64,000 nucleotides of DNA. Source: a virus. Taxonomy: Duplodnaviria; Caudoviricetes. Location of the stretch: IMG/VR virus record IMGVR_UViG_3300020577_007794; one strand, given 5' to 3'. Of the stretch, positions 1-64,000 are shown in pieces. Both the position numbers and the translations under genes were made by a program. How positions within the stretch are numbered: position 1 is the stretch's first letter; each line of letters starts with the position of its first letter. Under the pieces are notes generated by a model. The model ran no database searches. It was not told the DNA's origin and worked only from the letters and a program-made list of their open reading frames with translations.

Positions 1-1
1 T

Positions 2-79
2 GAGGTATTGAGAGTTCTGGTGGAATGTGTGATAGATAATGAAATAATGAGTATTTCATTTGCTGCTCAAACAAGATAG
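2..79 (+). CDS. 3' end of an upstream gene (partial)
   Basis: Open frame from the window edge (EVLRVLVECVIDNEIMSISFAAQTR) ending TAG at 77-79. Confidence 0.5.
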   Translation, partial: EVLRVLVECVIDNEIMSISFAAQTR

Positions 80-81
80 CC

Positions 82-90
82 CTCTATTTG
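82..90 (+). promoter_or_regulatory. CTCTATTTG motif copy 1, candidate late promoter
   Basis: Same 9-mer at 14565, 32526 and 38301, each just upstream of a structural module. Confidence 0.6.
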
Positions 91-105
91 AACGAAAAGA
101 TAATA

Positions 106-1014
106 ATGTCCAACCTTCCAACACTTAATGAGGATACTCAATCTAATACTAACCCTTATGATTTCTTCAATGAGGTGTACAAATTAGTTGAGCCTTATTT
201 TGTAAACAAGTACAATCTCCAAGTGTTGCAACAATTTCCTACCACAACTTGTGATGGTCCTTCTATAACATGGAGAATACTGTCAAGAGTCCCTGGTGGT
301 GGAAAGAGTGGCCATTTACAGGCTACAGGCCCTTCATATTCTCATCCAAGAAGTAATGATGAATTTGGGCAGTTCACAGAAATTTATACACAGCACCACA
401 AAATAATTTATGAATTTGCGCTATTTAGTACATCTAATGCAGAAGTGAATGAATTAGCTTGGGATTGGGAACAAGCTCTACTTAATGTTATAGGTCCGTT
501 ACAGATTAAATTTCCTGGATTGACTATGGCATTTGACAGTCAGTACTCTGACGGAGCTTTATCTTGGAGAACTCAGGATGAACTAATGATGCGGACTCTG
601 AGATTCCAAGTTGTTCTTCCAATTAGGTACAAGCATATCTTGAAGGAACTCAGAACAGTGATTATTAATCCTATAATCCACTCTAAGGGTTCAACAACAG
701 GACGTGTGGTACGACAGGCAGGGGATAACAACCTCTATTTTATAAGTAACGCCCCTAGTGGTTGTTTAGCTTATAGTATCTCTGTAGTACAGAGACAGAA
801 AATTTCAGAACTTGATCCTGTTATGCTAACCGCTGGTGTTGATTACAGAATCAGGAGAAGAAAGGATAGATCAGTTTATGTGGAGTGGATCCCTGAAGGT
901 GCCCCGCCTTCTGTCGGAGACGCATTCTGCATTTATTATACTTATGGGCCTGGACACACAGGTAGAGCAATTAGCGGGGCAAATGCTGTAGGAGATATTT
1001 TGGTTAATGACTAA
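106..1014 (+). CDS. tail terminator/neck-like virion protein
   Basis: Directly upstream of the sheath gene; C-terminal GVDY...VEW...P..GD...IYY beta motif common in tail proteins; ATG at 106 preferred over the TTG at 88. Confidence 0.55.
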   Translation: MSNLPTLNEDTQSNTNPYDFFNEVYKLVEPYFVNKYNLQVLQQFPTTTCDGPSITWRILSRVPGGGKSGHLQATGPSYSHPRSNDEFGQFTEIYTQHHKIIYEFALFSTSNAEVNELAWDWEQALLNVIGPLQIKFPGLTMAFDSQYSDGALSWRTQDELMMRTLRFQVVLPIRYKHILKELRTVIINPIIHSKGSTTGRVVRQAGDNNLYFISNAPSGCLAYSISVVQRQKISELDPVMLTAGVDYRIRRRKDRSVYVEWIPEGAPPSVGDAFCIYYTYGPGHTGRAISGANAVGDILVND

Positions 1015-1070
1015 GTTATCTTCTTCACGACCCGCATCTCTTATAAAACAGGAGCTTAATTAAACAGCCA

Positions 1071-2852
1071 ATGTACGCAGGAACTATATTTACAACTATA
1101 GGCGGCAAGATCAAGCAGATCGTTCAAGGCCCTACCACAGAAACACTTCTGATTATTGGTACGGCTCAGGACGGCCCTCTCAACAAGCCTGTTCGCATCG
1201 AGGATGCGGCTCAGGCTGAGAGGATCTTTGGTCCCGCCAAATATTCAGCAGAATTTCTTGATCCCAACACTTCGACGGAATCAGGCAAGCCCGCTGGTGC
1301 CACTATTCCTCTAGCCATCTCTCAAGCTTTGGCTGCAGGAAACAGATCTTTGTACGCAGTTAGGGCTGCTGGCACTTTTGCTACAGGGACACTTGGTACC
1401 TCAGGTCTTCTTTACTTTAGGTCGCTAAACCCAGGCCGACTATACAACCAAGCTACAGTAACAACCAGTCTTTCTGGTGGTATGTTCATTCTTTCTTTAG
1501 GTCAGCCTAAGAGAAAGGGTGGCACTGTCGAACTCATTAGAGAAGTTGCTTCCACTACTACTCTATCAGAATTGATGGATAAGATTAATGGTACAACGAA
1601 GAATAAGGTAGCTAGTGTTAGCAGAACTCTTTCTGTTGCACAAAACTACATGGCCTACACACTGGATACCCTAGCAGTAGGTATGACAGGAACGGTTACA
1701 CTTTCTGGTGGAACCAATGGCTGCTTCGCTAAGGGTGACGACTACGGTCCAGAATTGATGACATCAGCTGGGTCCGGTCTTGCTGGTTTTGCTAGAGCTC
1801 TTGTTGGAACAATGGATGATGATGGTTTTAGCGGAACCTTCGAAACCCTTCAAGATGACGAATTTAACGCAGATATCATCGTTCTTGATGGAATTTGCGT
1901 TGACGACCAGATCTATACAACTGGAAACGCAGCAACTAACGGTTCGTACACTATAGCTGCTGACTTTTCTGATTTTATTGACAGGCTATCAACAGACACA
2001 AACCCATGTCACGGTATTATCGCAACTAGGCTCCATAATCTGACAGAAGCTAGTGACCTTGTTAACTATGTTAACAACAACCTTCTAGCTACAGATTTTG
2101 GATACTACGATCAAGGTAAGAAGTGGCTTAAGTCTGGTCCATTCCTTCTGAACGGAAGGCTTCGAGCAGATGCTATGGGCGGTGTTAAGGACCTTTTCAC
2201 CAACATTTCAGTCTGTGCTGGACCAGGTGTTGTGTACAATCACCCAGATATGGGCGGTGACTACATCTACAACTTCCACGTTGGCTACGCAGCGTTGCTG
2301 ACAACTATTCCACCGGAAAGATCTGCAACGTTTGTTAAGATTCCAGGTGTTAGAGCCTACGGAACTCCATACCCAGCTTCAGCAGCTAGAAAGCTTCTGG
2401 ATGGTGTTGGTGCCAACTTAGCTAACAACACTCCTGGTAAGGGTGCCTACGTTATTCTCTCCAGGGATCCAAACTCAAGAGGAAATACAGCTCCGCTTAT
2501 TGTTTGGGATGACCCAACTGCAGCTGCTAGAGACGACGTATTCAGAAACTACCAGACACTGCACCTTGTTAACTCAGTCCACAAAGACCTCAAAGCTGTT
2601 CTGTTCCCATTCCTTGGTGGACCGACTTCAGCAGGTGTCTTGGCTACAATGGAAGCCGCAGCACAGAACGTTCTTGACGGCTACACAAACAGTCAGGCAC
2701 TTAGAGGTGGAAAGGGGCAGGGTTACACATTCAAGATAACTATGGATGGTACTGATATGGATCTCGGTACTGCCAACGTTTTCGTTGAACTTGTACCAGC
2801 TACCTCACTTCGAAGGATTAACTTCATCGTATCCGTGAGACGAGGCGGCTAA
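1071..2852 (+). CDS. contractile tail sheath protein
   Basis: N-terminal LIIGTAQDGPLNKPVRI...FG, LSGGTNG, and C-terminal VELVPATSLRRINFIVSV are sheath-like; 593 aa. Confidence 0.9.
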   Translation: MYAGTIFTTIGGKIKQIVQGPTTETLLIIGTAQDGPLNKPVRIEDAAQAERIFGPAKYSAEFLDPNTSTESGKPAGATIPLAISQALAAGNRSLYAVRAAGTFATGTLGTSGLLYFRSLNPGRLYNQATVTTSLSGGMFILSLGQPKRKGGTVELIREVASTTTLSELMDKINGTTKNKVASVSRTLSVAQNYMAYTLDTLAVGMTGTVTLSGGTNGCFAKGDDYGPELMTSAGSGLAGFARALVGTMDDDGFSGTFETLQDDEFNADIIVLDGICVDDQIYTTGNAATNGSYTIAADFSDFIDRLSTDTNPCHGIIATRLHNLTEASDLVNYVNNNLLATDFGYYDQGKKWLKSGPFLLNGRLRADAMGGVKDLFTNISVCAGPGVVYNHPDMGGDYIYNFHVGYAALLTTIPPERSATFVKIPGVRAYGTPYPASAARKLLDGVGANLANNTPGKGAYVILSRDPNSRGNTAPLIVWDDPTAAARDDVFRNYQTLHLVNSVHKDLKAVLFPFLGGPTSAGVLATMEAAAQNVLDGYTNSQALRGGKGQGYTFKITMDGTDMDLGTANVFVELVPATSLRRINFIVSVRRGG

Positions 2853-2873
2853 TTTTAGGAGAAATTAAAAGAA

Positions 2874-3671
2874 GTGGCACAAAATCCTTTTTCTAGATAC
2901 GCCTACGCAGAGTACAAATCCAACCAGATTACAACTCCAAGTCAGTACACACTGCCTGAAGAGAATCTGCAGGTTTTTGCTGGCTGCGACCTACACGCAT
3001 ACATTAACAATACGAAGGTTGGAAACCTGGAATCAGTTACCTGGACAGTCTCTACGGAGGCTGTAGGTAACTACGTAATGGGTCGAAGAAACCCGGTTGC
3101 AATTGTAACTGGTAAGAGACTTATTGTTGGTTCAATGGTTTTTGCTCAGTATGACAGACACGCCATCCTTCAGCAAGTCTTCAGACTTAAGGAAAGAGGT
3201 ATTGAAACTGTCTCCCAGCTTTGGGATGCTGACTTGTCAACTCAGGCTGTGAATAACAGAATCGAGAACACAGCTAATGCTGTTAAGAGTCTTGGTTCTG
3301 CTAACAAACAGGGCCAGAGTCCGAGAATTGAGTACACCTACAACAACATGAGGGGTCTGACACAAGAACAGTACTACACTCAGTTGTCTGATCAGGTTCG
3401 CTACACTTCTCAGCTTGTTGGTGCTTACAGAGTTGAACACACAGACCAGCTACCTCCTTTTAACCTAACTCTTGTTGGTGTTAACAAGGCTGGTGCAGCT
3501 GCTAAGTTGACAATCTTTGGAATGCAGATCACACAGGAAACTGGTGGCTACTCGCAGAACGATATGGGTACAAACGTTGGTGTTTCATACTACGCTATGA
3601 ACATTTCACACCTTGAACCTCTTAACGAAGATACTGCAAATAGCTTCTACCCTGGCTCCCTACCTTCCTAA
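2874..3671 (+). CDS. tail tube protein
   Basis: Follows the sheath gene; AGGAG upstream; FAGCD...GKRLIVGSMVF...DQLPPFNLTL tube-like motifs. Confidence 0.75.
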   Translation: MAQNPFSRYAYAEYKSNQITTPSQYTLPEENLQVFAGCDLHAYINNTKVGNLESVTWTVSTEAVGNYVMGRRNPVAIVTGKRLIVGSMVFAQYDRHAILQQVFRLKERGIETVSQLWDADLSTQAVNNRIENTANAVKSLGSANKQGQSPRIEYTYNNMRGLTQEQYYTQLSDQVRYTSQLVGAYRVEHTDQLPPFNLTLVGVNKAGAAAKLTIFGMQITQETGGYSQNDMGTNVGVSYYAMNISHLEPLNEDTANSFYPGSLPS

Positions 3672-3736
3672 CTAAGTTAGGACTGACAATTAAATACCTT
3701 TGATGGCAGTACAGGAGACTGCACTAGTTTAAGTCC

Positions 3737-4675
3737 ATGGCTGACGAACCAATCACTAACAGAGACACAATAAAGCGTACTCCCCGAACAGACTCAAGAA
3801 GTTTTGTCTGGGCTAGAGATAGGAAAGTACCAAAAGACTTCTCAGGTGCTAAGGATTTATCCTTTGCCAATCTTCATGCTTACGCTGTAATTCCCGCAAG
3901 GATTGCTGGAAAGATACAGATGGCTGAAGTTGAACTGCCATCACTGACCCTTGTCGGCCTGTCTACACACCGGGATACTTTTCCTGTTGTGTCGTCAGGC
4001 CGTCGTGGTATTAAGGGCTTCACAACTGGACACGCAGTAGTTGCTGGTTCTCTTGGATTCACCATAACTGATGAAGCCCCTTTTGCTCCACTTCTCAGGG
4101 CATACGCAACCTATATAGGTAATGCAACTTACGCTGAGAGTTTTATGCCAAATGAACTTCCCCCATTTGATCTTGTTTGCGTATTTAAAGATGACAAGAT
4201 AAGAGATGGGGCCATGGGGTTTAAAATTAGTGGAATTAAGATTCTTGACAGCTCAACTGTTATAGGGGTTGATAATTTAGTCATCAACTACACCTACTCA
4301 TTTATGGCTATGAGAGTAACGGAAATGATGAACTTAGACCAAGTTCAAATATCCTATGAAGAGAATCCTAACTATATAAATCAGGACAGAGTAAGTAGGA
4401 GATCTAATCCCCCCAGGTTAAAACTTTCCTTTAACTGGGTTAGCAGCAACTCCGATACCTTCGAAAACTACGATTTTGGTTTCAATGACGACATAGTAAC
4501 TATCCCAGATGATGAAGATTCTTCCTCAGATAGTGACTATGAGTTCGGCATTATATCAGCAGACCCAGGAGTCAACAGATCTCTAAGTGGTTCAAGTGGT
4601 GCTGCTACAGCTGCAGACTCAGGCAGCAGCACTGATTTAGGGGCAGCGGCCCCAGGAGCTGTTTATCCATGGTAG
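3737..4675 (+). CDS. tail tube-fold paralogue with acidic low-complexity C-tail
   Basis: GFTTGHAVVAGSLGF and NELPPFDLVC match the motifs in 2874..3671. Confidence 0.65.
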   Translation: MADEPITNRDTIKRTPRTDSRSFVWARDRKVPKDFSGAKDLSFANLHAYAVIPARIAGKIQMAEVELPSLTLVGLSTHRDTFPVVSSGRRGIKGFTTGHAVVAGSLGFTITDEAPFAPLLRAYATYIGNATYAESFMPNELPPFDLVCVFKDDKIRDGAMGFKISGIKILDSSTVIGVDNLVINYTYSFMAMRVTEMMNLDQVQISYEENPNYINQDRVSRRSNPPRLKLSFNWVSSNSDTFENYDFGFNDDIVTIPDDEDSSSDSDYEFGIISADPGVNRSLSGSSGAATAADSGSSTDLGAAAPGAVYPW

Positions 4676-5514
4676 ATTCATCTTACGGCAGGTCTTCTTT
4701 TAACTACCCACAAAATCCTCTCTCAGGTGAGGAATGGAGTATTGTTGATAGATTTGATTCCAGCTATTGGAGTGGAAGGGAGGTTGTTTATTACTTTGAC
4801 AATGTAAGACTAGATGAAGTAATACAGCTTTCCTACCAAGTAGTTGAGAGAGCCACACCATTCTACGGCTACGCCAGTTATGTAGCTGATGTCATTGTTC
4901 ACGGTCAACGACTAATAAGTGGGGAAATTACCATGAACTTTAAGCGGGATGGCTATATTTTCAGCCTTCTTAACCTTCTCAGAAGTGAAGATCCTGGCTC
5001 AATCTGGGCAAACTTAGGGCAAGCTTCCGACCAGACAGGTAAGAAAACAGATTGGGGTAACAATACCTCCCCTTCCGCAGCAGCAGCTTCCCTTAAGTCG
5101 GGGAGCCTTAGCCCAGCGCAGTTGAAGAAGGTTGTTCAGGAAAGATACCAACAAGAGATTGGTTCTGGTTCTGCCAGCAACTATCCTTCTGTAGTAGAGA
5201 CAGCAGGTGGCCTTTATGCTACAAGGAAAAAAGGTTTTGACATCAATATTATATTTGGAGCAGATCTTAGAAGTGAACTTGCTCTACGATATGATGGGAA
5301 CTCCGGGGCATACGCTGATATTATCAGAGTACCCTCAGAACAAGTGACTGATAACATTGCTACTGGTGTAAAGATTATTGGGGCTAGTATTTCTGGTAAG
5401 GGTAGAACTATTTCTGATGATGGTAGACCTGTAGCAGAAACTTTCACTTTTACTGCTAGAGATCTCGTTATACTGAACCCTGAAGATATTGACTCCCAAA
5501 GTATTTCACCTTAA
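4669..5514 (+). CDS. tail tube-fold paralogue (tube initiator-like)
   Basis: YWSGREV...LSYQV...PFYGY...GQRLISGEITMNF...FDINIIFG...ETFTFTARD. Confidence 0.65.
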   Translation: MVDSSYGRSSFNYPQNPLSGEEWSIVDRFDSSYWSGREVVYYFDNVRLDEVIQLSYQVVERATPFYGYASYVADVIVHGQRLISGEITMNFKRDGYIFSLLNLLRSEDPGSIWANLGQASDQTGKKTDWGNNTSPSAAAASLKSGSLSPAQLKKVVQERYQQEIGSGSASNYPSVVETAGGLYATRKKGFDINIIFGADLRSELALRYDGNSGAYADIIRVPSEQVTDNIATGVKIIGASISGKGRTISDDGRPVAETFTFTARDLVILNPEDIDSQSISP

Positions 5515-5525
5515 GGTAAATTTCC

Positions 5526-6215
5526 ATGCACAGAAAAGGCAAAATTACAGAAAAAGAAATTACAGAACTAAAAAGAGCGTGGCCAGGTGTGCCTTTGTTT
5601 AAGTTCGCTCTCCCTCAAGCACCGAATGATGAGTTTGTGTGCAGCACAATTTCTACTAAAACAGCTGGAAAGATTGCTGTTCTACGCGATGATGCTGCTA
5701 GGCAAAATAAACCTATCCCAGTTGACGATATTAATAGAAAGCTGTACGATGAGTGTGTTTTTTGGCCAAGTTTGACTCTCGAAGAAATCGAAGGTCTGCC
5801 AGTAGGTGTTATTCCGAGTCTATGTAAGATAGTTCAGGAAAGATCTGGTTATATAAGCATTGACATTCATGGAAGAATCTTGGCACCAGACTTCTCTTCC
5901 ACTAACGTAGCACCTTTCCCAGGTTGGGGAGATATATCCAAGGAAGAACTAGAAGAAGTCAAGAAGATTTTTCCGTACTCTCTTTATAGAGTTAAGCTCG
6001 AGCACTTAGTCTTTCTTATCAGACCTATGACTAGAACAGACCTCAGGATATCTATGCAAGCAGTAGATGATCAGATATCTTTGATTAAATCAATCACTGT
6101 TTGGCCTAAGGAAGTTGACTGGGAAAACATGCCGTCTGGTTGGATTGAAACACTAGGAAAAGTAGCAACTGAGATTAGTGGTTGGGAAGCTAACGTTTCT
6201 GTAGAAGAAATCTAA
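5526..6215 (+). CDS. tail assembly chaperone with two tandem domains
   Basis: Lies between tube and tape measure; internal duplication (ITEKEITELKRAWP / ISKEELEEVKKIFP; FWP..LPVG..SGY / VWP..MPSG..SGW). Confidence 0.65.
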   Translation: MHRKGKITEKEITELKRAWPGVPLFKFALPQAPNDEFVCSTISTKTAGKIAVLRDDAARQNKPIPVDDINRKLYDECVFWPSLTLEEIEGLPVGVIPSLCKIVQERSGYISIDIHGRILAPDFSSTNVAPFPGWGDISKEELEEVKKIFPYSLYRVKLEHLVFLIRPMTRTDLRISMQAVDDQISLIKSITVWPKEVDWENMPSGWIETLGKVATEISGWEANVSVEEI

Positions 6216-6219
6216 GAGA

Positions 6220-6792
6220 ATGAATCTCGATAGAAGATATAGATGGTTTAAGGTAAATCTTCTTGGACCTAATCGGGAACGAAAAGATTACGTCTTTAGG
6301 GGGATGACTTCTGGAGAACTAACCATTGCTGGCTCTAAAGAGGGGGAGTTTGAAGCTGAGAGCTTTATTCTCTCCCAATGCGTTGTAAATTACAACGAAG
6401 ACATTGAATGGGCTGGAACTTCTAAGACTCTCTATGATCTGATAATGAACATATCAGGTCTAGATGAGGATTGTAGAACTCTAAGGGAAGCACAGAAATG
6501 GATGCATCACGAAGAGGGTAAATATGAAGCTGTAGCTATTTCTATGATACCCAGCTGTACCCCAGAGATAATGAGAAATTGTGACCCCAGTGATAGAGCA
6601 AAATATCTTCTTCTTGGCAAGTTTATGTTTACATCAATTTACGGGAAAGAAGTTGATGAATTGTTTGGGGAAGCTGCTACAGCTCCTAACAATCTAGAAG
6701 ATGCGTTCTTTACAAATCCTGAAGTGCCTACTCCAGGAAGAAATGAAAAAGTTACTTTTGTAGAAGGTGGCTTCAATTGGAAGAAGTCATAG
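6220..6792 (+). CDS. second tail assembly chaperone
   Basis: YVFRGMT...AG...L...I..ISG resembles the domains of 5526..6215; directly precedes the tape measure. Confidence 0.55.
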   Translation: MNLDRRYRWFKVNLLGPNRERKDYVFRGMTSGELTIAGSKEGEFEAESFILSQCVVNYNEDIEWAGTSKTLYDLIMNISGLDEDCRTLREAQKWMHHEEGKYEAVAISMIPSCTPEIMRNCDPSDRAKYLLLGKFMFTSIYGKEVDELFGEAATAPNNLEDAFFTNPEVPTPGRNEKVTFVEGGFNWKKS

Positions 6793-6801
6793 TAACGGAC
6801 A

Positions 6802-9800
6802 ATGTACCATAACGAGAAAGGTGAAGGGTTTACCGGTAAATTAGCAACCTTTGCTACTTTTGCAGGAATAACCGCAATAGCTCTAGGCTCCGCTCCTACA
6901 ATTGGGCGGAGCCTAGGACGTATTGGTGTATCACTAGCAAAGGATATTGCTGATAATCCTAGCATGTTTAAGTCAGTTCTAGGCCATGGTTCAGGCCTGA
7001 ACGAATCTAAACATGTTTTCTCAGATGTCTTCAACTTCATAGCAGATGAGCTTCCAAGATTAGATAACGTAATATACAGTGGTAATGCTCACACCACTAG
7101 AATGGAATCCATGCTTGACTCGTTAGCTTCTCATGTAGATGAAGCTAGTCAAGATATATTTAAATCAAAGAGGGGTGAAATTGGGGACGCTCTGCATAGT
7201 TTGGTCAAAGGTGTTGAAAAAGACAACATTGATAAACTTATGTCGGACACCCTTTTTAACAGATTTATAGAATCTTCTCAAGGGGTCCAATTCAAGTTCA
7301 TGGACCAAAAAGCTGCCACTGCTGGGGAGAAGATACTCAAGCAAAGACAGGAACTCACCCAAATCTTATCAGGTGCGTTGGAACGTGCAGAAACTGCGAG
7401 ATTCACAGCTAGTAGAACCTCAAAACAAATACTTAATACTGACAACAATCTGAATGTTGTCATGGATGCAGTCCACTCACATGTTGATCAATTAGAATCT
7501 ATAGGTTTAAGAAATCACCGGTGGATGGGTGATCAAGGGTTGACAAGACTCACAATTGGTGACATAACTATGGGTGGTGATGCTCATGATGCAGTAACTG
7601 AGTATCTCAAAAAGATTGGGGTGGATCATGAATACCACGGTAAAGCCCACCAATCACTTTTAGGGTTCATGGATGAACTAGATTTTAGTACCCTTGGTGC
7701 CAACGCAAAGTCAGATCTTATCTCTAAAATACACTCCCTAGATAGTGGGCTTGTTATGGATAAAGGGGGTAAGGTCTTTTCTATGGCCCACCCATTTAAC
7801 ATAGCAAAGGCCACTGCCTCTAGAACCTTACAAAATTTCCAAATACCACTAGTTCCAGGTGTCTTTAATATTCCAGGAACCCTTGGTAAATTCATGGCAC
7901 CAGATCTCGAAGGTATTAAATACCTTGGTAAAATGGGTATGCAGGGTGAGTTGAGAAGGGCTGGGGCGTTGTCTGGTCTCTCAGAAGATGCGTTTGGTGT
8001 AGCAATTGGTGACAGACTTATTGCCTTTGATGGTGATACAGCAAAGCATATAAATATAAAGGCCAACTTTATTAACACCTCTGCCTCAGAACATGCTAAA
8101 GAATTCGCTAGAAGTAGGGGTCAGGATGTTGAAGATCTTTTCGGTTCGTTTAAGGATTCTGTTGATGATGATGGAATTCTAAAAGCTGCATGGAATTACG
8201 TAAAGAAGAACGACGAACATTCTCACACCTTCCTTCAAAAAACATTGTTCGGTAGACAGAATGAGCTTTTTGACTTAGCATATACTGACAATGGGTTCAC
8301 ACTAGTTCCAAAAAATAATATTGGGGATGCAGGTGTGGCGGCAGCTCTTCATTCTGTCGGCAAGCTATCTGGGCTTGACTCTTCGGCCATAAACCCAATT
8401 TTGATGTCACGGTTCTTGGAGAACGGTGGGGTAGAAAATCTTCCTGGTTCAGCTTTACAAGATGCCTACAGACAGGTTTTCACACATGCATCAGCAGCAA
8501 ATGTTGACAGCAGTGCTTTTCTTAAACAAGCTGCTGATAAACTAAATTTCGATTCGTATGGTGAGTATGGCTCCCAGATTCAAGAACTGCTTAAAAACTC
8601 TAATGACCCAGCAGCTTTGCTTCATGCCATCACTACAGATAGCGGTAATGGCAGTCTTTTAGATAACTATAGCACCATCTCAAAGAACATCTCTCCAGAA
8701 TTATCAAGAGCTATAGCTGCAGTTGGGGAAAACAGTGATAGGCTTATGCAAATTGGTCCTAACCCTTCGGGACTGTTTGATAAGCTGAGAGATGGTGTAA
8801 TAGGTACAGACACACTTTCATCTCTCCACCTTCAGTTGCAGAAAGGTTTGGTTTCAGAAACTGTTCGACTTTCTGGTATTAATGAACTCACAACTCTATC
8901 AGGAAAGTCTCTCAATGAAACCTTAGACATACTGCACACCAACTCTGACCCTGCCTTAAGAAGAGCAGTCGCAGAAAAATTAGGATTAAAGTCATCATCT
9001 GATATTGGCTCTATAATTGACACCCTTAAAGAGGGGTTGGGAAGTGACACTTATGGAGATATTGGAAGACTTGTTTCTCCTATGGCGGATTTTGAGTCCC
9101 TGTTCGGAATGTCAAACGAACCTCTTGTTAAGGCTAAAATAGCTGAAGCAGCTAGAGTAGACTCTGTACTGGCAGCATATTACAGCAAGAATTACGAATC
9201 TCATAGTAAGATCATGGAAGGGTTGGCAAGGGGTGCCAATGTATCTGAGGCTGTGGCTAAGAGATTTGGTCTAGGTGGCGCAAACTTTACACCGGCAGAG
9301 TTTGATAATGTTCCTAAATTCTACGCTACAATCAAGACAGGTGATTTTGGGCCAGTGGAGCCTGGGTTTGGTTTCCTAAATCAACTAAAAGATTATGCCT
9401 CCAGTATAAATGCAGGTAGTTTTGCTCGTGGACTAGTTGACCCTAACGAGCCTATGTCTCACGCAGGGTTTGTGACTAATATTCTAATGCACATGCCTCA
9501 ATCTGTAGGTAATGCTGTAGGGCTTGGTCTTAGTTCACAAGAAGGTTTAACAGTAGGTAGATCTGTAGCAGGATTTGCTGTAAAAAGAGTTCTCCCTGCT
9601 TTTGTAGCATTAGAGATTTACAAAAACTACAATGCAGACATGCACAATATGGGTATGCCTGGTGTTGATGATATGGCTGGCAATGCGTATGCTAATGTAG
9701 GTTTAGCAAAAGCCAGAGTATTCGATGCTTTAGGTTTGACTGGTGCTTTAAAAGGATTAGTTGGAGCAGTGCCAGGTCTTGACCAATACGGCCACCCTAA

Positions 9801-12800
9801 ATCAGAAGAAGAGTTCAATGAAGAATTGTTTTACGGAGATGAGGCTGTACGTCGAGGAAGATTCTTTGTCATTGGCAGTAGAACCCCATTCACTGGTGGT
9901 GCAGTAGAGTATTTAAGACCCAACTTCTATAGAAGAATGAAGGCTCACTGGACAGAAGCTAGCAACGTCCAGCTTTCTAATCCCAAATACTCATTCCTTC
10001 CAACAATAACAAACCCACTTGCACCAATAAACAGGCTTCTCCATTCTGATTGGCAGGAGGAGTTAACTGAAGAAGATAGGCCTTATATGACAGGCAATCA
10101 ACTTCATGAGTTCCTTAACAACCAGCATCCTGGAGTTTATTTTGAGAATGCTCCGGTCGGTGGAGACGGTAATATTGGTTATATCAGTTACGGGGCTGGC
10201 CTACCAACCACTGTAAAGGCGTTTAGAGGCCTTTCTGGGGGCTTTAGCGGGGCGGGGGGTCCTGGAGGACCTGATTCTGGTTTTGGTGGCTCTACGGGCT
10301 TCTCAGGGGGCAGTGGGGGCGGCTCTGGTGGCAATACCCTAGGTAATGCTTATTATGAGCCTGGCACTGCTAAAATCAAGATTGGTAACAGAAAAGATAT
10401 ACCAGTAGATGCCCTTGAGAGAGATGGACTTCTATCTTATCTAGGAAGTATGGGTGAGGAGGCTACCAGACACATGGGGCTGTATGGTGGTATTCTAAGA
10501 AACTCCCCACTCAAATATGAACATGAAGGTATAGAAGTACAGGACCCAGAAGTAGCCTTTTCTAATAAAAGACTGTTCTTTAGTGGAGAATTTGGTGAAC
10601 TTACTGGCCCTGTTGGTGAATTTTACAGAAGGTTTATCTCAGAAGAGCATCAGTCTTTTGATGCGTTTAACCCTCTCCCAAACAGAATGCCAAGCTGGGT
10701 GCCTCAAAGATTCAGAACTGGTGACCCGTATATGCGAGTCTCTCATGGTGAATTCAATCTCCCAGGCGATGCCTATGAGCGACTCCACCCATACACTAGA
10801 CCTTTAAAAGCTAGAGGCTCTATGATTGGTCTTGAAAAGGATGAGATTGTAGCTAAAATGCTTGACCCAGTTGGTGCATACGAATCCGAGTCAGCAGAAG
10901 ACATAATGGGTTATGGTACGGCTACGCACAAACGTATCATGAGACAGCTTAGCAAGACTGGGATGATGGTGGGTGCTGAAGTTGCTGGATACGATCCAGT
11001 GCATAATATTTCAGCTACAATCGAAACTGTTATGAGAGGGCAGTCTGGTCTTGAAGTTGTAGAAATTAAAACCAGAGGTAATGAAACATTTAACACAGAC
11101 CCTGAAAAGTACGTTGATCAGTTGATGTTTTACATGTACCTTACCGGTGCAAAGCAAGGAAAAATTGCTCACGTTAATCGTGACAACCCCAACCAAGTCA
11201 GATTTGCAACATACAAATATGATGAAAATAGGATGCAAGCTGTTTTTGAAAGGGTGGAAGAGGCAAGGGGTGAGATCAGGGAAATGGTAGAAAAGGGGAT
11301 AGTTTCCCCCTACGAAACCTACGATCTTCTTTCTAGAATTGAAATCTTAGCTAAGACAGCCCCAGACTCTCCTGAATTTAGGGAGTATGTACACCATGCG
11401 CAGACTAAGGGTGGCTTTGGTGGTATGGAACAGGTTCGATTTGAACGTGCTATAAAATCGGCTCAACTTCTTAGAGAAGACTTTAACATCTATCCGTATA
11501 GAAACGTACCTACTGAAACTCGTGCTGCTAGAGTTAGGGGATTTACGGATGAAGGTGAAATTGTCACCAATATGGGTGTCATTAAGCTCGCCGGTGTGAA
11601 GTGGGATAAACAAGCTTTTACCATGCAAGACCCTGAAGATCTTATGTCTCAGTATGGAATTGTAGCAGGAAAAAGCATAAACATCACCCTTCCACAAGGA
11701 GGTTTTAATCCTGAGGTTATGGAAGATGTTACTACGTCTGCTTTGGTGGGTAATGTAAATAGCCGATTGATTCATTCCCAATATGCAGACCCAGACTATG
11801 CCGATAAATCAGCCATGGGTTCCCTTGCTAGGCAGGACAAATTAAACAGTCTTTTAGAGAAACTCCTTCACTCAGATAATGTTATCAGCAATAAATGGCT
11901 GAGGGTGAGGAGTGGTCTTGAGCAGTTTGAGCGAGGTGAAGTTTTCGGCACTGAGAACCAATCTTATAGAGATCTTTGGGGCAATTATATAGAACCAACA
12001 TTCAATATGGTCGTCTCCAAGAACCCTATTACTGCTGCTCTTCAAGGCGGTATTGTTACCTCTTTCTTCGTTAAAGGAAGGGCGGCGAAGGGTAAAGCTG
12101 CTTTGATTGGTGGTGCAGTAGCAGGATTGATATCTACAGGTAGGTTGGCCTATCAAGCTGTGACTGGAGAGACCCAAGTACCCCATAGATACAGGGCTCA
12201 GACAGAATTTGATGAGTACTACGACCTATTAAATTACATAAAACAGGCATCTCTGGGGGCGTCTGCGCAAAATCATGTCTATAAAAAGGATAAAACAATG
12301 AAAGATCAATTGGATTATTCAAATGTAAGTAGAACAAGAGAACAGGTGGATGCCTTCGGGGTGCTGGCTCTAGAGGCAGAAAGAAAAGCTAGACAAACTA
12401 TGTATGGCTTCGATGTAGTGAAAGGCACGTTGCAGGACGCACTAGCTGCTATACCACGACGACATAGACAGATAGCTGAGTCTGTAATTGTTGACGGGAC
12501 ACAGAGTGAAAAAGCTAAGTTCTATAACCTCCTTCCAAATTCGGAAAGAAGAGTATTAGGTAAGTTTCTCGGTAAACCACAAAGCTCTCTACCAAGTAAG
12601 CCTAGTCTCAATAACTACTTCAAGAATCACTTCCTTCCTGACGCTGACTGGTTGGGTTGGCACCGAAATGTTGACTTAGAAGACATAAAGACAAGAGCCG
12701 CAGCTTTAGAGAAGATGAAGATTGATCAACCATCAAGATCAAGAGTCAGTAAGGCTAGAGCTTATACCAGAGACATCCCAGTACCCAAAATGCACTCGAG

Positions 12801-12975
12801 TTCCCACAGCAGTATTAGTGGTCTACTACAGAGACTTTCTGCTTCAGGGAACATTGGAAGTACCAGGTTCACAACCTCATACCTTCCGACAACAGAAAGT
12901 GCGGTGACTGTGAACATGAAGTTCATAGACCAAAATACCCAAAAAACAGATGAACAAATAACATCACTGCTCTGA
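6802..12975 (+). CDS. tape measure-like giant protein with internal PD-(D/E)XK and SNase-like domains
   Basis: 2057 aa after the chaperones; hydrophobic segments near both ends; Gly-rich linker; GTATH...VVEIKT...QLMFY nuclease motifs. Confidence 0.7.
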   Translation: MYHNEKGEGFTGKLATFATFAGITAIALGSAPTIGRSLGRIGVSLAKDIADNPSMFKSVLGHGSGLNESKHVFSDVFNFIADELPRLDNVIYSGNAHTTRMESMLDSLASHVDEASQDIFKSKRGEIGDALHSLVKGVEKDNIDKLMSDTLFNRFIESSQGVQFKFMDQKAATAGEKILKQRQELTQILSGALERAETARFTASRTSKQILNTDNNLNVVMDAVHSHVDQLESIGLRNHRWMGDQGLTRLTIGDITMGGDAHDAVTEYLKKIGVDHEYHGKAHQSLLGFMDELDFSTLGANAKSDLISKIHSLDSGLVMDKGGKVFSMAHPFNIAKATASRTLQNFQIPLVPGVFNIPGTLGKFMAPDLEGIKYLGKMGMQGELRRAGALSGLSEDAFGVAIGDRLIAFDGDTAKHINIKANFINTSASEHAKEFARSRGQDVEDLFGSFKDSVDDDGILKAAWNYVKKNDEHSHTFLQKTLFGRQNELFDLAYTDNGFTLVPKNNIGDAGVAAALHSVGKLSGLDSSAINPILMSRFLENGGVENLPGSALQDAYRQVFTHASAANVDSSAFLKQAADKLNFDSYGEYGSQIQELLKNSNDPAALLHAITTDSGNGSLLDNYSTISKNISPELSRAIAAVGENSDRLMQIGPNPSGLFDKLRDGVIGTDTLSSLHLQLQKGLVSETVRLSGINELTTLSGKSLNETLDILHTNSDPALRRAVAEKLGLKSSSDIGSIIDTLKEGLGSDTYGDIGRLVSPMADFESLFGMSNEPLVKAKIAEAARVDSVLAAYYSKNYESHSKIMEGLARGANVSEAVAKRFGLGGANFTPAEFDNVPKFYATIKTGDFGPVEPGFGFLNQLKDYASSINAGSFARGLVDPNEPMSHAGFVTNILMHMPQSVGNAVGLGLSSQEGLTVGRSVAGFAVKRVLPAFVALEIYKNYNADMHNMGMPGVDDMAGNAYANVGLAKARVFDALGLTGALKGLVGAVPGLDQYGHPKSEEEFNEELFYGDEAVRRGRFFVIGSRTPFTGGAVEYLRPNFYRRMKAHWTEASNVQLSNPKYSFLPTITNPLAPINRLLHSDWQEELTEEDRPYMTGNQLHEFLNNQHPGVYFENAPVGGDGNIGYISYGAGLPTTVKAFRGLSGGFSGAGGPGGPDSGFGGSTGFSGGSGGGSGGNTLGNAYYEPGTAKIKIGNRKDIPVDALERDGLLSYLGSMGEEATRHMGLYGGILRNSPLKYEHEGIEVQDPEVAFSNKRLFFSGEFGELTGPVGEFYRRFISEEHQSFDAFNPLPNRMPSWVPQRFRTGDPYMRVSHGEFNLPGDAYERLHPYTRPLKARGSMIGLEKDEIVAKMLDPVGAYESESAEDIMGYGTATHKRIMRQLSKTGMMVGAEVAGYDPVHNISATIETVMRGQSGLEVVEIKTRGNETFNTDPEKYVDQLMFYMYLTGAKQGKIAHVNRDNPNQVRFATYKYDENRMQAVFERVEEARGEIREMVEKGIVSPYETYDLLSRIEILAKTAPDSPEFREYVHHAQTKGGFGGMEQVRFERAIKSAQLLREDFNIYPYRNVPTETRAARVRGFTDEGEIVTNMGVIKLAGVKWDKQAFTMQDPEDLMSQYGIVAGKSINITLPQGGFNPEVMEDVTTSALVGNVNSRLIHSQYADPDYADKSAMGSLARQDKLNSLLEKLLHSDNVISNKWLRVRSGLEQFERGEVFGTENQSYRDLWGNYIEPTFNMVVSKNPITAALQGGIVTSFFVKGRAAKGKAALIGGAVAGLISTGRLAYQAVTGETQVPHRYRAQTEFDEYYDLLNYIKQASLGASAQNHVYKKDKTMKDQLDYSNVSRTREQVDAFGVLALEAERKARQTMYGFDVVKGTLQDALAAIPRRHRQIAESVIVDGTQSEKAKFYNLLPNSERRVLGKFLGKPQSSLPSKPSLNNYFKNHFLPDADWLGWHRNVDLEDIKTRAAALEKMKIDQPSRSRVSKARAYTRDIPVPKMHSSSHSSISGLLQRLSASGNIGSTRFTTSYLPTTESAVTVNMKFIDQNTQKTDEQITSLL

Positions 12976-13049
12976 CGAGCAAACCATGCCTATGATATAT
13001 ATAGATACAACTAATTTTAATCAGCACAAAATTAAGTTAAGAAAAGCCT

Positions 13050-14192
13050 ATGTTAAATATTAAAACACCTAACCAATTTTTAGATCTAGCACTACAAAAC
13101 GGTATCCCCGATACCTTAGCTCATGATATTTATCAGAGAAAAGCTGCTAGCAAAACAGTAGATGACGTTCTAGCCAATGCAGTGCTTACAGGTTACTTCG
13201 ACAATATTGCTGAAGCAAGAAAGGCATATGCTTTAGTTTGGCGAGATTGGGTCCTACTAACAAAGTCTTCTGCTATTATGGAGGCTGGAAGTATCAAGAC
13301 ATCTTCTAGTTCCCAATCTTATATGGTTGCTGTCGAACCTGACAAGGAAAGTATTCTTGAAAGAGCTTACTCTGCATTAGAATCAATGATCGGCCCTTGT
13401 GGAACCACAGCTAAATCAAAGACAACTGCCAACAATAAGATTATTCTGGCATCAGACTTTCATTTACCATTTCTGCACAAGCCAACCCTTAATGCAATAA
13501 TGGCCTCGGATTCTGACCACTTAATCATAGCTGGTGACTTTATGGATATGTACTCTGCTTCGTCTCACAGACCAAGTATTGACTATCTAACAGCTACGGA
13601 AGAGATAGCTATTGCCAGAGCTACTCTTGAAATGTTGGCTAAGAAATTTAAGACTATCAAAATGATTTCAGGTAACCACGAGAATAGAGTTGTGAAAAAG
13701 ATTCAAAATCTTGCTCCACAACTTCAGCCTCTAGTTATCCACCCATTAAAGTTGATTAGCTACGGATTGGATAATGTTTCAGTTGAAAATCTAACAATCC
13801 CTAATACAGCACCTATGTCAGCTTTTGCAACAGACATTGACCTAGACTTCGCAATGGTTGAAAGCAATATGTTGGTGGGTCACTTTGAGGAGTTCTGTGG
13901 TGATGATGCCCCAGTTAAGTTGGAAGAGTGGTTGAATAAATTCTCTCACAAGCTTCCGTTTAAGGTATCTGACATCAAAGCAGTTTTTCAAGCGCATACA
14001 CATAGGCTAAATATGCGATACACCGCAACTGGTAGATTGCTGATTTCTACAGGTTGTGCTTGCGGAGTTCAGGAGTATGTGTGGAGACAGCATAGCAAGT
14101 ATTCTCCACCTACTCCAGGCTTCGTGGAACTTTTTTACGATGAAAAGGGAAATATTGACTTCCCCCAGACAAAACTAGTATATACAGGCTAA
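13050..14192 (+). CDS. calcineurin-like metallophosphoesterase
   Basis: SDFH, AGDFMD, GNHE, GH and AHTH motifs in canonical order. Confidence 0.85.
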   Translation: MLNIKTPNQFLDLALQNGIPDTLAHDIYQRKAASKTVDDVLANAVLTGYFDNIAEARKAYALVWRDWVLLTKSSAIMEAGSIKTSSSSQSYMVAVEPDKESILERAYSALESMIGPCGTTAKSKTTANNKIILASDFHLPFLHKPTLNAIMASDSDHLIIAGDFMDMYSASSHRPSIDYLTATEEIAIARATLEMLAKKFKTIKMISGNHENRVVKKIQNLAPQLQPLVIHPLKLISYGLDNVSVENLTIPNTAPMSAFATDIDLDFAMVESNMLVGHFEEFCGDDAPVKLEEWLNKFSHKLPFKVSDIKAVFQAHTHRLNMRYTATGRLLISTGCACGVQEYVWRQHSKYSPPTPGFVELFYDEKGNIDFPQTKLVYTG

Positions 14193-14503
14193 TGGAATCT
14201 ATAAGACAAGCACAGAAAGTGATTACCCCTGGAGAGAAATCTTCAGGGTATAATCGAAAATTCAACAACAGGTATGGTAGGTTGGATCAAAAGATCCCAG
14301 AATCAATAACAGAGAAAGCTATTTTGGACTCAATCGAACAAGATTTTAAGGACGGAAAGATCACAGAGAATGTGTATCTAAGAAAAAAGATTCTAGCCCA
14401 GGGAAAGGTTGCCAGCCTTTTATGGATTGCAACCACCAACAATATGGGGAAGAGCCCATATCCTAAACTATCTGGGAGACCAGTAAGGAATAGATCGCGC
14501 TAA
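14192..14503 (+). CDS. small basic hypothetical protein
   Basis: 103 aa, TAATG-coupled to the phosphoesterase, followed by a terminator. Confidence 0.7.
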   Translation: MESIRQAQKVITPGEKSSGYNRKFNNRYGRLDQKIPESITEKAILDSIEQDFKDGKITENVYLRKKILAQGKVASLLWIATTNNMGKSPYPKLSGRPVRNRSR

Positions 14504-14533
14504 GTTTGCTCCTGTGTTATTGTTGTTCATGGT

Positions 14534-14559
14534 AAGGCCACCTTCGGGTGGCCTTTTTT
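14534..14559 (+). terminator. rho-independent terminator with C(UUCG)G loop
   Basis: AAGGCCACC-TTCG-GGTGGCCTT followed by a T run. Confidence 0.92.
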
Positions 14560-14564
14560 CGTAG

Positions 14565-14573
14565 CTCTATTTG
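14565..14573 (+). promoter_or_regulatory. CTCTATTTG motif copy 2
   Basis: Immediately after the terminator and 10 nt before GTG 14584. Confidence 0.65.
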
Positions 14574-14583
14574 ATAGAAAATA

Positions 14584-17500
14584 GTGGCTAGACTGGATAG
14601 AATAACCAATCTGCCTACCGAACCAGGCGATACGGTTCGAGATAAGAAAACTAAGACCGATTACATAGTCCAGTCTATAGTCCCCTATGTTGTGGGTGGA
14701 GCTAGCTTATACTACCTACTTAACGCCTATACCGGCAAATTAGAACAAGTTATAGCTAATGATTTAAAAGACAGAGACTTTCAACCAACAAGAAAGAATG
14801 TGGAGAGAATGACCCCAGAACAGGTCAGAGAATCTAGATTAGATACGTTGGTACGTGGAATGAAAGGCAACGAAGATCTTCTTCGGAAACTAGAAACACC
14901 AGAAGGCTCAGTATTTCGGGACCTGCTTCTTCTCATAGATGATATGGATGATAGTCAGGTTAAAGAGAAGTTTAGAAAATTTGGAGAAACCTTAGTTAGT
15001 GTAACTGACAGGGTGTATAACTCTACCGAGATTCTCGAGTTGATGCAGCAATCACTTGGGGACTCGGCTTCTTTTTATGGACATGAGTACCTTTCAGATT
15101 TAGCAGAAGAACTCAGTGAATACACTTCTGCAAGAACAGGCACTAATAAACTTTCTACTTACGCTGTTCCAAGATTCAACGCAACCAGAGATATTGCCGG
15201 ATTTGAAAAAGTCAACGGTAAACAGGGTTTTGTAGATAGGGCACTTCAGTACTCACTCAGTAAAAGTGAGAGATCCCTTTCTTCAAGAAAAGAGTTTGTA
15301 AATACAGTAAGACAGACTGTTTTTAATAGAGAAGGTTTCTCTTCCCCAGCTATCAGAAGATCAGCTGGAATGAACGAACTGTTTGATAATATTACCGACC
15401 CATATTCCAGAGTTGCTAAAATGGTAGCTGCGTCTCTTGGGGGGAAAGCTACTGAAGAGACCAGAATTGTAAGGAACATCACCAATAAAATTCTGAATGG
15501 GGACGAAGCTTTAACTGCTGCCCTTATTGACTCAGATATAAACGGTATCTTCTCTAATCTCTATCGTCAAACAACATTTAGAACTAGAGCTGGATTAGCT
15601 AATAAACTCTCAGCTAGAAGAACATCTAGCGCGGCCAGGAGAGCTAGACCTACAAAAAGATTAAATGTATCAAGTCTTTTGAAGGGTATGGACAGAGTTG
15701 GGGATACTGAGAAGTACATATCTATAAGCAAGAGTTCATTAATAAATGATGTTATAGGCTCAAAAAGTGTATCTGTAAATTCTTCTAAAGGTATTGTTGG
15801 GACCCTTAGACAAGACGCAGTTCGCAAGAAAATGGAATCTCTTCCAGAGGTTATTACAATGCCAGCCTCTGTGTTAAGAAAACAGGTGGATTCTAACATT
15901 GTCTCCATTGAAGAGATAGAACTGGCACATAACCAAACACCACAACAAATAAGCAGAGAACTTCGTGGAAAGATGGGTGGAAGAGGTGCTGCGGTTGGAT
16001 ATGCTGGGGCGTTTAACCACAATGCGAAGGCTGCATTTTTCGAGGTCAATGATAAAAAATTTGACACACTAGAAAAGGCTAGAACCAACCTCCTTCCAGA
16101 TCAGAGCATCTATAGTATAAAGGCTTTCAACAAAATGGGGAATGAAATACCTCTTTTCCCCCAGGTAATAAAAGTTGAAACTGATATGGACTTGGTAAAT
16201 GAAAGCTACCACCAAGCCAAAGATGAATCAAGGCTGGCTTATTATACTATACAAAATTCTTCTGGAGAGAAAAGTGTTAATCTAATTGGTTCGTCAATGA
16301 ATGTTTCTATTGATGACCAGATTGACAGAGCCTTCGCAGCTGCTAATACCAGAGGTAGAAGTTCCCTATCTTTGGATATTGAAAACAACCCAGAAACAGG
16401 TGCTATCACAGAGATAGGCGTAAGCTTTAGAGATACCGAAGGTGGTTACAAACCTCACTTCAATTTTGTGGCTGGGAATGGAGAATCTGAATCTAATGCT
16501 ATTCTAAGACTTGTAGGTAGATTGGAAAATGCTGATTATGTCGGCACTATGACAGCCCATGACTTCAGTACACTAGCTTCTAGAGCCATGGCCTTATCCA
16601 AAACCTCACAGAGCCCAACAATGCAGAAGAACTTGGAGGCGGCATACTATAAGCTTCTAGAAATTGAGCAAAAAGCTGGGTATGACTTTACTGTAGGTTT
16701 GACAGCTGCTGGGCAGTTTGGGGATACCCCCTTGACACTTGGTAACATAAGCCAGGATTACCTTTCCCCCAAAATCCTAGGCAGGGCTGAAACTCATACT
16801 GCTATGCAAGATAGTATGGACGCTCTTGAAATCCAAGATAAAATACGGGTTGGAGAGCTTCAAGCAAGCAAAGCAGAACTCGGAACAATCTTCCAAGTAA
16901 GATCAACCAGAGTTAATAGAGACGGTTCTTTTGGGAGATTGACAGGCTTCGAAAGACGTGGTGAAGGAAGTTCAGCCTTATTTGAAGAAATGGTTTTCAA
17001 TGAAGGCCGATTTACCACAACTGGTTCTTTATTTGAGCTTCAAGCTGACGGTACTTCACAGCTTGGTGCTGCTATGCGTGGCCTCATTCCAGTAGGTCAT
17101 GGGGAAGCTGTTGCCCCCAATGTTGATATAAATGAAATGGTTCAATTCACTTCCAGGAGAATGGAAGAAAGAGGTTCCAGAATTATTAGAGGCATCAACC
17201 CGCTTAACACGTCCTATTACGATGCTACAACTAGATTTGGAATTGAAGGTGGAAATCTTTTTGGTCTACACGAACTTTCAGTGGTTCAACAAACCAGAAG
17301 TCTTTTAGGCAGCGAGAAGGCTCAGGAAATTCTTAAAAATGTTGGAAGTATGCAGTTTGATCAGATAGAAGAAGCTGCTAGAGACTTGGCATCAACTGTT
17401 CAACTTGGAGATGACGCATCCAAACCTGGATACCAGGCAAGACTTGTAGAGAGTGTGACAAATGCTTTTACGGATGCACAGTACCGACAATCCTTGACTA

Positions 17501-19089
17501 AATCTTCCCTAACTGATCTTCTTGACTCAGCTGCTGGTAAGTCTTTAGTTGGGATGGCAGAAAAAGGAATAGATGGAAACTTTATTGAACAGTACGCTGC
17601 TCCTGCGTTGAGCCTTTCCTTTATGGGAGAAGTTGCCGGTATTCAGGCACCAACATCGTTTGTTTCCGACCCGAGACTGCGACTTCAAACCTTTGACAGA
17701 TCGGGACCTTTCCAAGGTGCAGTGACAAACGTTCTTGGCTACAATACTACTGAAAGAGAGGTAGAAAACTCTGTCAAGAGTTTGATAGGTCAAACTATGC
17801 TAGCTACCACTTCCAGCAAAGCCCCTGGAGCGGGTGCCTTTATAGAGAATGCAATCGGCCCAGAGGGACTGAACAAAGTAATTGAAAGTGTTTCCTTACT
17901 GAGACAATCAAAAGAGATCAAGGATGACATCCATGCACTCGATGCCCTCTCTACCACACTTTATAGTGACCCCTCTATAAAAAGGTTAGCTGATGCTATA
18001 GATGAATCGGATTTCTTCCACGGAAACATTAAAGAACAGCTTCTTCGTAGAAATGATCTTCTAAGAGAACACAAAGATGCACTAGGTGTTCATGATGTAG
18101 ATATTATTACTGAACGATTTAAAAACATAGTAGAAGAGGAGTTTGCTAAAACTAGTTCTGCATCTTCTGCAACTGCCGCATCTATAAAGAGAGCACAAAA
18201 TCAACTAGGTGATGCCGCACACACTCTATTCTCTGACGTAACACCTGACTCCTTAGATTTTAATGCCATCTCTAAATTAGGTTCAGAGAAGGTTGATGAA
18301 TTAACAAATGATGCACTGAGAAGAATACATGAAATGACCACTCAAGGTACAGGTGGTTCGGATGTATTGCAACATATTTTTGATAAAACAGGTGAACTGA
18401 GAAATGTATACTTTAAGTCTGGTTTATCGCCAAGAGATCAAGCCATAGCCTTAAATGCATTTGTTAAAGAATCTGAAGAAGTCGTTAAATTGGGTTCTCA
18501 GACAACTAACCCTATTGAACTGGTTCATTCAGTGTTCTTGAAGTACCAGAATGCTGCTCAAACAGCAAAAGCTTCCGCCCCAACGTTGACTGAAATGCAA
18601 AGCACTATAGTCAACCAAGCTACCTCACTTGCAGCTAATGCTTCTGAGGATATATCGTTGAAGGAAGTACAACATACTGTTCTTCTTGGCAACAAGATTG
18701 CCAGTGAAATGGAACTCAAAAAAGTTACGGTACCTCTACTAGCTGTAGGAGGTTTGTTAGCTCTTATTGCAGGAAGCAGCAGACCTAAAGAGGAGTATAG
18801 TGGTGGATACGCCAGCAAACAGTCTCCAGGGGTCATAGCGGCCCATTCAGAGATACCCGGCACTGGATCTGGTACCAGAGTCTTTATGGGTCAGGAAGCC
18901 CCCTTCCAAACAACAGTGAATATGACATCCTATGTTCAGTCTGAAAGAGAGAAACAAGCTATACAAACCAAAGTGTACGATATGATTACTGGAACAGCTA
19001 GACCAGTTCAAGTACGAGTAGACAATAAAGACTTTAGAAAGAATGATCACAGAGAAACAGCTATGGAGCAACTAAGACAGGCATTGTAA
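14584..19089 (+). CDS. giant virion/ejection-like protein with embedded DEDDh exonuclease domain
   Basis: 1501 aa, mostly helical-looking; LSLDIE, VGTMTAHDF and HTAMQD motifs; C-terminal hydrophobic helix VPLLAVGGLLALIAG. Confidence 0.6.
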   Translation: MARLDRITNLPTEPGDTVRDKKTKTDYIVQSIVPYVVGGASLYYLLNAYTGKLEQVIANDLKDRDFQPTRKNVERMTPEQVRESRLDTLVRGMKGNEDLLRKLETPEGSVFRDLLLLIDDMDDSQVKEKFRKFGETLVSVTDRVYNSTEILELMQQSLGDSASFYGHEYLSDLAEELSEYTSARTGTNKLSTYAVPRFNATRDIAGFEKVNGKQGFVDRALQYSLSKSERSLSSRKEFVNTVRQTVFNREGFSSPAIRRSAGMNELFDNITDPYSRVAKMVAASLGGKATEETRIVRNITNKILNGDEALTAALIDSDINGIFSNLYRQTTFRTRAGLANKLSARRTSSAARRARPTKRLNVSSLLKGMDRVGDTEKYISISKSSLINDVIGSKSVSVNSSKGIVGTLRQDAVRKKMESLPEVITMPASVLRKQVDSNIVSIEEIELAHNQTPQQISRELRGKMGGRGAAVGYAGAFNHNAKAAFFEVNDKKFDTLEKARTNLLPDQSIYSIKAFNKMGNEIPLFPQVIKVETDMDLVNESYHQAKDESRLAYYTIQNSSGEKSVNLIGSSMNVSIDDQIDRAFAAANTRGRSSLSLDIENNPETGAITEIGVSFRDTEGGYKPHFNFVAGNGESESNAILRLVGRLENADYVGTMTAHDFSTLASRAMALSKTSQSPTMQKNLEAAYYKLLEIEQKAGYDFTVGLTAAGQFGDTPLTLGNISQDYLSPKILGRAETHTAMQDSMDALEIQDKIRVGELQASKAELGTIFQVRSTRVNRDGSFGRLTGFERRGEGSSALFEEMVFNEGRFTTTGSLFELQADGTSQLGAAMRGLIPVGHGEAVAPNVDINEMVQFTSRRMEERGSRIIRGINPLNTSYYDATTRFGIEGGNLFGLHELSVVQQTRSLLGSEKAQEILKNVGSMQFDQIEEAARDLASTVQLGDDASKPGYQARLVESVTNAFTDAQYRQSLTKSSLTDLLDSAAGKSLVGMAEKGIDGNFIEQYAAPALSLSFMGEVAGIQAPTSFVSDPRLRLQTFDRSGPFQGAVTNVLGYNTTEREVENSVKSLIGQTMLATTSSKAPGAGAFIENAIGPEGLNKVIESVSLLRQSKEIKDDIHALDALSTTLYSDPSIKRLADAIDESDFFHGNIKEQLLRRNDLLREHKDALGVHDVDIITERFKNIVEEEFAKTSSASSATAASIKRAQNQLGDAAHTLFSDVTPDSLDFNAISKLGSEKVDELTNDALRRIHEMTTQGTGGSDVLQHIFDKTGELRNVYFKSGLSPRDQAIALNAFVKESEEVVKLGSQTTNPIELVHSVFLKYQNAAQTAKASAPTLTEMQSTIVNQATSLAANASEDISLKEVQHTVLLGNKIASEMELKKVTVPLLAVGGLLALIAGSSRPKEEYSGGYASKQSPGVIAAHSEIPGTGSGTRVFMGQEAPFQTTVNMTSYVQSEREKQAIQTKVYDMITGTARPVQVRVDNKDFRKNDHRETAMEQLRQAL

Positions 19090-19799
19090 TGGAAGATATT
19101 ACTGATCAATTAGCAGATGCGGGAAATGCGTTAAACCCGCTTTCTGAGGATAAAGCAGAACAAAGATCTCACCTATTTACGGCCAGTATGGTGTCTGCCG
19201 CCGCCAGTATAGGAACAGGTTTTCTAACTAAAGATAAGTTGAAGTCAAGAATGATCAGGAATTCAACATTTTTCACCGCAACATTCGCTGCGGGAATGTA
19301 CTCCGATATTGACCATGGTGACAGTCCTAGTACAGCTATCCTTGTTAACTCTCTAACTGCTGTAGCGGGTATTGTTGCGTTTACTGCGGCAAAAAAATTA
19401 GTACCTTCTGGATTTAGAGCTCTTGCTGGCGCAATTGAAGAACACACAGGAAATAGATCACTCAGCCTGTTATCTGAAAGATTCGCTCAAGCAGTTAAAA
19501 ATGTACCACAGATCGAGTATTTTTTAAACAAGGACACAATTGGACTAGCTGGTTCTTCTGTAACTATTCCAGTAGCTCACTCCTTGGTGCATAGAATAGT
19601 TGCAGACGGACATAGAAGAAGAATCAATTCTGCGCCTATGGCCCACCAATCTTTTAAAGTGGAAAACCAAGCCGGTGATTCAGGTGATCAGACAGAGATG
19701 TCTGGTGAAAGACCTGTAGGAACAAATGAAATAAAGAAAGCGACATTTAACACTGTGATGGTACGGTCCAGTGTTTCGAATTTAACAAGAATGGTTTAA
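19089..19799 (+). CDS. predicted membrane-segment protein
   Basis: Several hydrophobic stretches (LFTASMVSAAASIGTGFL; AILVNSLTAVAGIVAFTAA). Confidence 0.6.
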   Translation: MEDITDQLADAGNALNPLSEDKAEQRSHLFTASMVSAAASIGTGFLTKDKLKSRMIRNSTFFTATFAAGMYSDIDHGDSPSTAILVNSLTAVAGIVAFTAAKKLVPSGFRALAGAIEEHTGNRSLSLLSERFAQAVKNVPQIEYFLNKDTIGLAGSSVTIPVAHSLVHRIVADGHRRRINSAPMAHQSFKVENQAGDSGDQTEMSGERPVGTNEIKKATFNTVMVRSSVSNLTRMV

Positions 19800-19800
19800 C

Positions 19801-22800
19801 ATGCTGTCAGCCTCACTCTCAAATCTTATCAAATCAACAACCAACACTGTTAAGGGTCAGTTGGTTAATATAGGTAGATCAGGTACTAAAGTTGTCTTTG
19901 AAATAAAGACTGCTGATAGTAAGATTTATAAGGTATCAGCAACAAGCAGTCAAGCTGCCATAATTGTTAAGACACTTAATCTGTCTCAAAATATCGTGGC
20001 CGCAGCTTTGGGGCCTGGAATAAGTGATGAACTAAGAAGCAACCTTATCTCTGATAAAATTTTTGTTGAGATTCCAGTAGAGAAGTCAATATCAGGCTCT
20101 GAAGCTTCTGTGTTGTCTGGTGGAGAAAGAAAGTCTAGTAGAATAGAAAATCCCACTACAACCAAAGGAAAGGCTGAAGATGAGAAGAAAGAAAAGGAAG
20201 ACTTAACTACAGTCTATCCTACAGATAATTGGCCTGGATTGATGGAAGAATCGAGGTTTTTACCTGTTAAAGTTCCAGGCATACTGGGAACCTCCAACAC
20301 AAGAATAGGTCATGCTGTATTCTCAGCACCAATTCAGTTCTTTACATCTCAAAGAACCAGCTATATAGAGCAGAGCCCCACTCTTAGAGAATCTGGGTCC
20401 ATTAAGAAAGGTACGGGATTAGCCTTTCAAACGTATACCATTAACTATTTTGCTACAGATGCTGAGGAAGTAAGAACCTCTGTAAAGGAGGTTTTTGATC
20501 AACTATTGTTACTGCCGTTTATATCGTGCCAAGGTGGTCCATTTGGGTTTACCCCAGGGGATGGGGACATCCCGTACCACGATTTTGCAGTGAGATCTTA
20601 CTCACTTGCTACTGTGCCTGGGCACCCATCAGTCTTGAATGTGCAGATTTCTCTAGAACCACTGCTATTCGATATTTACTGCCAGGTCAAAGACTGCAAA
20701 GAGAGCCAGTCTGGTTATCAAGTAACCATGGATGACATTGTTTGCTGGCCTCTGGTTAAACTTTGGACAGGTTCTAACGAAAAGTCAACCTATAACCCAA
20801 TTCTAACAACGCTCAACGGCTCACTTAGAATGTCTCTCCCATCTAAAAAGGTTATTAACAGAATTGTAGATGAGGCTGATAAGTTTAAATCAACCTTATT
20901 AAACACAGAGGTTGATACACTAGAGACATTAAAAATTCTCATAACAGAACCTAGAGGTGCTGCTATTTCTTCTAACAATGCTAAATTGGTAGAGTCGGAA
21001 GTACTGGCTGGTTCTGGCAGAAAGATCGCTGTAGTTAAATTTGAAGACCAATTTAACTATTCTAGTCTCCAGCAAAACAGTCAATTTTTAGGACTAGTTA
21101 GATGGGAAAAGTTTTCAGGAAACCGATTCTCCAGTAACGGAACATTCCTTCCACAAAGTGGTACCGTTAATCTTGACAGATCAAGCAGCTTTGTAACAAA
21201 TCAAGTTGGGATAACTAACTATAAAACACGAGGGTCTAACGAGTTTAGTTGGATTGACGTTGTGGCCAGTAAGGGAGACATTTCAACCCTAATTGATCAG
21301 TTCTTGAAAGATGAACAAAAACAAAGAGCTGAACCAACTAGTCAGTTAGGGACGCTGCCCTCAATCAACCCACTAACTGATGACATGATTACCCATATCA
21401 AGAACAACCCATGGGAATACTTTGCACTAGTTCTCGATGTTAAGGTAGAAAATGAATCATCGCTATTAAGATCAATTAATCAGCTTTTGAATCAAGCTAA
21501 AACAAAAGCCACTATTCCGTCTATGTCAGAGAGAAAGAACTTTGATAGGATTTTAGCGGAAGAAGATTTAGTAGATTCTGAAGTCTTTATGGATACAGGG
21601 ATAGGGAATACTGACCTAATAATTGAATCCATAATGTCCACTAGGACTAATAATCTTTCTACACAACATGTTCAGGGATGTCATATACCTAAGCATCAAT
21701 TCTTAGGCGGTGGTACTGCAGAGTTTTCTATAAAAGGAAAATGTCTGTCAAAGACTGCCAAAGAAAGATTAGAGGCACTAAAACTGGAATTTGATAGGAG
21801 ATGTCATCTAACTTTTTCTGGCCCCTCCGCAGGTTCTATAAAGAATAATCCAGATAGCACACCATTTGTACGAGTGGTAAATGAAGTATTCCAACTCATG
21901 GGTGTTGACTTTGTTATGCCTGTATCATTGCGGGTTGACTCTATCCCAGAACAACCTAATGTGTGGGAATTCGAAATGGCACTCCTTGAGTTCAATCCTA
22001 AGACTCAGGCATCTGAAAGAGTTAAATTCTTAGAAACAACTCTTCAAACACAGGCAGCAGTTCTAAATTACCAAGCCCCAGGAGATCTAACCCCAGACCC
22101 TCTCATACAAAAGGCTCAGGAATATTTCTCTTTAGAAGATTCTTTGAAGAGTCTTGAGATACTGCCTGACATGGGTCTCCCTACTAAAACTATTCTTGAT
22201 AAGTGGATAGATATTATTAGAGAAGAGGCTATTTACAGGAAGATCAATAAAGTACCTAGACCTAAATCAACACTCTCAGCCACTGAAGCTGAGGTAGTTG
22301 ACCACCTAGAACACTTCTTCCAAAATAATGACTGCCTTACTATAATGTCCCACTTTAAGGAGAGGGATACTACTAAAAGAACTTCTTACACTGGATCATT
22401 TGTAGACCCGGATTTCTACTTCTTCTATGACCCTAATAAAACTTGGGGAGCATTGCTCGATAAGTTGGCTATGCAGGAATTTGGAAGAAGGCTTCCTGGT
22501 TTCTCCTCCGATAAGGTAGAGGAAAATGGTTTAGAAGCGTTCTATCAAGAATTCTCTCCACTCTTCGGCACCACAACCATGTTCTCTTCAGACTACCTTT
22601 CATCTAGGGCGTCTACCACTGAAGATGAATTGATAAGTGCTGCTAAGAACTCATACCCACCATCTCTAGCAAAACAAGCACATGATGCCACAATGTCTCA
22701 GGTTGAGGGTGCTAAATTTGAACAGTATCCGGGAGCATGGTGGACAACACCAACCAATGTCTCACCTGTTGATGAAACAAAGACATTTGAAGACAGCAAC

Positions 22801-25800
22801 CCAGAATACTTAAAGGGTCCTTACATTAATCCTAATGTTAAGGTATCTGCCTTTGACAGTAATGCTGCTAACACAGGGGTTACCCCAGCTGAGTTTGACG
22901 GAAGTTTAGAAGAGTTTCTTTCTATCGCATGGAGACGAAAACGAGCTGAAGTTAACACTTCATATGCCTTAAAGGATTCTAATATTAGACTTAATGGTGG
23001 CAGTGGTATAGGGTTTGCTTCTAAAGACGGTATTAGTTTCTACAAGAGTTTAATAAACTCAGGCTTCCTCTTTACTGCACAACCTGTGTCAACCTACTCT
23101 GCTATTGGGGGAAGTGTTGGAGACTTTGGAAAGTATAACTATCTTGCTGACAATCTTCCCATGGATGCCAGCTATATCTCTGCACGATTAAACGGAGTCC
23201 TTCCAGTAGGTGGTAAATCCCTAAAAGAGATAGAAGAGGAATCAAAGATAGCCCTCCTTCAGACAGGACATGACGACCTGGTTTCTGAATGGGGATATAT
23301 TCCACGATCAATCCATGCTACAAGAAAATACGCAATCCGATATGGTGGTACAGAGATTGTGGCAACACCATTGGCGGCTTTGGGTGCCACCACTACTGAA
23401 GCTTTGGTTAACACCCAGGATATGTTTAACTCCATTGCTGGTAAATACAGAATTGATCCAAATATTGCTAGAGCTTTCTTCCTAAGAAGAACTGGATTTG
23501 GCACTATAAAGAACGAAACTGTTGACAGCAACGGTGTGGGTTTTGGTGACCTGTCGGTGGATATAGCTTCTAAATTATCAAATGCAGAACAAGTAGAATT
23601 ATTCTGTGAGAAATTTAGAAGAAACTTAGACAGACTTAACAACGTTCCAACACTAGCCTTAGCTGCTACAGTAGCTCAGCTTACATATAAAGGAAGAGCA
23701 CTGTATGTTACTGGTACAGATGGTATAGGTACATCAGAGCCAGGTGGTTCGTCTGATAAGTTTAGACTTAACAAACAGACTTTCTACAACGTCTTGAAAG
23801 AGGCAGCTAGCAAGCTTAATAGTCCAGAAACCAAGTTCTCTATTAAAGGTGCTGAAATCATAACTAATGCTTTGGCCAAGACTGCTTTAGCGTCAGATAT
23901 TGATACGTATTGGACAGCATATATTGAGGTCTGCAGAGTCTTAGGATCAGTGAGACTTCCTGGACAATATCTAAGTAAGGTGGATGCCTACTTCGATCCC
24001 TTCAACGCATTGATTCTTACTGACAGTGAAACTAACACTGAATATGCAAACACCTCCCTTACTCCTTCAGGAAATAAGATAAGGGTATCAATGTCCAGAG
24101 GAGAAGTAACACAAACTACAGCTGACATACAAGTATTGGGTGACCCTAATAATCCTGTCTCAGCTGAGCAGGATGCAGAACTCAGGGTAAGGTTAAAGTT
24201 CGGTCTTGAACCTCATTCAGAAGCTTCTGCATGGGGCTCCATGTTTGACTGTAGACGGTATTCTGTGTTTGGTAGGTTTGTCCAAGCCTATCCGTCATTC
24301 TGTGTTCTCCTTGTAAACGAAGGTTTCTACTTTGCGGAAGGTTCTGTTAAATTGTGGGACCAATTCTACACACGAGCTGGCATCACAAATATTGAAGTAT
24401 TTAAGAGTAGGAAAGACCCTGCGCATAGCTGTTCTGTAACATACTCTAATATGTTCTACTCCATCTCTAGATACACACAAATGGAGGCATTGAGGCAGGA
24501 AATAGCTGTGGATTCTAATAATAGATTCCAGAGTACTTTTGGTCTTGGAGCAGGAACACCGCTCGAGTCTATCGAGGGCGCACTAAGACGTTTCTGGGCC
24601 GCAGCTATTTCTAAGGAACCTGACCCAAGACTCTTGAAGACTTGGGCCACGAACCATCTTAATCAACTAGCACTTACTGCTGGAGCGAGAATCCAAGTAA
24701 GAATGGGTTATGGGTCCAACGCCTCAACCCTTCCAGTAGTATTTAACGGTACAATTATTGATGCACCAATTGGTGGACAAGGAGAAGTAACTATTAAAGC
24801 AGCTGGGGATGGCTTTGAGCTTAATAACCCAGTTACTGATAGACTTGTAAAAGTTGATAATGGTTTTGCATACAGAAGTCAAGAAGGATTTTTAGGGGCT
24901 GGTACCGAACCCAGCCAAATCGTTGTTCAGAGTATGATTCCCAACTCGATGTTCGTAGCTGCTTTAACACAAGGTAGATATGGAGTAACAAGAGTTGCCC
25001 CGCACTTCGGAGAGATAATCTTCGGTGGTACGTCATACTCCATTCCTGAAGTTATGATGAATATGTATGGTGCGTCAAGAAAACACTTGTCACAGTCATT
25101 CAACTTCATCAAGAATACCTTTAACAAAAACGCACTGTACAACTGGGATGACACTACACTAATTAGTGTCTCTGTACATGAACCTACAGTTTGGAAGACT
25201 GCACAAGTCTGCGCCCAAGCTGTTATGGATTACGTCACATCACCAGAACCCTTCCATACAAGATCAACTCTCTTTTTTGGAAGGTGGTGGTACCCATTTA
25301 ACTACGCGTACTCTCCATCTATACTAGGACAAAATAATGTTTCCTCTCTTTACACAGCATCTAGATCTACTACTGCTAACAGCGTACCATCTATTGATGG
25401 CTCTACCCCACGCAATACCTCTCCTAAAGGGTTTCCTACGCAAGAAGCCAAAGGAGTCGAACTTAAGTTCGAAATCCTCCCAGACGGCCCATTTAAGGAA
25501 ACTCTCGAAAATGAGAAAAATGTAGCTACTCTTGTAGACCTTAATGTGTTTGATAAAAAGGAAGACACAGCTACAATCATTGCAGGAGTAGCTGGCCTAT
25601 TCGGACAATCCTTAGCTGCTAATCTTTTAGCAGAACTGAAGAAAAAATATCTAGGGTCCGATGAAAAAGCAAAGTGGGGCTTTGGTATATTCAATCCAAA
25701 GAATGGAGGCCCTACATATGCGCTAGTCATGACCTTAGGTGATGATGGTATTTTACGAACACAAAAACTAAAAGACTTCACGTACACCCCAAGCAGTGCT

Positions 25801-27771
25801 GGTGCTATTTTGACTACAAATGATCAAACAATAGTGGACAATGCAGACCCAACAATGTTGAGGGATGTTGAAAATTTCGTAAAACACCTTTATTGGAAAC
25901 CATATATTCAAGCATGGCCAGCAGTAACAGGACTCAACCTCCTTTCCAACAACATTGTTCCATCTCAAAAAGATGTGTACACTGATGCTAAAGGGCAACA
26001 TACGTTTAATGGTTGGATATCTAGAGATACCCCTGTAAAAACAATCACGTATTGTGTGGACAGTGATATATCACCAAGTACTCGAAGAACTATGTTGGTT
26101 GATACCGGTCTTCTTGTAACAACCGTTCAAAGAGGTTTCACAAATACAGTTGCAAAGGGTGCAGCTAATATAGCTAACTCAGTTCTAGGTTGGACTCCAT
26201 GGACTCCGGTAATTTCTGAGTTTATAAATGAAACTCCAGATACCCCTGCTATCGAAAACTCTGTTGTTAATGCTTTGTGTAATTCTGTTAAGGAAATGTA
26301 TCAAGGATGGTTTTCTATTTCTGGTCAATCAGCTATGAAACCAAACGATCTAGTTCTCCTTAACGATGCCTACAACGGTATGGAGGGGCCTGTTTTTATA
26401 GGGGATGTTATTCATAGAATGGATTCCTCTACAGGCTTTGTTACCTTAATTTCTCCAGACTGTGTAGCTCTCCCACACTCAGCAATTATCGGCCAGAGGT
26501 TGATTGTGGCGCATTCAAGTGGGCCGTTAGCTAAGGCTGGTCAGTATGTAATAGGTTCAGCTGCCTGGGCTGCTATGGCTTTTTCACTTAAAAAGCTTTC
26601 TTCAAATCCATTCTCAGCAAGGATATTGGAGTTAAAAGAGTTAACAAATAGGTACACAGTAGCTGAGGCTTTGGGTTCTAAAAATCTTACTAACACTGTA
26701 AAGACGCAAATTCTTTCTGCTATTGATGCTAGAATGGCGGCAATAGCAGAAGCAAGTAAAAAGGGATTATTCTCGTCTCTACGAATAGAACAACTTAAGA
26801 AAACAAGACAGGCAATCGAGGCCTCAGAAAATCTTTCTGCAGTCTTCCTTTATGCTAATGAGTCTGGTATAAACGTTGGACAGATTCTCAGGGATATTCC
26901 AGGTGTTAGCCTTGATTTTGAGAGATTGGTTTCTATTATCCATAATTCTCAAAATCTTTACATAGAGATGTTGAGAGAACTAAAAGCAAACCCAGCTACA
27001 TCTCAGCTATCTGAGCAGGAAATTATTAGGCTAGTAGAAAATAAGGTAGTAAAACAGCTAAATCAAACTTTGATTGATGCTGATCTAGCTGTTGCAGGAG
27101 ATTCTGCAACTGATGGGCTATCTGAAATATCTGCTCTCCTAAGAAATGAATCAAAACTGAGACCATTAATTGATCCAGGAACTATCCAAGTTACCGATGA
27201 AGTTATTGAAGAAGCCTGGGCAGCTGCTAGATTCAAAGCAGCTACATCACCTGTTAGACTTGTAAATATGTTGAAGGGGGCAGAGGTTGCGCTGTCTGAT
27301 AGTGTCAGATTGAGGCGAGCAACAAAACTTCTTTCCAAATCTATATCAGGATTGTCATTGGCTTTGTCAGCAATTGGTCCCGGAGTAATTGCTAGACTAG
27401 CATTTGAAGTGGTGAGATTTAGCATCGGTCAAACAGTTATACAAGGTATTAACTCTAGACTTATGGCTAGACAGGCTGTAAAAATATTTCCACTTAGAAG
27501 TATTCAATCCAATGGTACCTCAATTCCGTTTGTAGCTGGAATTAGAGGACATCAAGGAGCAGTAGTTGGGGACGACCCAGGCTACTTCGATAAACTTCTC
27601 AGTGGTAAATTTGAACCCAGCATCCCCTTTACAGATGGTTTGAAGCTTTCATTCATTCTGTCTGCTCTACTTGGTGTTGAGATACCTGAGTACGGTAATA
27701 CGGATGTTGACAATCTTTACATCCAAAAGATGAAAGAAGTGGAGGATAAGAGAGTAAATGGAAGAAGGTAA
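19801..27771 (+). CDS. baseplate hub-like giant tail protein
   Basis: 2656 aa; RIQVRMGYG...VVFNGTI and G...MKPNDLVLL...VIHRMD...GFVT hub motifs; degenerate SLT-like segment. Confidence 0.7.
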   Translation: MLSASLSNLIKSTTNTVKGQLVNIGRSGTKVVFEIKTADSKIYKVSATSSQAAIIVKTLNLSQNIVAAALGPGISDELRSNLISDKIFVEIPVEKSISGSEASVLSGGERKSSRIENPTTTKGKAEDEKKEKEDLTTVYPTDNWPGLMEESRFLPVKVPGILGTSNTRIGHAVFSAPIQFFTSQRTSYIEQSPTLRESGSIKKGTGLAFQTYTINYFATDAEEVRTSVKEVFDQLLLLPFISCQGGPFGFTPGDGDIPYHDFAVRSYSLATVPGHPSVLNVQISLEPLLFDIYCQVKDCKESQSGYQVTMDDIVCWPLVKLWTGSNEKSTYNPILTTLNGSLRMSLPSKKVINRIVDEADKFKSTLLNTEVDTLETLKILITEPRGAAISSNNAKLVESEVLAGSGRKIAVVKFEDQFNYSSLQQNSQFLGLVRWEKFSGNRFSSNGTFLPQSGTVNLDRSSSFVTNQVGITNYKTRGSNEFSWIDVVASKGDISTLIDQFLKDEQKQRAEPTSQLGTLPSINPLTDDMITHIKNNPWEYFALVLDVKVENESSLLRSINQLLNQAKTKATIPSMSERKNFDRILAEEDLVDSEVFMDTGIGNTDLIIESIMSTRTNNLSTQHVQGCHIPKHQFLGGGTAEFSIKGKCLSKTAKERLEALKLEFDRRCHLTFSGPSAGSIKNNPDSTPFVRVVNEVFQLMGVDFVMPVSLRVDSIPEQPNVWEFEMALLEFNPKTQASERVKFLETTLQTQAAVLNYQAPGDLTPDPLIQKAQEYFSLEDSLKSLEILPDMGLPTKTILDKWIDIIREEAIYRKINKVPRPKSTLSATEAEVVDHLEHFFQNNDCLTIMSHFKERDTTKRTSYTGSFVDPDFYFFYDPNKTWGALLDKLAMQEFGRRLPGFSSDKVEENGLEAFYQEFSPLFGTTTMFSSDYLSSRASTTEDELISAAKNSYPPSLAKQAHDATMSQVEGAKFEQYPGAWWTTPTNVSPVDETKTFEDSNPEYLKGPYINPNVKVSAFDSNAANTGVTPAEFDGSLEEFLSIAWRRKRAEVNTSYALKDSNIRLNGGSGIGFASKDGISFYKSLINSGFLFTAQPVSTYSAIGGSVGDFGKYNYLADNLPMDASYISARLNGVLPVGGKSLKEIEEESKIALLQTGHDDLVSEWGYIPRSIHATRKYAIRYGGTEIVATPLAALGATTTEALVNTQDMFNSIAGKYRIDPNIARAFFLRRTGFGTIKNETVDSNGVGFGDLSVDIASKLSNAEQVELFCEKFRRNLDRLNNVPTLALAATVAQLTYKGRALYVTGTDGIGTSEPGGSSDKFRLNKQTFYNVLKEAASKLNSPETKFSIKGAEIITNALAKTALASDIDTYWTAYIEVCRVLGSVRLPGQYLSKVDAYFDPFNALILTDSETNTEYANTSLTPSGNKIRVSMSRGEVTQTTADIQVLGDPNNPVSAEQDAELRVRLKFGLEPHSEASAWGSMFDCRRYSVFGRFVQAYPSFCVLLVNEGFYFAEGSVKLWDQFYTRAGITNIEVFKSRKDPAHSCSVTYSNMFYSISRYTQMEALRQEIAVDSNNRFQSTFGLGAGTPLESIEGALRRFWAAAISKEPDPRLLKTWATNHLNQLALTAGARIQVRMGYGSNASTLPVVFNGTIIDAPIGGQGEVTIKAAGDGFELNNPVTDRLVKVDNGFAYRSQEGFLGAGTEPSQIVVQSMIPNSMFVAALTQGRYGVTRVAPHFGEIIFGGTSYSIPEVMMNMYGASRKHLSQSFNFIKNTFNKNALYNWDDTTLISVSVHEPTVWKTAQVCAQAVMDYVTSPEPFHTRSTLFFGRWWYPFNYAYSPSILGQNNVSSLYTASRSTTANSVPSIDGSTPRNTSPKGFPTQEAKGVELKFEILPDGPFKETLENEKNVATLVDLNVFDKKEDTATIIAGVAGLFGQSLAANLLAELKKKYLGSDEKAKWGFGIFNPKNGGPTYALVMTLGDDGILRTQKLKDFTYTPSSAGAILTTNDQTIVDNADPTMLRDVENFVKHLYWKPYIQAWPAVTGLNLLSNNIVPSQKDVYTDAKGQHTFNGWISRDTPVKTITYCVDSDISPSTRRTMLVDTGLLVTTVQRGFTNTVAKGAANIANSVLGWTPWTPVISEFINETPDTPAIENSVVNALCNSVKEMYQGWFSISGQSAMKPNDLVLLNDAYNGMEGPVFIGDVIHRMDSSTGFVTLISPDCVALPHSAIIGQRLIVAHSSGPLAKAGQYVIGSAAWAAMAFSLKKLSSNPFSARILELKELTNRYTVAEALGSKNLTNTVKTQILSAIDARMAAIAEASKKGLFSSLRIEQLKKTRQAIEASENLSAVFLYANESGINVGQILRDIPGVSLDFERLVSIIHNSQNLYIEMLRELKANPATSQLSEQEIIRLVENKVVKQLNQTLIDADLAVAGDSATDGLSEISALLRNESKLRPLIDPGTIQVTDEVIEEAWAAARFKAATSPVRLVNMLKGAEVALSDSVRLRRATKLLSKSISGLSLALSAIGPGVIARLAFEVVRFSIGQTVIQGINSRLMARQAVKIFPLRSIQSNGTSIPFVAGIRGHQGAVVGDDPGYFDKLLSGKFEPSIPFTDGLKLSFILSALLGVEIPEYGNTDVDNLYIQKMKEVEDKRVNGRR

Positions 27772-28438
27772 TCCCCTATCGGCAAACCCCTCAGAAACGA
27801 ATAGAGATTTACTAGATGCTATTTTGGAAAAGCACAGACTAGATGAAATAGATCTATTATCTCTTGACAAAGCTTTGTGGACTGAGACACCTACTTCCCT
27901 AACTGCGGCAACCAACAATCCAACAAGTGACAGCTCATTTTCTGTTAATGTTTCTGCTGATGGTTCTGTAGATAAACCTCTTCCTGGTGGTTCGCCATCA
28001 AGAGGGAGTTTAATGAACAAAGATGGAACTCAGCAGCCTACCAAGATTAGAAGTAAGTACACTGAGTTGATTTACAAAGCTGCTAATGCGCATGGATTGG
28101 ACCCAGTATTATTTGAAGCACTTATTTGGGCTGAGAGTGATTTCAATCCAAAGTGTAGATCTGGAGTTGGTGCTATGGGTTTGGCTCAACTTATGCCCCC
28201 GACAGCCAGAATGTTGGGGGTTAAAGACCCCTGGGACCCAGAACAAAATTTGATGGGTGGGGCTAAATACCTAGCTATGCAATTTAAGACCTTTAAAGAG
28301 GTCAAATTGGCTCTAGCTGCGTACAACGCTGGTCCTGGAAACGTAAGGAAATATAAAGGAATTCCACCTTTTAAAGAGACACAGAATTATGTTACAAAGA
28401 TTCTGAAAAAATATCAGGAGTATAAGAGTGGAAAATAA
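27758..28438 (+). CDS. lytic transglycosylase (SLT/GH23), probably tail-associated
   Basis: AESDFNP...GAMGLAQLMP...LALAAYNAGPG...ETQNYV. Confidence 0.93.
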   Translation: MEEGNPLSANPSETNRDLLDAILEKHRLDEIDLLSLDKALWTETPTSLTAATNNPTSDSSFSVNVSADGSVDKPLPGGSPSRGSLMNKDGTQQPTKIRSKYTELIYKAANAHGLDPVLFEALIWAESDFNPKCRSGVGAMGLAQLMPPTARMLGVKDPWDPEQNLMGGAKYLAMQFKTFKEVKLALAAYNAGPGNVRKYKGIPPFKETQNYVTKILKKYQEYKSGK

Positions 28439-29156
28439 AGATGGATTGCCTACTAATTCTGCTGATACTTTGTCTGTAATTTTAGAAACACACAGATTGT
28501 CAGAAATCGAACAACTATCTCTTGATAGATCGTTGTCTTTTGAATTAGTTACACCTATTGCGGGCACACAACAAGAGTCAATAGGTTATTCAGGTGAGCC
28601 TATAGAAACATCTGATGAAGGTGGTTCAGGTGGGCCAGCTGTTTACAGAGCCCCTAGTGGAACTAAAGAATACACAGTTGGCACATTACCTTCTGCATGG
28701 GGTGGCTACAGTAACGGTAAGATACCGTTATCTGCTATGGCCAGTATAGCTAAAAGAGGTGACAAGTGGTATGGAGGATTACACTATCTTCGTCCAGACG
28801 CTGCCGATGCCTGGGTTAAGCTAAAAGCTAGGGCCAGGGCAGAAGGTTATGGTCTGACAGTTTCTTCAGCGTACAGAAGCTACGAACATCAAGCCTCTAT
28901 ACCTGGAAAAAGAAAAGCAAGACCTGGGCACTCCAACCATGGTCTCGGACTAGCTGTTGATATAAGAGAACTATACTTCAACAGCCAGGGCACACAAAGA
29001 GATATACAACAAGCTGCTAAGATGCGTGAAACTAAGTTATACAAGTGGCTAGATAGAGTCGGCCCAGAATTTGGCTGGCATAATCCTGCTAAGATGCGGG
29101 ATGGTCGTGGTTTGGAAGAACCATGGCATTGGGAGTTTTACGGAGTTCCGAAATAA
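28428..29156 (+). CDS. M15 (VanY-like) Zn peptidoglycan peptidase
   Basis: SAYRSYEHQ, SNHGLGLAVD and EPWHWEF motifs. Confidence 0.9.
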   Translation: MENKDGLPTNSADTLSVILETHRLSEIEQLSLDRSLSFELVTPIAGTQQESIGYSGEPIETSDEGGSGGPAVYRAPSGTKEYTVGTLPSAWGGYSNGKIPLSAMASIAKRGDKWYGGLHYLRPDAADAWVKLKARARAEGYGLTVSSAYRSYEHQASIPGKRKARPGHSNHGLGLAVDIRELYFNSQGTQRDIQQAAKMRETKLYKWLDRVGPEFGWHNPAKMRDGRGLEEPWHWEFYGVPK

Positions 29157-29911
29157 TGGGATACTTATCACAAAAAATAGATGAAATTGCAACCCAAACT
29201 AACAGGCTAAACCCATCTTATTCCTGTGGTCTCTTAGTGGACCCTAAAAGAGTGGTGGGTTCCCTCTTAGACAATCCATGGGTAAAAGCTACTACCAGCC
29301 TCAACGGGTATGAGATGCGAAAGTGGGCTGAAGATGCTGATATGGGAAAAATTGGTACAGCGGTAGTAATCAGAAATCCAGAAGGAACAGACACAAAGAC
29401 TATCATGAACCCGAAAGTTAGTAGTGGGGTGTACTCGGATAATGCTGGGAAAACCTCTGTTGGTTCTACTCATGGAGATAACGCTACTGAAATGGAAGTT
29501 GTTTTCGCAGCTGGGAAAAATATCGCACCAACAGTTGTTGCACAAAGATCAACCTATTTTCCAGGTACGGCTACAGTTCAGTCAAATCCTGACGCGGCTG
29601 TTCCACCTATGATTTCTGGCAGTGGAGCGAAGGTAGAAGAAGACAGACTTAGACAAACTGCAAATGGAACTAACGCAGCTACAGGTACTGCTTTAAAACC
29701 AAGCAGTTCCCTGTCTTTCTTAGATAGGGCTAAACTTGCCTCTCTTGGATTACTTACCCCTAGATCTAAGCCAATTGCCCCATCTCTAAAAGGTGGTTTA
29801 AGTGGTAAAACAGGAGACCCTGGGCAACTTGTAGACAATGGATTTAAAGCCCTTGACCCAACTCTAGGCGGCTTTGGGGTACAAAAAGCTGCACCACCAA
29901 AGGCAAAATAA
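29156..29911 (+). CDS. hypothetical baseplate-region protein
   Basis: TAATG-coupled start at 29156 (track start 29123); assigned by context only. Confidence 0.6.
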   Translation: MGYLSQKIDEIATQTNRLNPSYSCGLLVDPKRVVGSLLDNPWVKATTSLNGYEMRKWAEDADMGKIGTAVVIRNPEGTDTKTIMNPKVSSGVYSDNAGKTSVGSTHGDNATEMEVVFAAGKNIAPTVVAQRSTYFPGTATVQSNPDAAVPPMISGSGAKVEEDRLRQTANGTNAATGTALKPSSSLSFLDRAKLASLGLLTPRSKPIAPSLKGGLSGKTGDPGQLVDNGFKALDPTLGGFGVQKAAPPKAK

Positions 29912-30468
29912 TGGAATCGAATTACTTAGATCAAGTAAGAATAGCAATTGATAGTTATAAAGAGAGGTTTACGAACGAATCTCTTAGACACATTCTGCTC
30001 AATTACTCTGATACAGAAATAGGGCAGAGACACCCAGAACTTCCAATAGGTTCTATGCTTAGAGATCAAGGTCAGTTCGATCTATACGCAGGACCTACAA
30101 GATTAATTGGGAACATGGATGGTGGATTGTATACCATATCCTCAACCCTATCCCTCAATGCAAATTCCATTAATGTTAATTGTGCAACCCCACAATCATT
30201 TGTGCTTAATGGAAAGAGGTTCACTGAGAAAGTTCATAACGGTTCTCTATTCATATCCGCAAAATCCCTTCAAAACCTAGAAGGCATCGGATTTATTAAA
30301 GTTCCTGGTAATAATCAAGGTGAAACCAAAGCATTACAATCAGGTGATCTTATAAATACTTTACCAGCCTCTGAAGTTTTTGAGCTTTTAGGTGTTTTTG
30401 AAGAAGTTGATATACAGGACACCCCAGAATATGACAGCTATTTAGTTTTTGAGGAGTTGATAAGTTAA
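29911..30468 (+). CDS. possible central spike-related protein
   Basis: Short beta-repeat-like stretch (DQGQFDLYAG...LSLNANSINVN); precedes the gp25-like gene. Confidence 0.4.
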   Translation: MESNYLDQVRIAIDSYKERFTNESLRHILLNYSDTEIGQRHPELPIGSMLRDQGQFDLYAGPTRLIGNMDGGLYTISSTLSLNANSINVNCATPQSFVLNGKRFTEKVHNGSLFISAKSLQNLEGIGFIKVPGNNQGETKALQSGDLINTLPASEVFELLGVFEEVDIQDTPEYDSYLVFEELIS

Positions 30469-30878
30469 TGAAAGATCTGAAAATGACTGCAGATGGTGAG
30501 TTTGTCATTGGAGCCAACGGTGACTTTGAGACAGTAGAGGGTGATGAAGCTATCGCCCAACAAATTGTCTTTATACTTAAGACACAAAAAGGGGACTGGA
30601 CTTTAGTCCCGAGAGTGGGTGCTGATTTGGAAAGATTTATCGGTAAACCAAATTCTCGAGAAACTAGAGATATGATAGAAGCTGTTATAAGTACCGAGCT
30701 TATAAATTCACAGCTAATATACAACCCTACAGTAACCTGTATTCAACTATCAGCGGAAGAAGTATTTATAACTGTAGAATTCCCATCAGTCGAAGATAGG
30801 GGTAGAGAAGTTATAGTAACTGCAGAATTAGATCTTAAAACTGGCAATGTTTCTGCAAGATCTATAACTAACGGCTAA
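30468..30878 (+). CDS. gp25/GpW-like baseplate wedge (sheath initiator)
   Basis: GDF..VEGDEAIAQQI...LKTQKGDW...P.VGADL..FIG. Confidence 0.85.
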   Translation: MKDLKMTADGEFVIGANGDFETVEGDEAIAQQIVFILKTQKGDWTLVPRVGADLERFIGKPNSRETRDMIEAVISTELINSQLIYNPTVTCIQLSAEEVFITVEFPSVEDRGREVIVTAELDLKTGNVSARSITNG

Positions 30879-30910
30879 AAAGATTCCAAGCCACCAATAA
30901 TATAATTGAG

Positions 30911-32221
30911 ATGGCTGAAAATTTAGAGAAGGAAGAGCTTCTAAAACAAGTTACAACAACTAGGAAAGCTCTACCTATGAACCGAGTATCTACTAGATAT
31001 TCGTGGCTCAATGTTGCTGGATTAACAGCTGACATTGGTGCTTGTGGGTACTACAGGGTCGTGAATCCCATACACCTACTAATGCAGCATGGCGCAACTG
31101 TTGATTACAGCTCAGTTCAAAATATTACTGGGCTTACAAACTCAGATGTTATAGTTGCACCTAGACAGTGCAGTACGGAGGTGTACGACAATCTTAGAAG
31201 ACTTCAATTTGAAGGGAAAAAAGTTTATTACGAACTTGATGATGACCTGCATAATGTTCTAAGAACCTCTCCGGCATATTCTGTGTACTATAGAAATTCT
31301 GAGAGTTTACTAGCTGTTGAAAAGTTCATCTCTTCTTCTCATGGGTTGACAGTAACCACCCCTGAGTTGGCCAGAGCCTATGCAAGATTCAACACTAACA
31401 TATCTATCATAGAAAACTACATTGACTTTTCGTTAAGAAATTGGAACATAGATGTTGATTGGAATGGGGAGACACCTGTCTTTAAACCACTCCACATTGA
31501 TAGACCTAAGGAGTGGGGTGATTCCATTGTTCTGACATGGGCTGGTGGTGCTACTCACATGGAAGATCTTATTGGGGTATTCCCTCACATTAAGAGAATC
31601 CTTGAGATGTATCCTAAAACAATGTTTGCGTATTATGGTGCCTGGGAGTTGTTTGAGGCAGCTAATGAAAGGGCTAAAATACCACTAGATAGGGTATTCA
31701 AGATCACACCTAGACACTTTTTGGATTATCCAGATGGTTTACGGGGTGATATTGGTTTAGCTCCTATTGTCCCATGCCAATTCAATATTTGTAAGTCAGC
31801 ACTGAAGATAACAGAATACATGGCTGCGGGCATGGCTGTGGTTGCATCCAATGTTGGTCCTTATGCTAGATTTAATAGGCTTTATCCAGATACTGTCAAT
31901 TTAGTTGGTAACGGACGAAACATGCACTCAACCTGGGTTGATGCTGTAGGAGAACTGGTTTCCAACCCAGATAAGTTGCTAGAAAGGAAGGTTAAAGGTA
32001 GACAATTAGCTTTGTCGCGGTTTAGTTTGGAAAATAACTTCCACCTATGGCCGATAGCTTGGAATTCTATGTTTGAAAAAGCAGCTAAAGGATTGCTGGG
32101 CCCTCCTGATGTTCCGTTTAAGTTTAACCCTGTTACCTTCGGCAATGTAGGTAGAAATGATACTTGCCCCTGTGGTTCTGGATTAAAATACAAGGCTTGC
32201 TGCCTAGGAGCGTTCGGATAA
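30911..32221 (+). CDS. GT-B (GT4-like) glycosyltransferase with C-terminal SEC-C motif
   Basis: GACGYYRV..P, YELDDDL, WAGGATH..DL, DIGLAP...FN.CKS.LK..EY, VVASNVGPY; ends VGRNDTCPCGSGLKYKACC. Confidence 0.88.
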   Translation: MAENLEKEELLKQVTTTRKALPMNRVSTRYSWLNVAGLTADIGACGYYRVVNPIHLLMQHGATVDYSSVQNITGLTNSDVIVAPRQCSTEVYDNLRRLQFEGKKVYYELDDDLHNVLRTSPAYSVYYRNSESLLAVEKFISSSHGLTVTTPELARAYARFNTNISIIENYIDFSLRNWNIDVDWNGETPVFKPLHIDRPKEWGDSIVLTWAGGATHMEDLIGVFPHIKRILEMYPKTMFAYYGAWELFEAANERAKIPLDRVFKITPRHFLDYPDGLRGDIGLAPIVPCQFNICKSALKITEYMAAGMAVVASNVGPYARFNRLYPDTVNLVGNGRNMHSTWVDAVGELVSNPDKLLERKVKGRQLALSRFSLENNFHLWPIAWNSMFEKAAKGLLGPPDVPFKFNPVTFGNVGRNDTCPCGSGLKYKACCLGAFG

Positions 32222-32523
32222 TGGAAACATCATTCTTTCTTTATAGGTTAGTTGACGCTATACCTGGGTTAGATGAAATCTTCAATAGAAAACTTTGCTT
32301 TAGAGTTAGACATGCTGTATTTCACGAAGACAGTGTAGAGCTTCACGTATCTCCAGACAAGTTCTCTGACAAACTTCTATCAGCAGGTAAAACATACATT
32401 GTGGAAACTGAAATAGATAGGAAGAGCACCTATCGCTATTACTATTTCAAAGCGTTTGAAATACTTGCAGAAGAGAACCAAATTATAGTAAAACTTTACG
32501 GTGAATTAGTGGATCAAAAGTAA
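32221..32523 (+). CDS. hypothetical protein
   Basis: TAATG-coupled start at 32221, 100 aa. Confidence 0.65.
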   Translation: METSFFLYRLVDAIPGLDEIFNRKLCFRVRHAVFHEDSVELHVSPDKFSDKLLSAGKTYIVETEIDRKSTYRYYYFKAFEILAEENQIIVKLYGELVDQK

Positions 32524-32525
32524 CG

Positions 32526-32534
32526 CTCTATTTG
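32526..32534 (+). promoter_or_regulatory. CTCTATTTG motif copy 3
   Basis: Intergenic, 20 nt before the baseplate J ATG. Confidence 0.65.
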
Positions 32535-32554
32535 CGTACAGAGAATTAGTATAA

Positions 32555-33667
32555 ATGCCTACTCCTAGACCTACATTACAGGAAATAAAAGAGAGAATTT
32601 ATGTAAGAATTCTTAACGAGACCAGTTTAACTGCAGGGCTAGAAAGTTCTGCAATTGGTGTCTTGGTTAATATAATGGCTGCTGAAATAGATTCTCAGTG
32701 GGCATACATAGATGAACTCACTACCCAGTCATCCTTGACAACCGCTACAGGTGGTTCTCTGGATGATATGGGTCTTATGTTTGGGGTCCCAAGAAAGGTT
32801 GAATCGAAAGCCACCACAACAGGTGGCACACCATCTATTCGATTTACAAATCTTGGGGGTACCTCACTATCAATTCCTGTAGGAACCAGAGTCTACAAAG
32901 ATAGTGACCCCTCTATAGCTTTCTTTACCATAGAGGGGGCTACCTTAGCAGGGGGTGCATCAGTTGATGTACACGCCACAGCTGCACAGCCTGGGCAAGC
33001 ATTTAACGTAGCAATCGGAGACATTAATAGACACAGTGCCCCGACTACAGCTTTGTCAGTAACAAACATCCTTCCAATTCAAAACGGTGCTGCTAGAGAA
33101 TCGGATACAAGTTACAGAGAAAGAATCCTTCAAGATCTTCTTAGAAGAAACTCACTTACAGTCCCTAATACCACAGCTCTTTTAAGAACCATTGATGGTG
33201 TTAAGGATGCAATGTTGATCAATCTGGCAAGAGGTACTGGTACATTCGATGTCATCATCACCCCGTACCATTCATCCCAAACTGAGTCTGTTGTGGAAGA
33301 GTGTAGGGCTCTGCTTTCTGATACAACAAATGCTGGTATTGATTTTGTTGTAAAAGCTCCTAAGATACGACAGCTTGATCTCACTTTAACTCTGAGATTC
33401 AATCCTTCAGCCTCAAACAAAGAACTGGATAGGCAGTTAATAAGAAGCATTATTAACGCTAGGGTTGGAAATCTTCCTGTAGAGAACGGTACAGGAAATG
33501 GTTCTTTATTCCTGTCTCAACTAAGATCCGTAGCTGCTGCAGCTAGCCCAGCAATCATTGATGCAGCTATTGTTGGTGCTCTTGACGAAATCCCTCTTAC
33601 TATTGATGGAGAGGTAAAGATCGGGTTAGGAGACCGAATTGAACTTAGAAGTTTGGTCATTAGATAA
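32555..33667 (+). CDS. baseplate J-like wedge protein
   Basis: TATGGSLDDMG..FGVPR, IPVGTRV, G.AFNV..G.I, GAARESD..YRERI, RGTGTFDVII. Confidence 0.9.
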   Translation: MPTPRPTLQEIKERIYVRILNETSLTAGLESSAIGVLVNIMAAEIDSQWAYIDELTTQSSLTTATGGSLDDMGLMFGVPRKVESKATTTGGTPSIRFTNLGGTSLSIPVGTRVYKDSDPSIAFFTIEGATLAGGASVDVHATAAQPGQAFNVAIGDINRHSAPTTALSVTNILPIQNGAARESDTSYRERILQDLLRRNSLTVPNTTALLRTIDGVKDAMLINLARGTGTFDVIITPYHSSQTESVVEECRALLSDTTNAGIDFVVKAPKIRQLDLTLTLRFNPSASNKELDRQLIRSIINARVGNLPVENGTGNGSLFLSQLRSVAAAASPAIIDAAIVGALDEIPLTIDGEVKIGLGDRIELRSLVIR

Positions 33668-35094
33668 TGAATTGGAGCCTGTTCTCCCCTAAAATTAGAG
33701 ATGCGTGGACTCCTGCCGTTGGTAGGTCTCCGCGTTGGTTCAGTTCAAACTCTTACCCAGACCTAGATACCCTCCCTGAAATTCCTGAGCTTAGCTCCAA
33801 CCCCGTTGGCACATTCACCGTCCCTTCCGCCTCCGGGGTTGTCCCCTTTTCTTGGTCTCTATCGGCAGATACATTCTTAAAGCCATCATCAACATTCCAA
33901 GCCCTTTTCTTCTTAATGAATGAGGAAAGGGCTTTGATGAATTTAAGTCTTAAATCTCTTTACTACACCAGAGCATTAGGATTTGACCTAGCTGAACCAG
34001 ACTTCGCTTGGTATGTTTCTAATGTTAATTCTGAACTACCCATCTACGTACAGACTAGTTCAGGTTATGTTGAGCTACAATCTGCTACGTCAACTAACAC
34101 CTTGATTTATTCCAACAAATGGAGTTATCAAAAGAGTGGGCAGGAAGTCCTATTAAACGGTTTTGGCCTCCTAGAATCTTCTACAATAGTTGTTAGTGGT
34201 TGGCATTTTGCTGCTAGTGGTTCGGTGTTTGATAGTACTACACTTATACACTTTAAAAATCCAACTACACAGACTTGGATTCCTCTTCATCCAACAGAAG
34301 TAAGATCTGATGGATTCTTAGGTTTTTCGAGTACTGAAGAGTGTGCAGTTAGATCCTATTCTAGGGATGCTGCTGCAAGACTTACTACACTGAATCTGCT
34401 AACTGATGGGAAAATCTATACAGCTGATTTGGTTCCCCTATGGACTTCCATAGACGAGAAAGCGTTGTGGTTCGGTCTAAAGAGAAAACAACACGAATCT
34501 TCAGCACAATTAGCAGAAAGAGTGCTAGGGTGCAGTTGGTTTGCCAAAGATCAATCTATAGAGAGTACAAGAAATGCAATATCTTCATCACTTGGTCTAT
34601 CGAATATTTCAGTTAGTGAGCGACATACCGGATCTACCTCTGCTAGTTCTGGCTTTAATTATGTTTCGCTAAGAAATATTGATAAAATCCAAACAGCCAG
34701 GGAAATGTTAACAGTTGATGAGAATGATATAATAAGAACAAGATATTATGAACCCAGGCGGGGTACAGTATTTTGTGGTGATTATTCTTATGAAGCTGTG
34801 GCATCCTCCGGTATAGTTACCGTTATTGATTACACACATAGGTACGGAGATTATCTGTACGCTGATTGGACTTTGTATGTCTATACCAGTTCATCGTCAG
34901 CAATAACTTTTACCGCCAATATGCCACTAGAGGGGCCTGACTATATTACGTTGAGCACTCGAGATGTTGAGGTGGATAATACGTCAGGAGCAGATCTTAT
35001 AGACTGCTTTGACAAAACTTGGCCAGGATTTAGGTGGCAAAGCTCACCCATGGCTGCGTTATCAGATGACGCTAGTACAGCTGTTTTTGATTAA
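33667..35094 (+). CDS. baseplate wedge protein (gp7/I-like)
   Basis: IDEKALWFGLKRKQHESSAQLAERV motif; follows the J-like gene. Confidence 0.55.
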   Translation: MNWSLFSPKIRDAWTPAVGRSPRWFSSNSYPDLDTLPEIPELSSNPVGTFTVPSASGVVPFSWSLSADTFLKPSSTFQALFFLMNEERALMNLSLKSLYYTRALGFDLAEPDFAWYVSNVNSELPIYVQTSSGYVELQSATSTNTLIYSNKWSYQKSGQEVLLNGFGLLESSTIVVSGWHFAASGSVFDSTTLIHFKNPTTQTWIPLHPTEVRSDGFLGFSSTEECAVRSYSRDAAARLTTLNLLTDGKIYTADLVPLWTSIDEKALWFGLKRKQHESSAQLAERVLGCSWFAKDQSIESTRNAISSSLGLSNISVSERHTGSTSASSGFNYVSLRNIDKIQTAREMLTVDENDIIRTRYYEPRRGTVFCGDYSYEAVASSGIVTVIDYTHRYGDYLYADWTLYVYTSSSSAITFTANMPLEGPDYITLSTRDVEVDNTSGADLIDCFDKTWPGFRWQSSPMAALSDDASTAVFD

Positions 35095-35096
35095 TT

Positions 35097-35606
35097 ATGA
35101 TTCACCTTTCAATGGACCCATCCCTTAAAGCATTTGGGTATGTAGTGTACGACGATAAAAAAAGAACAATTCTCGAAGCAGGATGTATAAGGACAGATAA
35201 AGCAAAGAAAGGGGAGAAAAAAGTAACTGATGATGACGCAGAAAGGCTTCATTACATCGCTACAACACTACAAGGAATCCTTTCCAGATTTAAGATTGAT
35301 CAGATGCACGCTGAGATTCCTATTGGGGCACAAAGCTTTAATGCAGCCAAAGCACTGTATGGTGTGAGAGCAATAGTGCTTTCAATTCACGTTTTCCTTA
35401 ACATACCATTAAACGTATTTAGAGCTAAGGATATCAAAGAAAATTTAACTGGTGATGCCAACGCTGAGAAGGATGCTGTGTACAACGCAGTATTAAAAGA
35501 GTTCCCTTCCATAAAAGAGCACTGCGAAAGTGTCACTAAAGATAGGAGGGAAGCTATATCAGACGCTATGGCAGTTTTTCTTTATTACAGCAATAATAAA
35601 GAGTAG
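35097..35606 (+). CDS. ruvC: RuvC-like Holliday junction resolvase
   Basis: SMDPS...FGY, AE.P, K..LTG..NAEK..V, SDAMAV catalytic pattern. Confidence 0.85.
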   Translation: MIHLSMDPSLKAFGYVVYDDKKRTILEAGCIRTDKAKKGEKKVTDDDAERLHYIATTLQGILSRFKIDQMHAEIPIGAQSFNAAKALYGVRAIVLSIHVFLNIPLNVFRAKDIKENLTGDANAEKDAVYNAVLKEFPSIKEHCESVTKDRREAISDAMAVFLYYSNNKE

Positions 35607-35622
35607 GTAAAGTTTTTTAGCC

Positions 35623-38223
35623 ATGGTTAATACAAATAAAGTTCTCTATAATGATGAAGCTATGAAGGCCCTCAAGCAGGGTGCGGATAAGCTAGCTGAA
35701 GCTGTAAAAGTGACTCTTGGCCCCGGTGGTCACAATGTTATTATTGATCAGGGCAGTGAATGGCTCCCACCAATCGTAACTAAAGACGGTGTTACTGTTG
35801 CCAGAGAGCTGCGAGTTAATGGTGGACCTGAACAGTTGGGTGCCCAGATTATCAAACAGGCAGCATCAAAAACCAATGATTCTGCGGGAGACGGCCCACA
35901 ACCTCTTTACAGTAAAGTCCTAACCCCTAGTGGCTTTGTTCCTATGGGTTCTCTAAAAGTAGGGGATGAGCTTTGCGGTACCGGCGGTACGATACAAACA
36001 GTTCTAGCTGTCTACCCAAAAGGTGAAAAAGAAATTTATAAAGTCATATTCACCGATGGGCGGGAGGTTGAATGTTGTGAGGATCATCTTTGGTTTTTGA
36101 AAAAGGCTTCCAGAGGGACTGAGGTGATTATGACCACTAAGGAAATTCTTTCTAGTGGTGTACACAAATTTAACGGAGATGGGCATTATCTCCACAAATT
36201 TTATACTCCCAGGACTTTTGCAGAATTTTCGAACAAAAAATTCGTTCTGGATCCTTATCTTGTAGGGCTACTCATAGGCGATGGGGCTCTAACTGGTACT
36301 GGTTCTATTGAATTGTCTTTAGGGCCGAATGATAGAGATGTAATTGATAGAATTACACTACCTGAAGGGCTGTCTCTTAGCTGGAGATTTGTTGAAAAGA
36401 AACACTACTACAGAGTTAAAATAAGGGGAAAAACTCCAAATGGTGAAACTATCCATGATCTCGTACAAAAAATTGGGCTATTGGGGTGCAATAGTGGAAC
36501 TAAATTTATCCCATATGATTATCTTTTTTCAGATCTAAAATCGAGAGAAGCACTACTCAGGGGGTTGTCCGACACAGATGGGCACATTAATAACAGAGGG
36601 TTGCTAGAGTATTCAACTATAAGCCCACAGTTGGGGGAAGACATGCTTACTCTCTTGAGAAGTCTAGGTAAAGCTGCATCATGCGTTCTTCTAAAAAGAA
36701 AACCTAACTCATCATACTCCAATACTTCCATATACAGAATCAATGAATTAAAGGGAGATACTTTTGGTAATGGTATTCATGATGTCATACCTACGGGTGA
36801 ATTTACCCGAATGCAGTGCATAAAGGTAAGTAATGAGGATAATCTGTATTTTACAGATAATTTCATTGTTACACATAACACAACTACTTCTACAGTTCTA
36901 GCACAAGAAATTCTTAACCAAGGCATCAAGCATCTTGGTACAGGAAAGAATGGTATCAATATTAAGAGAGGTATTGATCTTGCAACCCAGATGGTTGTGG
37001 AATACCTTTCCAAAAACTCCACGTCTATCTCTCTGAAGGATATGGCTATGGTAACCCATATTGCTACGGTCTCTGGTAATGACCCAGAAGTTGGAAAGAT
37101 GGTTGCCACAGCCTACAAAGAAGTGGGTGAAAACGGTCTAGTTGGTTTTGAAGAAACCAGAGCTAGTGAGACTGTTATTGAAATCCACAAGGGCATGTCT
37201 TTCGATAGAGGATACCCAACCCCTGCTTTTGTAACAGATCCCAAGAGAATGGTATGCGAGTTGCGAGAAGCTAACGTTCTTGTTTTTGAAAGACGAATTT
37301 CTTCAGCGCAAGAACTAGTTGGATTCCTTACCGAATACCACAAAAACTTCAAAGAAACTCCCCTTCTTATCATCACTTCAGATATTGATGGAGATGCACT
37401 CGCTACTCTTGCAGCTAACAAGCTATCCAATGGTATGCTTTGGATTGGTATTAAAGCTCCAGGTTTCGGGAAGAGAGCTTCTGACTGGATGGAGGATATT
37501 GCGGCTTTGACCGGTGCTAAGGTCATTGCTGAAGTAAGCGCAGCTAAGCTTGAAAATGTTCCAATGGATGTTTTGGGTAAAGCAAAATCCATCACTATCA
37601 ACAAAGAGGAAACTTCTATTGTTGGTGGATACGGTGATCCAGCGTCAGTCGCTGAATACGTTGCCAACCTTAAAGAGAGACTTGTTAGTGAAACCAGTGC
37701 CCAGGAAATTGAATGGCTAAAGCTGAGGCTTGCTAAACTTGATGGAAGCATTGCTCTTATTAAGATTGGTGCGCAGACTGATGCTGAAATGAAGGAAAAG
37801 AAATACAGATTTGAAGATGCTATTAACGCAACTAAAGCTGCTCTTTCCCATGGTATAGTTCCGGGTGGTGGTGTCGCACTTCTTAATGCTTTTGAGGATG
37901 TACTTGCTAGAAAGCCAGAATTGTCACTAGAAGAGTCGGTAGGTTTTGATATCCTTCTTATGAGTCTTCTTATACCTCTTAAGACTATTGCACAGAATTC
38001 AGGTATCAGTGGGGAGCATGTTATTGCTGTGCTACAGACAAGCAAGAGACATAAGAATTATGGCTACAATGCTAGAACAGGATATTACTGTGACCTTGTT
38101 AAAGAAGGTATTATTGACCCAGTAAAGGTGACTACATCTGCGGTTCTTAATGCAGCTTCGGCAGCTGGAACCTTGCTTACAACAAGAGCAGTTATTTACG
38201 GTGACCCTGTTGAACCTAAGTAA
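35623..38223 (+). CDS. groEL: phage chaperonin GroEL precursor containing an intein (538 aa after splicing)
   Basis: AVKVTLGP, TKDGVTVA, AGDG|TTT, GMSFDRGY, KAPGFG, EDA.NAT.AA, GIVPGGG, GIIDP.KV. Confidence 0.95.
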   Translation: MVNTNKVLYNDEAMKALKQGADKLAEAVKVTLGPGGHNVIIDQGSEWLPPIVTKDGVTVARELRVNGGPEQLGAQIIKQAASKTNDSAGDGPQPLYSKVLTPSGFVPMGSLKVGDELCGTGGTIQTVLAVYPKGEKEIYKVIFTDGREVECCEDHLWFLKKASRGTEVIMTTKEILSSGVHKFNGDGHYLHKFYTPRTFAEFSNKKFVLDPYLVGLLIGDGALTGTGSIELSLGPNDRDVIDRITLPEGLSLSWRFVEKKHYYRVKIRGKTPNGETIHDLVQKIGLLGCNSGTKFIPYDYLFSDLKSREALLRGLSDTDGHINNRGLLEYSTISPQLGEDMLTLLRSLGKAASCVLLKRKPNSSYSNTSIYRINELKGDTFGNGIHDVIPTGEFTRMQCIKVSNEDNLYFTDNFIVTHNTTTSTVLAQEILNQGIKHLGTGKNGINIKRGIDLATQMVVEYLSKNSTSISLKDMAMVTHIATVSGNDPEVGKMVATAYKEVGENGLVGFEETRASETVIEIHKGMSFDRGYPTPAFVTDPKRMVCELREANVLVFERRISSAQELVGFLTEYHKNFKETPLLIITSDIDGDALATLAANKLSNGMLWIGIKAPGFGKRASDWMEDIAALTGAKVIAEVSAAKLENVPMDVLGKAKSITINKEETSIVGGYGDPASVAEYVANLKERLVSETSAQEIEWLKLRLAKLDGSIALIKIGAQTDAEMKEKKYRFEDAINATKAALSHGIVPGGGVALLNAFEDVLARKPELSLEESVGFDILLMSLLIPLKTIAQNSGISGEHVIAVLQTSKRHKNYGYNARTGYYCDLVKEGIIDPVKVTTSAVLNAASAAGTLLTTRAVIYGDPVEPK
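35896..36879 (+). mobile_element. class 3 intein with LAGLIDADG homing endonuclease, 328 aa
   Basis: Starts PQPLYSKVLTP, ends IVTHN before Thr; block B CCEDHLW, block F MQCIKV; LLIGDG and GLSDTDG endonuclease motifs. Confidence 0.93.
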
Positions 38224-38257
38224 GATTCTGTATTAATATTGACCATAAAAAAGAAAT

Positions 38258-38296
38258 AAAAGAGGTACTAGTTTTAGGCTAGTGCTTCTTTTTTTT
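38258..38296 (+). terminator. rho-independent terminator, possibly bidirectional
   Basis: AGAGGTACTAG / CTAGTGCTTCT stem with G-U pairs, flanked by an A run and a T run. Confidence 0.8.
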
Positions 38297-38300
38297 GTCC

Positions 38301-38309
38301 CTCTATTTG
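38301..38309 (+). promoter_or_regulatory. CTCTATTTG motif copy 4
   Basis: Immediately after the terminator, upstream of the fibre/baseplate operon. Confidence 0.6.
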
Positions 38310-38387
38310 AGTAAATGGTATGCCTAGTCTGGTCCAGTCTAGGGCCACTACTTAGTTTACGAAAACTAAATAATCTCAGGTAATTTT

Positions 38388-38804
38388 ATGGCAAGCAATT
38401 TCAAGATCTCAACCTCGGATAGAAACGCAGCCTGTGACGCTATTGTTGACTTAGTTGACGGCGGAGCGGGTGCAGGAACACTAGAAGTGAGAACAGGCTC
38501 ACCTCCTGCAACCCCAGCTACTGCGGATTCTGGTACACTTCTAGCTACGTTAACCATGAGCGATCCGGCATTCGGTTCTGCATCCACAGGTGTTGCAACA
38601 GCTAGTACTATCACTTCTGACACTAATGCTGACGCTTCTGGAGATGCAGGGCATTTCAGAGTTAAGGACAGCAGCGGCAACGTAATCTTCCAGGGCACAG
38701 CTGGTAACTCTGGGGATACTCCTGATCTCACTTTCGATAATAAATCAATAGTAGCAGGTGGTACGGTAGCCATTTCCTCCCTAACAGTAACAGTACCGGC
38801 CTAA
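38388..38804 (+). CDS. small beta-rich virion (fibre/appendage subunit-like) protein
   Basis: 138 aa, A/T/G/S-rich; GTLEVRTG.PP..P...GTLLATL pattern seen in phage structural proteins. Confidence 0.65.
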   Translation: MASNFKISTSDRNAACDAIVDLVDGGAGAGTLEVRTGSPPATPATADSGTLLATLTMSDPAFGSASTGVATASTITSDTNADASGDAGHFRVKDSSGNVIFQGTAGNSGDTPDLTFDNKSIVAGGTVAISSLTVTVPA

Positions 38805-38808
38805 TATT

Positions 38809-38955
38809 ATGTTTGAATTAGATGTAGAAATCAAAGGCTCTGGGACTTGCACAATATCTAAAGAGCTGATCTTAAAAAGATTGGCTCTTATTGATGCTGA
38901 TTGTGAAGAAGCAGAGTACTTAAACAATCTCTTGAAGAGATTTGAAACGGAGTAA
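38809..38955 (+). CDS. 48-aa small ORF absent from the track
   Basis: MFELDVEIKGSGTCTISKELILKRLALIDADCEEAEYLNNLLKRFETE fills the gap between its neighbours. Confidence 0.6.
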   Translation: MFELDVEIKGSGTCTISKELILKRLALIDADCEEAEYLNNLLKRFETE

Positions 38956-38957
38956 GA

Positions 38958-39800
38958 ATGGCGATCACTGTAGATAAAATACTTCATGCCCTTGCAGCCA
39001 ATAGTTCTAGATTGGTTATTGATAAGGCGTCAATAGCGTCACAAACAGCGGGGTCATACTGCTCTATGTGGAGAGGTACCGGTCAACCTGCGCAGGGGGC
39101 GATACCTACTACTGCAGCTACTTGTAATGAAACTACAGTAGGTGGATTTTCAATTACTCAGCAAACTTCTCCTGTGAAAAGTTACATAGGTTACGCAGAG
39201 TGGTCCTGCAGCAACTCTTCCATGACCTTAGAGTTTCATGATAGACTAGCTCATATGGGTGGTTTATCAGGTATTGTCACCACCGCCCAAACAGTTAACG
39301 TTGACTTAGATGCTCTTTTAGCTACAGATAATATTTCTGGTAGGATAGGAGACAGTGATTATTCTGACGTTCAGTGGTGGCTTGAGTGGTACACAGCAAC
39401 TGGATCTACAGCAGTTACAGCTACTGTTAACGTAACATATTCTGATGGCAGCACTGGCAACTTATCAGCAGTATCTCTTGCAGCTTCAAGGCCCGCATCT
39501 CATATGATAAATTTAAACGTATACAGACCTGCTGCTGTCACTGCTTTTATAAGAGATGTCAACTCAGTCACACTATCTGCAACCACAGGTACCGCAGGAA
39601 ACTTTGGCGTTACGGCTACTAGATTGAGAAGCAGTATTTTTGCCCCGCTTGCTAACGCAAAATATAGTGGTAACTGGGCGGAGTTACCTATTGGTGAAAT
39701 TCCGCAAAAAGCTTGTCTGTCGCTTCTTATATTAACATCTACTACATCCACCGGTACAGTTAGGGGTGGAGGTAAAATTATGCATCTCGATCCTAGCTAG
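38958..39800 (+). CDS. putative virion structural protein
   Basis: 280 aa, T/S/A-rich beta protein; context. Confidence 0.6.
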   Translation: MAITVDKILHALAANSSRLVIDKASIASQTAGSYCSMWRGTGQPAQGAIPTTAATCNETTVGGFSITQQTSPVKSYIGYAEWSCSNSSMTLEFHDRLAHMGGLSGIVTTAQTVNVDLDALLATDNISGRIGDSDYSDVQWWLEWYTATGSTAVTATVNVTYSDGSTGNLSAVSLAASRPASHMINLNVYRPAAVTAFIRDVNSVTLSATTGTAGNFGVTATRLRSSIFAPLANAKYSGNWAELPIGEIPQKACLSLLILTSTTSTGTVRGGGKIMHLDPS

Positions 39801-39816
39801 GTATGTGAATATATAG

Positions 39817-41472
39817 TTGAACTACTTAAATCTACCAACTAAAATTCAAATACCCGTAGGTGGTGTTTGGGATGAACCACTCTCCAGCGATATACTTGCT
39901 GGGGAGTATTTTAGTAGTTTAGCTCCTCCAGTATTTTCAGCCACTGCAGCGGCTACTACTAATGCTGCTACTGGAACCGGCTCAGCAACATTCACAGCCC
40001 CACCAGCAGGTACATTCACTGCCACAGCAGATATAACCAGCACAGCAACAACCGGTGCAGGTTCAGCTACTCGGACTGTTCCTTCATTTACTGCTACAGC
40101 AGCTATAACAAAAACCAATACAACTGTTTCCGCAAGTGGCACAAGAACCACCCCCACTTTTACAGGAAGCATTGCTCTCTCAAAAAGCAATACCACTAGC
40201 ACAGGTTCGGCAACGCACACTGCCCCGGTATTCACTGCTAGTGCCAATATAACTAAATCCAACACAGCCCTTGAGGGGGTTGTAAAGGTCTTCAGTATTG
40301 GTGCAATTCAGTGTACTAAATCCGCCACTACTGGTAGTGGCTCAGCTACACACACTGCCCCCATTTATACTGGTACTTCTGCACCCAGTACAAACAAAGC
40401 TTCTGCATCTCTATCTGGTACCACTGCACCACCAGTTTTCACAACATCGGCTGCTATAACAGCATCTAAAGCTTCAGTAAATATTGCTGCTTCATTTACT
40501 GCACCGCAATTTACTGCCTCTGCTTCAATCACAAAGACTGCCACTACAGTATCAGCTGCGGGCTCTTTCACTGTGCCTGTCTTTACAGGAACCTCCAACC
40601 CTTCCACAAATAAAGCTACAGTAACAGGTACGGCACTAAACACCCCACCAGTTTTTACTGCATCATCAACCCTGACAAAGAGTGCAACAACCAGTGCAGG
40701 GTCTGCAGCGCATACTGCACCTACTTTCTCAGGTAGTGCATCTATAACTGCAAACAAGGCTTCCTCTGAAGGCTCAGGTGTTGGAATCCTTCCAACAAGA
40801 ACAGCTAATGGTGCGGTAACAGCCTCTAACATTGTTGGTGGAGGTTTAGGTGATGGTATTGATCCTGTTTACTCTGGTGCGGCAGCTTCCACCACTTCTA
40901 AGGCTACTGTTGCTGGGGTCGCAGAAAACTCTGGCCCGTTCTTCACCGCAACTGCAGCTATTGTCTGCAACGAATCAGTTGTTGCTGGAAACGGAACACA
41001 TATTACCCCTGTCTATACAGGAAACGCAGAGCTTTCAAAAACTCCGACCATGGCTGCTTCGGCAACACATGTTGCGCCAGTATTTTCTGCATCATCAGAC
41101 TGTTTATCACAAAAAGCAAGTGCATCTCTAGAAGGATCTACTCTACCCCCTATTTGTATAGGTACAGCATCTCTTAGCACTAGTAAAGCAACAGTATTAA
41201 TAGAAGGTACTGTAACTGATCCAGTGTTTGCTGCTGCTGCCGCATGTGTGGTGAGTGACGCAGTTGTAGAAGGAACTGGGCAGGTATCTGCACCTGTTTT
41301 CTCTGCCTCCTCTGCAGTCACAACAACAAAGACAACAATTAGGGCTTCCTCTTCTCCTGAGAAAATTACCCTAGCAGAGTTGAAACCATACGCGTTCTTC
41401 TCTAGGGGACGTAAGAGAAGACGAAGCCATGCACCTCTTGTTGTCCCATTCAAAACCGGTAGATATAGATGA
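39817..41472 (+). CDS. Thr/Ser/Ala-rich 24-aa repeat protein
   Basis: About 20 repeats of xPVFTAxAxxTxxKATxxGxATxT; basic C-tail; TTG start uncertain. Confidence 0.8.
   Translation: MNYLNLPTKIQIPVGGVWDEPLSSDILAGEYFSSLAPPVFSATAAATTNAATGTGSATFTAPPAGTFTATADITSTATTGAGSATRTVPSFTATAAITKTNTTVSASGTRTTPTFTGSIALSKSNTTSTGSATHTAPVFTASANITKSNTALEGVVKVFSIGAIQCTKSATTGSGSATHTAPIYTGTSAPSTNKASASLSGTTAPPVFTTSAAITASKASVNIAASFTAPQFTASASITKTATTVSAAGSFTVPVFTGTSNPSTNKATVTGTALNTPPVFTASSTLTKSATTSAGSAAHTAPTFSGSASITANKASSEGSGVGILPTRTANGAVTASNIVGGGLGDGIDPVYSGAAASTTSKATVAGVAENSGPFFTATAAIVCNESVVAGNGTHITPVYTGNAELSKTPTMAASATHVAPVFSASSDCLSQKASASLEGSTLPPICIGTASLSTSKATVLIEGTVTDPVFAAAAACVVSDAVVEGTGQVSAPVFSASSAVTTTKTTIRASSSPEKITLAELKPYAFFSRGRKRRRSHAPLVVPFKTGRYR
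39920..41350 (+). repeat. degenerate ~72-bp coding tandem repeat
   Basis: P-[VTI]-[FY]-[TS] recurs about every 24 residues. Confidence 0.8.
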
Positions 41473-42824
41473 GTACTCCAGCAAAATGGATTCCTAGATG
41501 GATGGCCAGTGCCACGGTCCCAGTGTATTCAACAATAGAAGTAAGCGGTAGCCTTGTTACTTCTGGAAGTTTGGATAGATGGTACACAGGGATGATATCC
41601 CAACATGAGCACGAATTACATGAATGGGCTGGAAAGTTTGCACTCACTACTTTCTACTCCAGCACAGCCCTTCCAAGAAAAGGGGTTTCTATAACCCGTC
41701 CTCTTGGATTCAATAATATCCAGGTAGAAATAACACAGGATAATGCAGACCATGTTGTTGACGGGCTTCTTTTTGCTGGGGATGAATACAGTTATCTTTA
41801 CCAGACAGTTGATCCCGTAGTTTTAGTTAGAGATCATAATATTTCTCTTAGAAACTGTGCGTTGGTTGAATTTGTAGTCTATGTTTCTACAGGATTAACT
41901 TACGATCTATCCTCTATATCTAAGTTTTCTGACAAAGTTCCTGATGCCCCTATTTATGCAGCAGACTACTTTGGTGATATTTTCTGCTATGAATCGGATC
42001 AAGTAATAGCTGCATCTGGTGTCATATCATTTCCCACGATTGGTGCTTACTCAATTAGATTTGAGCATCAACCCCTATTTCAAAAAATTCTATCAGGCGG
42101 GTTGATAACAATAAATGGTAGAACACCAAAACCTGAGTTAGAATTTTATAATAACGTAGTGGATAGATATGCCTTTCTTCTAGGACTAAAAAGAAAAGAA
42201 GATGAAGATGATCTCTCCTTAAGATCCAGATGCCAAAATTATTCTCTTAGTAGGACACAGGCCCAATCTATAAGTGCTGGATTAGGTTTTTCTAAACCCT
42301 TTATATGGGATACAGGATTTGATCTTACTATACCTGCCAGTGGTTCTGCCCCACCAAATATACCAGCCCTAGGGAAGTATGTCAAAGCTGTGGAATCTGC
42401 TGCTGTTGATTCTGGGAGAATTACACTAAACAATTTTCCACTAGGAGCTGTCACCCTTAGGTTAGACGGACAAATTGTGGAGCCGGAAACCTATTCTGTC
42501 AGTGGTAATATTATCACAGTAAACTCAGGGTTAATTAAAACCTTAATTGATAATGGCTCTATTAGTGAAAGAGTTACAATTGAATACAGAACACAACAAT
42601 TGACCACCATTACCTCAACCAGCAGTGGTGGTGCTGTGTTCTTCGATGTTCCTAAAGTCACTGGACAGAAGCTAGTAATGGGAACTATTCCCACAAATGT
42701 AGAAATCGAAGAGCTTGTTCAGACCGACATTGAATTTAGATGGGGTCGTGGTATCAGATCTAATGCAGGTTTAGGGACTTTTGGCGGATACTATTCCGAA
42801 GATAATTCACTTTTCTACAAATAA
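41469..42824 (+). CDS. baseplate protein, paralogue of 33667..35094
   Basis: VDRYAFLLGLKRKEDEDDLSLRSR; N-terminal PRW; C-terminal FRW...F. Confidence 0.6.
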   Translation: MSTPAKWIPRWMASATVPVYSTIEVSGSLVTSGSLDRWYTGMISQHEHELHEWAGKFALTTFYSSTALPRKGVSITRPLGFNNIQVEITQDNADHVVDGLLFAGDEYSYLYQTVDPVVLVRDHNISLRNCALVEFVVYVSTGLTYDLSSISKFSDKVPDAPIYAADYFGDIFCYESDQVIAASGVISFPTIGAYSIRFEHQPLFQKILSGGLITINGRTPKPELEFYNNVVDRYAFLLGLKRKEDEDDLSLRSRCQNYSLSRTQAQSISAGLGFSKPFIWDTGFDLTIPASGSAPPNIPALGKYVKAVESAAVDSGRITLNNFPLGAVTLRLDGQIVEPETYSVSGNIITVNSGLIKTLIDNGSISERVTIEYRTQQLTTITSTSSGGAVFFDVPKVTGQKLVMGTIPTNVEIEELVQTDIEFRWGRGIRSNAGLGTFGGYYSEDNSLFYK

Positions 42825-44507
42825 ATGGCAACGACAACTTACACAAACTGGCTAGAGCTAACAGGCTACCCTTCTGCGGGGATTGGTGATCTAGAAGATC
42901 TCAAGCTCGTTATCGGTGTAGGTGACAATGGTGGGTGGATTGGTTATGTTAAACCAGGTTGGTACTACTCATCAGGCTTAGAGCACTATAATTACATACA
43001 AAAAAGTACAGTTCAGGCAACCATCGCAGCTGCATCAGGAAGCATATCCGCATCCTCCTTCAGACCTGCATGGGGGCCTGTTCTAGTTTATGACGAAAAC
43101 GGTACCAACTATGTTGAGCATCATAACTGTTTTCTACCAGCAATGCCCCTAACTTGGGCTCAAGCAGCTCCACAAGTTTATTCTGCCTCTCTCCCAACTA
43201 GCGGTATTCTTCTAGGGATGAGGGGCAACGGTCAACTAACATTTAGTAGGGCAGCTTCTTCAGGAGATTTATCCGCAGGTAGGCTTTATTACCACGATAA
43301 AGATCTTAATAAAGTCTATACTTACTCAACCTCCGCTAGTGCTATAACTGCATATGCTGATATAGCAATGCTTCATCCCGTCCTAAAGTTCCGAGAAATC
43401 GTAACACAAGAGGCTGGTGGTGTTGTTAAGGCTTCTTATAGGAATATAAGAAATGTAGTTGTGACTAAGGGAACCCAATCTCAAACTATTGGAACTGTTG
43501 ACGACAACGTTATAACACACAGTTTAACAGTTTCCGAAGGTGATTGGGTTGTCCTGGAATACTACATAGATAAAAGTTTTGTCTTATACGATCATGATAG
43601 AATCCATGCTTATACAAAAGCTGGGTCTGGTGCGACACTTACAGTACATAGTGAGGGAACTCCACCTGAGTATCTCAAAAAAGCTTATCAATCTTCTCCA
43701 AACGATGGTCAACAATTACAGTTCAATCCACTCTTTTCTGATGCATTCAGGGCTGGATTCCTTTACCACTCAGAAACAGCTTCATCTGGAAGTCCACATA
43801 GAGTTTCGTTAGTCTTTGATAAACGAGAAGTGGTTGGTGGTTGGAAGGAGATCGTAAAGACAACTATTGTTGTTACCGACCAAACTGGACTTCCACTTCC
43901 ACAAACTAGCCTAGTCTTCACACATAATCAAGCACCCTCTGGTCTCCTTTTATCGGTACCAGCAACTCTTGCCAGTACTGGAAGTGTTTATACTTTAAGG
44001 ACAGACAATAGGGGTGAGGTAAACCTGCTTATCTACCCAACCACTTCTGTCTCTGGAAATCTACAACTCCGGGTAGATTGTGGAACCTTAACAAGCAGCG
44101 GTAGTGTTAGAATTCTCAATACAACTCAAGCACTGTCTTTTGATAAATACTCTGCTGGTGTTATAAATGTAGCGCAGTCAAATGCATTTACACCAAAAGG
44201 ATACTCACGATTGTATGCATCCCCCCACTACTTAGACGGAATTCCAAGAAATGCAGCAAGTGGCATTACGTTTATTAGTAGAAAACCATCCTCTTTCCAG
44301 TACACAAACACGTCAAACGAAGAGGCCACTTCTATTAGATCAGCCACAGCAAGGTGTGTTGACAGTACTGGACCATCTTCTCTCAATCCTAGCAGAGTAG
44401 TTGGTCTGGATGAGTATCTTGGAATTATTGTTGCAGACACTGATGAACTAGCTGCTAAGGCAGACTCCGGTCAATCTCCTATCGTTATAGTTAGGGAGGA
44501 ACCATAA
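42825..44507 (+). CDS. baseplate/tail structural protein with Ig-like C-terminal region
   Basis: GIGDLEDL motif; VVTDQTGLPLP...TDNRGEV Ig-like pattern. Confidence 0.55.
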   Translation: MATTTYTNWLELTGYPSAGIGDLEDLKLVIGVGDNGGWIGYVKPGWYYSSGLEHYNYIQKSTVQATIAAASGSISASSFRPAWGPVLVYDENGTNYVEHHNCFLPAMPLTWAQAAPQVYSASLPTSGILLGMRGNGQLTFSRAASSGDLSAGRLYYHDKDLNKVYTYSTSASAITAYADIAMLHPVLKFREIVTQEAGGVVKASYRNIRNVVVTKGTQSQTIGTVDDNVITHSLTVSEGDWVVLEYYIDKSFVLYDHDRIHAYTKAGSGATLTVHSEGTPPEYLKKAYQSSPNDGQQLQFNPLFSDAFRAGFLYHSETASSGSPHRVSLVFDKREVVGGWKEIVKTTIVVTDQTGLPLPQTSLVFTHNQAPSGLLLSVPATLASTGSVYTLRTDNRGEVNLLIYPTTSVSGNLQLRVDCGTLTSSGSVRILNTTQALSFDKYSAGVINVAQSNAFTPKGYSRLYASPHYLDGIPRNAASGITFISRKPSSFQYTNTSNEEATSIRSATARCVDSTGPSSLNPSRVVGLDEYLGIIVADTDELAAKADSGQSPIVIVREEP

Positions 44508-46063
44508 TGCAGAATCAGTTAAATTTACGGTTCGGACCAGCACCACAAAATAAAGGCCAAGCAGTGGGAATAGCATTTGTTGCATCATCAATGATGCAGC
44601 CTGATCTTAGTGTGTCAGCCTTTGATACATATAAGTTCGCCAAAGAGAATGCTCCGCAATTAAGAGACTACATCTTCCACCCAAACTCCTTCAGCACAGA
44701 GTTCAAACTTAGACATGTGTATGGTGGAACCTCTCTTTTTAGTCAAGTTCCCCCAGCTAGTGGTGGATGGTCTATTTACGATTCATCAAAAACAGTAGAC
44801 CTAACTGATAATAATTACTCCCTGCCTTTTGTTAACTCACCAATCAAATCCCTTGGTATAAGACAAACAAGATCGTCTTCCTGGGGGCTAGAAGTAACTT
44901 CTGGTGTTATATTTAGATCGTACACAATACCTTCTTACGAGCAATCAGATGCGTGGTTTCTGTCTGGTGCTTTATCCGGTATTTTAGAAGTTGGTTCTAC
45001 CTGTGTTCTTGTATATACTGTTCCAGAATGTTTTTATGGAACATTGGAAGATAGTGTTGAAGGTGTTTACCCTGGCTCAGGATTTAAACTTAGAGCTGTT
45101 GTAGAAACAGCACACGCTGCTGGACCAAACAGAATCACATTCTCCGATAGTCTGCATTCTTTGAAGAGGATTACAGTTAACGGTATTGATAAATACACAG
45201 GCAATTTTACAGAAGATTCCTCAGCAACTGGTGTTATCAAAGAGGTTAACAGAGCATCAAAGTATATTGATGTTCGCTTCAGCCTCGCGCCAGGGGATGA
45301 AATAGAACTAGAATATACTATCTTCGCACAAAAATTCACATATCTAGGTTACCGAGATAGGAACAATGTCTACTACCCGTTCGATGCTAACCCTGAATAT
45401 GGACATGTTATAGGTGACTCAAGATACGGTGCTATAAGATCTTCAGCAGATTGCCTCCTAGAACAAGTAACTGTATACGCAATACCTTCCGCTGTAGGTG
45501 TTTACAGCATTGTTAAAGGCTCCCCTGATGAAATAGTTTTAACCTTCTACAGTGCTTACGATTATGGGGAGACTCATTTTATACGACACTGTGTAGGGGA
45601 GAACATCGAGGATATCGTCCCCAGAGTTTCAGAAGGACCATCTAATACATATGGATTCTCTGTCTTTGGAAGAAACTACTATGATGAAGCAGGGGTACCC
45701 AAGAGAGATATTTTCTCTACAAGATACCCGTCAATGCTTCCTTTATCCAGGGTTCTTCTAAAAGCACCTGCCTCAGTCAACTCGATAAAGGTTGCAGATG
45801 CTAGAATTAGGGGCGGAGGTATTCCAGAAGACTTCGATTTTGATCTCCTAGTATCTGAACCAAATGCACTAAATACTCTTAGAGGCTACTTCGATCTAGG
45901 CAACTGGGACGGTAAAGCGGCTCAAGTTGGTGGTGCAATAACAATACGAGTCAATAAATCTGTTCTTGTTGCAGAAGGCGGTAAGTACACAGTTGAGGAT
46001 GTCAAAGAAATAGTTGAAAATAGAATACCACCAGGTGTGTACTATAAACTGGAGTTTGTATAA
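44507..46063 (+). CDS. baseplate structural protein
   Basis: C-terminal DARIRGGG...DLGNWDG...IPPGVYY; context. Confidence 0.55.
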   Translation: MQNQLNLRFGPAPQNKGQAVGIAFVASSMMQPDLSVSAFDTYKFAKENAPQLRDYIFHPNSFSTEFKLRHVYGGTSLFSQVPPASGGWSIYDSSKTVDLTDNNYSLPFVNSPIKSLGIRQTRSSSWGLEVTSGVIFRSYTIPSYEQSDAWFLSGALSGILEVGSTCVLVYTVPECFYGTLEDSVEGVYPGSGFKLRAVVETAHAAGPNRITFSDSLHSLKRITVNGIDKYTGNFTEDSSATGVIKEVNRASKYIDVRFSLAPGDEIELEYTIFAQKFTYLGYRDRNNVYYPFDANPEYGHVIGDSRYGAIRSSADCLLEQVTVYAIPSAVGVYSIVKGSPDEIVLTFYSAYDYGETHFIRHCVGENIEDIVPRVSEGPSNTYGFSVFGRNYYDEAGVPKRDIFSTRYPSMLPLSRVLLKAPASVNSIKVADARIRGGGIPEDFDFDLLVSEPNALNTLRGYFDLGNWDGKAAQVGGAITIRVNKSVLVAEGGKYTVEDVKEIVENRIPPGVYYKLEFV

Positions 46064-46758
46064 TGGCGTTTAATGATACGATAAGATGGCCAGAAAAACT
46101 GGACGTTGACTTCCCTAATCTAAGGAACAACGATAGTGCGGCTGTTTCTGATAATGAAAAGCTGTATGCGGCACACTATAATAAGGTACGAAATCTAGTT
46201 ATCAAAGCCTATGATTTGATGCAGAATACAATATCCGCATCTGGTGACGGCTCTATACAAAAGATCAGTATTCCGGTTGTATTCGATATCCCGCTTCATA
46301 CTTTAGTTAAAGTAGGCGCATTCGATGCTGCAACAAATCCACAAATCTCTGTTCCAGGGAATGTTCTACCTTTTGAATTTGTTTTGACATCATCGTCTGA
46401 TGATTATTCAAAGTTGATTGGAAGGGGTGGTGTGGCCTTACTAAATAAGAAAATTCCAACTGCTTTGTTAACACAGTTTGGTGGCATATCTATTATCAAC
46501 CCTAAACTTCATGGAACAGGATTCCTAACCGGACCTTCAGACAAAGTATTTGACAGAACAAAACCATTTCCCAACTCCTACGCAGTATCAGTAAATGCAA
46601 ACATAGGGGCAGACACAATACTTATAAGGGGAGTAATCATAGACAGTAAATTAGATTCTGTTCAATCCGCAAATGGTTTAGGCCCCCAATTCTGGCTTCT
46701 CCCTACAAACCAACAAACAAATTTAAGAATAGCCTTATGTGCGCTATCTCCACAATAA
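46063..46758 (+). CDS. tail fibre-associated protein
   Basis: AAHYNKVRNLV motif similar to the next two genes. Confidence 0.5.
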   Translation: MAFNDTIRWPEKLDVDFPNLRNNDSAAVSDNEKLYAAHYNKVRNLVIKAYDLMQNTISASGDGSIQKISIPVVFDIPLHTLVKVGAFDAATNPQISVPGNVLPFEFVLTSSSDDYSKLIGRGGVALLNKKIPTALLTQFGGISIINPKLHGTGFLTGPSDKVFDRTKPFPNSYAVSVNANIGADTILIRGVIIDSKLDSVQSANGLGPQFWLLPTNQQTNLRIALCALSPQ

Positions 46759-46762
46759 ATAA

Positions 46763-48787
46763 ATGAGCGATCTTCAACTGACACCTCAATATGCATCTAA
46801 GACATCTGGTTCTAATACTTGGAGCCTTAGTGGTGATATCACAACAACTGGTAACGCCACTATTGCTGATAGTGATGGATCGGTTGGGGAGAAAGTACTA
46901 TTTTTATTCGGACTTCCAGCATCCCTCCCACTAGATGCCGAAGTTAATAGTATAGCTGTTTCCTTAGTAGGAAAATGTTCATCTGGAAGTTTTACCACAG
47001 AAGAGCTTAAAGCTAATCTCGGTCTATATGTAGGAGATACTGACCAACCTTTCTCCATGGGGACGGAGAGAACTCTCTCCCTTACAGGGCATAGCTCTGG
47101 TACCCTAACATTTTCTGCATCAGAATGGGGTAAAGCATTTTGGACAAGAAAGGAACTTCTGTACGGAAATCCAAACCCAATCTTTGGTGTATCTCTAAGA
47201 AGGGTTGGAACTAAGGGTATCGAGATCACCCATCCACAGATAGTAGTTAACTATACGCAGAGCACAACACTAGTTGGTTCTAGAGTTGCTCCCCCATTTA
47301 GTCAAGTACCTCTTAACATACCAGAAAAGTTTGATGGGTCAGGTGAAGAAAATACAGTTAAAAGCGATGAAGTTAATCTCCTTGGAGATGCTCTCTATAA
47401 CATTGAGAAAGCTTCTATTGATACATCTGACTATAACAATGACATCAAATCAGTAGGAAGTTCTGCTGGCATGGATATGATCACAACAACAGTGTTTGTA
47501 TCCGGCACCTTAGGTAGCGTCTACGATTCAGTTTACTACGAAGAAATCAATGATGGGACAGCTACTTCCACTAACAGTCTTGGTGTTAGATCTGCAGCCA
47601 CAGTTATTCCATCCCTCCCACCAGGAAAACAGGTGATCTTTGAGGCTGTGGGCGGTGTAGGCTACATAGTAACCGCAAGTGGTACAGTTTTCCCCTCCCT
47701 CTTTACACCGGGCTGTCTAGCCATTAGGAGAGAGAAGAACGGTAAACACAAACACAGATTCTCGTTTAGGTTAGATTCCTCAACACTAGAAAGAGCTTCG
47801 GAGCCATTATCAAAGGGGCAATACCAAGGTTCTTTTGTTACCCTTTCTAATCCCGTTATATCGGTGTCAAATCAGCTTCAGTACACTGTACCTATTAACT
47901 CACCGGATGGTTCTCCTAACATTGTTGGTATGACCCCAACATATACTTCGTTCAGTGGTTGGTCTAATATTGATCCTCAGCCATTTTACGTTCAAGCATA
48001 CAATGATTCAAACACCCAGCAGACAGTAAGACATCTTGTATTTGCCAGCAAATCAGGGGCTAGTTTGACTAAGGGATACAAATGGGTTGATAATAACACA
48101 AACTACGACACAGTAGAATTTGACATCAACTCATTAGCTACCTATGACTACAATACATCAGGCTCGTACCTAGGTTCGGAAAATTCAAGAAGGCTGTTCA
48201 GGGGTGGTTTCCTGCTAAAGTCTTCTGGAAGTTTTGGAGCGTTAAGTGGTTATGGATTAATGATAACTACCGGTGCCCCGCAAACTACTTCATCTTACTC
48301 TGGTCCAGCAGCAGTAGCCTGGCTGGTTAAGCTGTCTAATTTAGACTTAAGCAACAGATATGATTGGGGTGTATCACTCGCTTCCAACACCTATTACCAA
48401 ACATTTCCATGGCCAGGAAGCAACTCAATGATTACTAATATAGGGTCAACCTATACACCTCTTAGTATAGCTGCTTCTGGTGCGTTCAGATTTACAGCAG
48501 CAGCGAGCGGTTCAGTTACTGTAGTGAAACTGGAATCAATAAACAATATTACGGGTGCGGCTACTGTTCTTTTAAACTACGTAGACAACACTCCATTGAC
48601 TGGAGACAAATCCGGCTTCTTCCAGACAGCACATACCTCTGCAGGTACTACAGAAGAGAAATTGGTTAACGCTACCGCTGGGTTTGACAGAGTAGCCTTT
48701 GGTTTCGCTAACAGCAGCCAAGCGCAGGGAATAATGTTCCAAGCTAGAATTCAAGGAATAGGGAGACTTATAGATGTCGTTATATAG
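46763..48787 (+). CDS. tail fibre/receptor-binding-like protein
   Basis: SDEVNLLGDALYNIEK motif; S/T/G-rich beta domains. Confidence 0.5.
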   Translation: MSDLQLTPQYASKTSGSNTWSLSGDITTTGNATIADSDGSVGEKVLFLFGLPASLPLDAEVNSIAVSLVGKCSSGSFTTEELKANLGLYVGDTDQPFSMGTERTLSLTGHSSGTLTFSASEWGKAFWTRKELLYGNPNPIFGVSLRRVGTKGIEITHPQIVVNYTQSTTLVGSRVAPPFSQVPLNIPEKFDGSGEENTVKSDEVNLLGDALYNIEKASIDTSDYNNDIKSVGSSAGMDMITTTVFVSGTLGSVYDSVYYEEINDGTATSTNSLGVRSAATVIPSLPPGKQVIFEAVGGVGYIVTASGTVFPSLFTPGCLAIRREKNGKHKHRFSFRLDSSTLERASEPLSKGQYQGSFVTLSNPVISVSNQLQYTVPINSPDGSPNIVGMTPTYTSFSGWSNIDPQPFYVQAYNDSNTQQTVRHLVFASKSGASLTKGYKWVDNNTNYDTVEFDINSLATYDYNTSGSYLGSENSRRLFRGGFLLKSSGSFGALSGYGLMITTGAPQTTSSYSGPAAVAWLVKLSNLDLSNRYDWGVSLASNTYYQTFPWPGSNSMITNIGSTYTPLSIAASGAFRFTAAASGSVTVVKLESINNITGAATVLLNYVDNTPLTGDKSGFFQTAHTSAGTTEEKLVNATAGFDRVAFGFANSSQAQGIMFQARIQGIGRLIDVVI

Positions 48788-51032
48788 GAGAGGCCAGCTA
48801 TCAACATACAGCCCCGAAACATCAACAGTAGATAGTTTCGCAATCAAGAAAAACTACACCTCCCTAGAGATTGATAGTCTAGAATCCTCAGACCATTTCA
48901 ATCATTATTTTGATGCGTGTATCCAAATTGAAAAGCAGCTTCCTAAGTTTTTAGGGACCAATATCAAAGCCTTCTACCCATTAACTTCGGATGAAATAAA
49001 CTCATCAGTGTTTAAACAGGTAGAGGGTAACCAGATACTGCTAACAACTCAAGTAACATCCGGTACAATGGTTGGGAACGGGCAGGAATTCTCTGTTACT
49101 ATTCCTGACATATTCGGGTCTAACCCGTTCAGGGACAACTCCTTCAGCCTTAGTGTCAGAGCAGATGAGTTTAACTACGGAGCAGAGGGTGTATTCGCAA
49201 ATAAGAATCCAAACAGTTCAGATGTTTGGAACACTCTTTCAAATCAGAACCACTTTGTTTGTTCAGTTCAACCATCCAGCGGGCTGGAGGGAAGAACTTT
49301 TACAGTTAAAGTTAGTGCAGTGGGGCGAACTCCACTACCAGGTTCTCAGGTTTCGTTCTCAGAAAGATTCTCAGAAGCAACTCTTTCAAGCTCCACCCTA
49401 CCAATAGTAGGTGGTAAAGACTTTTCTTTAACCCCTACAAGTACAGGAATCTTCCCAAGAAGATTGTCCTCCTCTAGATACACTATAGATTACTACGGAG
49501 TATCTGGCGGCTTTGTATACCCAAATAACCCAGATCAGACTCCTTTTGCTGTAGCAGTTAAAAACATTCCACTAGGTGGGTTTAGTCTTCTTAGCACCCC
49601 AGATGACAGGGTTCTTGCTCTTACAAGCAATACCACAGCAGCAAGGTATGAAACCACTATGGGTGGTTACTTGTACGGTATAGCTGCCAGATCTGGAATT
49701 CTTTATGGAGTGGAAGGTTTGGATAGACCGGACGACCAGTTTGTTCAATTTAGGCTTTGTGGGTTTGCTGCTGATTCTCCATTTTTTGGAAGAAACTTTG
49801 GGTGTTTTGGCCCAGCAGTTAGAATGAATGGACCAGCAAACAATGCCAGCTTCTACGGCTTGGTTTTCGGAGAAGCTGCTGGTACGTTAACAACCTCCAC
49901 CTCTGGGCTGCCCGCAGACGAAACAGCTCCAAGAATTGCATATCTAGCTAAGTTTAAGAACGTAAATCTGTCCCAGGTATTAGACGAGACTGTGACATTG
50001 AAAGGTTCTGGTACTGCCCCCTATGTCTCTACAACAGTCTCTGGGGCTACTATTTTAACTGGAACATCTACATTGGTGTTCTCTGCTAGTGACATGTCTG
50101 TTTCATACAGACTAGCTGCGTCAGGCAACACAATTATTCTGCAACAAGAAGCTGCTTCAGGATTGTTTACAAACCTCCTGACCTACACAGACACAAACAC
50201 AGTGTCCAACGGGTACCCAGGCTTCTTCTCTGTAGGAAAGAGTGTGCCACAAACCGCGTCTACTAAGAGTAATAGATGGCTGTTATTTGACTCCCTTAAA
50301 ATGGGTGATTTAGCGACTGGTGCCACGATACCTATTCAAATTAGAAGTTTCTTTTCTAAAACAGGTATGGCAAGTTCATACAATATATTCTCTTCATTCA
50401 CCACCAATGAAACTATTATAGATGATAATACAACCCCGACTGCATCTGGTGTTGTGTTAAGGTGGAATGATACTCAGAACCATGTCTACAGAGGTTGTGA
50501 TGTAAACCCAAGTCTGCCATGGTTCCTTGGTCTGGGAGGCTCTTCTAGGGCAATACCCGAACCTGGAAGCCTTCTCCTACAACTCACCTCCTACCAATTC
50601 AATGCGTGGAATATTCCGATAGTCCCTATATCAGTTCTTCTCGTAGCTCCCTCTGGTTACAATATTGCAAACGGTAACTATGTAGCTAAGTTTAGAATAA
50701 CAACAGGAGATGCTTCAGGTTTTTACACCAATATCAACGGACAAGATTTGAGAACTAAATTTGAATTTGGTATTTCAGATTCCCCGACCGCAGTAGTGAT
50801 ATCATCCTCTTATGAATCTAATAAGATACAGTATATAAATGTACCTCTCTCGCAGATGACATTTAGTTCCCAAACTTTGGGTTCACCACAGGTAGTTGAT
50901 TTCGTAATACCTATGAATCAATTTAACATAACCCCAAGATTCAATGCTTGCACTTTCTACATAAAGGGTGAGATGCTTCTTAGGGGTACACAAAACATTC
51001 ACATTTCCGACATAGTGATCGGGGAGCCTTAA
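48774..51032 (+). CDS. tail fibre/receptor-binding-like protein
   Basis: SDHFNHYFDACIQIEK motif; lectin-like beta region ending GYPGFF. Confidence 0.5.
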   Translation: MSLYRRGQLSTYSPETSTVDSFAIKKNYTSLEIDSLESSDHFNHYFDACIQIEKQLPKFLGTNIKAFYPLTSDEINSSVFKQVEGNQILLTTQVTSGTMVGNGQEFSVTIPDIFGSNPFRDNSFSLSVRADEFNYGAEGVFANKNPNSSDVWNTLSNQNHFVCSVQPSSGLEGRTFTVKVSAVGRTPLPGSQVSFSERFSEATLSSSTLPIVGGKDFSLTPTSTGIFPRRLSSSRYTIDYYGVSGGFVYPNNPDQTPFAVAVKNIPLGGFSLLSTPDDRVLALTSNTTAARYETTMGGYLYGIAARSGILYGVEGLDRPDDQFVQFRLCGFAADSPFFGRNFGCFGPAVRMNGPANNASFYGLVFGEAAGTLTTSTSGLPADETAPRIAYLAKFKNVNLSQVLDETVTLKGSGTAPYVSTTVSGATILTGTSTLVFSASDMSVSYRLAASGNTIILQQEAASGLFTNLLTYTDTNTVSNGYPGFFSVGKSVPQTASTKSNRWLLFDSLKMGDLATGATIPIQIRSFFSKTGMASSYNIFSSFTTNETIIDDNTTPTASGVVLRWNDTQNHVYRGCDVNPSLPWFLGLGGSSRAIPEPGSLLLQLTSYQFNAWNIPIVPISVLLVAPSGYNIANGNYVAKFRITTGDASGFYTNINGQDLRTKFEFGISDSPTAVVISSSYESNKIQYINVPLSQMTFSSQTLGSPQVVDFVIPMNQFNITPRFNACTFYIKGEMLLRGTQNIHISDIVIGEP

Positions 51033-54000
51033 TGAACGAATACGCAAAAGTCTTTTTAACCACATTCCCATGGGCTAAGACAGCATACCAATATATGCTG
51101 GGTCTTAATACTGCGCCTGAGGTTTCTGTAAAAATAGAAGATCTAGCTTCCCCAGTATCAACTAAGGTTAACTCTTCAGACCAGATCGCTATAGAATCTT
51201 CATTAGATTGGAATAATTTCAGCATACATTCTGTATCGGACCTAGCAGGTCTTTACTCATCTATTGATCGAGCTCATCAGTATGTTGAAGCTTTGTCACA
51301 AAGATACAATGCGAATATAGGTGAGGGGGAAACTAGGCTTCTAAAATTGGAGGCAGCTTTAAGAGCCATAAGATCCTCTATCGCATCACCCGCGAATAAT
51401 TCAGTATCTTTCTCAGGTGGAGATAGTAGTTGGGTTGACCCATCTCCTAGATTCTATGTTAACTCCCCTATGCTGACTTTTGCACAGGAAGAGGGTTGTT
51501 ACAGACTACCAGACACTGGTATGTTTAGTTCTATCAGATCTAATGGTGGGTTTGCAGGTACTGCAATTATCGAGAAATCCTTAGCACCTATAGAACAAAG
51601 AGGCACTCTAAACGATGTAACCGATGGCTCAAGAGCCTCTTTCTGGATGGGCACTTCTTATTTCCCGTCTATGGTTAGGGTATCAAGCGGAGATGTAGCA
51701 TGGCTACCATCTTCCTACACACATGGTTCGGCAGTTCTCTTAACTTACTACCTTGATAGACCTACATTAGTGGGCGAAGTTTTTATTGATCCAGTAACCA
51801 CAGAACCATTCAAACTCCTCTCCGTTTCCTGGACCCCTCTAAACGAAAGAAACTGCCTACTCAATCCAGGCTTTACAGCGGCAGCAACAGGGTGGACACT
51901 CAGCCATACAACTTGGATGGCCTCAGGGCTGGGAGCTGTTAGCACGTTAATTGACAGCACCTCTGGAAAAGTTAGTCAGAGCTTTAATATTCAAAACTCG
52001 TACACCCTATCTTTGAGTGGGGTTCCGACAGCTTCAGGTATAGCTACCGGCCAAAGATTTGAATTGCAATATGCCATAGCTGCTGAGGGAGACTGCTCAG
52101 CTGGTGCCAGAATAACTTGGTTCAATTCAGCTGGAGCAGCCATAGGTTCAGATCAATTAGCTGAGACGTTACCAGCTTTCTATAAATCCTCGAGACTTGT
52201 TTCTTACTCACCTACAGGAAGTGTTAGTGGAAGGGTTGATTTCCAAATCTTTTCAGCTACTACATCAGCCTCAGCTTTCGTATCCCAAGCTAAATTGTTT
52301 GCTGGTGAACAAAGATGGCAATGTAACGAAACAATAGAGAAGCCCACAACCATCTCCCTTCCAAGATCTATCACAACTTCTAGATTTAGTTTTGTTCTAC
52401 AACAAACTTCCCCTAGAAGAGAAACCTTAAACAGACAGGTACCTTCAGAAACACTAAGCCCTATAACAGCTCCAAGAGAAGTATCAACTGAATTGGTGAA
52501 CTCTGTAAATCAATTGGTTGACAGAACAAACTCTTCGGGGGTAGGCTCAACTGTTTTTGCCTATAGATTCGGAATGAAGGAACTTGATTTGAGATACAGG
52601 GAATTTGTTCCTAGAGCAAGTCTTGTTTCTATTCCTTTAGAGACGAAGAAAGAGATCAGAAATATATGGGTCACTGCAGATGTAGGACAATATCAAACTG
52701 ATGGGCTTGGGTTCTATATCATTCCTTTTGAAAAGGATGAATCATACCAACTAGCTGTAAAGGCTTTTAGGGTTGGAGATATTGATGCATCCGGGGAGAC
52801 TATAAGAAACCAAGGTGACATAGTTTCAATCTTCACGAGTGAAGAAGAAGAAGCAGGGTGGGCGGCTAACGCAGACCATAGAATCATTACTGACCCCACA
52901 AGAATCACAGAAACCTTTGACGGTACAGATCGAGATGGTAAGGTTATTCTCAAAAGAGTGCCACACCTACGAAGAGTTAAAATGCGAGATATTAATTCTT
53001 GGCTCTCTTCTTACTCTATCTGGCCGACATACTTCGACCCTAATCTAGAAACACCAACAGGTATAGGAAGCCAACTTCTAAGAGAAGCCATTAAGGATGG
53101 TATTCTTAAAGAGGGTGGAAGAACTGGTACTACCGGTGATACACAAATAAACGGAATACCTCTTGGTATGCCAGAAACACTGGAAGTAACCAGAGATGAT
53201 ATTGTCAGCACCGAAGGTTACCTTCCAATAAAACTAACAATATCTACAAGCAAGTGGACTGCATATCCAGACACATTTGGAAAACCTGATTCAGCTAGAG
53301 TAAGAGACGTATTGAAGGAACTTCTTGAACTGACAGCAGTCTCTGAAACAACCACAAGCATTACAGCCAACTACATTACTTATGAGCAGTTCATAGCTAG
53401 AACTAAAGTTTCTGAACTGTTCTTTGGTGGTAACTTTAATAACAATCTGTGGAATGGTATAACACCAACCATGACTATTAAAGAGTACCTAGACAGACAG
53501 CAGAGTATGAATGTTGGTATAGGCTCTATTGAACAGACTGCTAAGAGAGAGTATGATTTAAGAAAAGCTAACGGCACTCTTGCTAAAGACGAAAACACTA
53601 CAGAGACCAGGACATCCAAACTTAACAGTGGGGACTCTTATAAAACAAGATTCAAACCTGTGGTTACTGGACCAATGGGTACAGTGTTTAGGGCGTATTG
53701 GTACGATCCTGATACCCAAGAAGCTAGACTTATTCCACCTAATGATTATAAGTTGGAAGCAAATTCTGGGATAATCACACTCAAAAATACAGCCCCAGCA
53801 TCTAACTTCACAGACATTGTTGCAGATTACAAATACATATCCAAATCTGAAGAGGAAGACTTCTTCAGCGAGGCTATTGCTTTTGTGAATTCAACAGCCA
53901 GTGGAAGCGAGGATACAGGTATTGTAAGTAGGCATCTGCCAATAACAAGGAATATGACTGACTACAATACTGGAAGGGTTCCAACTCTTAGAGGTCCAGA

Positions 54001-54262
54001 TTTTGACAGAATGAGTAGAACCTACTACCCAGTTATAGAGTACTACGTAACACCTGAAGGGGATATTCAGTGTAGCAGGGACTTCTTCAAATATGGAGAC
54101 ATACCAGCAACTGTAACAGTTGAGTATGAAACATTGGGGGTCAAACCTAGACTAAAAGTAGAGTCTTACCGACCATCAGGTCCAACTGTTACACCTGCCT
54201 TATTAGGGGCTTCTATGAGAACAAAAGAAGGCTCTCCTTCTCCACTTAGGGAGATTCAATAA
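51032..54262 (+). CDS. large baseplate/fibre structural protein
   Basis: N-terminal coiled coil, EEGCYRLP, DG...FW and LLNPGF..W carbohydrate-binding-like segment. Confidence 0.6.
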   Translation: MNEYAKVFLTTFPWAKTAYQYMLGLNTAPEVSVKIEDLASPVSTKVNSSDQIAIESSLDWNNFSIHSVSDLAGLYSSIDRAHQYVEALSQRYNANIGEGETRLLKLEAALRAIRSSIASPANNSVSFSGGDSSWVDPSPRFYVNSPMLTFAQEEGCYRLPDTGMFSSIRSNGGFAGTAIIEKSLAPIEQRGTLNDVTDGSRASFWMGTSYFPSMVRVSSGDVAWLPSSYTHGSAVLLTYYLDRPTLVGEVFIDPVTTEPFKLLSVSWTPLNERNCLLNPGFTAAATGWTLSHTTWMASGLGAVSTLIDSTSGKVSQSFNIQNSYTLSLSGVPTASGIATGQRFELQYAIAAEGDCSAGARITWFNSAGAAIGSDQLAETLPAFYKSSRLVSYSPTGSVSGRVDFQIFSATTSASAFVSQAKLFAGEQRWQCNETIEKPTTISLPRSITTSRFSFVLQQTSPRRETLNRQVPSETLSPITAPREVSTELVNSVNQLVDRTNSSGVGSTVFAYRFGMKELDLRYREFVPRASLVSIPLETKKEIRNIWVTADVGQYQTDGLGFYIIPFEKDESYQLAVKAFRVGDIDASGETIRNQGDIVSIFTSEEEEAGWAANADHRIITDPTRITETFDGTDRDGKVILKRVPHLRRVKMRDINSWLSSYSIWPTYFDPNLETPTGIGSQLLREAIKDGILKEGGRTGTTGDTQINGIPLGMPETLEVTRDDIVSTEGYLPIKLTISTSKWTAYPDTFGKPDSARVRDVLKELLELTAVSETTTSITANYITYEQFIARTKVSELFFGGNFNNNLWNGITPTMTIKEYLDRQQSMNVGIGSIEQTAKREYDLRKANGTLAKDENTTETRTSKLNSGDSYKTRFKPVVTGPMGTVFRAYWYDPDTQEARLIPPNDYKLEANSGIITLKNTAPASNFTDIVADYKYISKSEEEDFFSEAIAFVNSTASGSEDTGIVSRHLPITRNMTDYNTGRVPTLRGPDFDRMSRTYYPVIEYYVTPEGDIQCSRDFFKYGDIPATVTVEYETLGVKPRLKVESYRPSGPTVTPALLGASMRTKEGSPSPLREIQ

Positions 54263-56295
54263 TGGAAAATGAGATCTTAAAAGATTGGTTAAATAGGGTT
54301 GATACCACTGGTGCTGATCTCCCAGAAATAGAGAGAAACCTTTCTGTTACTCTCGCAAAAGGTGCTGCCAATAGGGGGGACTGGGCTCCTGCACCAATAG
54401 CTCCTTTGGCAGAACCAACAGACCTAGACGCAATGACTGGGGATCTTGCTAGATTTTATGCTGGAAAGATACGAAGTACGGCTGTACACACTGACACATT
54501 GTTTGATAGACTTGTTGAACTTAACAATGTGCTCGCGTCTGAGATGGAGTCGGCTAACAAGGCTTTAACTGAAGCATCTGATGATGTTCAGGTAGTTACA
54601 AGCATGACTCAGGACCAGATATCTCAATATGTTTGGGTCGCTGAAAGCTTTAACAATAATCTCAACATTGATACAACCAGGACTACCGCTCTTATTGATA
54701 CAGACTATGGCCAGGTTAGTCTGCCGCCTCAAGAGTTTGCTAATATACAAGACTACGGAGTAGAAATTCCATCTAGTTCTATAGTTGGTATTCCTGGTTG
54801 TAACCTTCTAGTTCTAGATCTAACCAGCCCAGGGAGTGCCGAGAAAGGCCCAGAACCTACTTTAGAGAAAGCTGACACTACCAATATCTCTACCATGTTT
54901 GACAACAACAGCCAAACTTGGTTTGAAATGGAGAGAAACTTCATTCCCAAAGTACAGCCGCTAAGAAGGGCAGGAAGATCTTTGGTCTATGAACTAGGCG
55001 GAAAACCAGAAAACGTATTAGAGGAAACTAAAAACTACGATTGGAGAGCTACTGTGGTTCTACCAGATGGTTCAACTAAAACTGGTTCAGATGGGAAGGG
55101 CGAGCTAATAGCGGAGTTTATAGAAGACACTGACCCCAGTGGTCTAGAAAAAAATGACACACAGGTTACTATAAAGTTCAATCTAACCACCCCACAACCT
55201 CTTTCAGAGATAAGAATCAATCCATATCTACGACCGGGACAAGGTGATCTAGTCATAGAACAAATTGATGTTGTGACTCAGGGAACTAATATCGTAGTAG
55301 CTAAGAATAAAAAAGCCAATATAGAAACTACATCATTACGGACTTTAGAGAAGGAAGTTCTACGAAGAACTGGTTCTCAAACAGTTGGATCTATGTTCGA
55401 AGTTCCAACAGACCGGGATATAAACCAGATCATAGTTAAACTCAGGGGTAAGACTGTTCCTGTAAAAGGACTTGCACACCCCTTTGCTGAAGAAGAAGTT
55501 GAAACTAAAACTACAAGAAGATTTCTTTTTATTCCATCTAAGTCCACTAAGACAGAGTGGAATAGAAAACCTATATCTGAATCTGGAAAAGTAATTGGCT
55601 CTAACTCAAGTACATCAAATATTTTAGGAGCATTATCGCCTATCCTTCAGTCAATCATGGGAGGCTCTTCATCAGCACTGTCCACTATAAGCAGTGTTGG
55701 GAGTCTGGTCAGTTCAATTGCCTCAACACCTAAAGCCCTAAACCTTGGTTCTAAAGATGTAGCAGGTCTTGGCAAGATCTTGGGTGGTCTTGGTAAAGTA
55801 GGTTCTGTAATTTCTAGTGTAGTTCCCATAGTTGGTGCAGTATTATCTATTGGGGATTTGGCAAATGCTGCCTTTGGTACTTCCAGAACTTCCCAAGTAA
55901 TCGGCCAAGCTTCAGGTTACGATATCTTCAAGGGATTTAGGTCCTGCATCTCTATCAGAGACATTGGTTTACTGAGAGTTGTATACGCCCCAGCAGCAGA
56001 GATTGTAACTAAAAAGCTGGTGTTCCCACGAAGGGTTACAAAGATTGGTTTGATTGTAGACCACTCAATCCCAGCAGACTGGGCTCAGGGGGATTGGGTT
56101 AAGTACTATCTCTCACTTGACGGAGTAGAGTGGAAACCAGTCCTTCCACTTTCAGATACAACCCTAGAAAACTCCCTAACACTAGATAAACCTGCAGATG
56201 CTGTTTATGTAAAGGCAGTGCTTTTGGGAAGTTCCGATGACCTGCATCGCTCCCCCAAAATCAATAACATAGTTCTTCAAGGATTACCGGCGTAA
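54262..56295 (+). CDS. baseplate structural protein with internal hydrophobic Gly-rich segment
   Basis: Coiled coil, ESF...ID...A.ID...GQVSLP; C-terminal VKYYLSLDGVEW. Confidence 0.6.
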   Translation: MENEILKDWLNRVDTTGADLPEIERNLSVTLAKGAANRGDWAPAPIAPLAEPTDLDAMTGDLARFYAGKIRSTAVHTDTLFDRLVELNNVLASEMESANKALTEASDDVQVVTSMTQDQISQYVWVAESFNNNLNIDTTRTTALIDTDYGQVSLPPQEFANIQDYGVEIPSSSIVGIPGCNLLVLDLTSPGSAEKGPEPTLEKADTTNISTMFDNNSQTWFEMERNFIPKVQPLRRAGRSLVYELGGKPENVLEETKNYDWRATVVLPDGSTKTGSDGKGELIAEFIEDTDPSGLEKNDTQVTIKFNLTTPQPLSEIRINPYLRPGQGDLVIEQIDVVTQGTNIVVAKNKKANIETTSLRTLEKEVLRRTGSQTVGSMFEVPTDRDINQIIVKLRGKTVPVKGLAHPFAEEEVETKTTRRFLFIPSKSTKTEWNRKPISESGKVIGSNSSTSNILGALSPILQSIMGGSSSALSTISSVGSLVSSIASTPKALNLGSKDVAGLGKILGGLGKVGSVISSVVPIVGAVLSIGDLANAAFGTSRTSQVIGQASGYDIFKGFRSCISIRDIGLLRVVYAPAAEIVTKKLVFPRRVTKIGLIVDHSIPADWAQGDWVKYYLSLDGVEWKPVLPLSDTTLENSLTLDKPADAVYVKAVLLGSSDDLHRSPKINNIVLQGLPA

Positions 56296-58544
56296 TGATA
56301 ATTGAGCAGACACAGAAAAACGTTCTTTTTAACGAAGCATCAAAAAGAGGTATCACCAGATTTGAATTAGAATCTGTTCCAGCAACATACCTTAAAATGC
56401 TGGGTACTCCTGATATGGGTGTCCAACAATTCGGGCTCCCCACTGCACCGATTTACAAAGCAGTGGATGGTGACAAGATCAATGTCAAAAAGATTTCACT
56501 ATTTTTTACTGGTCTGTCTAGGGACGTAACTGTATCAGAACAAGCTGTCAAAGCTGTGGATGACAAGATTCAAGCTCTACAGGAAGAGTTTTGGGCGAAG
56601 AGTCAGTTATTGAAATCGAGAGCCCTAAGCTTATCTAAAGCGGCGGCTGCAGAAAAGAAGAAAGCTGGTAGTCAAGCTTCATGGAGTTTTATTGAGGGCT
56701 TCACAAATACCAATTGGATTGATTGGTCCAGAAGCACAGTTTGGGTTGATTCTAGTGAGGGTGTAACCTTTCTCCCAACGTCAACAACAGAAGCCTCTAT
56801 AAATTATGCTGACATATCTGTAGAACAGATCGTCTACTCCTCTGGGGTTGATTCGCTATCCTCAACACCGCATATGGCTGTAGACGGGTTGGATACAACT
56901 AACTGGAGGGCTCAGTTTACCTCAGTTGGCCAGATTGCCTCTGCTGTTTTCTCCTTCAATACCCCACAAGATATTTCATCAATACAGCTTGATCCAACAG
57001 GTTTTGGTATATCTGTAATTATAGAAGCTGAATCTGGCAAAGGCTTTACTGAAATTGCCAGAGAGATACTTTACAGGAAGACAACCCTATCATGTCCAAT
57101 CTCTAAGGTAAACAAACTTAGGATTACGTTCTCCTCAGAGGGTGCTGCATTACCTAAAGCTGCTGGCATACGGGACGTGAAATTTTATAAATCAGGCTCT
57201 GCTGATTCAGCTTCACTGTACTCAACCAGTATAGGTGTTCCTGTCTCCTTCTCAGAAATAAAACTTGATGTAACTGGTAAGTATCCTGAGGGATCAAATG
57301 CTAGAATTTATTACAGTTTTGATGACATTACTTGGAAGGAATGCACACCTGGGCAATGGACTGCAGTGCGGGACAATGAAGTAGCTACTTACACAGTTAA
57401 GCGAGAGGATGTCCTTTATGAAAATGGATTCTACACTATAGCTGTAGATAATGCCCCAGCATCCATTACCACTGGCAAGATGCTTATTGGTGTTAATCAG
57501 GTAGAAGTCACTGCCTTTAGAAAGGACTATCTTGTTAGTGGGGAAGCACCACACACACCAAGCTTAGATGATTTTCAAGATAATCAAGTTAGAAAATTCT
57601 CTACATGGCTAGGTGTTGGAACTTACAACGAAAGAAGTTCTTACCAAAACCATCTCTACCTACAACCAGAATACAATCTTTTCACCTCGGTAGTGAAGGG
57701 AGCAGAAATACTGCCATTCCAATTCCAAACAGAGAATGAGAAGTATATGGATATGGCTTTAGTGTTAATGGCGGGCACCGTTGGCACAAGAATAGCTCAA
57801 CCTAACCATACGTACAAACTTTCATTCCAAGTGTATATAGAGGATGACTACGTTCTGGATAGTTGTAAAGCTTACTTCTATCAAGGTATAAGAACACGGC
57901 CAGCCAAAACATTCAGAGATGCTGGAAAATGTTATGGTGCCTATTCAGTCTATATTAACAAAAACTTAGTTAATTCTTCATCTAAGCCTTACACAGTGTA
58001 CAACACTCTGGAGAATGAAAGCTTTATAGAGGGCGGGGTAGCTGGTCAGGGTGAAGCTGGTTCATCATTCTCTATGTCGTTTAACCGGGGGTGGAATACA
58101 ATTGATATTTTGGTTCACACTGTTGACCCCCTGATTTACGGAGAGGATTCCAGTTTTCCTGAAGGACTTTACCCCTATCTTCAAGTATCATTATTCCCAT
58201 CTTTGTTTGACCCAAGATTGATGGAAGAGATGAAGATCACCAAGATATGCGCATCAGGAGAGCGTGGACCTATTTCAGAATTTGATCTTTTGTGGAACGT
58301 ACCACAAGATCATAGATTCTGGGGATGGAGCACAGATGGGACTTCTATACTATTTAACACTTGGAACACTCAAGCAATTGATGGTTTCTTGAAAGGTAGC
58401 GGGCCTAATTATGAACTTGACTACAAATCTTTACCAGATGCTGACTCTAATTACTCCACTGTAAAAGTGAGAATGGATATGTTTAGAAGTCAGTTAACAA
58501 AAGATGGCCCTATTATAGATGAGTATAGAGTTTCTGTAAAGTAA
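56295..58544 (+). CDS. baseplate structural protein (paralogue family)
   Basis: Coiled coil, EGF...ID...VD..EGVTFLP, AVDG..TTNW. Confidence 0.6.
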   Translation: MIIEQTQKNVLFNEASKRGITRFELESVPATYLKMLGTPDMGVQQFGLPTAPIYKAVDGDKINVKKISLFFTGLSRDVTVSEQAVKAVDDKIQALQEEFWAKSQLLKSRALSLSKAAAAEKKKAGSQASWSFIEGFTNTNWIDWSRSTVWVDSSEGVTFLPTSTTEASINYADISVEQIVYSSGVDSLSSTPHMAVDGLDTTNWRAQFTSVGQIASAVFSFNTPQDISSIQLDPTGFGISVIIEAESGKGFTEIAREILYRKTTLSCPISKVNKLRITFSSEGAALPKAAGIRDVKFYKSGSADSASLYSTSIGVPVSFSEIKLDVTGKYPEGSNARIYYSFDDITWKECTPGQWTAVRDNEVATYTVKREDVLYENGFYTIAVDNAPASITTGKMLIGVNQVEVTAFRKDYLVSGEAPHTPSLDDFQDNQVRKFSTWLGVGTYNERSSYQNHLYLQPEYNLFTSVVKGAEILPFQFQTENEKYMDMALVLMAGTVGTRIAQPNHTYKLSFQVYIEDDYVLDSCKAYFYQGIRTRPAKTFRDAGKCYGAYSVYINKNLVNSSSKPYTVYNTLENESFIEGGVAGQGEAGSSFSMSFNRGWNTIDILVHTVDPLIYGEDSSFPEGLYPYLQVSLFPSLFDPRLMEEMKITKICASGERGPISEFDLLWNVPQDHRFWGWSTDGTSILFNTWNTQAIDGFLKGSGPNYELDYKSLPDADSNYSTVKVRMDMFRSQLTKDGPIIDEYRVSVK

Positions 58545-59059
58545 TGAACGAAAGTATTTTTGTAAGACTTCCTGGAATAAGCAGTTCTCTTACCCCAAAC
58601 TACACAGAGTATGGGACAAAGGGTACTGAGGCATTAACGCCAGAGATGTCAAGCACTAATACCCGTTTCTTTGATCTAGAATTGGAAGGGTATGCTGGTT
58701 CACAGTTCTATGAGGACAAGCCTGTTAAATACGTGGCAGCGTTCGTTGAAGTAGTAAGTACAGACTCCCCATACTTCCCAACCAGAGACACCAACACCTC
58801 ACTCCTTCCGCTAAAAAGAAACTACAGATTTAGGGGTATAAAAGAATCTGAAAAGTTTCTTTTATTTAATCAAAATGTAGCTGGTGAAGTTCTAAGGGAA
58901 AGAAAAAGATTAGAGACAGCTGATCTAACTCTTACCACAGCAGAAGAACTTCTTTATCCCACAGACAGCGATATTTCTTCATTCTATAATGCTACTGCCC
59001 AGTTAAGATTCCATGAATGGAGGAGGTTACGAAAATTTGATGCGAGGTGGCTTATTTAA
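58544..59059 (+). CDS. structural protein, paralogue A
   Basis: C-terminal ~80 aa closely match those of the next gene. Confidence 0.7.
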   Translation: MNESIFVRLPGISSSLTPNYTEYGTKGTEALTPEMSSTNTRFFDLELEGYAGSQFYEDKPVKYVAAFVEVVSTDSPYFPTRDTNTSLLPLKRNYRFRGIKESEKFLLFNQNVAGEVLRERKRLETADLTLTTAEELLYPTDSDISSFYNATAQLRFHEWRRLRKFDARWLI

Positions 59060-59652
59060 TGCCTAGCGGCGACCCACTAATAGGTACTTCAGGCCAGCCC
59101 TCTATGGGTATTCCCCTACCTGGGGCAGTTTACACAGACCCTGCTAATACTGTGCAGTATAGCGGTTTACAAGGTGTGTCTTCACAGCCTGTAACCCCTG
59201 CACAGCAAGTGGAATATGTTTCAATAATTGACACCAATCCTCCACCAGTGTTTGATAGGTTTAACACCCCAGCCAATGTTTTCGATGCCGTACTTCCAGC
59301 AATTGGATTTATAGGTGTGCATGAAGATACTGTTGGTGGTACAGACCCAGGTGCAGGAGATTCGTACACTAATCAAAGAGTTGTAGCTCATGATAATTTG
59401 TTTGTACGAAGTAATTTCAGGTTCCGAGGTAGCAGAGATTCCACTAAGTTTTTAAGCTTCCTGCAAAAAGCAGCGGGTTCCATTTTAAGAACTTCGAATA
59501 ATCTCGAGATTCAAGATATAGCTCTGACCCAATCAGAGGAACTAGTGTATCCAACTAATGAAGATATTAGTAGTTTCTACAATATTACAGCCCAGGCTTC
59601 CTTTCATGAGTGGAAGAGGTTAAGAAAAATAAACGCAAGTTGGTTAGTTTAA
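59059..59652 (+). CDS. structural protein, paralogue B
   Basis: TAATG start at 59059; shares NxRFRG...EELxYPT..DISSFYNxTAQ..FHEWxRLRK. Confidence 0.7.
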   Translation: MPSGDPLIGTSGQPSMGIPLPGAVYTDPANTVQYSGLQGVSSQPVTPAQQVEYVSIIDTNPPPVFDRFNTPANVFDAVLPAIGFIGVHEDTVGGTDPGAGDSYTNQRVVAHDNLFVRSNFRFRGSRDSTKFLSFLQKAAGSILRTSNNLEIQDIALTQSEELVYPTNEDISSFYNITAQASFHEWKRLRKINASWLV

Positions 59653-59655
59653 GCA

Positions 59656-60753
59656 ATGAATAGCTCAGATAAATTTTCAAGAAAGCTAGAGACAACATCC
59701 TTTACTGTTGAGAGTGCAGACGCACCTAAGGTAAAGTCTGGTGGGTCCTCTTCCAGCAATGTTATTAACAGGTATCACGAGGCAGTAGCTAAGGATGTTG
59801 CAGGACTTGCGTTAGCCACTAACCAACTTAGTGATAAAGCATCTAGAATATCTAACGCTGTAGCTGCGCAGAGCGGTGCCCTATCCAGTAATCTTAGTAC
59901 GCTAAGTGGAAGGTTGGATGCATTGGCGTCTGGTTCTACTTTACTTTTAGCTACACTATTTGATAACAAGTACATATCTACATCTGGGAGTGACACAACA
60001 GCAGAAGTTAATTCTCTTTTTGGTCAAGCAACTCTACCTATACGTTCACAGGTTAATCTTCTTACTCAACAAAATGTGCAAGATGATTACATAGTCTCAT
60101 CGGAAGTGAGGCTATCGTATTCTTATGAAGCTAACCCTGATCAGTTCCAGTTTACAGAAAGTAATGAAGGGATTGCTATGCTTCTAAGAAAACAGGCATG
60201 GATGGGGAGATCCGATCAACCTGTTTGGATTAAGTTGACTGCACCACTACAATACTTAGGCCTCCCTGCCAATATGATAGAGATATACCCTATGCCAGCA
60301 TTTAATTGCGCAATTAGCGATCTCTCATACCAATTAGCTGGTGCTGGCCCAGGAAGCACATGGTACGACGTAGACTGCTCATACCTTCCAAACTATAACC
60401 CATCCTCCTTGTTAGGTGATAATGTTCTAGAGATGATTGGTCCTGTACGAGCAGCCTTACCAGTTGTACCTATGGCTCAAATTAGATTTAGATTACATCC
60501 TTCTTCTGGTGTAAACTGGGGTCTTTTTGATTTAAGAGTTCTTAGTGTGGAGTTTGAACAAACTGGTGTACTAACTCTTATTAATCCGTACAACTCTACT
60601 GGTTTTTCATCTGCAACAATAAGAGGTAAAGATCCGTCAGATCTAGCTCAATTAACAACTAGTACAACATTGAATAAGTTTAGAATTGACCTATCTAGTA
60701 CTTCCTCACAAACTTCTCCAATAATCACTGGGGCTTTACTCTCATTATCTTAA
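59656..60753 (+). CDS. baseplate structural protein (paralogue family)
   Basis: Coiled coil followed by TAEVNSLFGQATLP. Confidence 0.6.
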   Translation: MNSSDKFSRKLETTSFTVESADAPKVKSGGSSSSNVINRYHEAVAKDVAGLALATNQLSDKASRISNAVAAQSGALSSNLSTLSGRLDALASGSTLLLATLFDNKYISTSGSDTTAEVNSLFGQATLPIRSQVNLLTQQNVQDDYIVSSEVRLSYSYEANPDQFQFTESNEGIAMLLRKQAWMGRSDQPVWIKLTAPLQYLGLPANMIEIYPMPAFNCAISDLSYQLAGAGPGSTWYDVDCSYLPNYNPSSLLGDNVLEMIGPVRAALPVVPMAQIRFRLHPSSGVNWGLFDLRVLSVEFEQTGVLTLINPYNSTGFSSATIRGKDPSDLAQLTTSTTLNKFRIDLSSTSSQTSPIITGALLSLS

Positions 60754-60760
60754 TTTTATG

Positions 60761-60799
60761 TGGTACTATATCCTTGTTAATCGTATAATATTAACGGGG
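60761..60799 (+). promoter_or_regulatory. sigma70-like -10 elements within a hairpin
   Basis: TGnTACTAT at 60761-60769; TATAAT at 60784-60789 in the loop of CCTTGTTAA/TTAACGGGG. Confidence 0.4.
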
Positions 60800-60803
60800 C
60801 TAT

Positions 60804-61415
60804 ATGGTTGCTACAGAAAATACTACAATAATTAATGACTCTACTGAATTAGCAAAAGCTGTAATTGCATTTAGAGAATCGAATGATGGGAAATCCCTCC
60901 ATGCTACTCTTGCAAAAATGGTTTACACTGCTTTTTCAAAACAAGGCTATAATCTTACAAAATTAAGAAGGGAAGAAAGAGAAGATCTAGTCTCTGATAT
61001 GGTGGAATTTGCTCTTGGAAAGCTTCATAAAAAAGTGGCTTCCCCTGAGGATAGATCTTTCGAAGGTTTAAGGGCTTGGAATAAAAGTGCCTTTAACTTT
61101 TTGATGATCAGCCTTAACTACCAAATAATGTATGTCTACAGGCAGAAGAAGAAGAGAGCCCATCTTTTAGATAGAAACTCTCACAAGATACTGCTCTCTG
61201 CATCCCCAACCACAAGAGAGTATTACGACATTGAGAGTTCATCTGAGAACTTGAAGACCCAATTTAGCAACCCGCTAGATGGTCAGGTTGCTATGCTTCT
61301 TGCCCAACAATACAGCAAAGTTGATATCTCAAGAGAACTAAATATTACACTTAAAAAGGTATATGCCTCAATAGAGAGGATAAAAAAAGAGTTATCGGAC
61401 AATATTGATATATAG
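60804..61415 (+). CDS. sigma-factor-like protein (regions 2 and 4)
   Basis: EREDLVSD...AL...SAFNFL; C-terminal HTH YSKVDISRELNITLKKVYASIERIKKEL. Confidence 0.7.
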   Translation: MVATENTTIINDSTELAKAVIAFRESNDGKSLHATLAKMVYTAFSKQGYNLTKLRREEREDLVSDMVEFALGKLHKKVASPEDRSFEGLRAWNKSAFNFLMISLNYQIMYVYRQKKKRAHLLDRNSHKILLSASPTTREYYDIESSSENLKTQFSNPLDGQVAMLLAQQYSKVDISRELNITLKKVYASIERIKKELSDNIDI

Positions 61416-61418
61416 ACC

Positions 61419-61766
61419 ATGGTTTCAATGTCTTTGAATGAGGCGGTTTCATTATTTGTAACTGCGAAAAGCGAACCTGGAGACGAAGTAGTTATCTCCA
61501 TTACGTATAACGGGGAAAGTAAGCCCCTTGTCTATTTAGATACTGCAAAGTTTTCTAGAGATACGGGAAAGACCGTGGAGTCGAGGCTAGACCTCACTCC
61601 CTACCTGCATGACAAATATAGGTGGAAGACAGAGATTCCCTCCGGTGGGGAAGTTTTGGATGGATACCATTCTTGGAGTGAGTATGTGAAGCAGTTCCTG
61701 CTTCCTGCAGTAGCAAGTGTCACCAATGCAGGTCTTAGAAAATTAAAGAAGGTAACCAAAATTTAA
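61419..61766 (+). CDS. hypothetical protein
   Basis: 115-aa ORF in the operon. Confidence 0.65.
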   Translation: MVSMSLNEAVSLFVTAKSEPGDEVVISITYNGESKPLVYLDTAKFSRDTGKTVESRLDLTPYLHDKYRWKTEIPSGGEVLDGYHSWSEYVKQFLLPAVASVTNAGLRKLKKVTKI

Positions 61767-62230
61767 TGACAAATCCATTTTTCGACCACGATGAGGAGGA
61801 AGATATGAGACCACAACTTCCACCAGAAACATTAGTTATCAACGGTTCCAGGAAGTCAGGGCAGTATGTAGTAGTATCCCAAGCTGCGGAAAAAGATCCA
61901 GTCAGAGACGCTCTTATGCTAGAGGTCTTCCTATCGACCAACCTTCCAAACAAAACTCTTGTCATCTTAGCAAAACTTCTAGCTGATAGAATGGCACAAA
62001 ACGAACAGTTGATGGCCCAACTAACAAGAAAGCCACCTGAGGAGCCAAAGAAAGAGCAGGACTCCTACGGGTTCTCTCCACCACTAACTGATGAAGAAAA
62101 AGAGTTTCTCAAAGAGGTTGATGAAGTTATAAGGGAAGCCTTCGAACGAGAAAAATCAGATGAAACAAAACCACCTAAAAAGCGAGGTAGGAAGCCTAAA
62201 AAAGAAGGTGGAGAAACTAAAGAAGACTAA
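61766..62230 (+). CDS. hypothetical protein with AT-hook-like basic tail
   Basis: KPPKKRGRKPKK near the C-terminus. Confidence 0.7.
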   Translation: MTNPFFDHDEEEDMRPQLPPETLVINGSRKSGQYVVVSQAAEKDPVRDALMLEVFLSTNLPNKTLVILAKLLADRMAQNEQLMAQLTRKPPEEPKKEQDSYGFSPPLTDEEKEFLKEVDEVIREAFEREKSDETKPPKKRGRKPKKEGGETKED

Positions 62231-62423
62231 ATCGGTATCTGGTAGTGGGGGACTCTCGTGGTCTCCCCCTAATGGTGGTGAACAGGTGACAATATTTGGG
62301 CAGACCTGCACAGTAATAACCAACCAATTATACCCCGACATGCTCATTATACTCACAGATAATGAAGTCCTAACTTTGAAGAAAGGATTCTACCCTTTAC
62401 GAGAAAAAAGAAATTACTACTAG
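62160..62423 (+). CDS. hypothetical protein (start uncertain)
   Basis: Fills the gap up to the GroES-like gene but overlaps the upstream gene by 71 nt. Confidence 0.45.
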   Translation: MKQNHLKSEVGSLKKKVEKLKKTKSVSGSGGLSWSPPNGGEQVTIFGQTCTVITNQLYPDMLIILTDNEVLTLKKGFYPLREKRNYY

Positions 62424-62424
62424 T

Positions 62425-63042
62425 ATGAAGTACAAACCACTTAATAACTATCTATCCTTGAAAATGATAGACAAAGCAGAGCAGGATATTCTTGTTCCTG
62501 ATCTCCTAGCTGCAGAGGATAGATGGGCAAATGTTTTAGAAGTAGGTGTAGGTGTTCCAGATATGAAAGGCAATCTTATAACTAGTTTGCTTGCTCCTGG
62601 AGATATTGCATATGTTATGGCACACGGTAGAGAGTTGGTCAGACTTAACTCTGCAGGGTTGGGGGAAGACATCTTCACAGCCAGTGAGCTCGATGTTATG
62701 TGCAAAGCCGAATTAGTTAAAGAAGAAGATAAGGAAGAAATTGTAGACGTGAAAATAGTTCCCCTTGGCATGTTTGTTGAGATTGAGAAGGTAGAACCAC
62801 CGAAGCCCAGTGTTCTTATAGTAGAGAGTAAAGCAGTTCCACCAACAGTTGCTGTAGTAAAGTCTGTGGGTGTTGGCTGGAAAGACTTCTTCGGAAACGA
62901 AGTTAAGCACCAAGTTAAGCCTGGGGATAAAATTGTTTTCGATCCTTACAAGGCCATGGTGTTAGATCTAGCACCTTTAGGCATAAAAGAGAAAAGATAC
63001 CTAATCCTTCATGGTGATATATGGGGCAAGGTAGAGGAATAA
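62425..63042 (+). CDS. groES: tandem two-domain co-chaperonin (GroES x2, Cpn20-like)
   Basis: KPLNNYL...VLEVGVG...LAPGD...ELDVM and VPLGMFV...VKSVGVG...VKPGDKIVF...GDIWGKV. Confidence 0.82.
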   Translation: MKYKPLNNYLSLKMIDKAEQDILVPDLLAAEDRWANVLEVGVGVPDMKGNLITSLLAPGDIAYVMAHGRELVRLNSAGLGEDIFTASELDVMCKAELVKEEDKEEIVDVKIVPLGMFVEIEKVEPPKPSVLIVESKAVPPTVAVVKSVGVGWKDFFGNEVKHQVKPGDKIVFDPYKAMVLDLAPLGIKEKRYLILHGDIWGKVEE

Positions 63043-63043
63043 G

Positions 63044-63469
63044 ATGAGAAGTTTAGACGAAATTTTAGCAGACTCAGCACGAGTCCAATACGAAGAAAAG
63101 TTGACCCAACTATTGGATGTCAATGAGTGGACGGAAGATAACAGAGACACTAGGCTTTTAGATGCGTTTGCTGTTATTAAAGATATCAGTACTCTCTCAG
63201 AAAGTGTTGTGAAACAATCTCTCGAGACCCTTATTGAAGGTGAATCAGTTATTGCACTCACAGTGAGAAAAGAACTTCTTTATGGCCTAATCACTTTCCT
63301 TCAGACAGTCAGATCTAACATTGATCTTATGCCGCAAGAAGAAGTTGATGCTTGTGCGTATAATTACACTTGGCTGAATGATAAGATAAGACTGCTCGTA
63401 GATGCGGTAAATGAACTAGAAAGGGATACGTCTAATGCTATGGCTGTTTCCCCAGTTGAGGATCTTTAA
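63044..63469 (+). CDS. hypothetical helical protein
   Basis: 141-aa ORF in the operon. Confidence 0.65.
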   Translation: MRSLDEILADSARVQYEEKLTQLLDVNEWTEDNRDTRLLDAFAVIKDISTLSESVVKQSLETLIEGESVIALTVRKELLYGLITFLQTVRSNIDLMPQEEVDACAYNYTWLNDKIRLLVDAVNELERDTSNAMAVSPVEDL

Positions 63470-63903
63470 TGCAAGCCGGTAATGTAGCTAGGGGGTATCT
63501 GTATCCTAACAATATGACATCCAGGTGCCCTATGTATTCACAGTGCAAGGTGACAGGTAAATGTCAGAGTTATGACAAACACTCCCTTATTTGCACTGTT
63601 TGTGAGCAAAGAGTTAGACCAGCTGCATATCTTGGTGGCTTTCTCCCAGAAGGTGAATTTGAACCTGATATCCAACAAGCTATGGTTGTTATTCAAAATG
63701 CTATGAATGCACCTATGGCAACCCCAGACTCTGACGGACAGAGAGTTGCTCAAGTGGATATGGTGCAGCAGAAGAAGATAGAACAAGCAAACGCAGTTAT
63801 GGATAGGATGATGGAAGCTGGTAAGATGACTCAAACTATGGAAGATGAGATTATCAATGTTTCCCCAGAAATTGCTGCACAGCTAGAAGACTTGAGGTAT
63901 TAA
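63469..63903 (+). CDS. Cys-rich putative metal-binding protein
   Basis: CPMYSQC...KC...CTVC. Confidence 0.65.
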   Translation: MQAGNVARGYLYPNNMTSRCPMYSQCKVTGKCQSYDKHSLICTVCEQRVRPAAYLGGFLPEGEFEPDIQQAMVVIQNAMNAPMATPDSDGQRVAQVDMVQQKKIEQANAVMDRMMEAGKMTQTMEDEIINVSPEIAAQLEDLRY

Positions 63904-64000
63904 TGCCAGCCGGTAGACCAAAGAAAGCACAATCAGAAAAAGTTATACACGAACCTAAGGTAGTTTCCAAGCCTATTATGATTAATGTAGGCTTTGACAA
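63903..64000 (+). CDS. 5' end of the next gene (partial)
   Basis: TAATG overlap; MPAGRPKK... open to the window edge. Confidence 0.55.
   Translation, partial: MPAGRPKKAQSEKVIHEPKVVSKPIMINVGFD

Follow-up and report, generated by a model that had tools for sequence, protein, structure and literature searches.

The window, by which we mean the whole 64,000-nucleotide stretch of DNA that was analysed, is the tail module of a 194-kb jumbo myovirus and is syntenic with Bacillus phage 0305phi8-36. Its genes run in the order sheath, tube, tube paralog, a gp142-like gene, two chaperone-position genes, A, B, C, D, E and hub. The three reading frames named in the original prediction were confirmed, all on the plus strand, at 6802-12975 (2057 aa), 14584-19089 (1501 aa, GTG start) and 19089-19799 (236 aa). 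The genes and intergenic features of this block are as follows.

5526..6792, plus strand: two small genes of 229 and 190 aa at the chaperone position, where 0305phi8-36 has gp143/gp144 (context; assigned by position)
6802..12975, plus strand: gene A, 2057 aa, homologous to gp145, a virion protein of 0305phi8-36
13050..14192, plus strand: gene B, 380 aa, calcineurin-like metallophosphoesterase (Pfam, PHROG and motifs)
14192..14503, plus strand: gene C, 103 aa, basic; a gene of ~100 aa lies constantly just upstream of D in related loci
14534..14561, plus strand: intrinsic-terminator-like hairpin in the 80-nt gap between C and D
14584..19089, plus strand: gene D, 1501 aa; by synteny it takes the place of gp146, to which the tape-measure role is assigned in 0305phi8-36
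19089..19799, plus strand: gene E, 236 aa, without Cys; two to three segments are hydrophobic (29-47, 83-101, 153-171)
19801..27771, plus strand: gene F, 2656 aa, hub; its homolog gp147 is a hyperplastic baseplate hub of gp27 type (context)

The chaperone-position genes come after the tube paralogs and the gp142 homolog; they show no direct similarity to gp143 or gp144, and homologs of them lie upstream of gene A in three related metagenomic phages (L002, L003 and L006). Gene F marks the end of the tail-core block, with matches to PHROG 20474 (E 4e-85) and by BLASTP to gp147 (E 5e-21), which has been assigned as the hub (PMC2147016). The original prediction had put both giants in the tape-measure position and this holds, A lying directly after the chaperone-position genes and D in the gp146 slot before the hub. 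The architecture is also kept in relatives: the cassette chaperones-A-(phosphoesterase)-C-D-(E)-hub occurs in the same order in five divergent metagenomic phages (L002, L003, L005, L006 and L007), whose counterparts are 26-57% identical to those described here. Beyond the hub, the peptidoglycan-degrading genes are separate and small (SLT, 27758-28438; VanY/M15, 28428-29156), and a RuvC-like resolvase lies among the baseplate genes (35097-35606).

A compositional feature of this block is the strict avoidance of cysteine by its giants. No Cys is present in A, D, E, gp145, gp146 or any of the other giants between chaperones and hub, and all 24 A homologs that lack an intein are likewise free of it, against a genome mean of 1.09%. 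In contrast, Cys is found in the hub (10-17), the chaperone-position genes (1-5) and B (4-6; 4 in this genome). This zero-Cys rule for the chaperone-to-hub giants is a new observation. In the extracellular contractile injection system (eCIS) Afp, tube-loaded cargo requires an N-terminal signal and Cys-rich cargo is not loaded (10.1101/2023.11.13.566157). The conserved cassette, together with a Cys avoidance common to A, D and the accepted tape measure gp146, fits exit through the tail, although such avoidance would also suit proteins that are just exposed outside the cell.

Gene A aligns with gp145 over aa ~900-2057 (BLASTP E 6e-62; 25% identity) and has 49 homologs, mostly of about 2,050-2,170 aa, on contigs of up to 250 kb. 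gp145 is annotated as a virion protein found by mass spectrometry in 0305phi8-36, which, through this homolog, agrees with the expected presence of A in virions. The N-terminal 880 aa of A are variable and aa 900-2057 conserved, except that the first ~25 alignment columns are conserved and the next 850 are not. The following regions can be distinguished.

6802..6897, plus strand: conserved N-terminal peptide and uncharged hydrophobic segment, aa 1-32 (conservation, hydropathy)
9499..10821, plus strand: two core blocks, aa ~900-1100 and ~1226-1340, with a Gly-rich linker between them (high conservation)
10798..11301, plus strand: PD-(D/E)XK nuclease domain of RecB/Cas4/lambda-exonuclease type, aa 1333-1500 (profiles, model, motifs)
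11506..11841, plus strand: SNase-like OB-fold domain, aa ~1569-1680 (structural matches, Pfam match of a homolog)
12034..12171, plus strand: Gly/Ala-rich, moderately hydrophobic segment, aa ~1745-1790 (Kyte-Doolittle 1.30 at 1766-1784)

The N-terminal region (Kyte-Doolittle 1.46 at 14-32, no charged residues) is a candidate loading or anchoring signal. Distant A relatives of 1.3-1.65 kaa align solely within the core blocks (aa 964-1095 and 1228-1336), where homologs have three intein insertion sites (1026, 1073 and 1305); Pfam and PDB sequence searches with these blocks gave no match, and aa 1220-1330 were modelled with low pLDDT. The Gly/Ala-rich segment aligns with a similar segment of gp145. 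Hydrophobic stretches in A (14-32, 921-939 and 1766-1784) are uncharged or Gly-rich, with Kyte-Doolittle values of 1.3-1.46 in a 19-residue window.

The original prediction had assigned nuclease-family domains to both giants. Profile searches with A matched the Cas4-like PHROG 1706 (E 4e-13) and the RecE-like PHROG 434 (E 4.5e-9) at aa 1354-1504, and similarity to Pfam families stayed under the thresholds. We modelled a tile of aa 1220-1720 with AlphaFold and compared the fold by VIA (Z) and Foldseek. VIA matched Cas4 SSO0001 (4ic1; Z 14.9, rmsd 3.1, 149 aligned), phage exonuclease 3k93 (Z 14.0), MGME1 (5zyu; Z 13.5) and lambda exonuclease (3slp; Z 12.4), the last also being found by Foldseek (E 9e-6). 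The domain has a pLDDT of 80-95 and the alpha-beta-beta-beta-alpha-beta core of the family. In the model, the motif residues G1372, H1376, E1393, E1408, E1421-x-K1423 and Q1440-x3-Y1444 are distributed over helix 1, strands 1-3 and helix 2, which is the arrangement known from the PD-(D/E)XK family, with motifs II (D/E), III ((D/E)xK) and IV (QxxxY) on strands 2 and 3 and the next helix.

These motifs are all kept in 35-37 of 38 homologs. By position, 1408 is acidic in 36/36, 1421 is D or E in 35/36 and K1423 is present in 36/36, with Q1440 and Y1444 in 35 and 36 homologs; motif II is Glu in this clade (9/36), Asp being commoner, and gp145 retains D, DxK and QxxxY when aligned with A. Inteins usually sit at functionally critical sites, and several A homologs carry one inside nuclease motif I. 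Together the model and the conserved residues suggest that this domain is an apparently working DNA-end-trimming enzyme, for which family membership is what points to a 5'-3' polarity. An assignment to Cas4 proper was rejected, as the four-cysteine Fe-S cluster is absent and no homolog has a Cys in its mature part. Lacking any Cys, A falls outside Cas4 as strictly defined and is nearer in kind to lambda Exo, RecE and MGME1.

An SNase-like domain had also been proposed for A, and here the matches lean towards such a fold but not towards an active enzyme. All VIA matches to aa ~1569-1680 have the SN-like fold (Tudor-SN, extended Tudor and SNase chains), the scores falling in the grey zone (Z 7.8 and 7.7 for Tudor-SN, 7.0 for staphylococcal nuclease 1sta). 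At the aligned position the distant homolog P0038 matches Pfam SNase with 21.8 bits (cut-off 21), and the family profile gave no match to PDB sequences. SNase catalysis depends on Arg/Glu/Arg and Ca-binding Asp residues. Alignment of 28 homologs, read without residue-level structural superposition, showed no Arg or Glu among the invariant or near-invariant residues, so that the domain probably serves for binding and is no active nuclease.

Gene D belongs to a family of 1.5-1.8-kaa proteins known from metagenomes only (60 representatives in an exhaustive profile search), with no match in GenBank phages or sequenced isolates. It contains no Cys and no Trp, and the following regions stand out.

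14584..14721, plus strand: conserved N-terminal peptide (PGD..R....DY) and uncharged hydrophobic segment, aa 28-46 (conservation, hydropathy)
16345..16878, plus strand: DEDDh (DnaQ-like) 3'-5' exonuclease domain, aa 588-765 (model fold, conserved residues)
16861..17103, plus strand: beta-rich domain after the exonuclease, aa ~760-840 (confident model)
18715..19086, plus strand: C-terminal module of a hydrophobic helix (aa 1381-1399) and a conserved ~100-aa domain (PLLA.GG..., SEIPG)

No part of the family is more widely conserved than the C-terminal module, with its strong hydrophobic helix, and proteins of 164-1020 aa carry this module too. In the beta-rich domain, strands at model residues 231-310 have a pLDDT of about 90 and are barely covered by the fold searches. 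The D family has no DxDxD motif. Language-model neighbours that carry a tape-measure label scored 0.77-0.79, which is under the meaningful level.

Pfam and PHROG searches with the D sequence gave no match; its assignment comes from a modelled tile (aa 530-930; pLDDT 89.2) that, like the A tile, is globular. VIA aligned aa 588-765 with Pol III epsilon (1j53; Z 12.6, rmsd 2.7, 140 aligned), 3'hExo (Z 12.1), ExoI (Z 11.5) and ISG20 (Z 11.3). Among the best 50 chains, 46 were annotated DEDD-type exonuclease domains; the remaining four (ESRP1, Exuperantia, Maelstrom and a protein of M. tuberculosis that has no name) are relatives of RNase H-like type. Foldseek ranked RNase T, ExoI and REXO2 first (E 3e-3) and the best matches in BFVD were viral exonucleases, all consistent with an RNase H-like exonuclease fold. 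Single family members gave weak matches to RNase_T (E 2e-4), DNA_pol_A_exo1 (E 0.017) and DNA_pol_B_exo1 (E 0.035), and hhalign of D against one DnaQ sequence found nothing.

The catalytic residues of D, namely D598/E600 (ExoI), D660 (ExoII) and H738-x4-D743 (ExoIII), occupy the expected places in the model (strand 1, the beginning of the helix that follows strand 4, and the final helix), and all five are present in 28/32 family representatives. In one subclade (P0055, P0057 and P0058) four of the five are gone together and the domain is kept. Such joint loss in three related homologs is expected if the residues form one functional site. We conclude from the model and the alignment that D carries an apparently working exonuclease, presumably of 3'-5' polarity given its family. 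Both tiles thus adopt nuclease folds (Z 14.9 for A and 12.6 for D), in agreement with the original prediction.

Retention of the domain without its catalytic residues suggests that the D fold is useful beyond catalysis. This favours an alternative that we consider unlikely, in which the nuclease folds are inactive after ejection and instead act in the producer cell or particle or are kept as structural modules, gripping or trimming the end of the DNA as it moves down into the tail, serving tail or DNA-end maturation, or forming DNA-binding plugs. Virion-associated assembly nucleases of this sort exist, such as the T4 gp4-type head completion nuclease (summarised in PMC7824862); the SNase-like domain of A appears catalytically dead, and the most conserved parts of A (aa 900-1100 and 1226-1340) are non-nuclease. 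However, the catalytic residues are present in about 90% of both families despite deep divergence, the intein within motif I occurs in several homologs, and Cys avoidance together with the N-terminal peptides points to export.

The smaller genes add further detail. Gene B matches Pfam Metallophos (23.3 bits; cut-off 21.5) and PHROG 221 (E 6e-13), and the five motifs of calcineurin-like metallophosphoesterases (DxH, GDxxD, GNH[DE], H and GHxH-like) can all be read in its translation as SDFH, AGDFMD, GNHE, VGH and AHTH, preceded by an N-terminal extension of ~120 aa. Homologs are present in L002, L003 and L007 and absent from the L006 cassette; this absence and the 4-6 Cys indicate that B probably does not travel with A and D. 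The slot of gene C holds genes of 97, 101, 107 and 112 aa in L002, L003, L006 and L007, with BLAST similarity to the L002 copy only, and its product is possibly a D-specific assembly factor. Within 6000-20500, no site looks more like a terminator than the hairpin between C and D, which has a 9-bp stem with 6 G-C pairs, a TTCG loop and a run of T.

Gene E, translationally coupled to both D and the hub gene, corresponds to the small multi-helix hydrophobic protein predicted after the giants. It has homologs in L002 and L003, and its aa 98-201 match (E 3e-5) the C-terminal end of a giant in L006 that has 1979 aa and no Cys. Membrane-like helices had been predicted more generally: only D 1381-1399 and E 83-101 look like transmembrane helices (Kyte-Doolittle 1.92 and 1.93, 19-residue window), but elsewhere each protein has one or two modest hydrophobic segments. 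Segments so few and modest do not sustain the earlier idea of a trans-envelope conduit built from membrane helices.

A lambda Exo/RecE-like nuclease, a DnaQ-like exonuclease and an Mre11-like phosphoesterase are typical of recombination and repair, and the RuvC-like resolvase (35097-35606) likewise lies among structural genes of the baseplate. A and D might on these grounds be non-virion replication or recombination enzymes that happen to lie in the tail gene block. We regard this as highly improbable: the gp145 homolog is found in virions, the gene order from chaperones to hub is strictly conserved, and each protein has 1,300-1,900 non-enzymatic residues with hydrophobic elements at both termini. 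Moreover, the complete lack of Cys is common to A, D and the tape measure gp146, unlike the genome's ordinary enzymes.

Taken together, this lineage probably brings nucleases into the cell together with its DNA. We tentatively propose, as a reading that is possible but falls short of probable, that A and D are ejected internal tail-core proteins with active exonucleases acting on linear DNA ends. As internal proteins of the tail core of a 0305phi8-36-like jumbo myovirus, they would be produced with the tape measure and loaded between tube and hub; sheath contraction would then expel them via the tube, before or along with the leading DNA end. We infer this tail-lumen location and ejection for both proteins, and the conserved N-terminal peptide ahead of a variable region in each supports it. 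On the other side, a tube of ~4 nm would leave little room for folded 20-kDa domains should the proteins be trimeric, and injected exonucleases could put the phage's own DNA at risk.

A would deliver a 5'-3' nuclease of lambda-Exo/RecE/Cas4 type beside an SNase-like OB module that is probably nucleic-acid-binding, and D an active DEDDh 3'-5' exonuclease. Their substrate is a matter of speculation. Since exonucleases require ends, and the intact host chromosome has none, the likeliest candidate would be linear DNA ends at the entry site, foremost the terminally repeated genome of the phage itself. Once its ends were resected and flaps trimmed, the repeats could anneal into a circle or concatemer before host RecBCD/AddAB acts. 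Exonucleases of the 5'-3' PD-(D/E)XK type drive phage single-strand-annealing recombination (lambda Exo/Red-beta, RecE/RecT). A long terminal repeat is mentioned for 0305phi8-36 (PMC2147016); none was found in the assembly of this phage, and no annealing protein was identified within the cassette.

Ejected A and D could instead be offensive or anti-defence effectors, with the phage genome protected some other way, acting on host, plasmid, prophage or superinfecting-phage DNA or on defence nucleic acids (msDNA, guide or signal oligonucleotides). This appears somewhat unlikely. Multidomain 'polyvalent' proteins that are injected and bear nucleic-acid enzymes are already known (PMC5512222; PMC7824862), the active-site residues of A and D are conserved, and the intact-motif phosphoesterase B could open or process substrates. 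A distant A-family member has another restriction-endonuclease-fold domain (MTES_1575/DUF559, E 1e-18), which suggests a scaffold with exchangeable nuclease cargo, and a hub relative in the BtI1 prophage has an SNase domain (PMC2147016). However, both active domains come from exonuclease families and need the free ends that an intact chromosome lacks, and the sole endonuclease-like fold, the SNase-like domain, has no conserved catalytic Arg or Glu. B, with its Cys residues and its absence from L006, probably does not accompany A and D, and none of the present results indicates a target.

With ejection of exonucleases as the preferred reading, the closest precedent is gp96 of Thermus phage P23-45, a tape measure fused to a virion RNA polymerase and thought to be extruded through the tail (10.1101/2022.12.01.518664). 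As proposed here for A and D, a nucleic-acid enzyme is part of a giant tail-lumen protein and is presumed to enter the host, but it is an RNA polymerase rather than an exonuclease, belongs to a siphovirus and shares no homology with them. Enzymes fused to tape-measure proteins are known, and calling the locus an undescribed system was too strong; in the searchable literature we found no description of exonucleases borne on tail proteins and carried in with phage DNA. Polyvalent proteins such as P1 DarB (PMC5512222) are also large, multidomain and delivered with invading DNA, but by head or conjugation and with other defining domain sets; that paper leaves tape measure, DEDD, RecB and Cas4 domains unmentioned. 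A has two nucleic-acid domains and D one, the structure models covering aa 1220-1720 of A and 530-930 of D, and Pfam and PHROG found in neither a processing peptidase, which polyvalent proteins typically have, nor any other effector domain. The Serratia Afp cargo Afp18 is carried inside a contractile tail, with an N-terminal signal and intolerance of Cys-rich cargo (10.1101/2023.11.13.566157), for which the conserved N-terminal peptides and zero Cys of the present giants offer a parallel; eCIS cargoes, however, are ATPase-loaded toxins against eukaryotic cells.

Among phage relatives, gp145 (ORF145, 'virion structural protein') resembles A in position, length class, nuclease motifs, SNase-like stretch and zero Cys, but at 25% identity and with an unrelated N-terminal 900 aa. 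Further gp145 relatives occur in the Bacillus phages vB_BceM_WH1, Edson and KLEB27-3 and in phage MTATph1 of Moorella; public records of this type read structural or hypothetical only, and we found no paper mentioning a nuclease in gp145. gp146, termed a 'hypothetical tape measure protein' (PMC2147016) and recorded as a virion protein by mass spectrometry, shares with D its place, flanked by the gp145 homolog on one side and the gp27-type hub on the other, along with giant size, lack of Cys and fast divergence. It is longer (2537 against 1501 aa) and has no detectable similarity to the D sequence or to the D exonuclease and C-terminal profiles, an isolated ExoI-like 'LDIETTGL' near aa 1222 being all that was confirmed. 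Free-standing nucleases (lambda exonuclease/RecE/Cas4/MGME1 and DnaQ/RNase T/ExoI/TREX) share folds and all catalytic motifs with A and D, but here the domains are embedded in tail-module proteins of 1.5-2 kaa, and A lacks the Fe-S cysteines of Cas4.

Wall-degrading domains are carried by tape measures such as T5 Pb2 and TM4 Tmp. Whereas these classical enzymatic tape measures bear peptidoglycan hydrolases, in this phage the hydrolases are separate genes after the hub. A and D, if ejected, would be of the same kind as enzyme-bearing tape measures, with an exonuclease as the cargo enzyme. The two-barrel RNA polymerase of this genome is a separate 1273-aa gene elsewhere.

The structural genes in the window form a single long plus-strand block, within a genome represented by a single 194,459-bp contig. 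A nucleotide search of the GenBank phages with the window gave no match; at the protein level, the block is collinear with that of the Bacillus thuringiensis jumbo myovirus 0305phi8-36. Besides the matches given in the list, a 281-aa protein corresponds to gp142 and a 136-aa protein to gp150.

Tail features of the window, with the matching 0305phi8-36 protein in brackets. Sheath, tube, wedge, transglycosylase and peptidase genes were assigned by PHROG/Pfam.
1071-2852, plus strand, tail sheath (gp139)
2874-4675, plus strand, tube and tube paralog (gp140 and gp141)
6802-12975, plus strand, gene A, 2057 aa (gp145)
13050-14192, plus strand, gene B, 380 aa
14192-14503, plus strand, gene C, 103 aa
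14584-19089, plus strand, gene D, 1501 aa
19089-19799, plus strand, gene E, 236 aa
19801-27771, plus strand, hub gene, 2656 aa (gp27-type hub gp147)
27758-28438, plus strand, SLT transglycosylase, directly after the hub gene
28428-29156, plus strand, VanY/M15 peptidase, after the SLT gene
30468-33667, plus strand, baseplate wedge genes

In 0305phi8-36, a tail-chaperone role is proposed for gp143/144, and gp146 has been assigned as the tape measure. The intervening gp145, detected by mass spectrometry, is labelled merely a virion structural protein (0305phi8-36 record; PMC2147016). In the window, genes B, C, D and E together occupy the gp146 slot. The SLT and VanY/M15 enzymes are separate small overlapping genes after the hub in the window, whereas in 0305phi8-36 they are domains of hub gp147. 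Membership of the 'Moraphages' was considered for this lineage and ruled out, as those phages are T4-like and lack an RNA polymerase (PMC12619734).

The order chaperone-position genes-A-B-C-D-E-hub is retained in two loci of divergent metagenomic phages, L002 and L003, in which A, D and the hub are 52-62% and 29-39% identical to the window proteins, respectively. Three further loci show variants of this order, namely A, C, D, an extra 1979-aa giant and the hub in L006; B, C and D in L007; and a distant A, a 1591-aa giant and the hub in L005. Residues 98-201 of the E protein are similar to the C-terminal end of the additional L006 giant (E 3e-5), and a search for longer fused forms of E found none, which is weak evidence. 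The B protein has five of five metallophosphoesterase motifs and is dispensable, as L006 lacks it. Between C and D lies a strong intrinsic-terminator-like hairpin (14534-14561; 9-bp stem, TTCG loop, T run), which would separate transcription of A-B-C from that of D-E-hub or attenuate the latter. Translational coupling connects D, E and the hub gene.

A word-indexed search recovered 49 relatives of A, mostly of ~2,050-2,170 aa and on contigs of at most 250 kb. In the homolog alignment the N-terminal 880 residues are poorly conserved except for the first ~25, and residues 900-2057 are well conserved. Residues 1354-1504 match Cas4-like (E 4e-13) and RecE-like (E 4.5e-9) PHROGs, with Pfam PDDEXK_1 scoring slightly below threshold. 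When residues 1220-1720 were modelled with 28 homologs (mean pLDDT 72.6, with 80-95 in the nuclease part), residues 1333-1500 matched Cas4 SSO0001 (Z 14.9), a phage exonuclease (14.0) and MGME1 (13.5), as well as LHK-Exo, lambda exonuclease, Dna2 and RecE. Motif positions G1372, H1376, E1393, D/E1408, D/E1421-x-K1423 and Q1440-x3-Y1444 are retained in 35-37 of 38 homologs and map in the model to the expected helix, strands 1-3 and helix; motif II has Glu, not Asp, in the clade of the window protein (9 of 36).

Residues ~1569-1680 of A form a beta-rich domain with solely SN-like structural matches (Tudor-SN, Z 7.8 and 7.7; SNase, Z 7.0), and a distant homolog scores above the Pfam SNase cut-off in the corresponding region. 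The A family profile for SNase found nothing among PDB sequences. The model lends tentative support to the SNase-like fold that had been proposed for A, the Z scores lying in the grey zone; a nuclease role is not supported, and because the homolog alignment contains no invariant Arg or Glu in this domain we read it as a putative binding module.

The conserved blocks of A at residues 890-1110 match nothing in Pfam or the PDB. Its most distant relatives (1.3-1.65 kaa) have only blocks 964-1095 and 1228-1336 in common with it. One distant member, P0043 (1415 aa), carries a REase_MTES_1575/DUF559 restriction-endonuclease-fold domain (aa 577-670, E 1e-18), placed between two conserved core blocks at the position of the Gly-rich linker of the window protein. 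The scaffold appears to carry differing nucleases among family members, and it looks older than its nuclease because the distant relatives share the core blocks only, one of them with a different REase-fold domain. Canonical inteins (Cys1 ... HN/GN, +1 Ser/Thr) occur in eight A homologs (P0005, P0006, P0008, P0027, P0028, P0033, P0035 and P0039) at four sites, equivalent to aa 1026, 1073, 1305 and 1372, and one site interrupts nuclease motif I between its G and xxxH; the window's own copy has no intein.

For D, Pfam and PHROG searches with the full protein and with tiles gave no match, phmmer and the D family profile gave only noise against PDB sequences, and hhalign of that profile with E. 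coli DnaQ gave nothing. GenBank phages contain no relative of D or of two further members of its family. With the curated libraries blank, the assignment of a DEDDh exonuclease rests on fold, motifs and conservation. An exhaustive profile search yielded 60 representatives, nearly all of 1.5-1.8 kaa, with two conserved regions, aa ~540-930 and the C-terminal ~190 residues. Alignment of the family brings out the motifs LDIE(T), GT..x.DF and H-x4-D. Of 32 representatives, 28 have the complete set of five DEDDh residues, and in three others, related to one another, four of the five have been lost together. In a model of residues 530-930 (pLDDT 89.2), residues 588-765 resemble Pol III epsilon (Z 12.6), and also 3'hExo, a TREX1 homolog, ExoI, ISG20 and polymerase proofreading domains. 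Among the top 50 chains, 46 are annotated DEDD-type exonuclease domains and the remaining four are RNase H-like (ESRP1, Exuperantia, Maelstrom and an unnamed M. tuberculosis protein); Foldseek (PDB, BFVD, Atlas) concurs, with weaker scores. Strand 1 carries D598 and E600, D660 is found where the helix following strand 4 begins, and H738 and D743 are located at the last helix; a beta-rich domain follows C-terminally.

The original prediction placed nuclease-family domains in both giants, and the modelled tiles do adopt such folds, PD-(D/E)XK in A and DEDDh in D. Together, alignments and models show two nuclease domains, each with a complete and conserved active site, alongside one SN-like module. 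An assembly or structural role for the nuclease domains, closer to the three D representatives with a lost site than to the conservation elsewhere in both families, seems unlikely.

Common to the D family are an N-terminal peptide that includes a hydrophobic segment (28-46) and a C-terminal module, found on shorter proteins too, that comprises a strong hydrophobic helix (1381-1399) and ~100 conserved residues. The proposal that the A, D and E proteins form a membrane-spanning conduit is not supported, the hydrophobic segments being too few and too weak. D and gp146 show no homology by BLASTP, exonuclease HMM or C-terminal HMM. In gp146 itself, a textbook ExoI-like 'YLDIETTGL' occurs near aa 1222 (aa ~1180-1480; L001:27794-28693, L001 being the 0305phi8-36 locus); ExoII/ExoIII motifs were not found in this region, and the D-family exonuclease HMM gave no match to it.

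An RNA-polymerase core in D was rejected, as DxDxD is unconserved in 31 family members and absent from the window protein. The 1979-aa giant of L006 has no DxDxD and no match to the RNA polymerase of the window's genome, a putative two-barrel enzyme encoded by a 1273-aa ORF with a DMDAD motif on the opposite strand, ~20 kb before the window (genome 4048-7867, with the contig oriented as the window). The Gly-rich hydrophobic C-terminal tail of this polymerase resembles the D element by eye, not by HMM: across 686 ORFs, neither the D C-terminal HMM nor a 37-column helix-motif HMM matched it.

The A, C, D and E proteins have no cysteine, and D no tryptophan as well, against mean cysteine contents of 1.09% for ORFs of at least 150 aa in this genome and 0.3-0.8% for the window's other structural proteins. 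None of the 24 intein-free A homologs has cysteine either, and the same holds for 28 of 30 D representatives, for gp145 (1930 aa) and gp146 (2537 aa; both in L001:18420-31870), and for the additional giants of L005 and L006; in the intein-bearing A homologs, all cysteines fall within the intein. Hubs have 10-17 cysteines, chaperone-position genes 1-5 and B 4-6. This pattern places A and D in a single class with the tape measure, and fits proteins whose route leads through a narrow channel or an oxidising compartment. Tube cargo of the Afp injection system requires an N-terminal signal, and Cys-rich cargo was not loaded (10.1101/2023.11.13.566157). That A and D are non-virion enzymes, for all their enzymatic folds, is very improbable beside the homology of A to a virion protein, the conserved tail-core gene order and the avoidance of cysteine seen in sequence comparisons. 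We infer that the tail contains both proteins and ejects them during infection.

The substrate of the two nucleases is a matter of speculation. DNA ends are favoured because both active domains are exonucleases, and our tentative first choice is that they act on ends at the entry site, foremost those of the phage's own terminally repeated genome. Terminal repeats were sought in the 194-kb assembly and none was found, an absence that carries no weight as assemblies collapse repeats. Attack by the same exonucleases on host or competing nucleic acids is doubtful, and we rank action on the phage's own ends above it, as well as above the assembly or structural role and the non-virion reading. A wider and rather improbable reading holds jointly that the chaperone-to-hub proteins are a general tail-lumen cargo system and that the exonuclease pair is a pre-packaged recombination machine. 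The rules of such a system would be a conserved N-terminal loading peptide, zero cysteine and a C-terminal hydrophobic anchor module, with exchangeable enzymes slotted in (5'-3' exonuclease, 3'-5' exonuclease, other restriction-fold nucleases). At the channel exit, the pair of exonucleases with opposite polarities would then resect and trim the terminal repeats of the entering genome, and genome closure would precede expression of any phage gene.

Tape measures and ejection proteins are regarded as rulers, channel formers and wall-degrading tools, and tape measures bearing wall hydrolases are textbook knowledge. To our knowledge, the RNA polymerase of P23-45 is the sole enzyme of nucleic-acid metabolism shown to ride on a tape measure or ejection protein. 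That virion RNA polymerase is fused to the tape measure (10.1101/2022.12.01.518664), whereas here two exonucleases lie in the tape-measure region of the lineage. Injected polyvalent proteins are a recognised theme (PMC5512222, PMC7824862), and the hub of a related prophage carries an SNase domain, as Hardies et al. pointed out (PMC2147016). Our literature search found no description of exonucleases in tape-measure-slot proteins, nor of a nuclease in gp145. Two conserved, apparently active exonucleases occupy that same place in a widespread lineage of contractile-tailed phages of 190-250 kb. If injected, they would be the first known DNA-end-processing activities to arrive with a phage genome, and would bear on the survival of linear genomes in the face of RecBCD/AddAB and on closure. 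A bench test is feasible now, because A is homologous to a virion protein of the culturable Bacillus phage 0305phi8-36. Cargo engineering for phage tails and tail-like injection devices could also draw on the zero-cysteine rule and the N-terminal peptides.

Among the baseplate genes, we also observed a glycosyltransferase (30911-32221) and a RuvC-like Holliday junction resolvase (35097-35606). An 866-aa GroEL-like protein is encoded at 35623-38223; its residues ~90-375 match terminase, DnaC and primase PHROGs, not GroEL, a pattern consistent with insertion of an intein or homing-endonuclease element.

Follow-up and report, generated by a model that had tools for sequence, protein, structure and literature searches.

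The window analysed here is a stretch of 64,000 nucleotides from the 194-kb record of an uncultured jumbo phage of the Caudoviricetes (IMG/VR IMGVR_UViG_3300020577_007794), a record estimated by CheckV to be 84% complete. The giant open reading frame (ORF) P0001 lies within the tail module of the late structural block, with the following features:

5526-6792, plus strand: two small ORFs of 229 and 190 aa (5526-6215 and 6220-6792), at the place that the tail chaperonins gp143/gp144 occupy in 0305phi8-36
6802-12975, plus strand: ORF P0001, 2,057 aa, a homologue of gp145 of Bacillus phage 0305phi8-36, with hydrophobic segments at aa 14-32, 921-939, 973-991 and 1766-1784
10228-10347, plus strand: Gly-rich linker of P0001 (aa 1143-1182)
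10720-10794, plus strand: 5' scaffold flank (TGDPY...GE..LPG.AYE..H), kept also in homologues that lack the nuclease core; a cluster of intein sites in relatives
10795-11313 (about), plus strand: predicted PD-(D/E)XK nuclease core (aa ~1332-1504) of the RecB/Cas4/lambda-exonuclease class, a discrete insertion domain
11314-11496, plus strand: 3' helical scaffold flank (Y..DR..IL..AP.S.E..), likewise kept in homologues that lack the core
11509-11841, plus strand: SNase-like OB-fold domain (aa ~1570-1680), whose active-site signature, KLAGVKWDKQ, is degenerate
13050-14192, plus strand: calcineurin-type metallophosphoesterase of 380 aa with intact motifs
14584-19089, plus strand: cysteine-free protein of 1,501 aa, in the position of gp146 of 0305phi8-36
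19801-27771, plus strand: baseplate hub of the gp147 type, 2,656 aa (phrog_20474, E 4.4e-85)

The gene order (sheath, tube, tube paralogue, chaperonins, gp145-type gene, giant gene and hub) is that of 0305phi8-36, and the sheath-to-hub order recurs in loci L003, L005 and L006. The P0001 gene is directly downstream of the pair of small ORFs, which have no family match and are likened to tail chaperonins by position only. The metallophosphoesterase, which has no PDB sequence match, is also found immediately downstream in several nuclease-bearing relatives; NCBIfam returned nothing useful for this protein, for a 103-aa ORF or for the nuclease domain. The 1,501-aa protein has no detectable similarity to gp146, and a DEDDh exonuclease domain at its aa ~593-749 is unsupported by Pfam (E ≤ 1) and by PDB sequence search. 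According to PMC2147016, the tape measure of 0305phi8-36 is assigned to gp146, the gene next to gp145. P0001 is a gp145 homologue, and the term tape-measure-like, applied to it in a preliminary description of this DNA, is apt only as regards the position of the gene.

The homology of P0001 to gp145 spans the conserved C-terminal ~1,150 aa (BLASTP 6e-62 over aa 1210-2018 and 1e-21 over aa 904-1106); the N-terminal 1,300 aa and C-terminal 350 aa of P0001 have no match in Pfam or PHROGs. Matches to P0001 are detected by tblastn in five Bacillota jumbo phages, and the gp145-family homologues include those of phages 0305phi8-36, Edson, vB_BceM_WH1, vB_BauM_KLEB27-3 and Moorella MTATph1; by megablast, the P0001 gene has no match in cultivated phages. 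The GenBank entry of gp145 (YP_001429636) bears the note 'identified as virion protein by mass spectrometry'. By analogy to gp145, which is the only homologue detected by mass spectrometry and is ~25% identical, P0001 is likely a virion protein of this phage. The records of 0305phi8-36, WH1 and MTATph1 annotate no nuclease and use the terms 'virion structural protein', 'structural protein' and 'hypothetical protein', and the search listings for Edson and vB_BauM_KLEB27-3 likewise name none. Cysteine is absent from P0001 (0 of 2,057 residues) and from 100 of 114 intein-free relatives, compared to a content of 0.3-2% in neighbouring non-lumen proteins.

The nuclease core includes the motifs listed below, with residue conservation counted over 137 representative relatives:

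10915-10929, plus strand: motif G-T-A-T-H (G1372 in 133/137, H1376 in 133/137)
10978-10980, plus strand: conserved Glu1393 (133/137)
11014-11025, plus strand: motif II, A-T-I-E (family consensus G-x-I-D); in the clade of P0001 the acidic metal ligand at this site is Glu1408
11062-11070, plus strand: motif III, E-I-K (E/D1421 in 136/137, K1423 in 133/137)
11119-11133, plus strand: motif Q-L-M-F-Y (Q1440 in 134/137, Y1444 in 133/137)

The five positions of the family, G-[ST]-x-x-H, E, G-x-x-D, [ED]-x-K and Q-x-x-x-Y, are 91-98% conserved among these relatives and are the same motifs that the preliminary description had picked out when it placed a RecB/Cas4-like PD-(D/E)XK domain at 10800-11280, a span nearly equal to the core as now delimited. 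The strings it quoted are all present in the frame of ORF 6802-12975 where it had located them, including MGYGTATHK (aa 1369-1377, starting at 10906), AEV (aa 1392-1394), ISATIETV (aa 1403-1410), VVEIKT (aa 1419-1424), Q1440 (at 11119, within QLMFY) and G.IAHVNRD (aa 1453-1461); so is the Gly-rich linker upstream of the core.

The assignment to this nuclease class is borne out by PHROG, profile-to-PDB and structure matches, which agree. The domain matches PHROG 1706 (phage Cas4-like, E 7e-15) and PHROG 434 (RecE-like, E 1.4e-10). Of the HMM families that had been suggested for checking the domain, Pfam PDDEXK_1 (PF12705) matches the domain alone at E 1.9e-4 and 21.9 bits, which is 0.1 bit under the gathering threshold of 22, an operational cut-off; the score is 17.7 bits for the whole of P0001 and 21.3 bits in the genome search. 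The other family, Cas_Cas4 (PF01930), is undetected throughout the 194-kb record at E ≤ 0.1, although the control genomes did give matches. The domain is the only one of the PDDEXK_1 type in the record, although at 84% completeness other nucleases may have escaped notice. Used as a single sequence against the PDB, the domain returned only spurious one-helix matches to designed PPR repeats, and a profile search was thus needed. The 120-sequence family profile is best matched to Cas4 SSO0001 (E 3.4e-9), with weaker matches to Cas4 Pcal_0546 and MGME1; the G-x-x-D, E-I-K and Q-x-x-x-Y motifs of the family align with those of SSO0001 and Pcal_0546.

The AlphaFold2 model of the domain (pLDDT 91.2, pTM 0.85) contains an alpha-beta-beta-beta-alpha-beta core, with a helix at 59-81, strands at 85-94, 99-109 and 112-121, a helix at 131-144 and strands at 148-155 and 162-168. 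A restriction-endonuclease-like fold, the lack of which would speak against the assignment, is therefore predicted. Foldseek matches the model to lambda exonuclease (E 1.5e-6), and VIA-align to Cas4 4ic1 (Z 15.4), MGME1 (Z 13.4) and lambda exonuclease (Z 13.3), with RecE, Exo5, Dna2 and AdnAB next in these searches. Every top structural match is a nuclease that belongs to the RecB/Cas4/lambda-exonuclease class, and the majority are exonucleases; most characterised members of this class act on DNA ends. Together, the sequence matches and the model support aa ~1332-1504 as a PD-(D/E)XK domain of this class, with a match far beyond chance. The best explanation of the locus, considered reasonably probable, is that P0001 has an active nuclease domain, which travels in the virion and is brought to the cell when infection starts.

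The core is a self-contained unit set into a loop of P0001. Thirteen scaffold homologues, those of vB_BceM_WH1 and MTATph1 among them, lack exactly this segment and have a junction of 3-8 aa in its place. In the family tree, these core-less homologues fall into three groups that lie within branches carrying the nuclease; the core itself is found on both sides of the tree, a distribution that fits ancestral presence with 2-3 losses. The core occurs in at least ~300 sequence clusters, mostly of uncultured jumbo phages, and is carried with all motifs by gp145 of 0305phi8-36. As three lineages appear to have cleanly lost the core, the scaffold would assemble without it; thus, the nuclease is regarded as an accessory 'cargo' activity rather than a structural requirement, and one that is likely dispensable in some lineages given its repeated loss. 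This distribution bears on an alternative in which the nuclease acts in the producing cell, in packaging, head-tail joining or DNA-end trimming, and is afterwards a by-product in the particle. Such a morphogenetic role is rather unlikely. It has a precedent in T4 gp4, a virion-associated nuclease of the restriction-endonuclease fold that is reported to be needed for packaging (PMC7824862), and is consistent with the place of the P0001 gene in the late structural block and with the conservation of the catalytic residues. However, an essential assembly step is not expected of a domain that 13 homologues of the same scaffold, two of them from cultivated phages, lack entirely. Moreover, the fold is closer by VIA-align to the end-processing Cas4, lambda exonuclease and MGME1 than to TnsA-like enzymes, and the gene resides in the tail module, not in a head-completion module.

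The Glu in motif II, to which the preliminary description had drawn attention, is a real substitution but is not, as far as sequence comparison can tell, a sign of decay. Position 1408 is acidic in 137/137 relatives (Asp in 129, Glu in 8). Glu1408 is confined to the clade of P0001 (P0001, P0002, P0003 and P0005-P0010), where it is always paired with a Gly1405-to-Ala change, while P0004 of the same clade has Ala1405 with Asp1408. The other catalytic and motif residues (H1376, E1393, E1421, K1423, Q1440 and Y1444) are intact in the Glu clade. Compared to a relative of 89% identity, the domain has a pN of 0.076, a pS of 0.62 and a dN/dS of ~0.06, which indicates strong purifying selection in a family that diverges by 50-90%. 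It is this combination of clade specificity, retained catalytic positions and selection that argues against decay. The domain is thus well conserved and probably catalytically active; Glu in place of Asp as the first acidic ligand could lower or alter the activity.

The opposite reading, that the fold is kept inert for DNA-end binding or structure (e.g., as a genome-end cap) and that Glu1408 marks lost catalysis, draws on the paired replacement of Asp by Glu and Gly by Ala. It also draws on the adjacent SNase-like domain, in which the catalytic signature is clearly lost, such that dead nuclease folds do occur in P0001; this OB domain may be a nucleic-acid-binding module. Yet Glu retains the carboxylate, and Asp and Glu appear interchangeable at position 1408, since P0004 has Asp within the Ala clade and the others have Glu. 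A domain that only binds would not need the full set of metal ligands and Lys, which is kept in the clade and the family along with the remaining motif residues, and the low dN/dS also counts against an inert module. A purely structural or binding role is accordingly judged unlikely, and a little more so than morphogenesis.

In relatives of P0001, intein insertions are found at at least six distinct sites within the same ~100-residue stretch of the gene. A probable intein lies between G1372 and T1373 in five relatives, i.e., inside G|[ST]-x-x-H, and in P0113 a LAGLIDADG intein (Pfam LAGLIDADG_3, 6.8e-11) immediately precedes Q-x-x-x-Y. Inteins typically occupy functionally constrained sites, which is in keeping with a working nuclease. 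That the core is instead a selfish remnant, a homing-type endonuclease inserted in frame into a gene prone to mobile elements and without a role for the phage, would suit these insertions and the clean presence/absence polymorphism with fixed boundaries, but is very improbable, as Pfam finds no Hint/splicing domain around the core in P0001, the motifs and fold are not those of known homing endonuclease families, the core on both sides of the tree fits an ancestral origin, purifying selection is strong at 50-90% divergence and the core is itself an intein target.

A nuclease that is active, is part of the virion and reaches the cell at infection is the preferred reading. The data establish the fold, motifs, conservation, purifying selection and insertion anatomy, as well as homology and a common gene order with a protein that mass spectrometry placed in the virion; catalytic activity, presence in the virion of this phage, delivery to the cell and the substrate are inferred. 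That the nuclease is built into P0001 suggests that these phages carry it within the virus particle. P0001 would be assembled into the particle, with the tail lumen or the ejected material as its probable place, and would exit in an extended state at infection. Exit in this state would account for the Gly-rich linker, the hydrophobic segments and the absence of Cys and Fe-S. Against this route counts that a folded domain of ~20 kDa would have to unfold to pass through a tail tube. Once outside the tail, the nuclease domain may regain its fold in the cytoplasm or at the cell envelope and act on DNA, with help from the SNase-like OB module next to it; as substrates, DNA ends of the host or of competitors are likely, or else those of the phage genome as it enters. 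A more specific form of this mechanism, put forward tentatively, is a 'pilot nuclease' that is active, stripped of Cys and Fe-S for threading through the tail, delivered with the genome and acting in the first seconds of infection. Such an enzyme might resect the terminal repeats of the incoming linear genome or, alternatively, destroy host, plasmid or rival-phage DNA ends before phage genes are expressed. If so, it would represent a class of virion-delivered nucleic-acid effector within a tail-lumen protein, and the repeated loss and retention of the core would reflect host-specific conflicts.

Phage nucleases are normally made after infection; if the nuclease reading is correct, a DNA-directed activity would be delivered together with the genome. 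New here are the core as a discrete insertion domain that 13 scaffold homologues cleanly lack, the inteins of relatives at the catalytic motifs of the nuclease, the lack of cysteine in P0001 and most relatives, and the degenerate SNase-like fold that follows the nuclease in P0001. Phages 0305phi8-36 (with the core) and vB_BceM_WH1 (without it) form a natural comparison pair. A Cas4-like fold free of Cys and Fe-S would exemplify adaptation to tail passage, and the many inteins at the nuclease motifs recommend the gene for studies of how inteins select their sites. Should the domain be inactive or serve assembly only, the finding shrinks to a domain annotation of the gp145 family.

Among known systems, Cas4 (SSO0001, 4ic1; Pcal_0546, 4r5q; and the Cas4-Cas1 fusions 7mi4/7mi5) is the best match of the P0001 domain by both profile (E 3.4e-9) and structure (Z 15.4 and 14.8), with the G-x-x-x-H, G-x-x-D, E-x-K and Q-x-x-x-Y motifs aligned. 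By contrast to Cas4, which has four conserved Fe-S-binding cysteines, the P0001 domain has none, as the preliminary description had noted, and a protein without any Cys cannot provide Cas4-type Fe-S ligands. The domain is also embedded in a 2,057-aa protein among tail genes rather than encoded by a stand-alone gene in a CRISPR context. A true Cas4 (DUF83) identity is rejected on the absence of Cys, of a PF01930 match and of a CRISPR-cas context. The lambda exonuclease/RecE/YqaJ-type enzymes (1avq, 3sm4, 3h4r and 3k93) and MGME1 share the same Fe-S-free fold (Z 13-14). Unlike the lambda Red-type exonucleases, the P0001 domain is internal to a protein of the late tail module and has no adjacent gene for an annealase partner. 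A YqaJ/lambda Red exonuclease identity is likewise rejected, as Pfam YqaJ (PF09588) has no match in the genome and the flanking genes are the chaperonin-position ORFs and the metallophosphoesterase. T4 gp4, the 'head completion' protein described as TnsA-like in PMC7824862, is akin to the P0001 domain in belonging to the PD-(D/E)XK superfamily and in being part of the virion, as proposed here, but is a small stand-alone protein of another superfamily branch and of the head-completion module.

The polyvalent proteins of phages and conjugative elements, as presented in PMC5512222, are large, multidomain and delivered together with DNA, with enzymes that act as effectors in the first minutes of infection; a term search of that paper gave nothing for tape measure, RecB or REase. 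P0001 would resemble these proteins, and the packaged proteins of the P1 Dar type, as a large multidomain carrier of co-delivered effectors. However, polyvalent proteins typically consist of many enzymatic domains in a row and include processing peptidases, whereas P0001 has one nuclease and one degenerate SNase-like domain in an otherwise structural scaffold of the tail module. In scaffold, P0001 corresponds to gp145 of 0305phi8-36, which shares ~1,150 homologous aa at ~25% identity, the gene order and a core with all motifs, and differs in an extra insert of ~60 aa between motifs II and III. In a literature search of partial coverage, neither gp145-like proteins nor tape measures were described as containing a nuclease.

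Enzymes of tape-measure-type or ejected phage proteins attack, to our knowledge, the cell wall. Peptidoglycan hydrolase motifs occur in T5 Pb2 and in the tape measures of mycobacteriophages, and T7 gp16 is a transglycosylase. P0001 would share with these the general plan of a very long protein, ejected or in the tail lumen, that has linkers and membrane-like segments and bears a catalytic domain; while their domains target the cell wall, that of P0001 is predicted to target nucleic acid.

The window is part of a 194-kb uncultured virus record (IMG/VR type; CheckV completeness 84%), and its giant ORF, P0001, is placed by sequence similarity among the giant virion proteins of the gp145 family. 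The nuclease domain of P0001 has a sole cultivated-phage match, ORF145 (gp145) of the Bacillus thuringiensis jumbo myophage 0305phi8-36, and the two proteins align over P0001 aa 904-1106 (E 1e-21) and 1210-2018 (E 6e-62). In GenBank, gp145 is a 'virion structural protein; identified as virion protein by mass spectrometry', with two tail chaperonins (gp143/144) on one side and gp146, the assigned tape measure, on the other. The gene order of the window is the same:

1071-2852, sheath
2874-3671 and 3737-4675, +, two tube-like genes
281-aa ORF
two small ORFs in the chaperonin position
6802-12975, +, P0001 (2,057 aa)
13050-14192, +, metallophosphoesterase (380 aa)
103-aa ORF
14584-19089, +, 1,501-aa ORF
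236-aa ORF
gp147-type hub, 2,656 aa (phrog_20474, E 4.4e-85)
27758-29156, +, SLT and VanY cell-wall hydrolases

Thus, the 'tape-measure-like' label of the preliminary description fits the gene position only; the protein is a homologue of gp145, the neighbor of gp146. Hydrophobic segments of P0001 occur at aa 14-32, 921-939, 973-991 and 1766-1784. The scaffold (the giant protein around the nuclease) also matches, 5' of the nuclease, Bacillus phages Edson, vB_BceM_WH1 and vB_BauM_KLEB27-3 and Moorella phage MTATph1. The matching genes are labeled only 'virion structural protein', 'structural protein' or 'hypothetical protein', with no nuclease label in the WH1 and MTATph1 records or, for the others, in the search listing. 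As all scaffold-matching phages are Bacillota jumbo phages, the window phage can reasonably be guessed to infect a Bacillota host.

Several neighboring genes merit comment. Both tube-like ORFs match phrog_9206, labeled 'major head protein', apparently after 0305phi8-36 gp140/gp141, for which GenBank gives the product 'major head protein' and the notes 'tail tube' and 'tail tube paralog'; the two ORFs most likely encode tail tube proteins, the head label being a propagated misannotation. The metallophosphoesterase immediately 3' of P0001 is calcineurin-type (Pfam Metallophos 23.3 bits, cut-off 21.5), with a ~125-aa N-terminal extension and all signature motifs intact (DFH, GDF, GNHE, GH and HTH). 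A homologue follows the gp145-like gene at the relatives' loci L006 (79% identity), L003 (37%), L004 (25%, E 2e-13) and possibly L005; 0305phi8-36, WH1 and MTATph1 lack the gene. The enzyme may be a second nucleic-acid or nucleotide phosphoesterase of the tail module. A candidate DEDDh exonuclease domain in the 1,501-aa ORF (aa ~593-749; 16360-16830, +) was unsupported by Pfam (E <= 1) and PDB sequence search. Right after the hub, the ORFs for the SLT lytic transglycosylase (Pfam E 1.6e-27) and VanY/M15 peptidase (E 5.8e-19) overlap the hub and each other, and a 436-aa ORF following a gp25-like sheath initiator (30911-32221, +) has a C-terminal SEC-C metal-binding motif (Pfam E 2.8e-9), unusual for a baseplate block.

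The nuclease core of P0001 is a PD-(D/E)XK domain, as had been proposed from the sequence. The motif strings and Gly-rich linker on which that proposal drew were all recovered in place in the P0001 frame:

10228-10347, +, Gly-rich stretch (aa 1143-1182)
from 10906, +, MGYGTATHK (aa 1369-1377)
aa 1392-1394, +, AEV
aa 1403-1410, +, ISATIETV
aa 1419-1424, +, VVEIKT (EIK at 11062-11070)
Q1440 at 11119, +, QLMFY
aa 1453-1461, +, G.IAHVNRD

The HMM search suggested as a check supports the class through PHROG 1706 (phage Cas4-like, E 7e-15) and PHROG 434 (RecE-like exonuclease, E 1.4e-10). Pfam PDDEXK_1 gives E 1.9e-4 and 21.9 bits for the isolated domain, 0.1 bit short of the curated cut-off, and Cas_Cas4 does not match. 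Elsewhere in the phage record there are no further PDDEXK_1, YqaJ or Cas_Cas4 matches. A PDB search with the single domain sequence gave nothing informative. A profile of 120 relatives (A1) has Cas4 SSO0001 (4ic1) as its best PDB match (E 3.4e-9), with Cas4 Pcal_0546 and MGME1 weaker, and the family motifs G-x-x-D, E-I-K and Q-x-x-x-Y align with those of Cas4. The AlphaFold2 model built on A1 (pLDDT 91.2, pTM 0.85) runs helix, three strands, helix, two strands, helix. It is matched significantly by Foldseek to lambda exonuclease (1.5e-6), LHK-Exo, Cas4, MGME1, RecE, Exo5, AdnAB and Dna2, and by VIA-align to Cas4 4ic1 (Z 15.4), a Cas4-Cas1 fusion (14.8), MGME1 (13.4) and lambda exonuclease (13.3); the restriction-endonuclease-like fold on which the proposal hinged is thus predicted. 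The domain is predicted to act like a nuclease of the Cas4, lambda exonuclease or MGME1 type. Narrower identities were rejected for Cas4 (no Fe-S cysteines, as correctly observed at the outset, P0001 being without any Cys; no PF01930 match; no CRISPR context) and for the YqaJ/Red-type recombination exonucleases (no PF09588 match, no annealase partner).

The core is an insertion that can be missing as a unit. When the A1 profile was searched against cultivated-phage homologues and scaffold-seeded hits, 13 proteins, including WH1 gp096 and MTATph1 CDS26, were found to retain both flanks joined by just 3-8 residues, with the whole core absent. The 5' flank (profile positions 1-27; TGDPY..GE.RLPG.AYE) and 3' flank (201-263; Y..DR..ILADVAPYS.EY) border the missing positions 28-200, equivalent to P0001 aa ~1332-1504. 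The gp145 of 0305phi8-36 contains the core, enlarged by ~60 aa between motifs II and III. A tree of the region 3' of the core, built from 73 rows with a quick IQ-TREE search, splits the core-less proteins into three groups, each nested within core-bearing branches. This requires at least three changes in core presence, at least two of them forced by well-supported branches, and the midpoint root has core-bearing proteins on either side. The simplest reading of this tree, which is strictly unrooted, is that the core was ancestral and would then have been repeatedly and cleanly lost. Clearly, the scaffold does not need the nuclease in order to function, and the nuclease is thus an accessory activity. 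Involvement in morphogenesis or packaging, on the model of T4 gp4, is unlikely in view of these natural phages without the core. The explanation judged rather probable is that a virion protein bears a RecB/Cas4/lambda-exonuclease-class nuclease: the enzyme would be active, would reside in the particle in this phage also, and would be delivered to its substrate and deployed at infection. The analysis itself establishes the fold, the motifs, the selection on the domain and its insertion anatomy.

Conservation bears on whether the core is active. An exhaustive HMMER search (E <= 1e-3) with clustering at 50% identity yielded 296 representative clusters, and the 161 family proteins retrieved have a median length of 2,091 aa. 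Motif residues are nearly invariant among 137 full-coverage representatives: G1372, H1376, E1393, K1423 and Y1444 are each conserved in 133, Q1440 and R1489 in 134 and R1460 in 127, while an acidic residue occupies position 1421 in 136 and position 1408 in all 137 (129 Asp, 8 Glu). The Glu read early on in place of the motif II Asp is real, with the refinement that it is confined to the window's own clade (P0001, P0002, P0003 and P0005-P0010), where it is always paired with Gly1405->Ala and the other catalytic residues are kept. P0004, of the same clade, has Ala1405 with Asp1408; thus, Asp and Glu interchange at 1408 in a lineage retaining all else. An inert binding or structural module is quite improbable given the complete catalytic set retained. 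Comparison of the core with that of an 89%-identical relative (L006) gives pN 0.076 and pS 0.62 (dN/dS ~0.06, synonymous sites near saturation). This purifying selection, the distribution across the tree and a nuclease class that is not a known homing-endonuclease family make a relic of a selfish endonuclease very improbable.

Inteins in relatives fall at the same motifs. P0113 has a LAGLIDADG intein (Pfam-supported) immediately before S-QLNFY, and five proteins have a probable divergent intein between G1372 and T/S1373, with Cys1, a C-terminal Asn followed by Ser+1 and weak Hint matches (PDB 2lwy E 0.0032; Pfam Hint E 0.038). Inteins tend toward functionally constrained sites, and so their presence at core motifs agrees with an active site. 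As a hot spot for inteins, the gp145-like gene has at least nine distinct insertion sites in relatives (aa ~1074, 1292, 1300, 1306, 1311, 1322, 1372, 1439 and 1690, P0001 numbering), six of them in aa 1292-1372. The bearers are P0002, P0003, P0005, P0017, P0021-P0023, P0041, P0063, P0078, P0113, P0115-P0117, P0120 and P0145, several with inserts matching LAGLIDADG and splicing-domain Pfam families; the window's own P0001 gene has no intein.

Among family members under 2,250 aa long, 100 of 114 are without cysteine. P0001 and its 1,501-aa neighbor, both in the tail-lumen position, are Cys-free, as are gp145, WH1 gp096 and MTATph1 CDS26. Intein-bearing members have all or nearly all Cys within mapped inserts, those remaining in P0041 clustering at a suspected further intein. 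Other window proteins contain 0.3-2% Cys, and by simple arithmetic, at ~0.7% background, a protein of 2,057 residues would lack Cys altogether with a probability of order 1e-6. We infer an adaptation to unfolded exit from the particle and refolding outside a controlled redox environment, which would account for a Cas4-like fold lacking Fe-S. The helical flank of the nuclease is followed directly by a further module:

11509-11841, +, SNase-like domain (aa ~1570-1680)

Its model has a pLDDT of ~90 in the core and 79.6 overall, and all listed Foldseek and VIA-align matches are staphylococcal nuclease or Tudor-SN, at middling scores (Foldseek E 0.02, probability 0.98; Z 8.0-8.5 over ~103 residues, rmsd ~3.5). 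The active-site signature is degenerate (KLAGVKWDKQ, compared to R-L-x-G-[IV]-D-x-P-E of thermonuclease); thus, the domain is probably a non-catalytic OB module.

No published description of a gp145 nuclease was found in the literature searched, which was partial in coverage. Hardies et al. (PMC2147016) note a staphylococcal-nuclease domain, unexplained, on the hub protein of BtI1, a related element. Together with the P0001 modules, this indicates that nucleic-acid-directed modules on tail-internal proteins recur in the lineage. Conceptually, among the closest to P0001 are the injected 'polyvalent proteins' (PMC5512222) and the enzyme-bearing tape-measure or ejection proteins, whose enzymes are cell-wall hydrolases; in P0001, a nuclease of known class occurs in an architectural and biological setting not described in the literature searched.

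Follow-up and report, generated by a model that had tools for sequence, protein, structure and literature searches.

What interrupts the GroEL gene of this phage, and can an intact chaperonin still be made from it? The stretch of DNA analyzed here (the window) comprises 64,000 nt of phage DNA in which every gene lies on one strand. Directly upstream of groEL lies a gene for a RuvC-like resolvase; a baseplate wedge protein and a virion structural protein are encoded as well, and a Cpn10 co-chaperonin ORF is present at 62425 to 63042. The IMG/VR record from which the window derives is 194,459 bp in length, with a completeness estimate of 84%, and its source is an uncultured large phage with a GroEL chaperonin gene of its own. 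That gene is a single open frame at positions 35623 to 38223 of the plus strand, as are all features described below, and it encodes a GroEL (Cpn60) precursor of 866 amino acids (aa). Both the ORF check and the reading of the DNA showed that the frame is unbroken across the interruption. When the 866-aa product was compared with Pfam, Cpn60_TCP1 (PF00118, 4.3e-57) was matched on both sides of an insert, inside which Hom_end (PF05204) and LAGLIDADG_3 (PF14528) were found. The flanking segments, or exteins, belong to a phage Cpn60, and the best GenBank phage GroELs are 40 to 43% identical to them.

The insert spans 35896 to 36879 and encodes 328 aa, from Pro1 to Asn328, between the GDG and the TTT of GroEL. 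With a slash marking each junction, the protein sequence reads ...SAGDG/PQPLYSK...FIVTHN/TTTSTVLA; the first intein codon is CCA (Pro1) at 35896, and the last, AAC (Asn328), ends at 36879. A natural intein-free allele, P0140, belongs to the same 90% identity cluster as the window protein, has 538 aa, and reads AGDG-TTTSTVLA across this point; therefore, both boundaries of the intein are fixed and the proline is assigned to the insert. The N-extein (35623 to 35895, 91 aa) ends in AGDG, which contributes the first half of the phosphate-binding loop GDGTTT, and is 97% identical to P0140, while the C-extein (36880 to 38223, 447 aa plus the stop codon) begins with Thr+1 of TTTSTVLA and is 92% identical. 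Joining the two exteins in silico yielded AGDGTTTS, with an intact GDGTTT loop that matches the natural 538-aa allele, and the spliced GroEL is therefore predicted to have 538 aa as well. In GroEL, Asp87 and Thr89 to Thr91 of this loop bind phosphates. The precursor should thus be inactive, since the unspliced insert splits the ATP site in its phosphate-binding loop.

Homologues and a structural model agree with this delimitation of the intein. When the intein alone was used as the query, the 119 other proteins with both GroEL and intein among the best 120 matches were retrieved at E values of 1e-100 to 1e-185, so chance resemblance is of no concern. The GC content is 0.36 to 0.40 in the intein and 0.42 to 0.49 in the exteins, a gap too slight to argue for a foreign origin, and we make no such argument.

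To which class does the intein belong? Class 3 is defined by a non-nucleophilic residue 1 that covaries with Trp at B:12, Cys at F:4, and Thr at G:5 (the WCT signature), together with Thr or Ser at position +1 (PMC2807308). Conservation was assessed in 132 unique GroEL inteins, all of metagenomic origin and all inserted at the same GroEL site. Residue 1 is Pro in the window and in 131 of these 132 inteins. Block B, ECCEDHLW (36070 to 36093), carries Cys60 (B:6), Cys61 (B:7), His64 (B:10), and Trp66 (B:12), the tryptophan standing two residues past the block B histidine (His64-Leu-Trp66) and both residues being conserved in 132/132. Block F, RMQCIKV (36808 to 36828), contains Cys308 at F:4 (codon 36817 to 36819), the predicted branch-point nucleophile, again in 132/132. 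Block G ends in VTHN (36868 to 36879), in which Thr326 (G:5), His327, and Asn328 are each invariant across the family. Thr+1 begins the C-extein in the window and at each of the 24 distinct GroEL junctions, and all 68 matches that were parsed by a strict pattern read GDG/PQP...THN/TT followed by T or S (TTT in 54 and TTS in 14).

The register of these motifs was supported by a natural mini-intein of 139 aa (L080) residing at the same GroEL site. It could be aligned end to end with MchDnaB-1 (6rix, 1e-8) and Msm DnaB1 (6bs8, 2e-7), whereby HLW is paired with HQW, RCIKV with RCVEV, and THN with THN. Thus, the window intein is a class 3 intein by all five sequence features, and the motifs predict the corresponding splicing chemistry. 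A standard class 1 intein was rejected, as that class requires Cys, Ser, or Thr at position 1, where Pro1 is found instead. The proline itself is no novelty, since the class 3 prototype, the MP-Be DnaB intein, also begins with Pro1, has Thr+1, and splices efficiently by experiment (PMC2807308).

The remainder of the intein was then assigned by comparison with known structures. The N-terminal HINT half, with blocks A and B, covers approximately residues 1 to 105 (35896 to 36210), and phmmer searches of the PDB matched the first 70 residues to the gp41-1 intein (6riz, 5e-10) and to the class 3 Msm DnaB1 intein (6bs8, 7e-4). It is followed by a LAGLIDADG homing endonuclease domain at approximately residues 106 to 290 (36211 to 36765), a region assigned from Pfam, the PI-SceI alignment, and dN/dS. 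The middle of the intein matched the LAGLIDADG domain of PI-SceI (6e-6), placing Asp129 and Asp228 under its two motifs. Motif 1, LVGLLIGDGAL (residues 122 to 132; 36259 to 36291), contains Asp129 and pairs with the GDG in motif 1 of PI-SceI, and motif 2, LLRGLSDTDGHI (residues 220 to 231; 36553 to 36588), contains Asp228 and pairs with the DSDG in motif 2 of that protein. These aspartates are present in 127/132 and 129/132 of the family, respectively (96 to 98%). An AlphaFold2 model of the intein, built with an alignment of 42 relatives, had a pLDDT of 93.6 and a pTM of 0.91. With this model, Foldseek returned PI-SceI as the top match (E 4.6e-16, TM 0.69), followed by TliVMA, PhoVMA, and PI-PfuI, and the HINT part also matched gp41-1, MchDnaB-1, and Msm DnaB1. 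The aligned aspartates, the Pfam matches, and the fold match all identify a two-motif LAGLIDADG endonuclease of the PI-SceI type.

These results agree well with an earlier note on this DNA. The note had placed a 328-aa insert splitting GDG/TTT at 35896 to 36879, and this proved exact to the base when judged by the DNA and by the intein-free P0140. Its assignment to class 3 by the WCT signature is upheld by Trp66, Cys308, and Thr326, and the two LAGLIDADG motifs and Thr+1 that it had reported are indeed present, with Pfam and the PI-SceI alignment in agreement.

We therefore consider it highly probable that the insert is mobile and functional, a class 3 intein that carries a LAGLIDADG endonuclease and lies between the Gly and the Thr of the GDG/TTT loop of a phage GroEL. 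By homology to the MP-Be DnaB and Msm DnaBi1 inteins, splicing would start with an attack of Cys308 (F:4) on the Gly91-Pro1 peptide bond, after which the N-extein would be held as a branched thioester. The N-extein would then be transferred to Thr+1, cyclization of Asn328 would free the intein, and an O-to-N acyl shift would produce a normal GroEL of 538 aa (...AGDGTTTS...). The endonuclease released in this way would act on DNA: through Asp129 and Asp228, it would cut the intein-less groEL of related phages that coinfect the cell, and recombinational repair after the cut would copy the intein into the intein-less allele.

Is this arrangement peculiar to one phage? A search with the intein region yielded 813 proteins at E<=1e-3, and the best 120 of these all contain Cpn60 and an intein 50 to 83% identical to the query. 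In IMG/VR, about 35 loci show the same GroEL-intein arrangement (32 of them being L001 to L032), on contigs of up to 391 kb. Among 50,697 GenBank phage records, none contains the GroEL extein and the intein together: 0 of the 1,033 matching records covers at least 80% of the precursor, and the best intein match there is 35% identical and resides in terminase, helicase, or PhoH genes. When 185,579 prokaryote genomes were scanned with a pattern, a method that reaches close relatives, one full and one truncated copy of the GroEL intein were detected. The contig of the full copy carries phage terminase and portal genes, and this copy is therefore attributed to phage DNA binned into a metagenome-assembled genome; the neighbors of the truncated copy (L086) gave no PHROGs match. 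These data indicated that the GroEL intein is common in metagenomes and uncultured phages and absent from GenBank phage records.

We found no paper among the open-access literature and bioRxiv in which GroEL, Cpn60, or a chaperonin is named as an intein host, nor does the supplementary material to a survey covering 1,701 class 3 inteins mention GroEL as a host. The chaperonin host protein and the GDG/TTT site thus seem to be new to the searchable open-access literature. The earlier note had called a chaperonin host unusual, which holds for that literature and for GenBank phages but not for metagenomes, where the GroEL intein is common. It had also proposed a search for inteins at the same groEL site: such inteins turned out to be frequent (the 132 unique metagenomic sequences), and no searchable open-access paper was found to name GroEL as their host.

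The GroEL inteins have more distant relatives, about 30% identical, in phage PhoH, DnaB, SNF2, ResIII, and portal genes, and those in PhoH occupy two sites, Walker A GK/A and LPG/P. In a 65-row tree of 25 GroEL inteins and 40 non-GroEL relatives, the GroEL set forms one clade (SH-aLRT 100, branch length 0.92), and its weakly placed sister clade consists of the PhoH LPG/P inteins, which are Pro-initiated too. A single colonization of the GroEL site from a pool of phage class 3 inteins would fit this tree.

Several observations bear on the mobility of the element. P0090 (847 aa, with the intein) and P0135 (521 aa, intein-free) have exteins that are 99 to 100% identical, and the window protein and the intein-free P0140 form another pair of this type. 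The occurrence of such near-identical alleles with and without the intein supports gain or loss that is probably ongoing or recent, and it also fits the suggestion of the earlier note that the endonuclease may be aimed at intein-free phage alleles. Later stages of a homing cycle appear to be represented as well, by the mini-intein L080, by the frameshifted copies L025, L026, and L029, and by L069, which is devoid of the C-terminal half. In the closest pairs, the endonuclease domain shows dN/dS values of 0.05 to 0.13, similar to those of the exteins, of which only "well below 1" is usable because dS is saturated in every available pair. The domain is thus probably under purifying selection, and this, like the presence/absence polymorphism, lends indirect support to a site-specific cleavage of the intein-less allele.

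Among 7,875 pairs, drawn from matches that were chosen by intein similarity, the mean identity is 53% for inteins versus 30% for exteins (rho 0.13), which favors spread at depth. At shallow depth, the clades of the intein tree match those of the extein tree, and in close pairs the dN values of intein and extein are similar, so the present distribution may be mostly a matter of vertical inheritance rather than of frequent homing. AU tests gave marginal, post hoc rejections of the extein clades (p 0.042 and 0.016). In view of the agreeing shallow trees, the similar dN, and the marginal AU tests, frequent horizontal transfer is not claimed. Our reading is an early spread across diverged GroELs, after which the intein was for the most part inherited vertically and was gained or lost sporadically. 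When the DNA of intein-free alleles was sought, a degenerate junction pattern found no match in viral contigs, and loci related to the intein-free P0140 were found in neither viral nor metagenome contigs.

Could splicing be conditional, as the earlier note had proposed, with the phage GroEL kept inactive by the intein until the redox state or the temperature allows splicing, for instance, because a disulfide traps Cys308? A precedent exists in the class 3 Msm DnaBi1 intein, which H2O2 blocks reversibly by way of a disulfide between Cys48 and Cys118 that involves the F:4 cysteine (PMC6195587). Besides Cys308, the GroEL inteins keep Cys27 (131/132), Cys60 (132/132), and Cys61 (118/132), and the MP-Be model places B:7 beside the N-terminal scissile bond (PMC2807308). 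However, the 42-row alignment shows Cys60 in every one of its 21 non-GroEL relatives as well (PhoH, helicase, SNF2, and DnaB), and this cysteine is therefore a family trait rather than an adaptation to GroEL. Furthermore, near-identical GroELs occur as intein-free alleles, which means that the intein is dispensable to the phage, and the endonuclease residues are conserved and selected, which argues for a selfish element. We regard such a switch as quite improbable, and constitutive splicing is the most likely mode. A non-splicing relic accompanied by a dead GroEL, or splicing by a route other than that of class 3, such as the direct attack of Thr+1 known from class 2, deserves the least credence of all the readings weighed here. 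Decayed copies do occur in the family (the frameshifted L025, L026, and L029 and L069 with its lost C-terminal half), and the mechanistic class is assigned from motifs; yet the window copy has an open frame and the full set of catalytic residues, and its WCT triplet covaries with a non-nucleophilic residue 1 exactly as the class 3 definition states (PMC2807308).

A further reading concerns the target of the endonuclease, for which the earlier note had named the host groEL as well; the enzyme might also, or mainly, attack the groEL of the host at the near-universal AGDG/TTTATVLA site and thus serve as a host-shutoff weapon in addition to homing. In many phage alleles, the flanking amino acids equal the bacterial consensus, and the flanking DNA differs at wobble positions across 24 loci, so that the enzymes must tolerate wobble variation. 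Clones of the MP-Be DnaB intein were toxic in E. coli, and cleavage of the host dnaB was suspected by the authors (PMC2807308). On the other hand, the 185,579 prokaryote genomes, as far as close relatives are reached, held just the full copy on the terminase- and portal-bearing contig and the truncated one, and we rate a host-directed weapon as very unlikely. A broader speculation is that the GroEL intein is not merely selfish: Cys27, Cys60, Cys61, and Cys308 might form a redox or metal trap that switches the chaperonin on, or a cut in the host groEL might render the cell dependent on the phage chaperonin. This we consider unlikely, and a constitutively spliced homing intein is our preferred reading.

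With this finding, a chaperonin joins the proteins that host inteins. The rule that inteins occupy nucleotide-binding loops is broadened as well: relatives reside in Walker A between GK and S/T, and the GroEL intein resides in the unrelated GDG/TTT phosphate loop. The family is large and has so far been seen in uncultured phages alone; its mini-intein, frameshifted, and intein-free alleles provide a ready series for studying the homing cycle, and its members offer protein engineering a supply of class 3 inteins with Pro1 and Thr+1. The picture of how inteins work is left unchanged.

Among chaperonins, the window exteins are, like the GroELs of Flavobacterium phage immuto and Cellulophaga phages, a phage Cpn60, and Pseudomonas phages EL and OBP also encode GroEL chaperonins. 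Unlike the GenBank phage GroELs, the window GroEL carries an intein. Among inteins, MP-Be DnaB shares with it Pro1, the WCT signature, the His-Asn end, Thr+1, the LAGLIDADG endonuclease, a size of about 330 to 340 aa, and residence in a phage (PMC2807308), a likeness by described features, with the best intein match among GenBank phages standing at 35%. MP-Be DnaB differs in its host, a DnaB helicase rather than the GroEL GDG/TTT loop, and in having Ser at B:7 instead of Cys. The Msm DnaBi1 (6bs8) and MchDnaB-1 (6rix/6riy) inteins have the HINT fold and the WCT residues in register with L080 and the AlphaFold2 model. In contrast to the GroEL intein, they are devoid of an endonuclease, start with another residue, interrupt the P-loop of mycobacterial DnaB, and carry DxxH in block B; Cys48, the redox partner in Msm DnaBi1, is not conserved in GroEL inteins. 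The best PDB match of the N-terminal HINT half (5e-10), the gp41-1 intein (6qaz/6riz), comes from a cyanophage-like helicase of environmental origin and shares Cys B:6. It belongs to class 1, however, with Cys1 and a natural split, and 6riz represents a version engineered to contain C1A, F65W, and D107C. PI-SceI of yeast VMA1 (1ef0, 1vde, 1lws) shares the HINT and LAGLIDADG architecture, with both catalytic Asp positions aligned, but it belongs to class 1, with Cys1 and Cys+1, possesses an additional region for DNA recognition, and shows 16% identity. Set beside these systems, the element in the window is an ordinary class 3 homing intein, real and intact, in a new host protein.

Besides the catalytic Cys308, three cysteines of the GroEL intein were found to be near-invariant in its family of 132 unique metagenomic inteins at the same GroEL site, namely Cys27 (window 35974..35976; 131/132), Cys60 and Cys61 (36073..36078; 132/132 and 118/132, respectively). 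Cys60 is invariant also among the non-GroEL relatives in a 42-row alignment. Related inteins reside in other phage genes, including that for a portal protein, where the insertion site reads FFENGA/A or FFENGA/C (slashes here and below mark intein boundaries), and phoH, where two separate sites are occupied, the Walker A motif (GK/A) and LPG/P; the loci noted for both genes are L037:1552-4176 and L056.

Outside the window, the phage's larger contig encodes a terminase large subunit of 1,028 amino acids, identified with PHROGs (L093:772-3858, corresponding to G000:C1:180771-183857, minus strand), whose Walker A site seems to hold two inteins back to back with zero extein residues between them. 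The layout is ...RRAGK/ELPHYE...EHEW...MSCITV...TPTHN/CLTYDN...STDH...VVHN/SYSF, in which the first intein shows a class 3 signature (Glu1 with the Trp, Cys, and Thr) and a decayed endonuclease, and the second is a class 1 intein with Cys1. The first intein would have to employ Cys1 of the second as its +1 residue. To our knowledge, no case of tandem inteins arranged in this fashion has been described. Another class 1 intein, of the LAGLIDADG type, interrupts a 522-amino-acid P-loop (AAA_28-like) protein at GAGK/CFSRD...LTHN/SS (L091:1384-2952, corresponding to G000:C1:16751-18319, plus strand, also outside the window), and the phage therefore carries at least four inteins.

Within the window, a 205-amino-acid ORF (62425..63042, plus strand) contains a clear Cpn10/GroES domain at residues 127 to 197 (1.1e-11), and its N-terminal half includes a further segment with weak similarity to Cpn10 (5e-3). 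The ORF may encode a tandem co-chaperonin resembling plastid Cpn20. Four very long ORFs, of 2,057 (6802..12975), 1,501 (14584..19089), 2,656 (19801..27771), and 1,076 amino acids (51032..54262), yielded no Pfam match.

Several other states were observed at the same GroEL insertion site. These include a natural mini-intein of 139 amino acids lacking the endonuclease (L080:3001-3417), three frameshifted copies (L025, L026, and L029), and one copy that has lost its C-terminal half (L069). A further GroEL intein starts with Cys1 (CQPYHSK; L027:3001-3972, plus strand) and retains the Trp, Cys, and Thr of the class 3 signature. It is of the class 3 type despite its N-terminal nucleophile, resembling the few exceptions given in PMC2807308.
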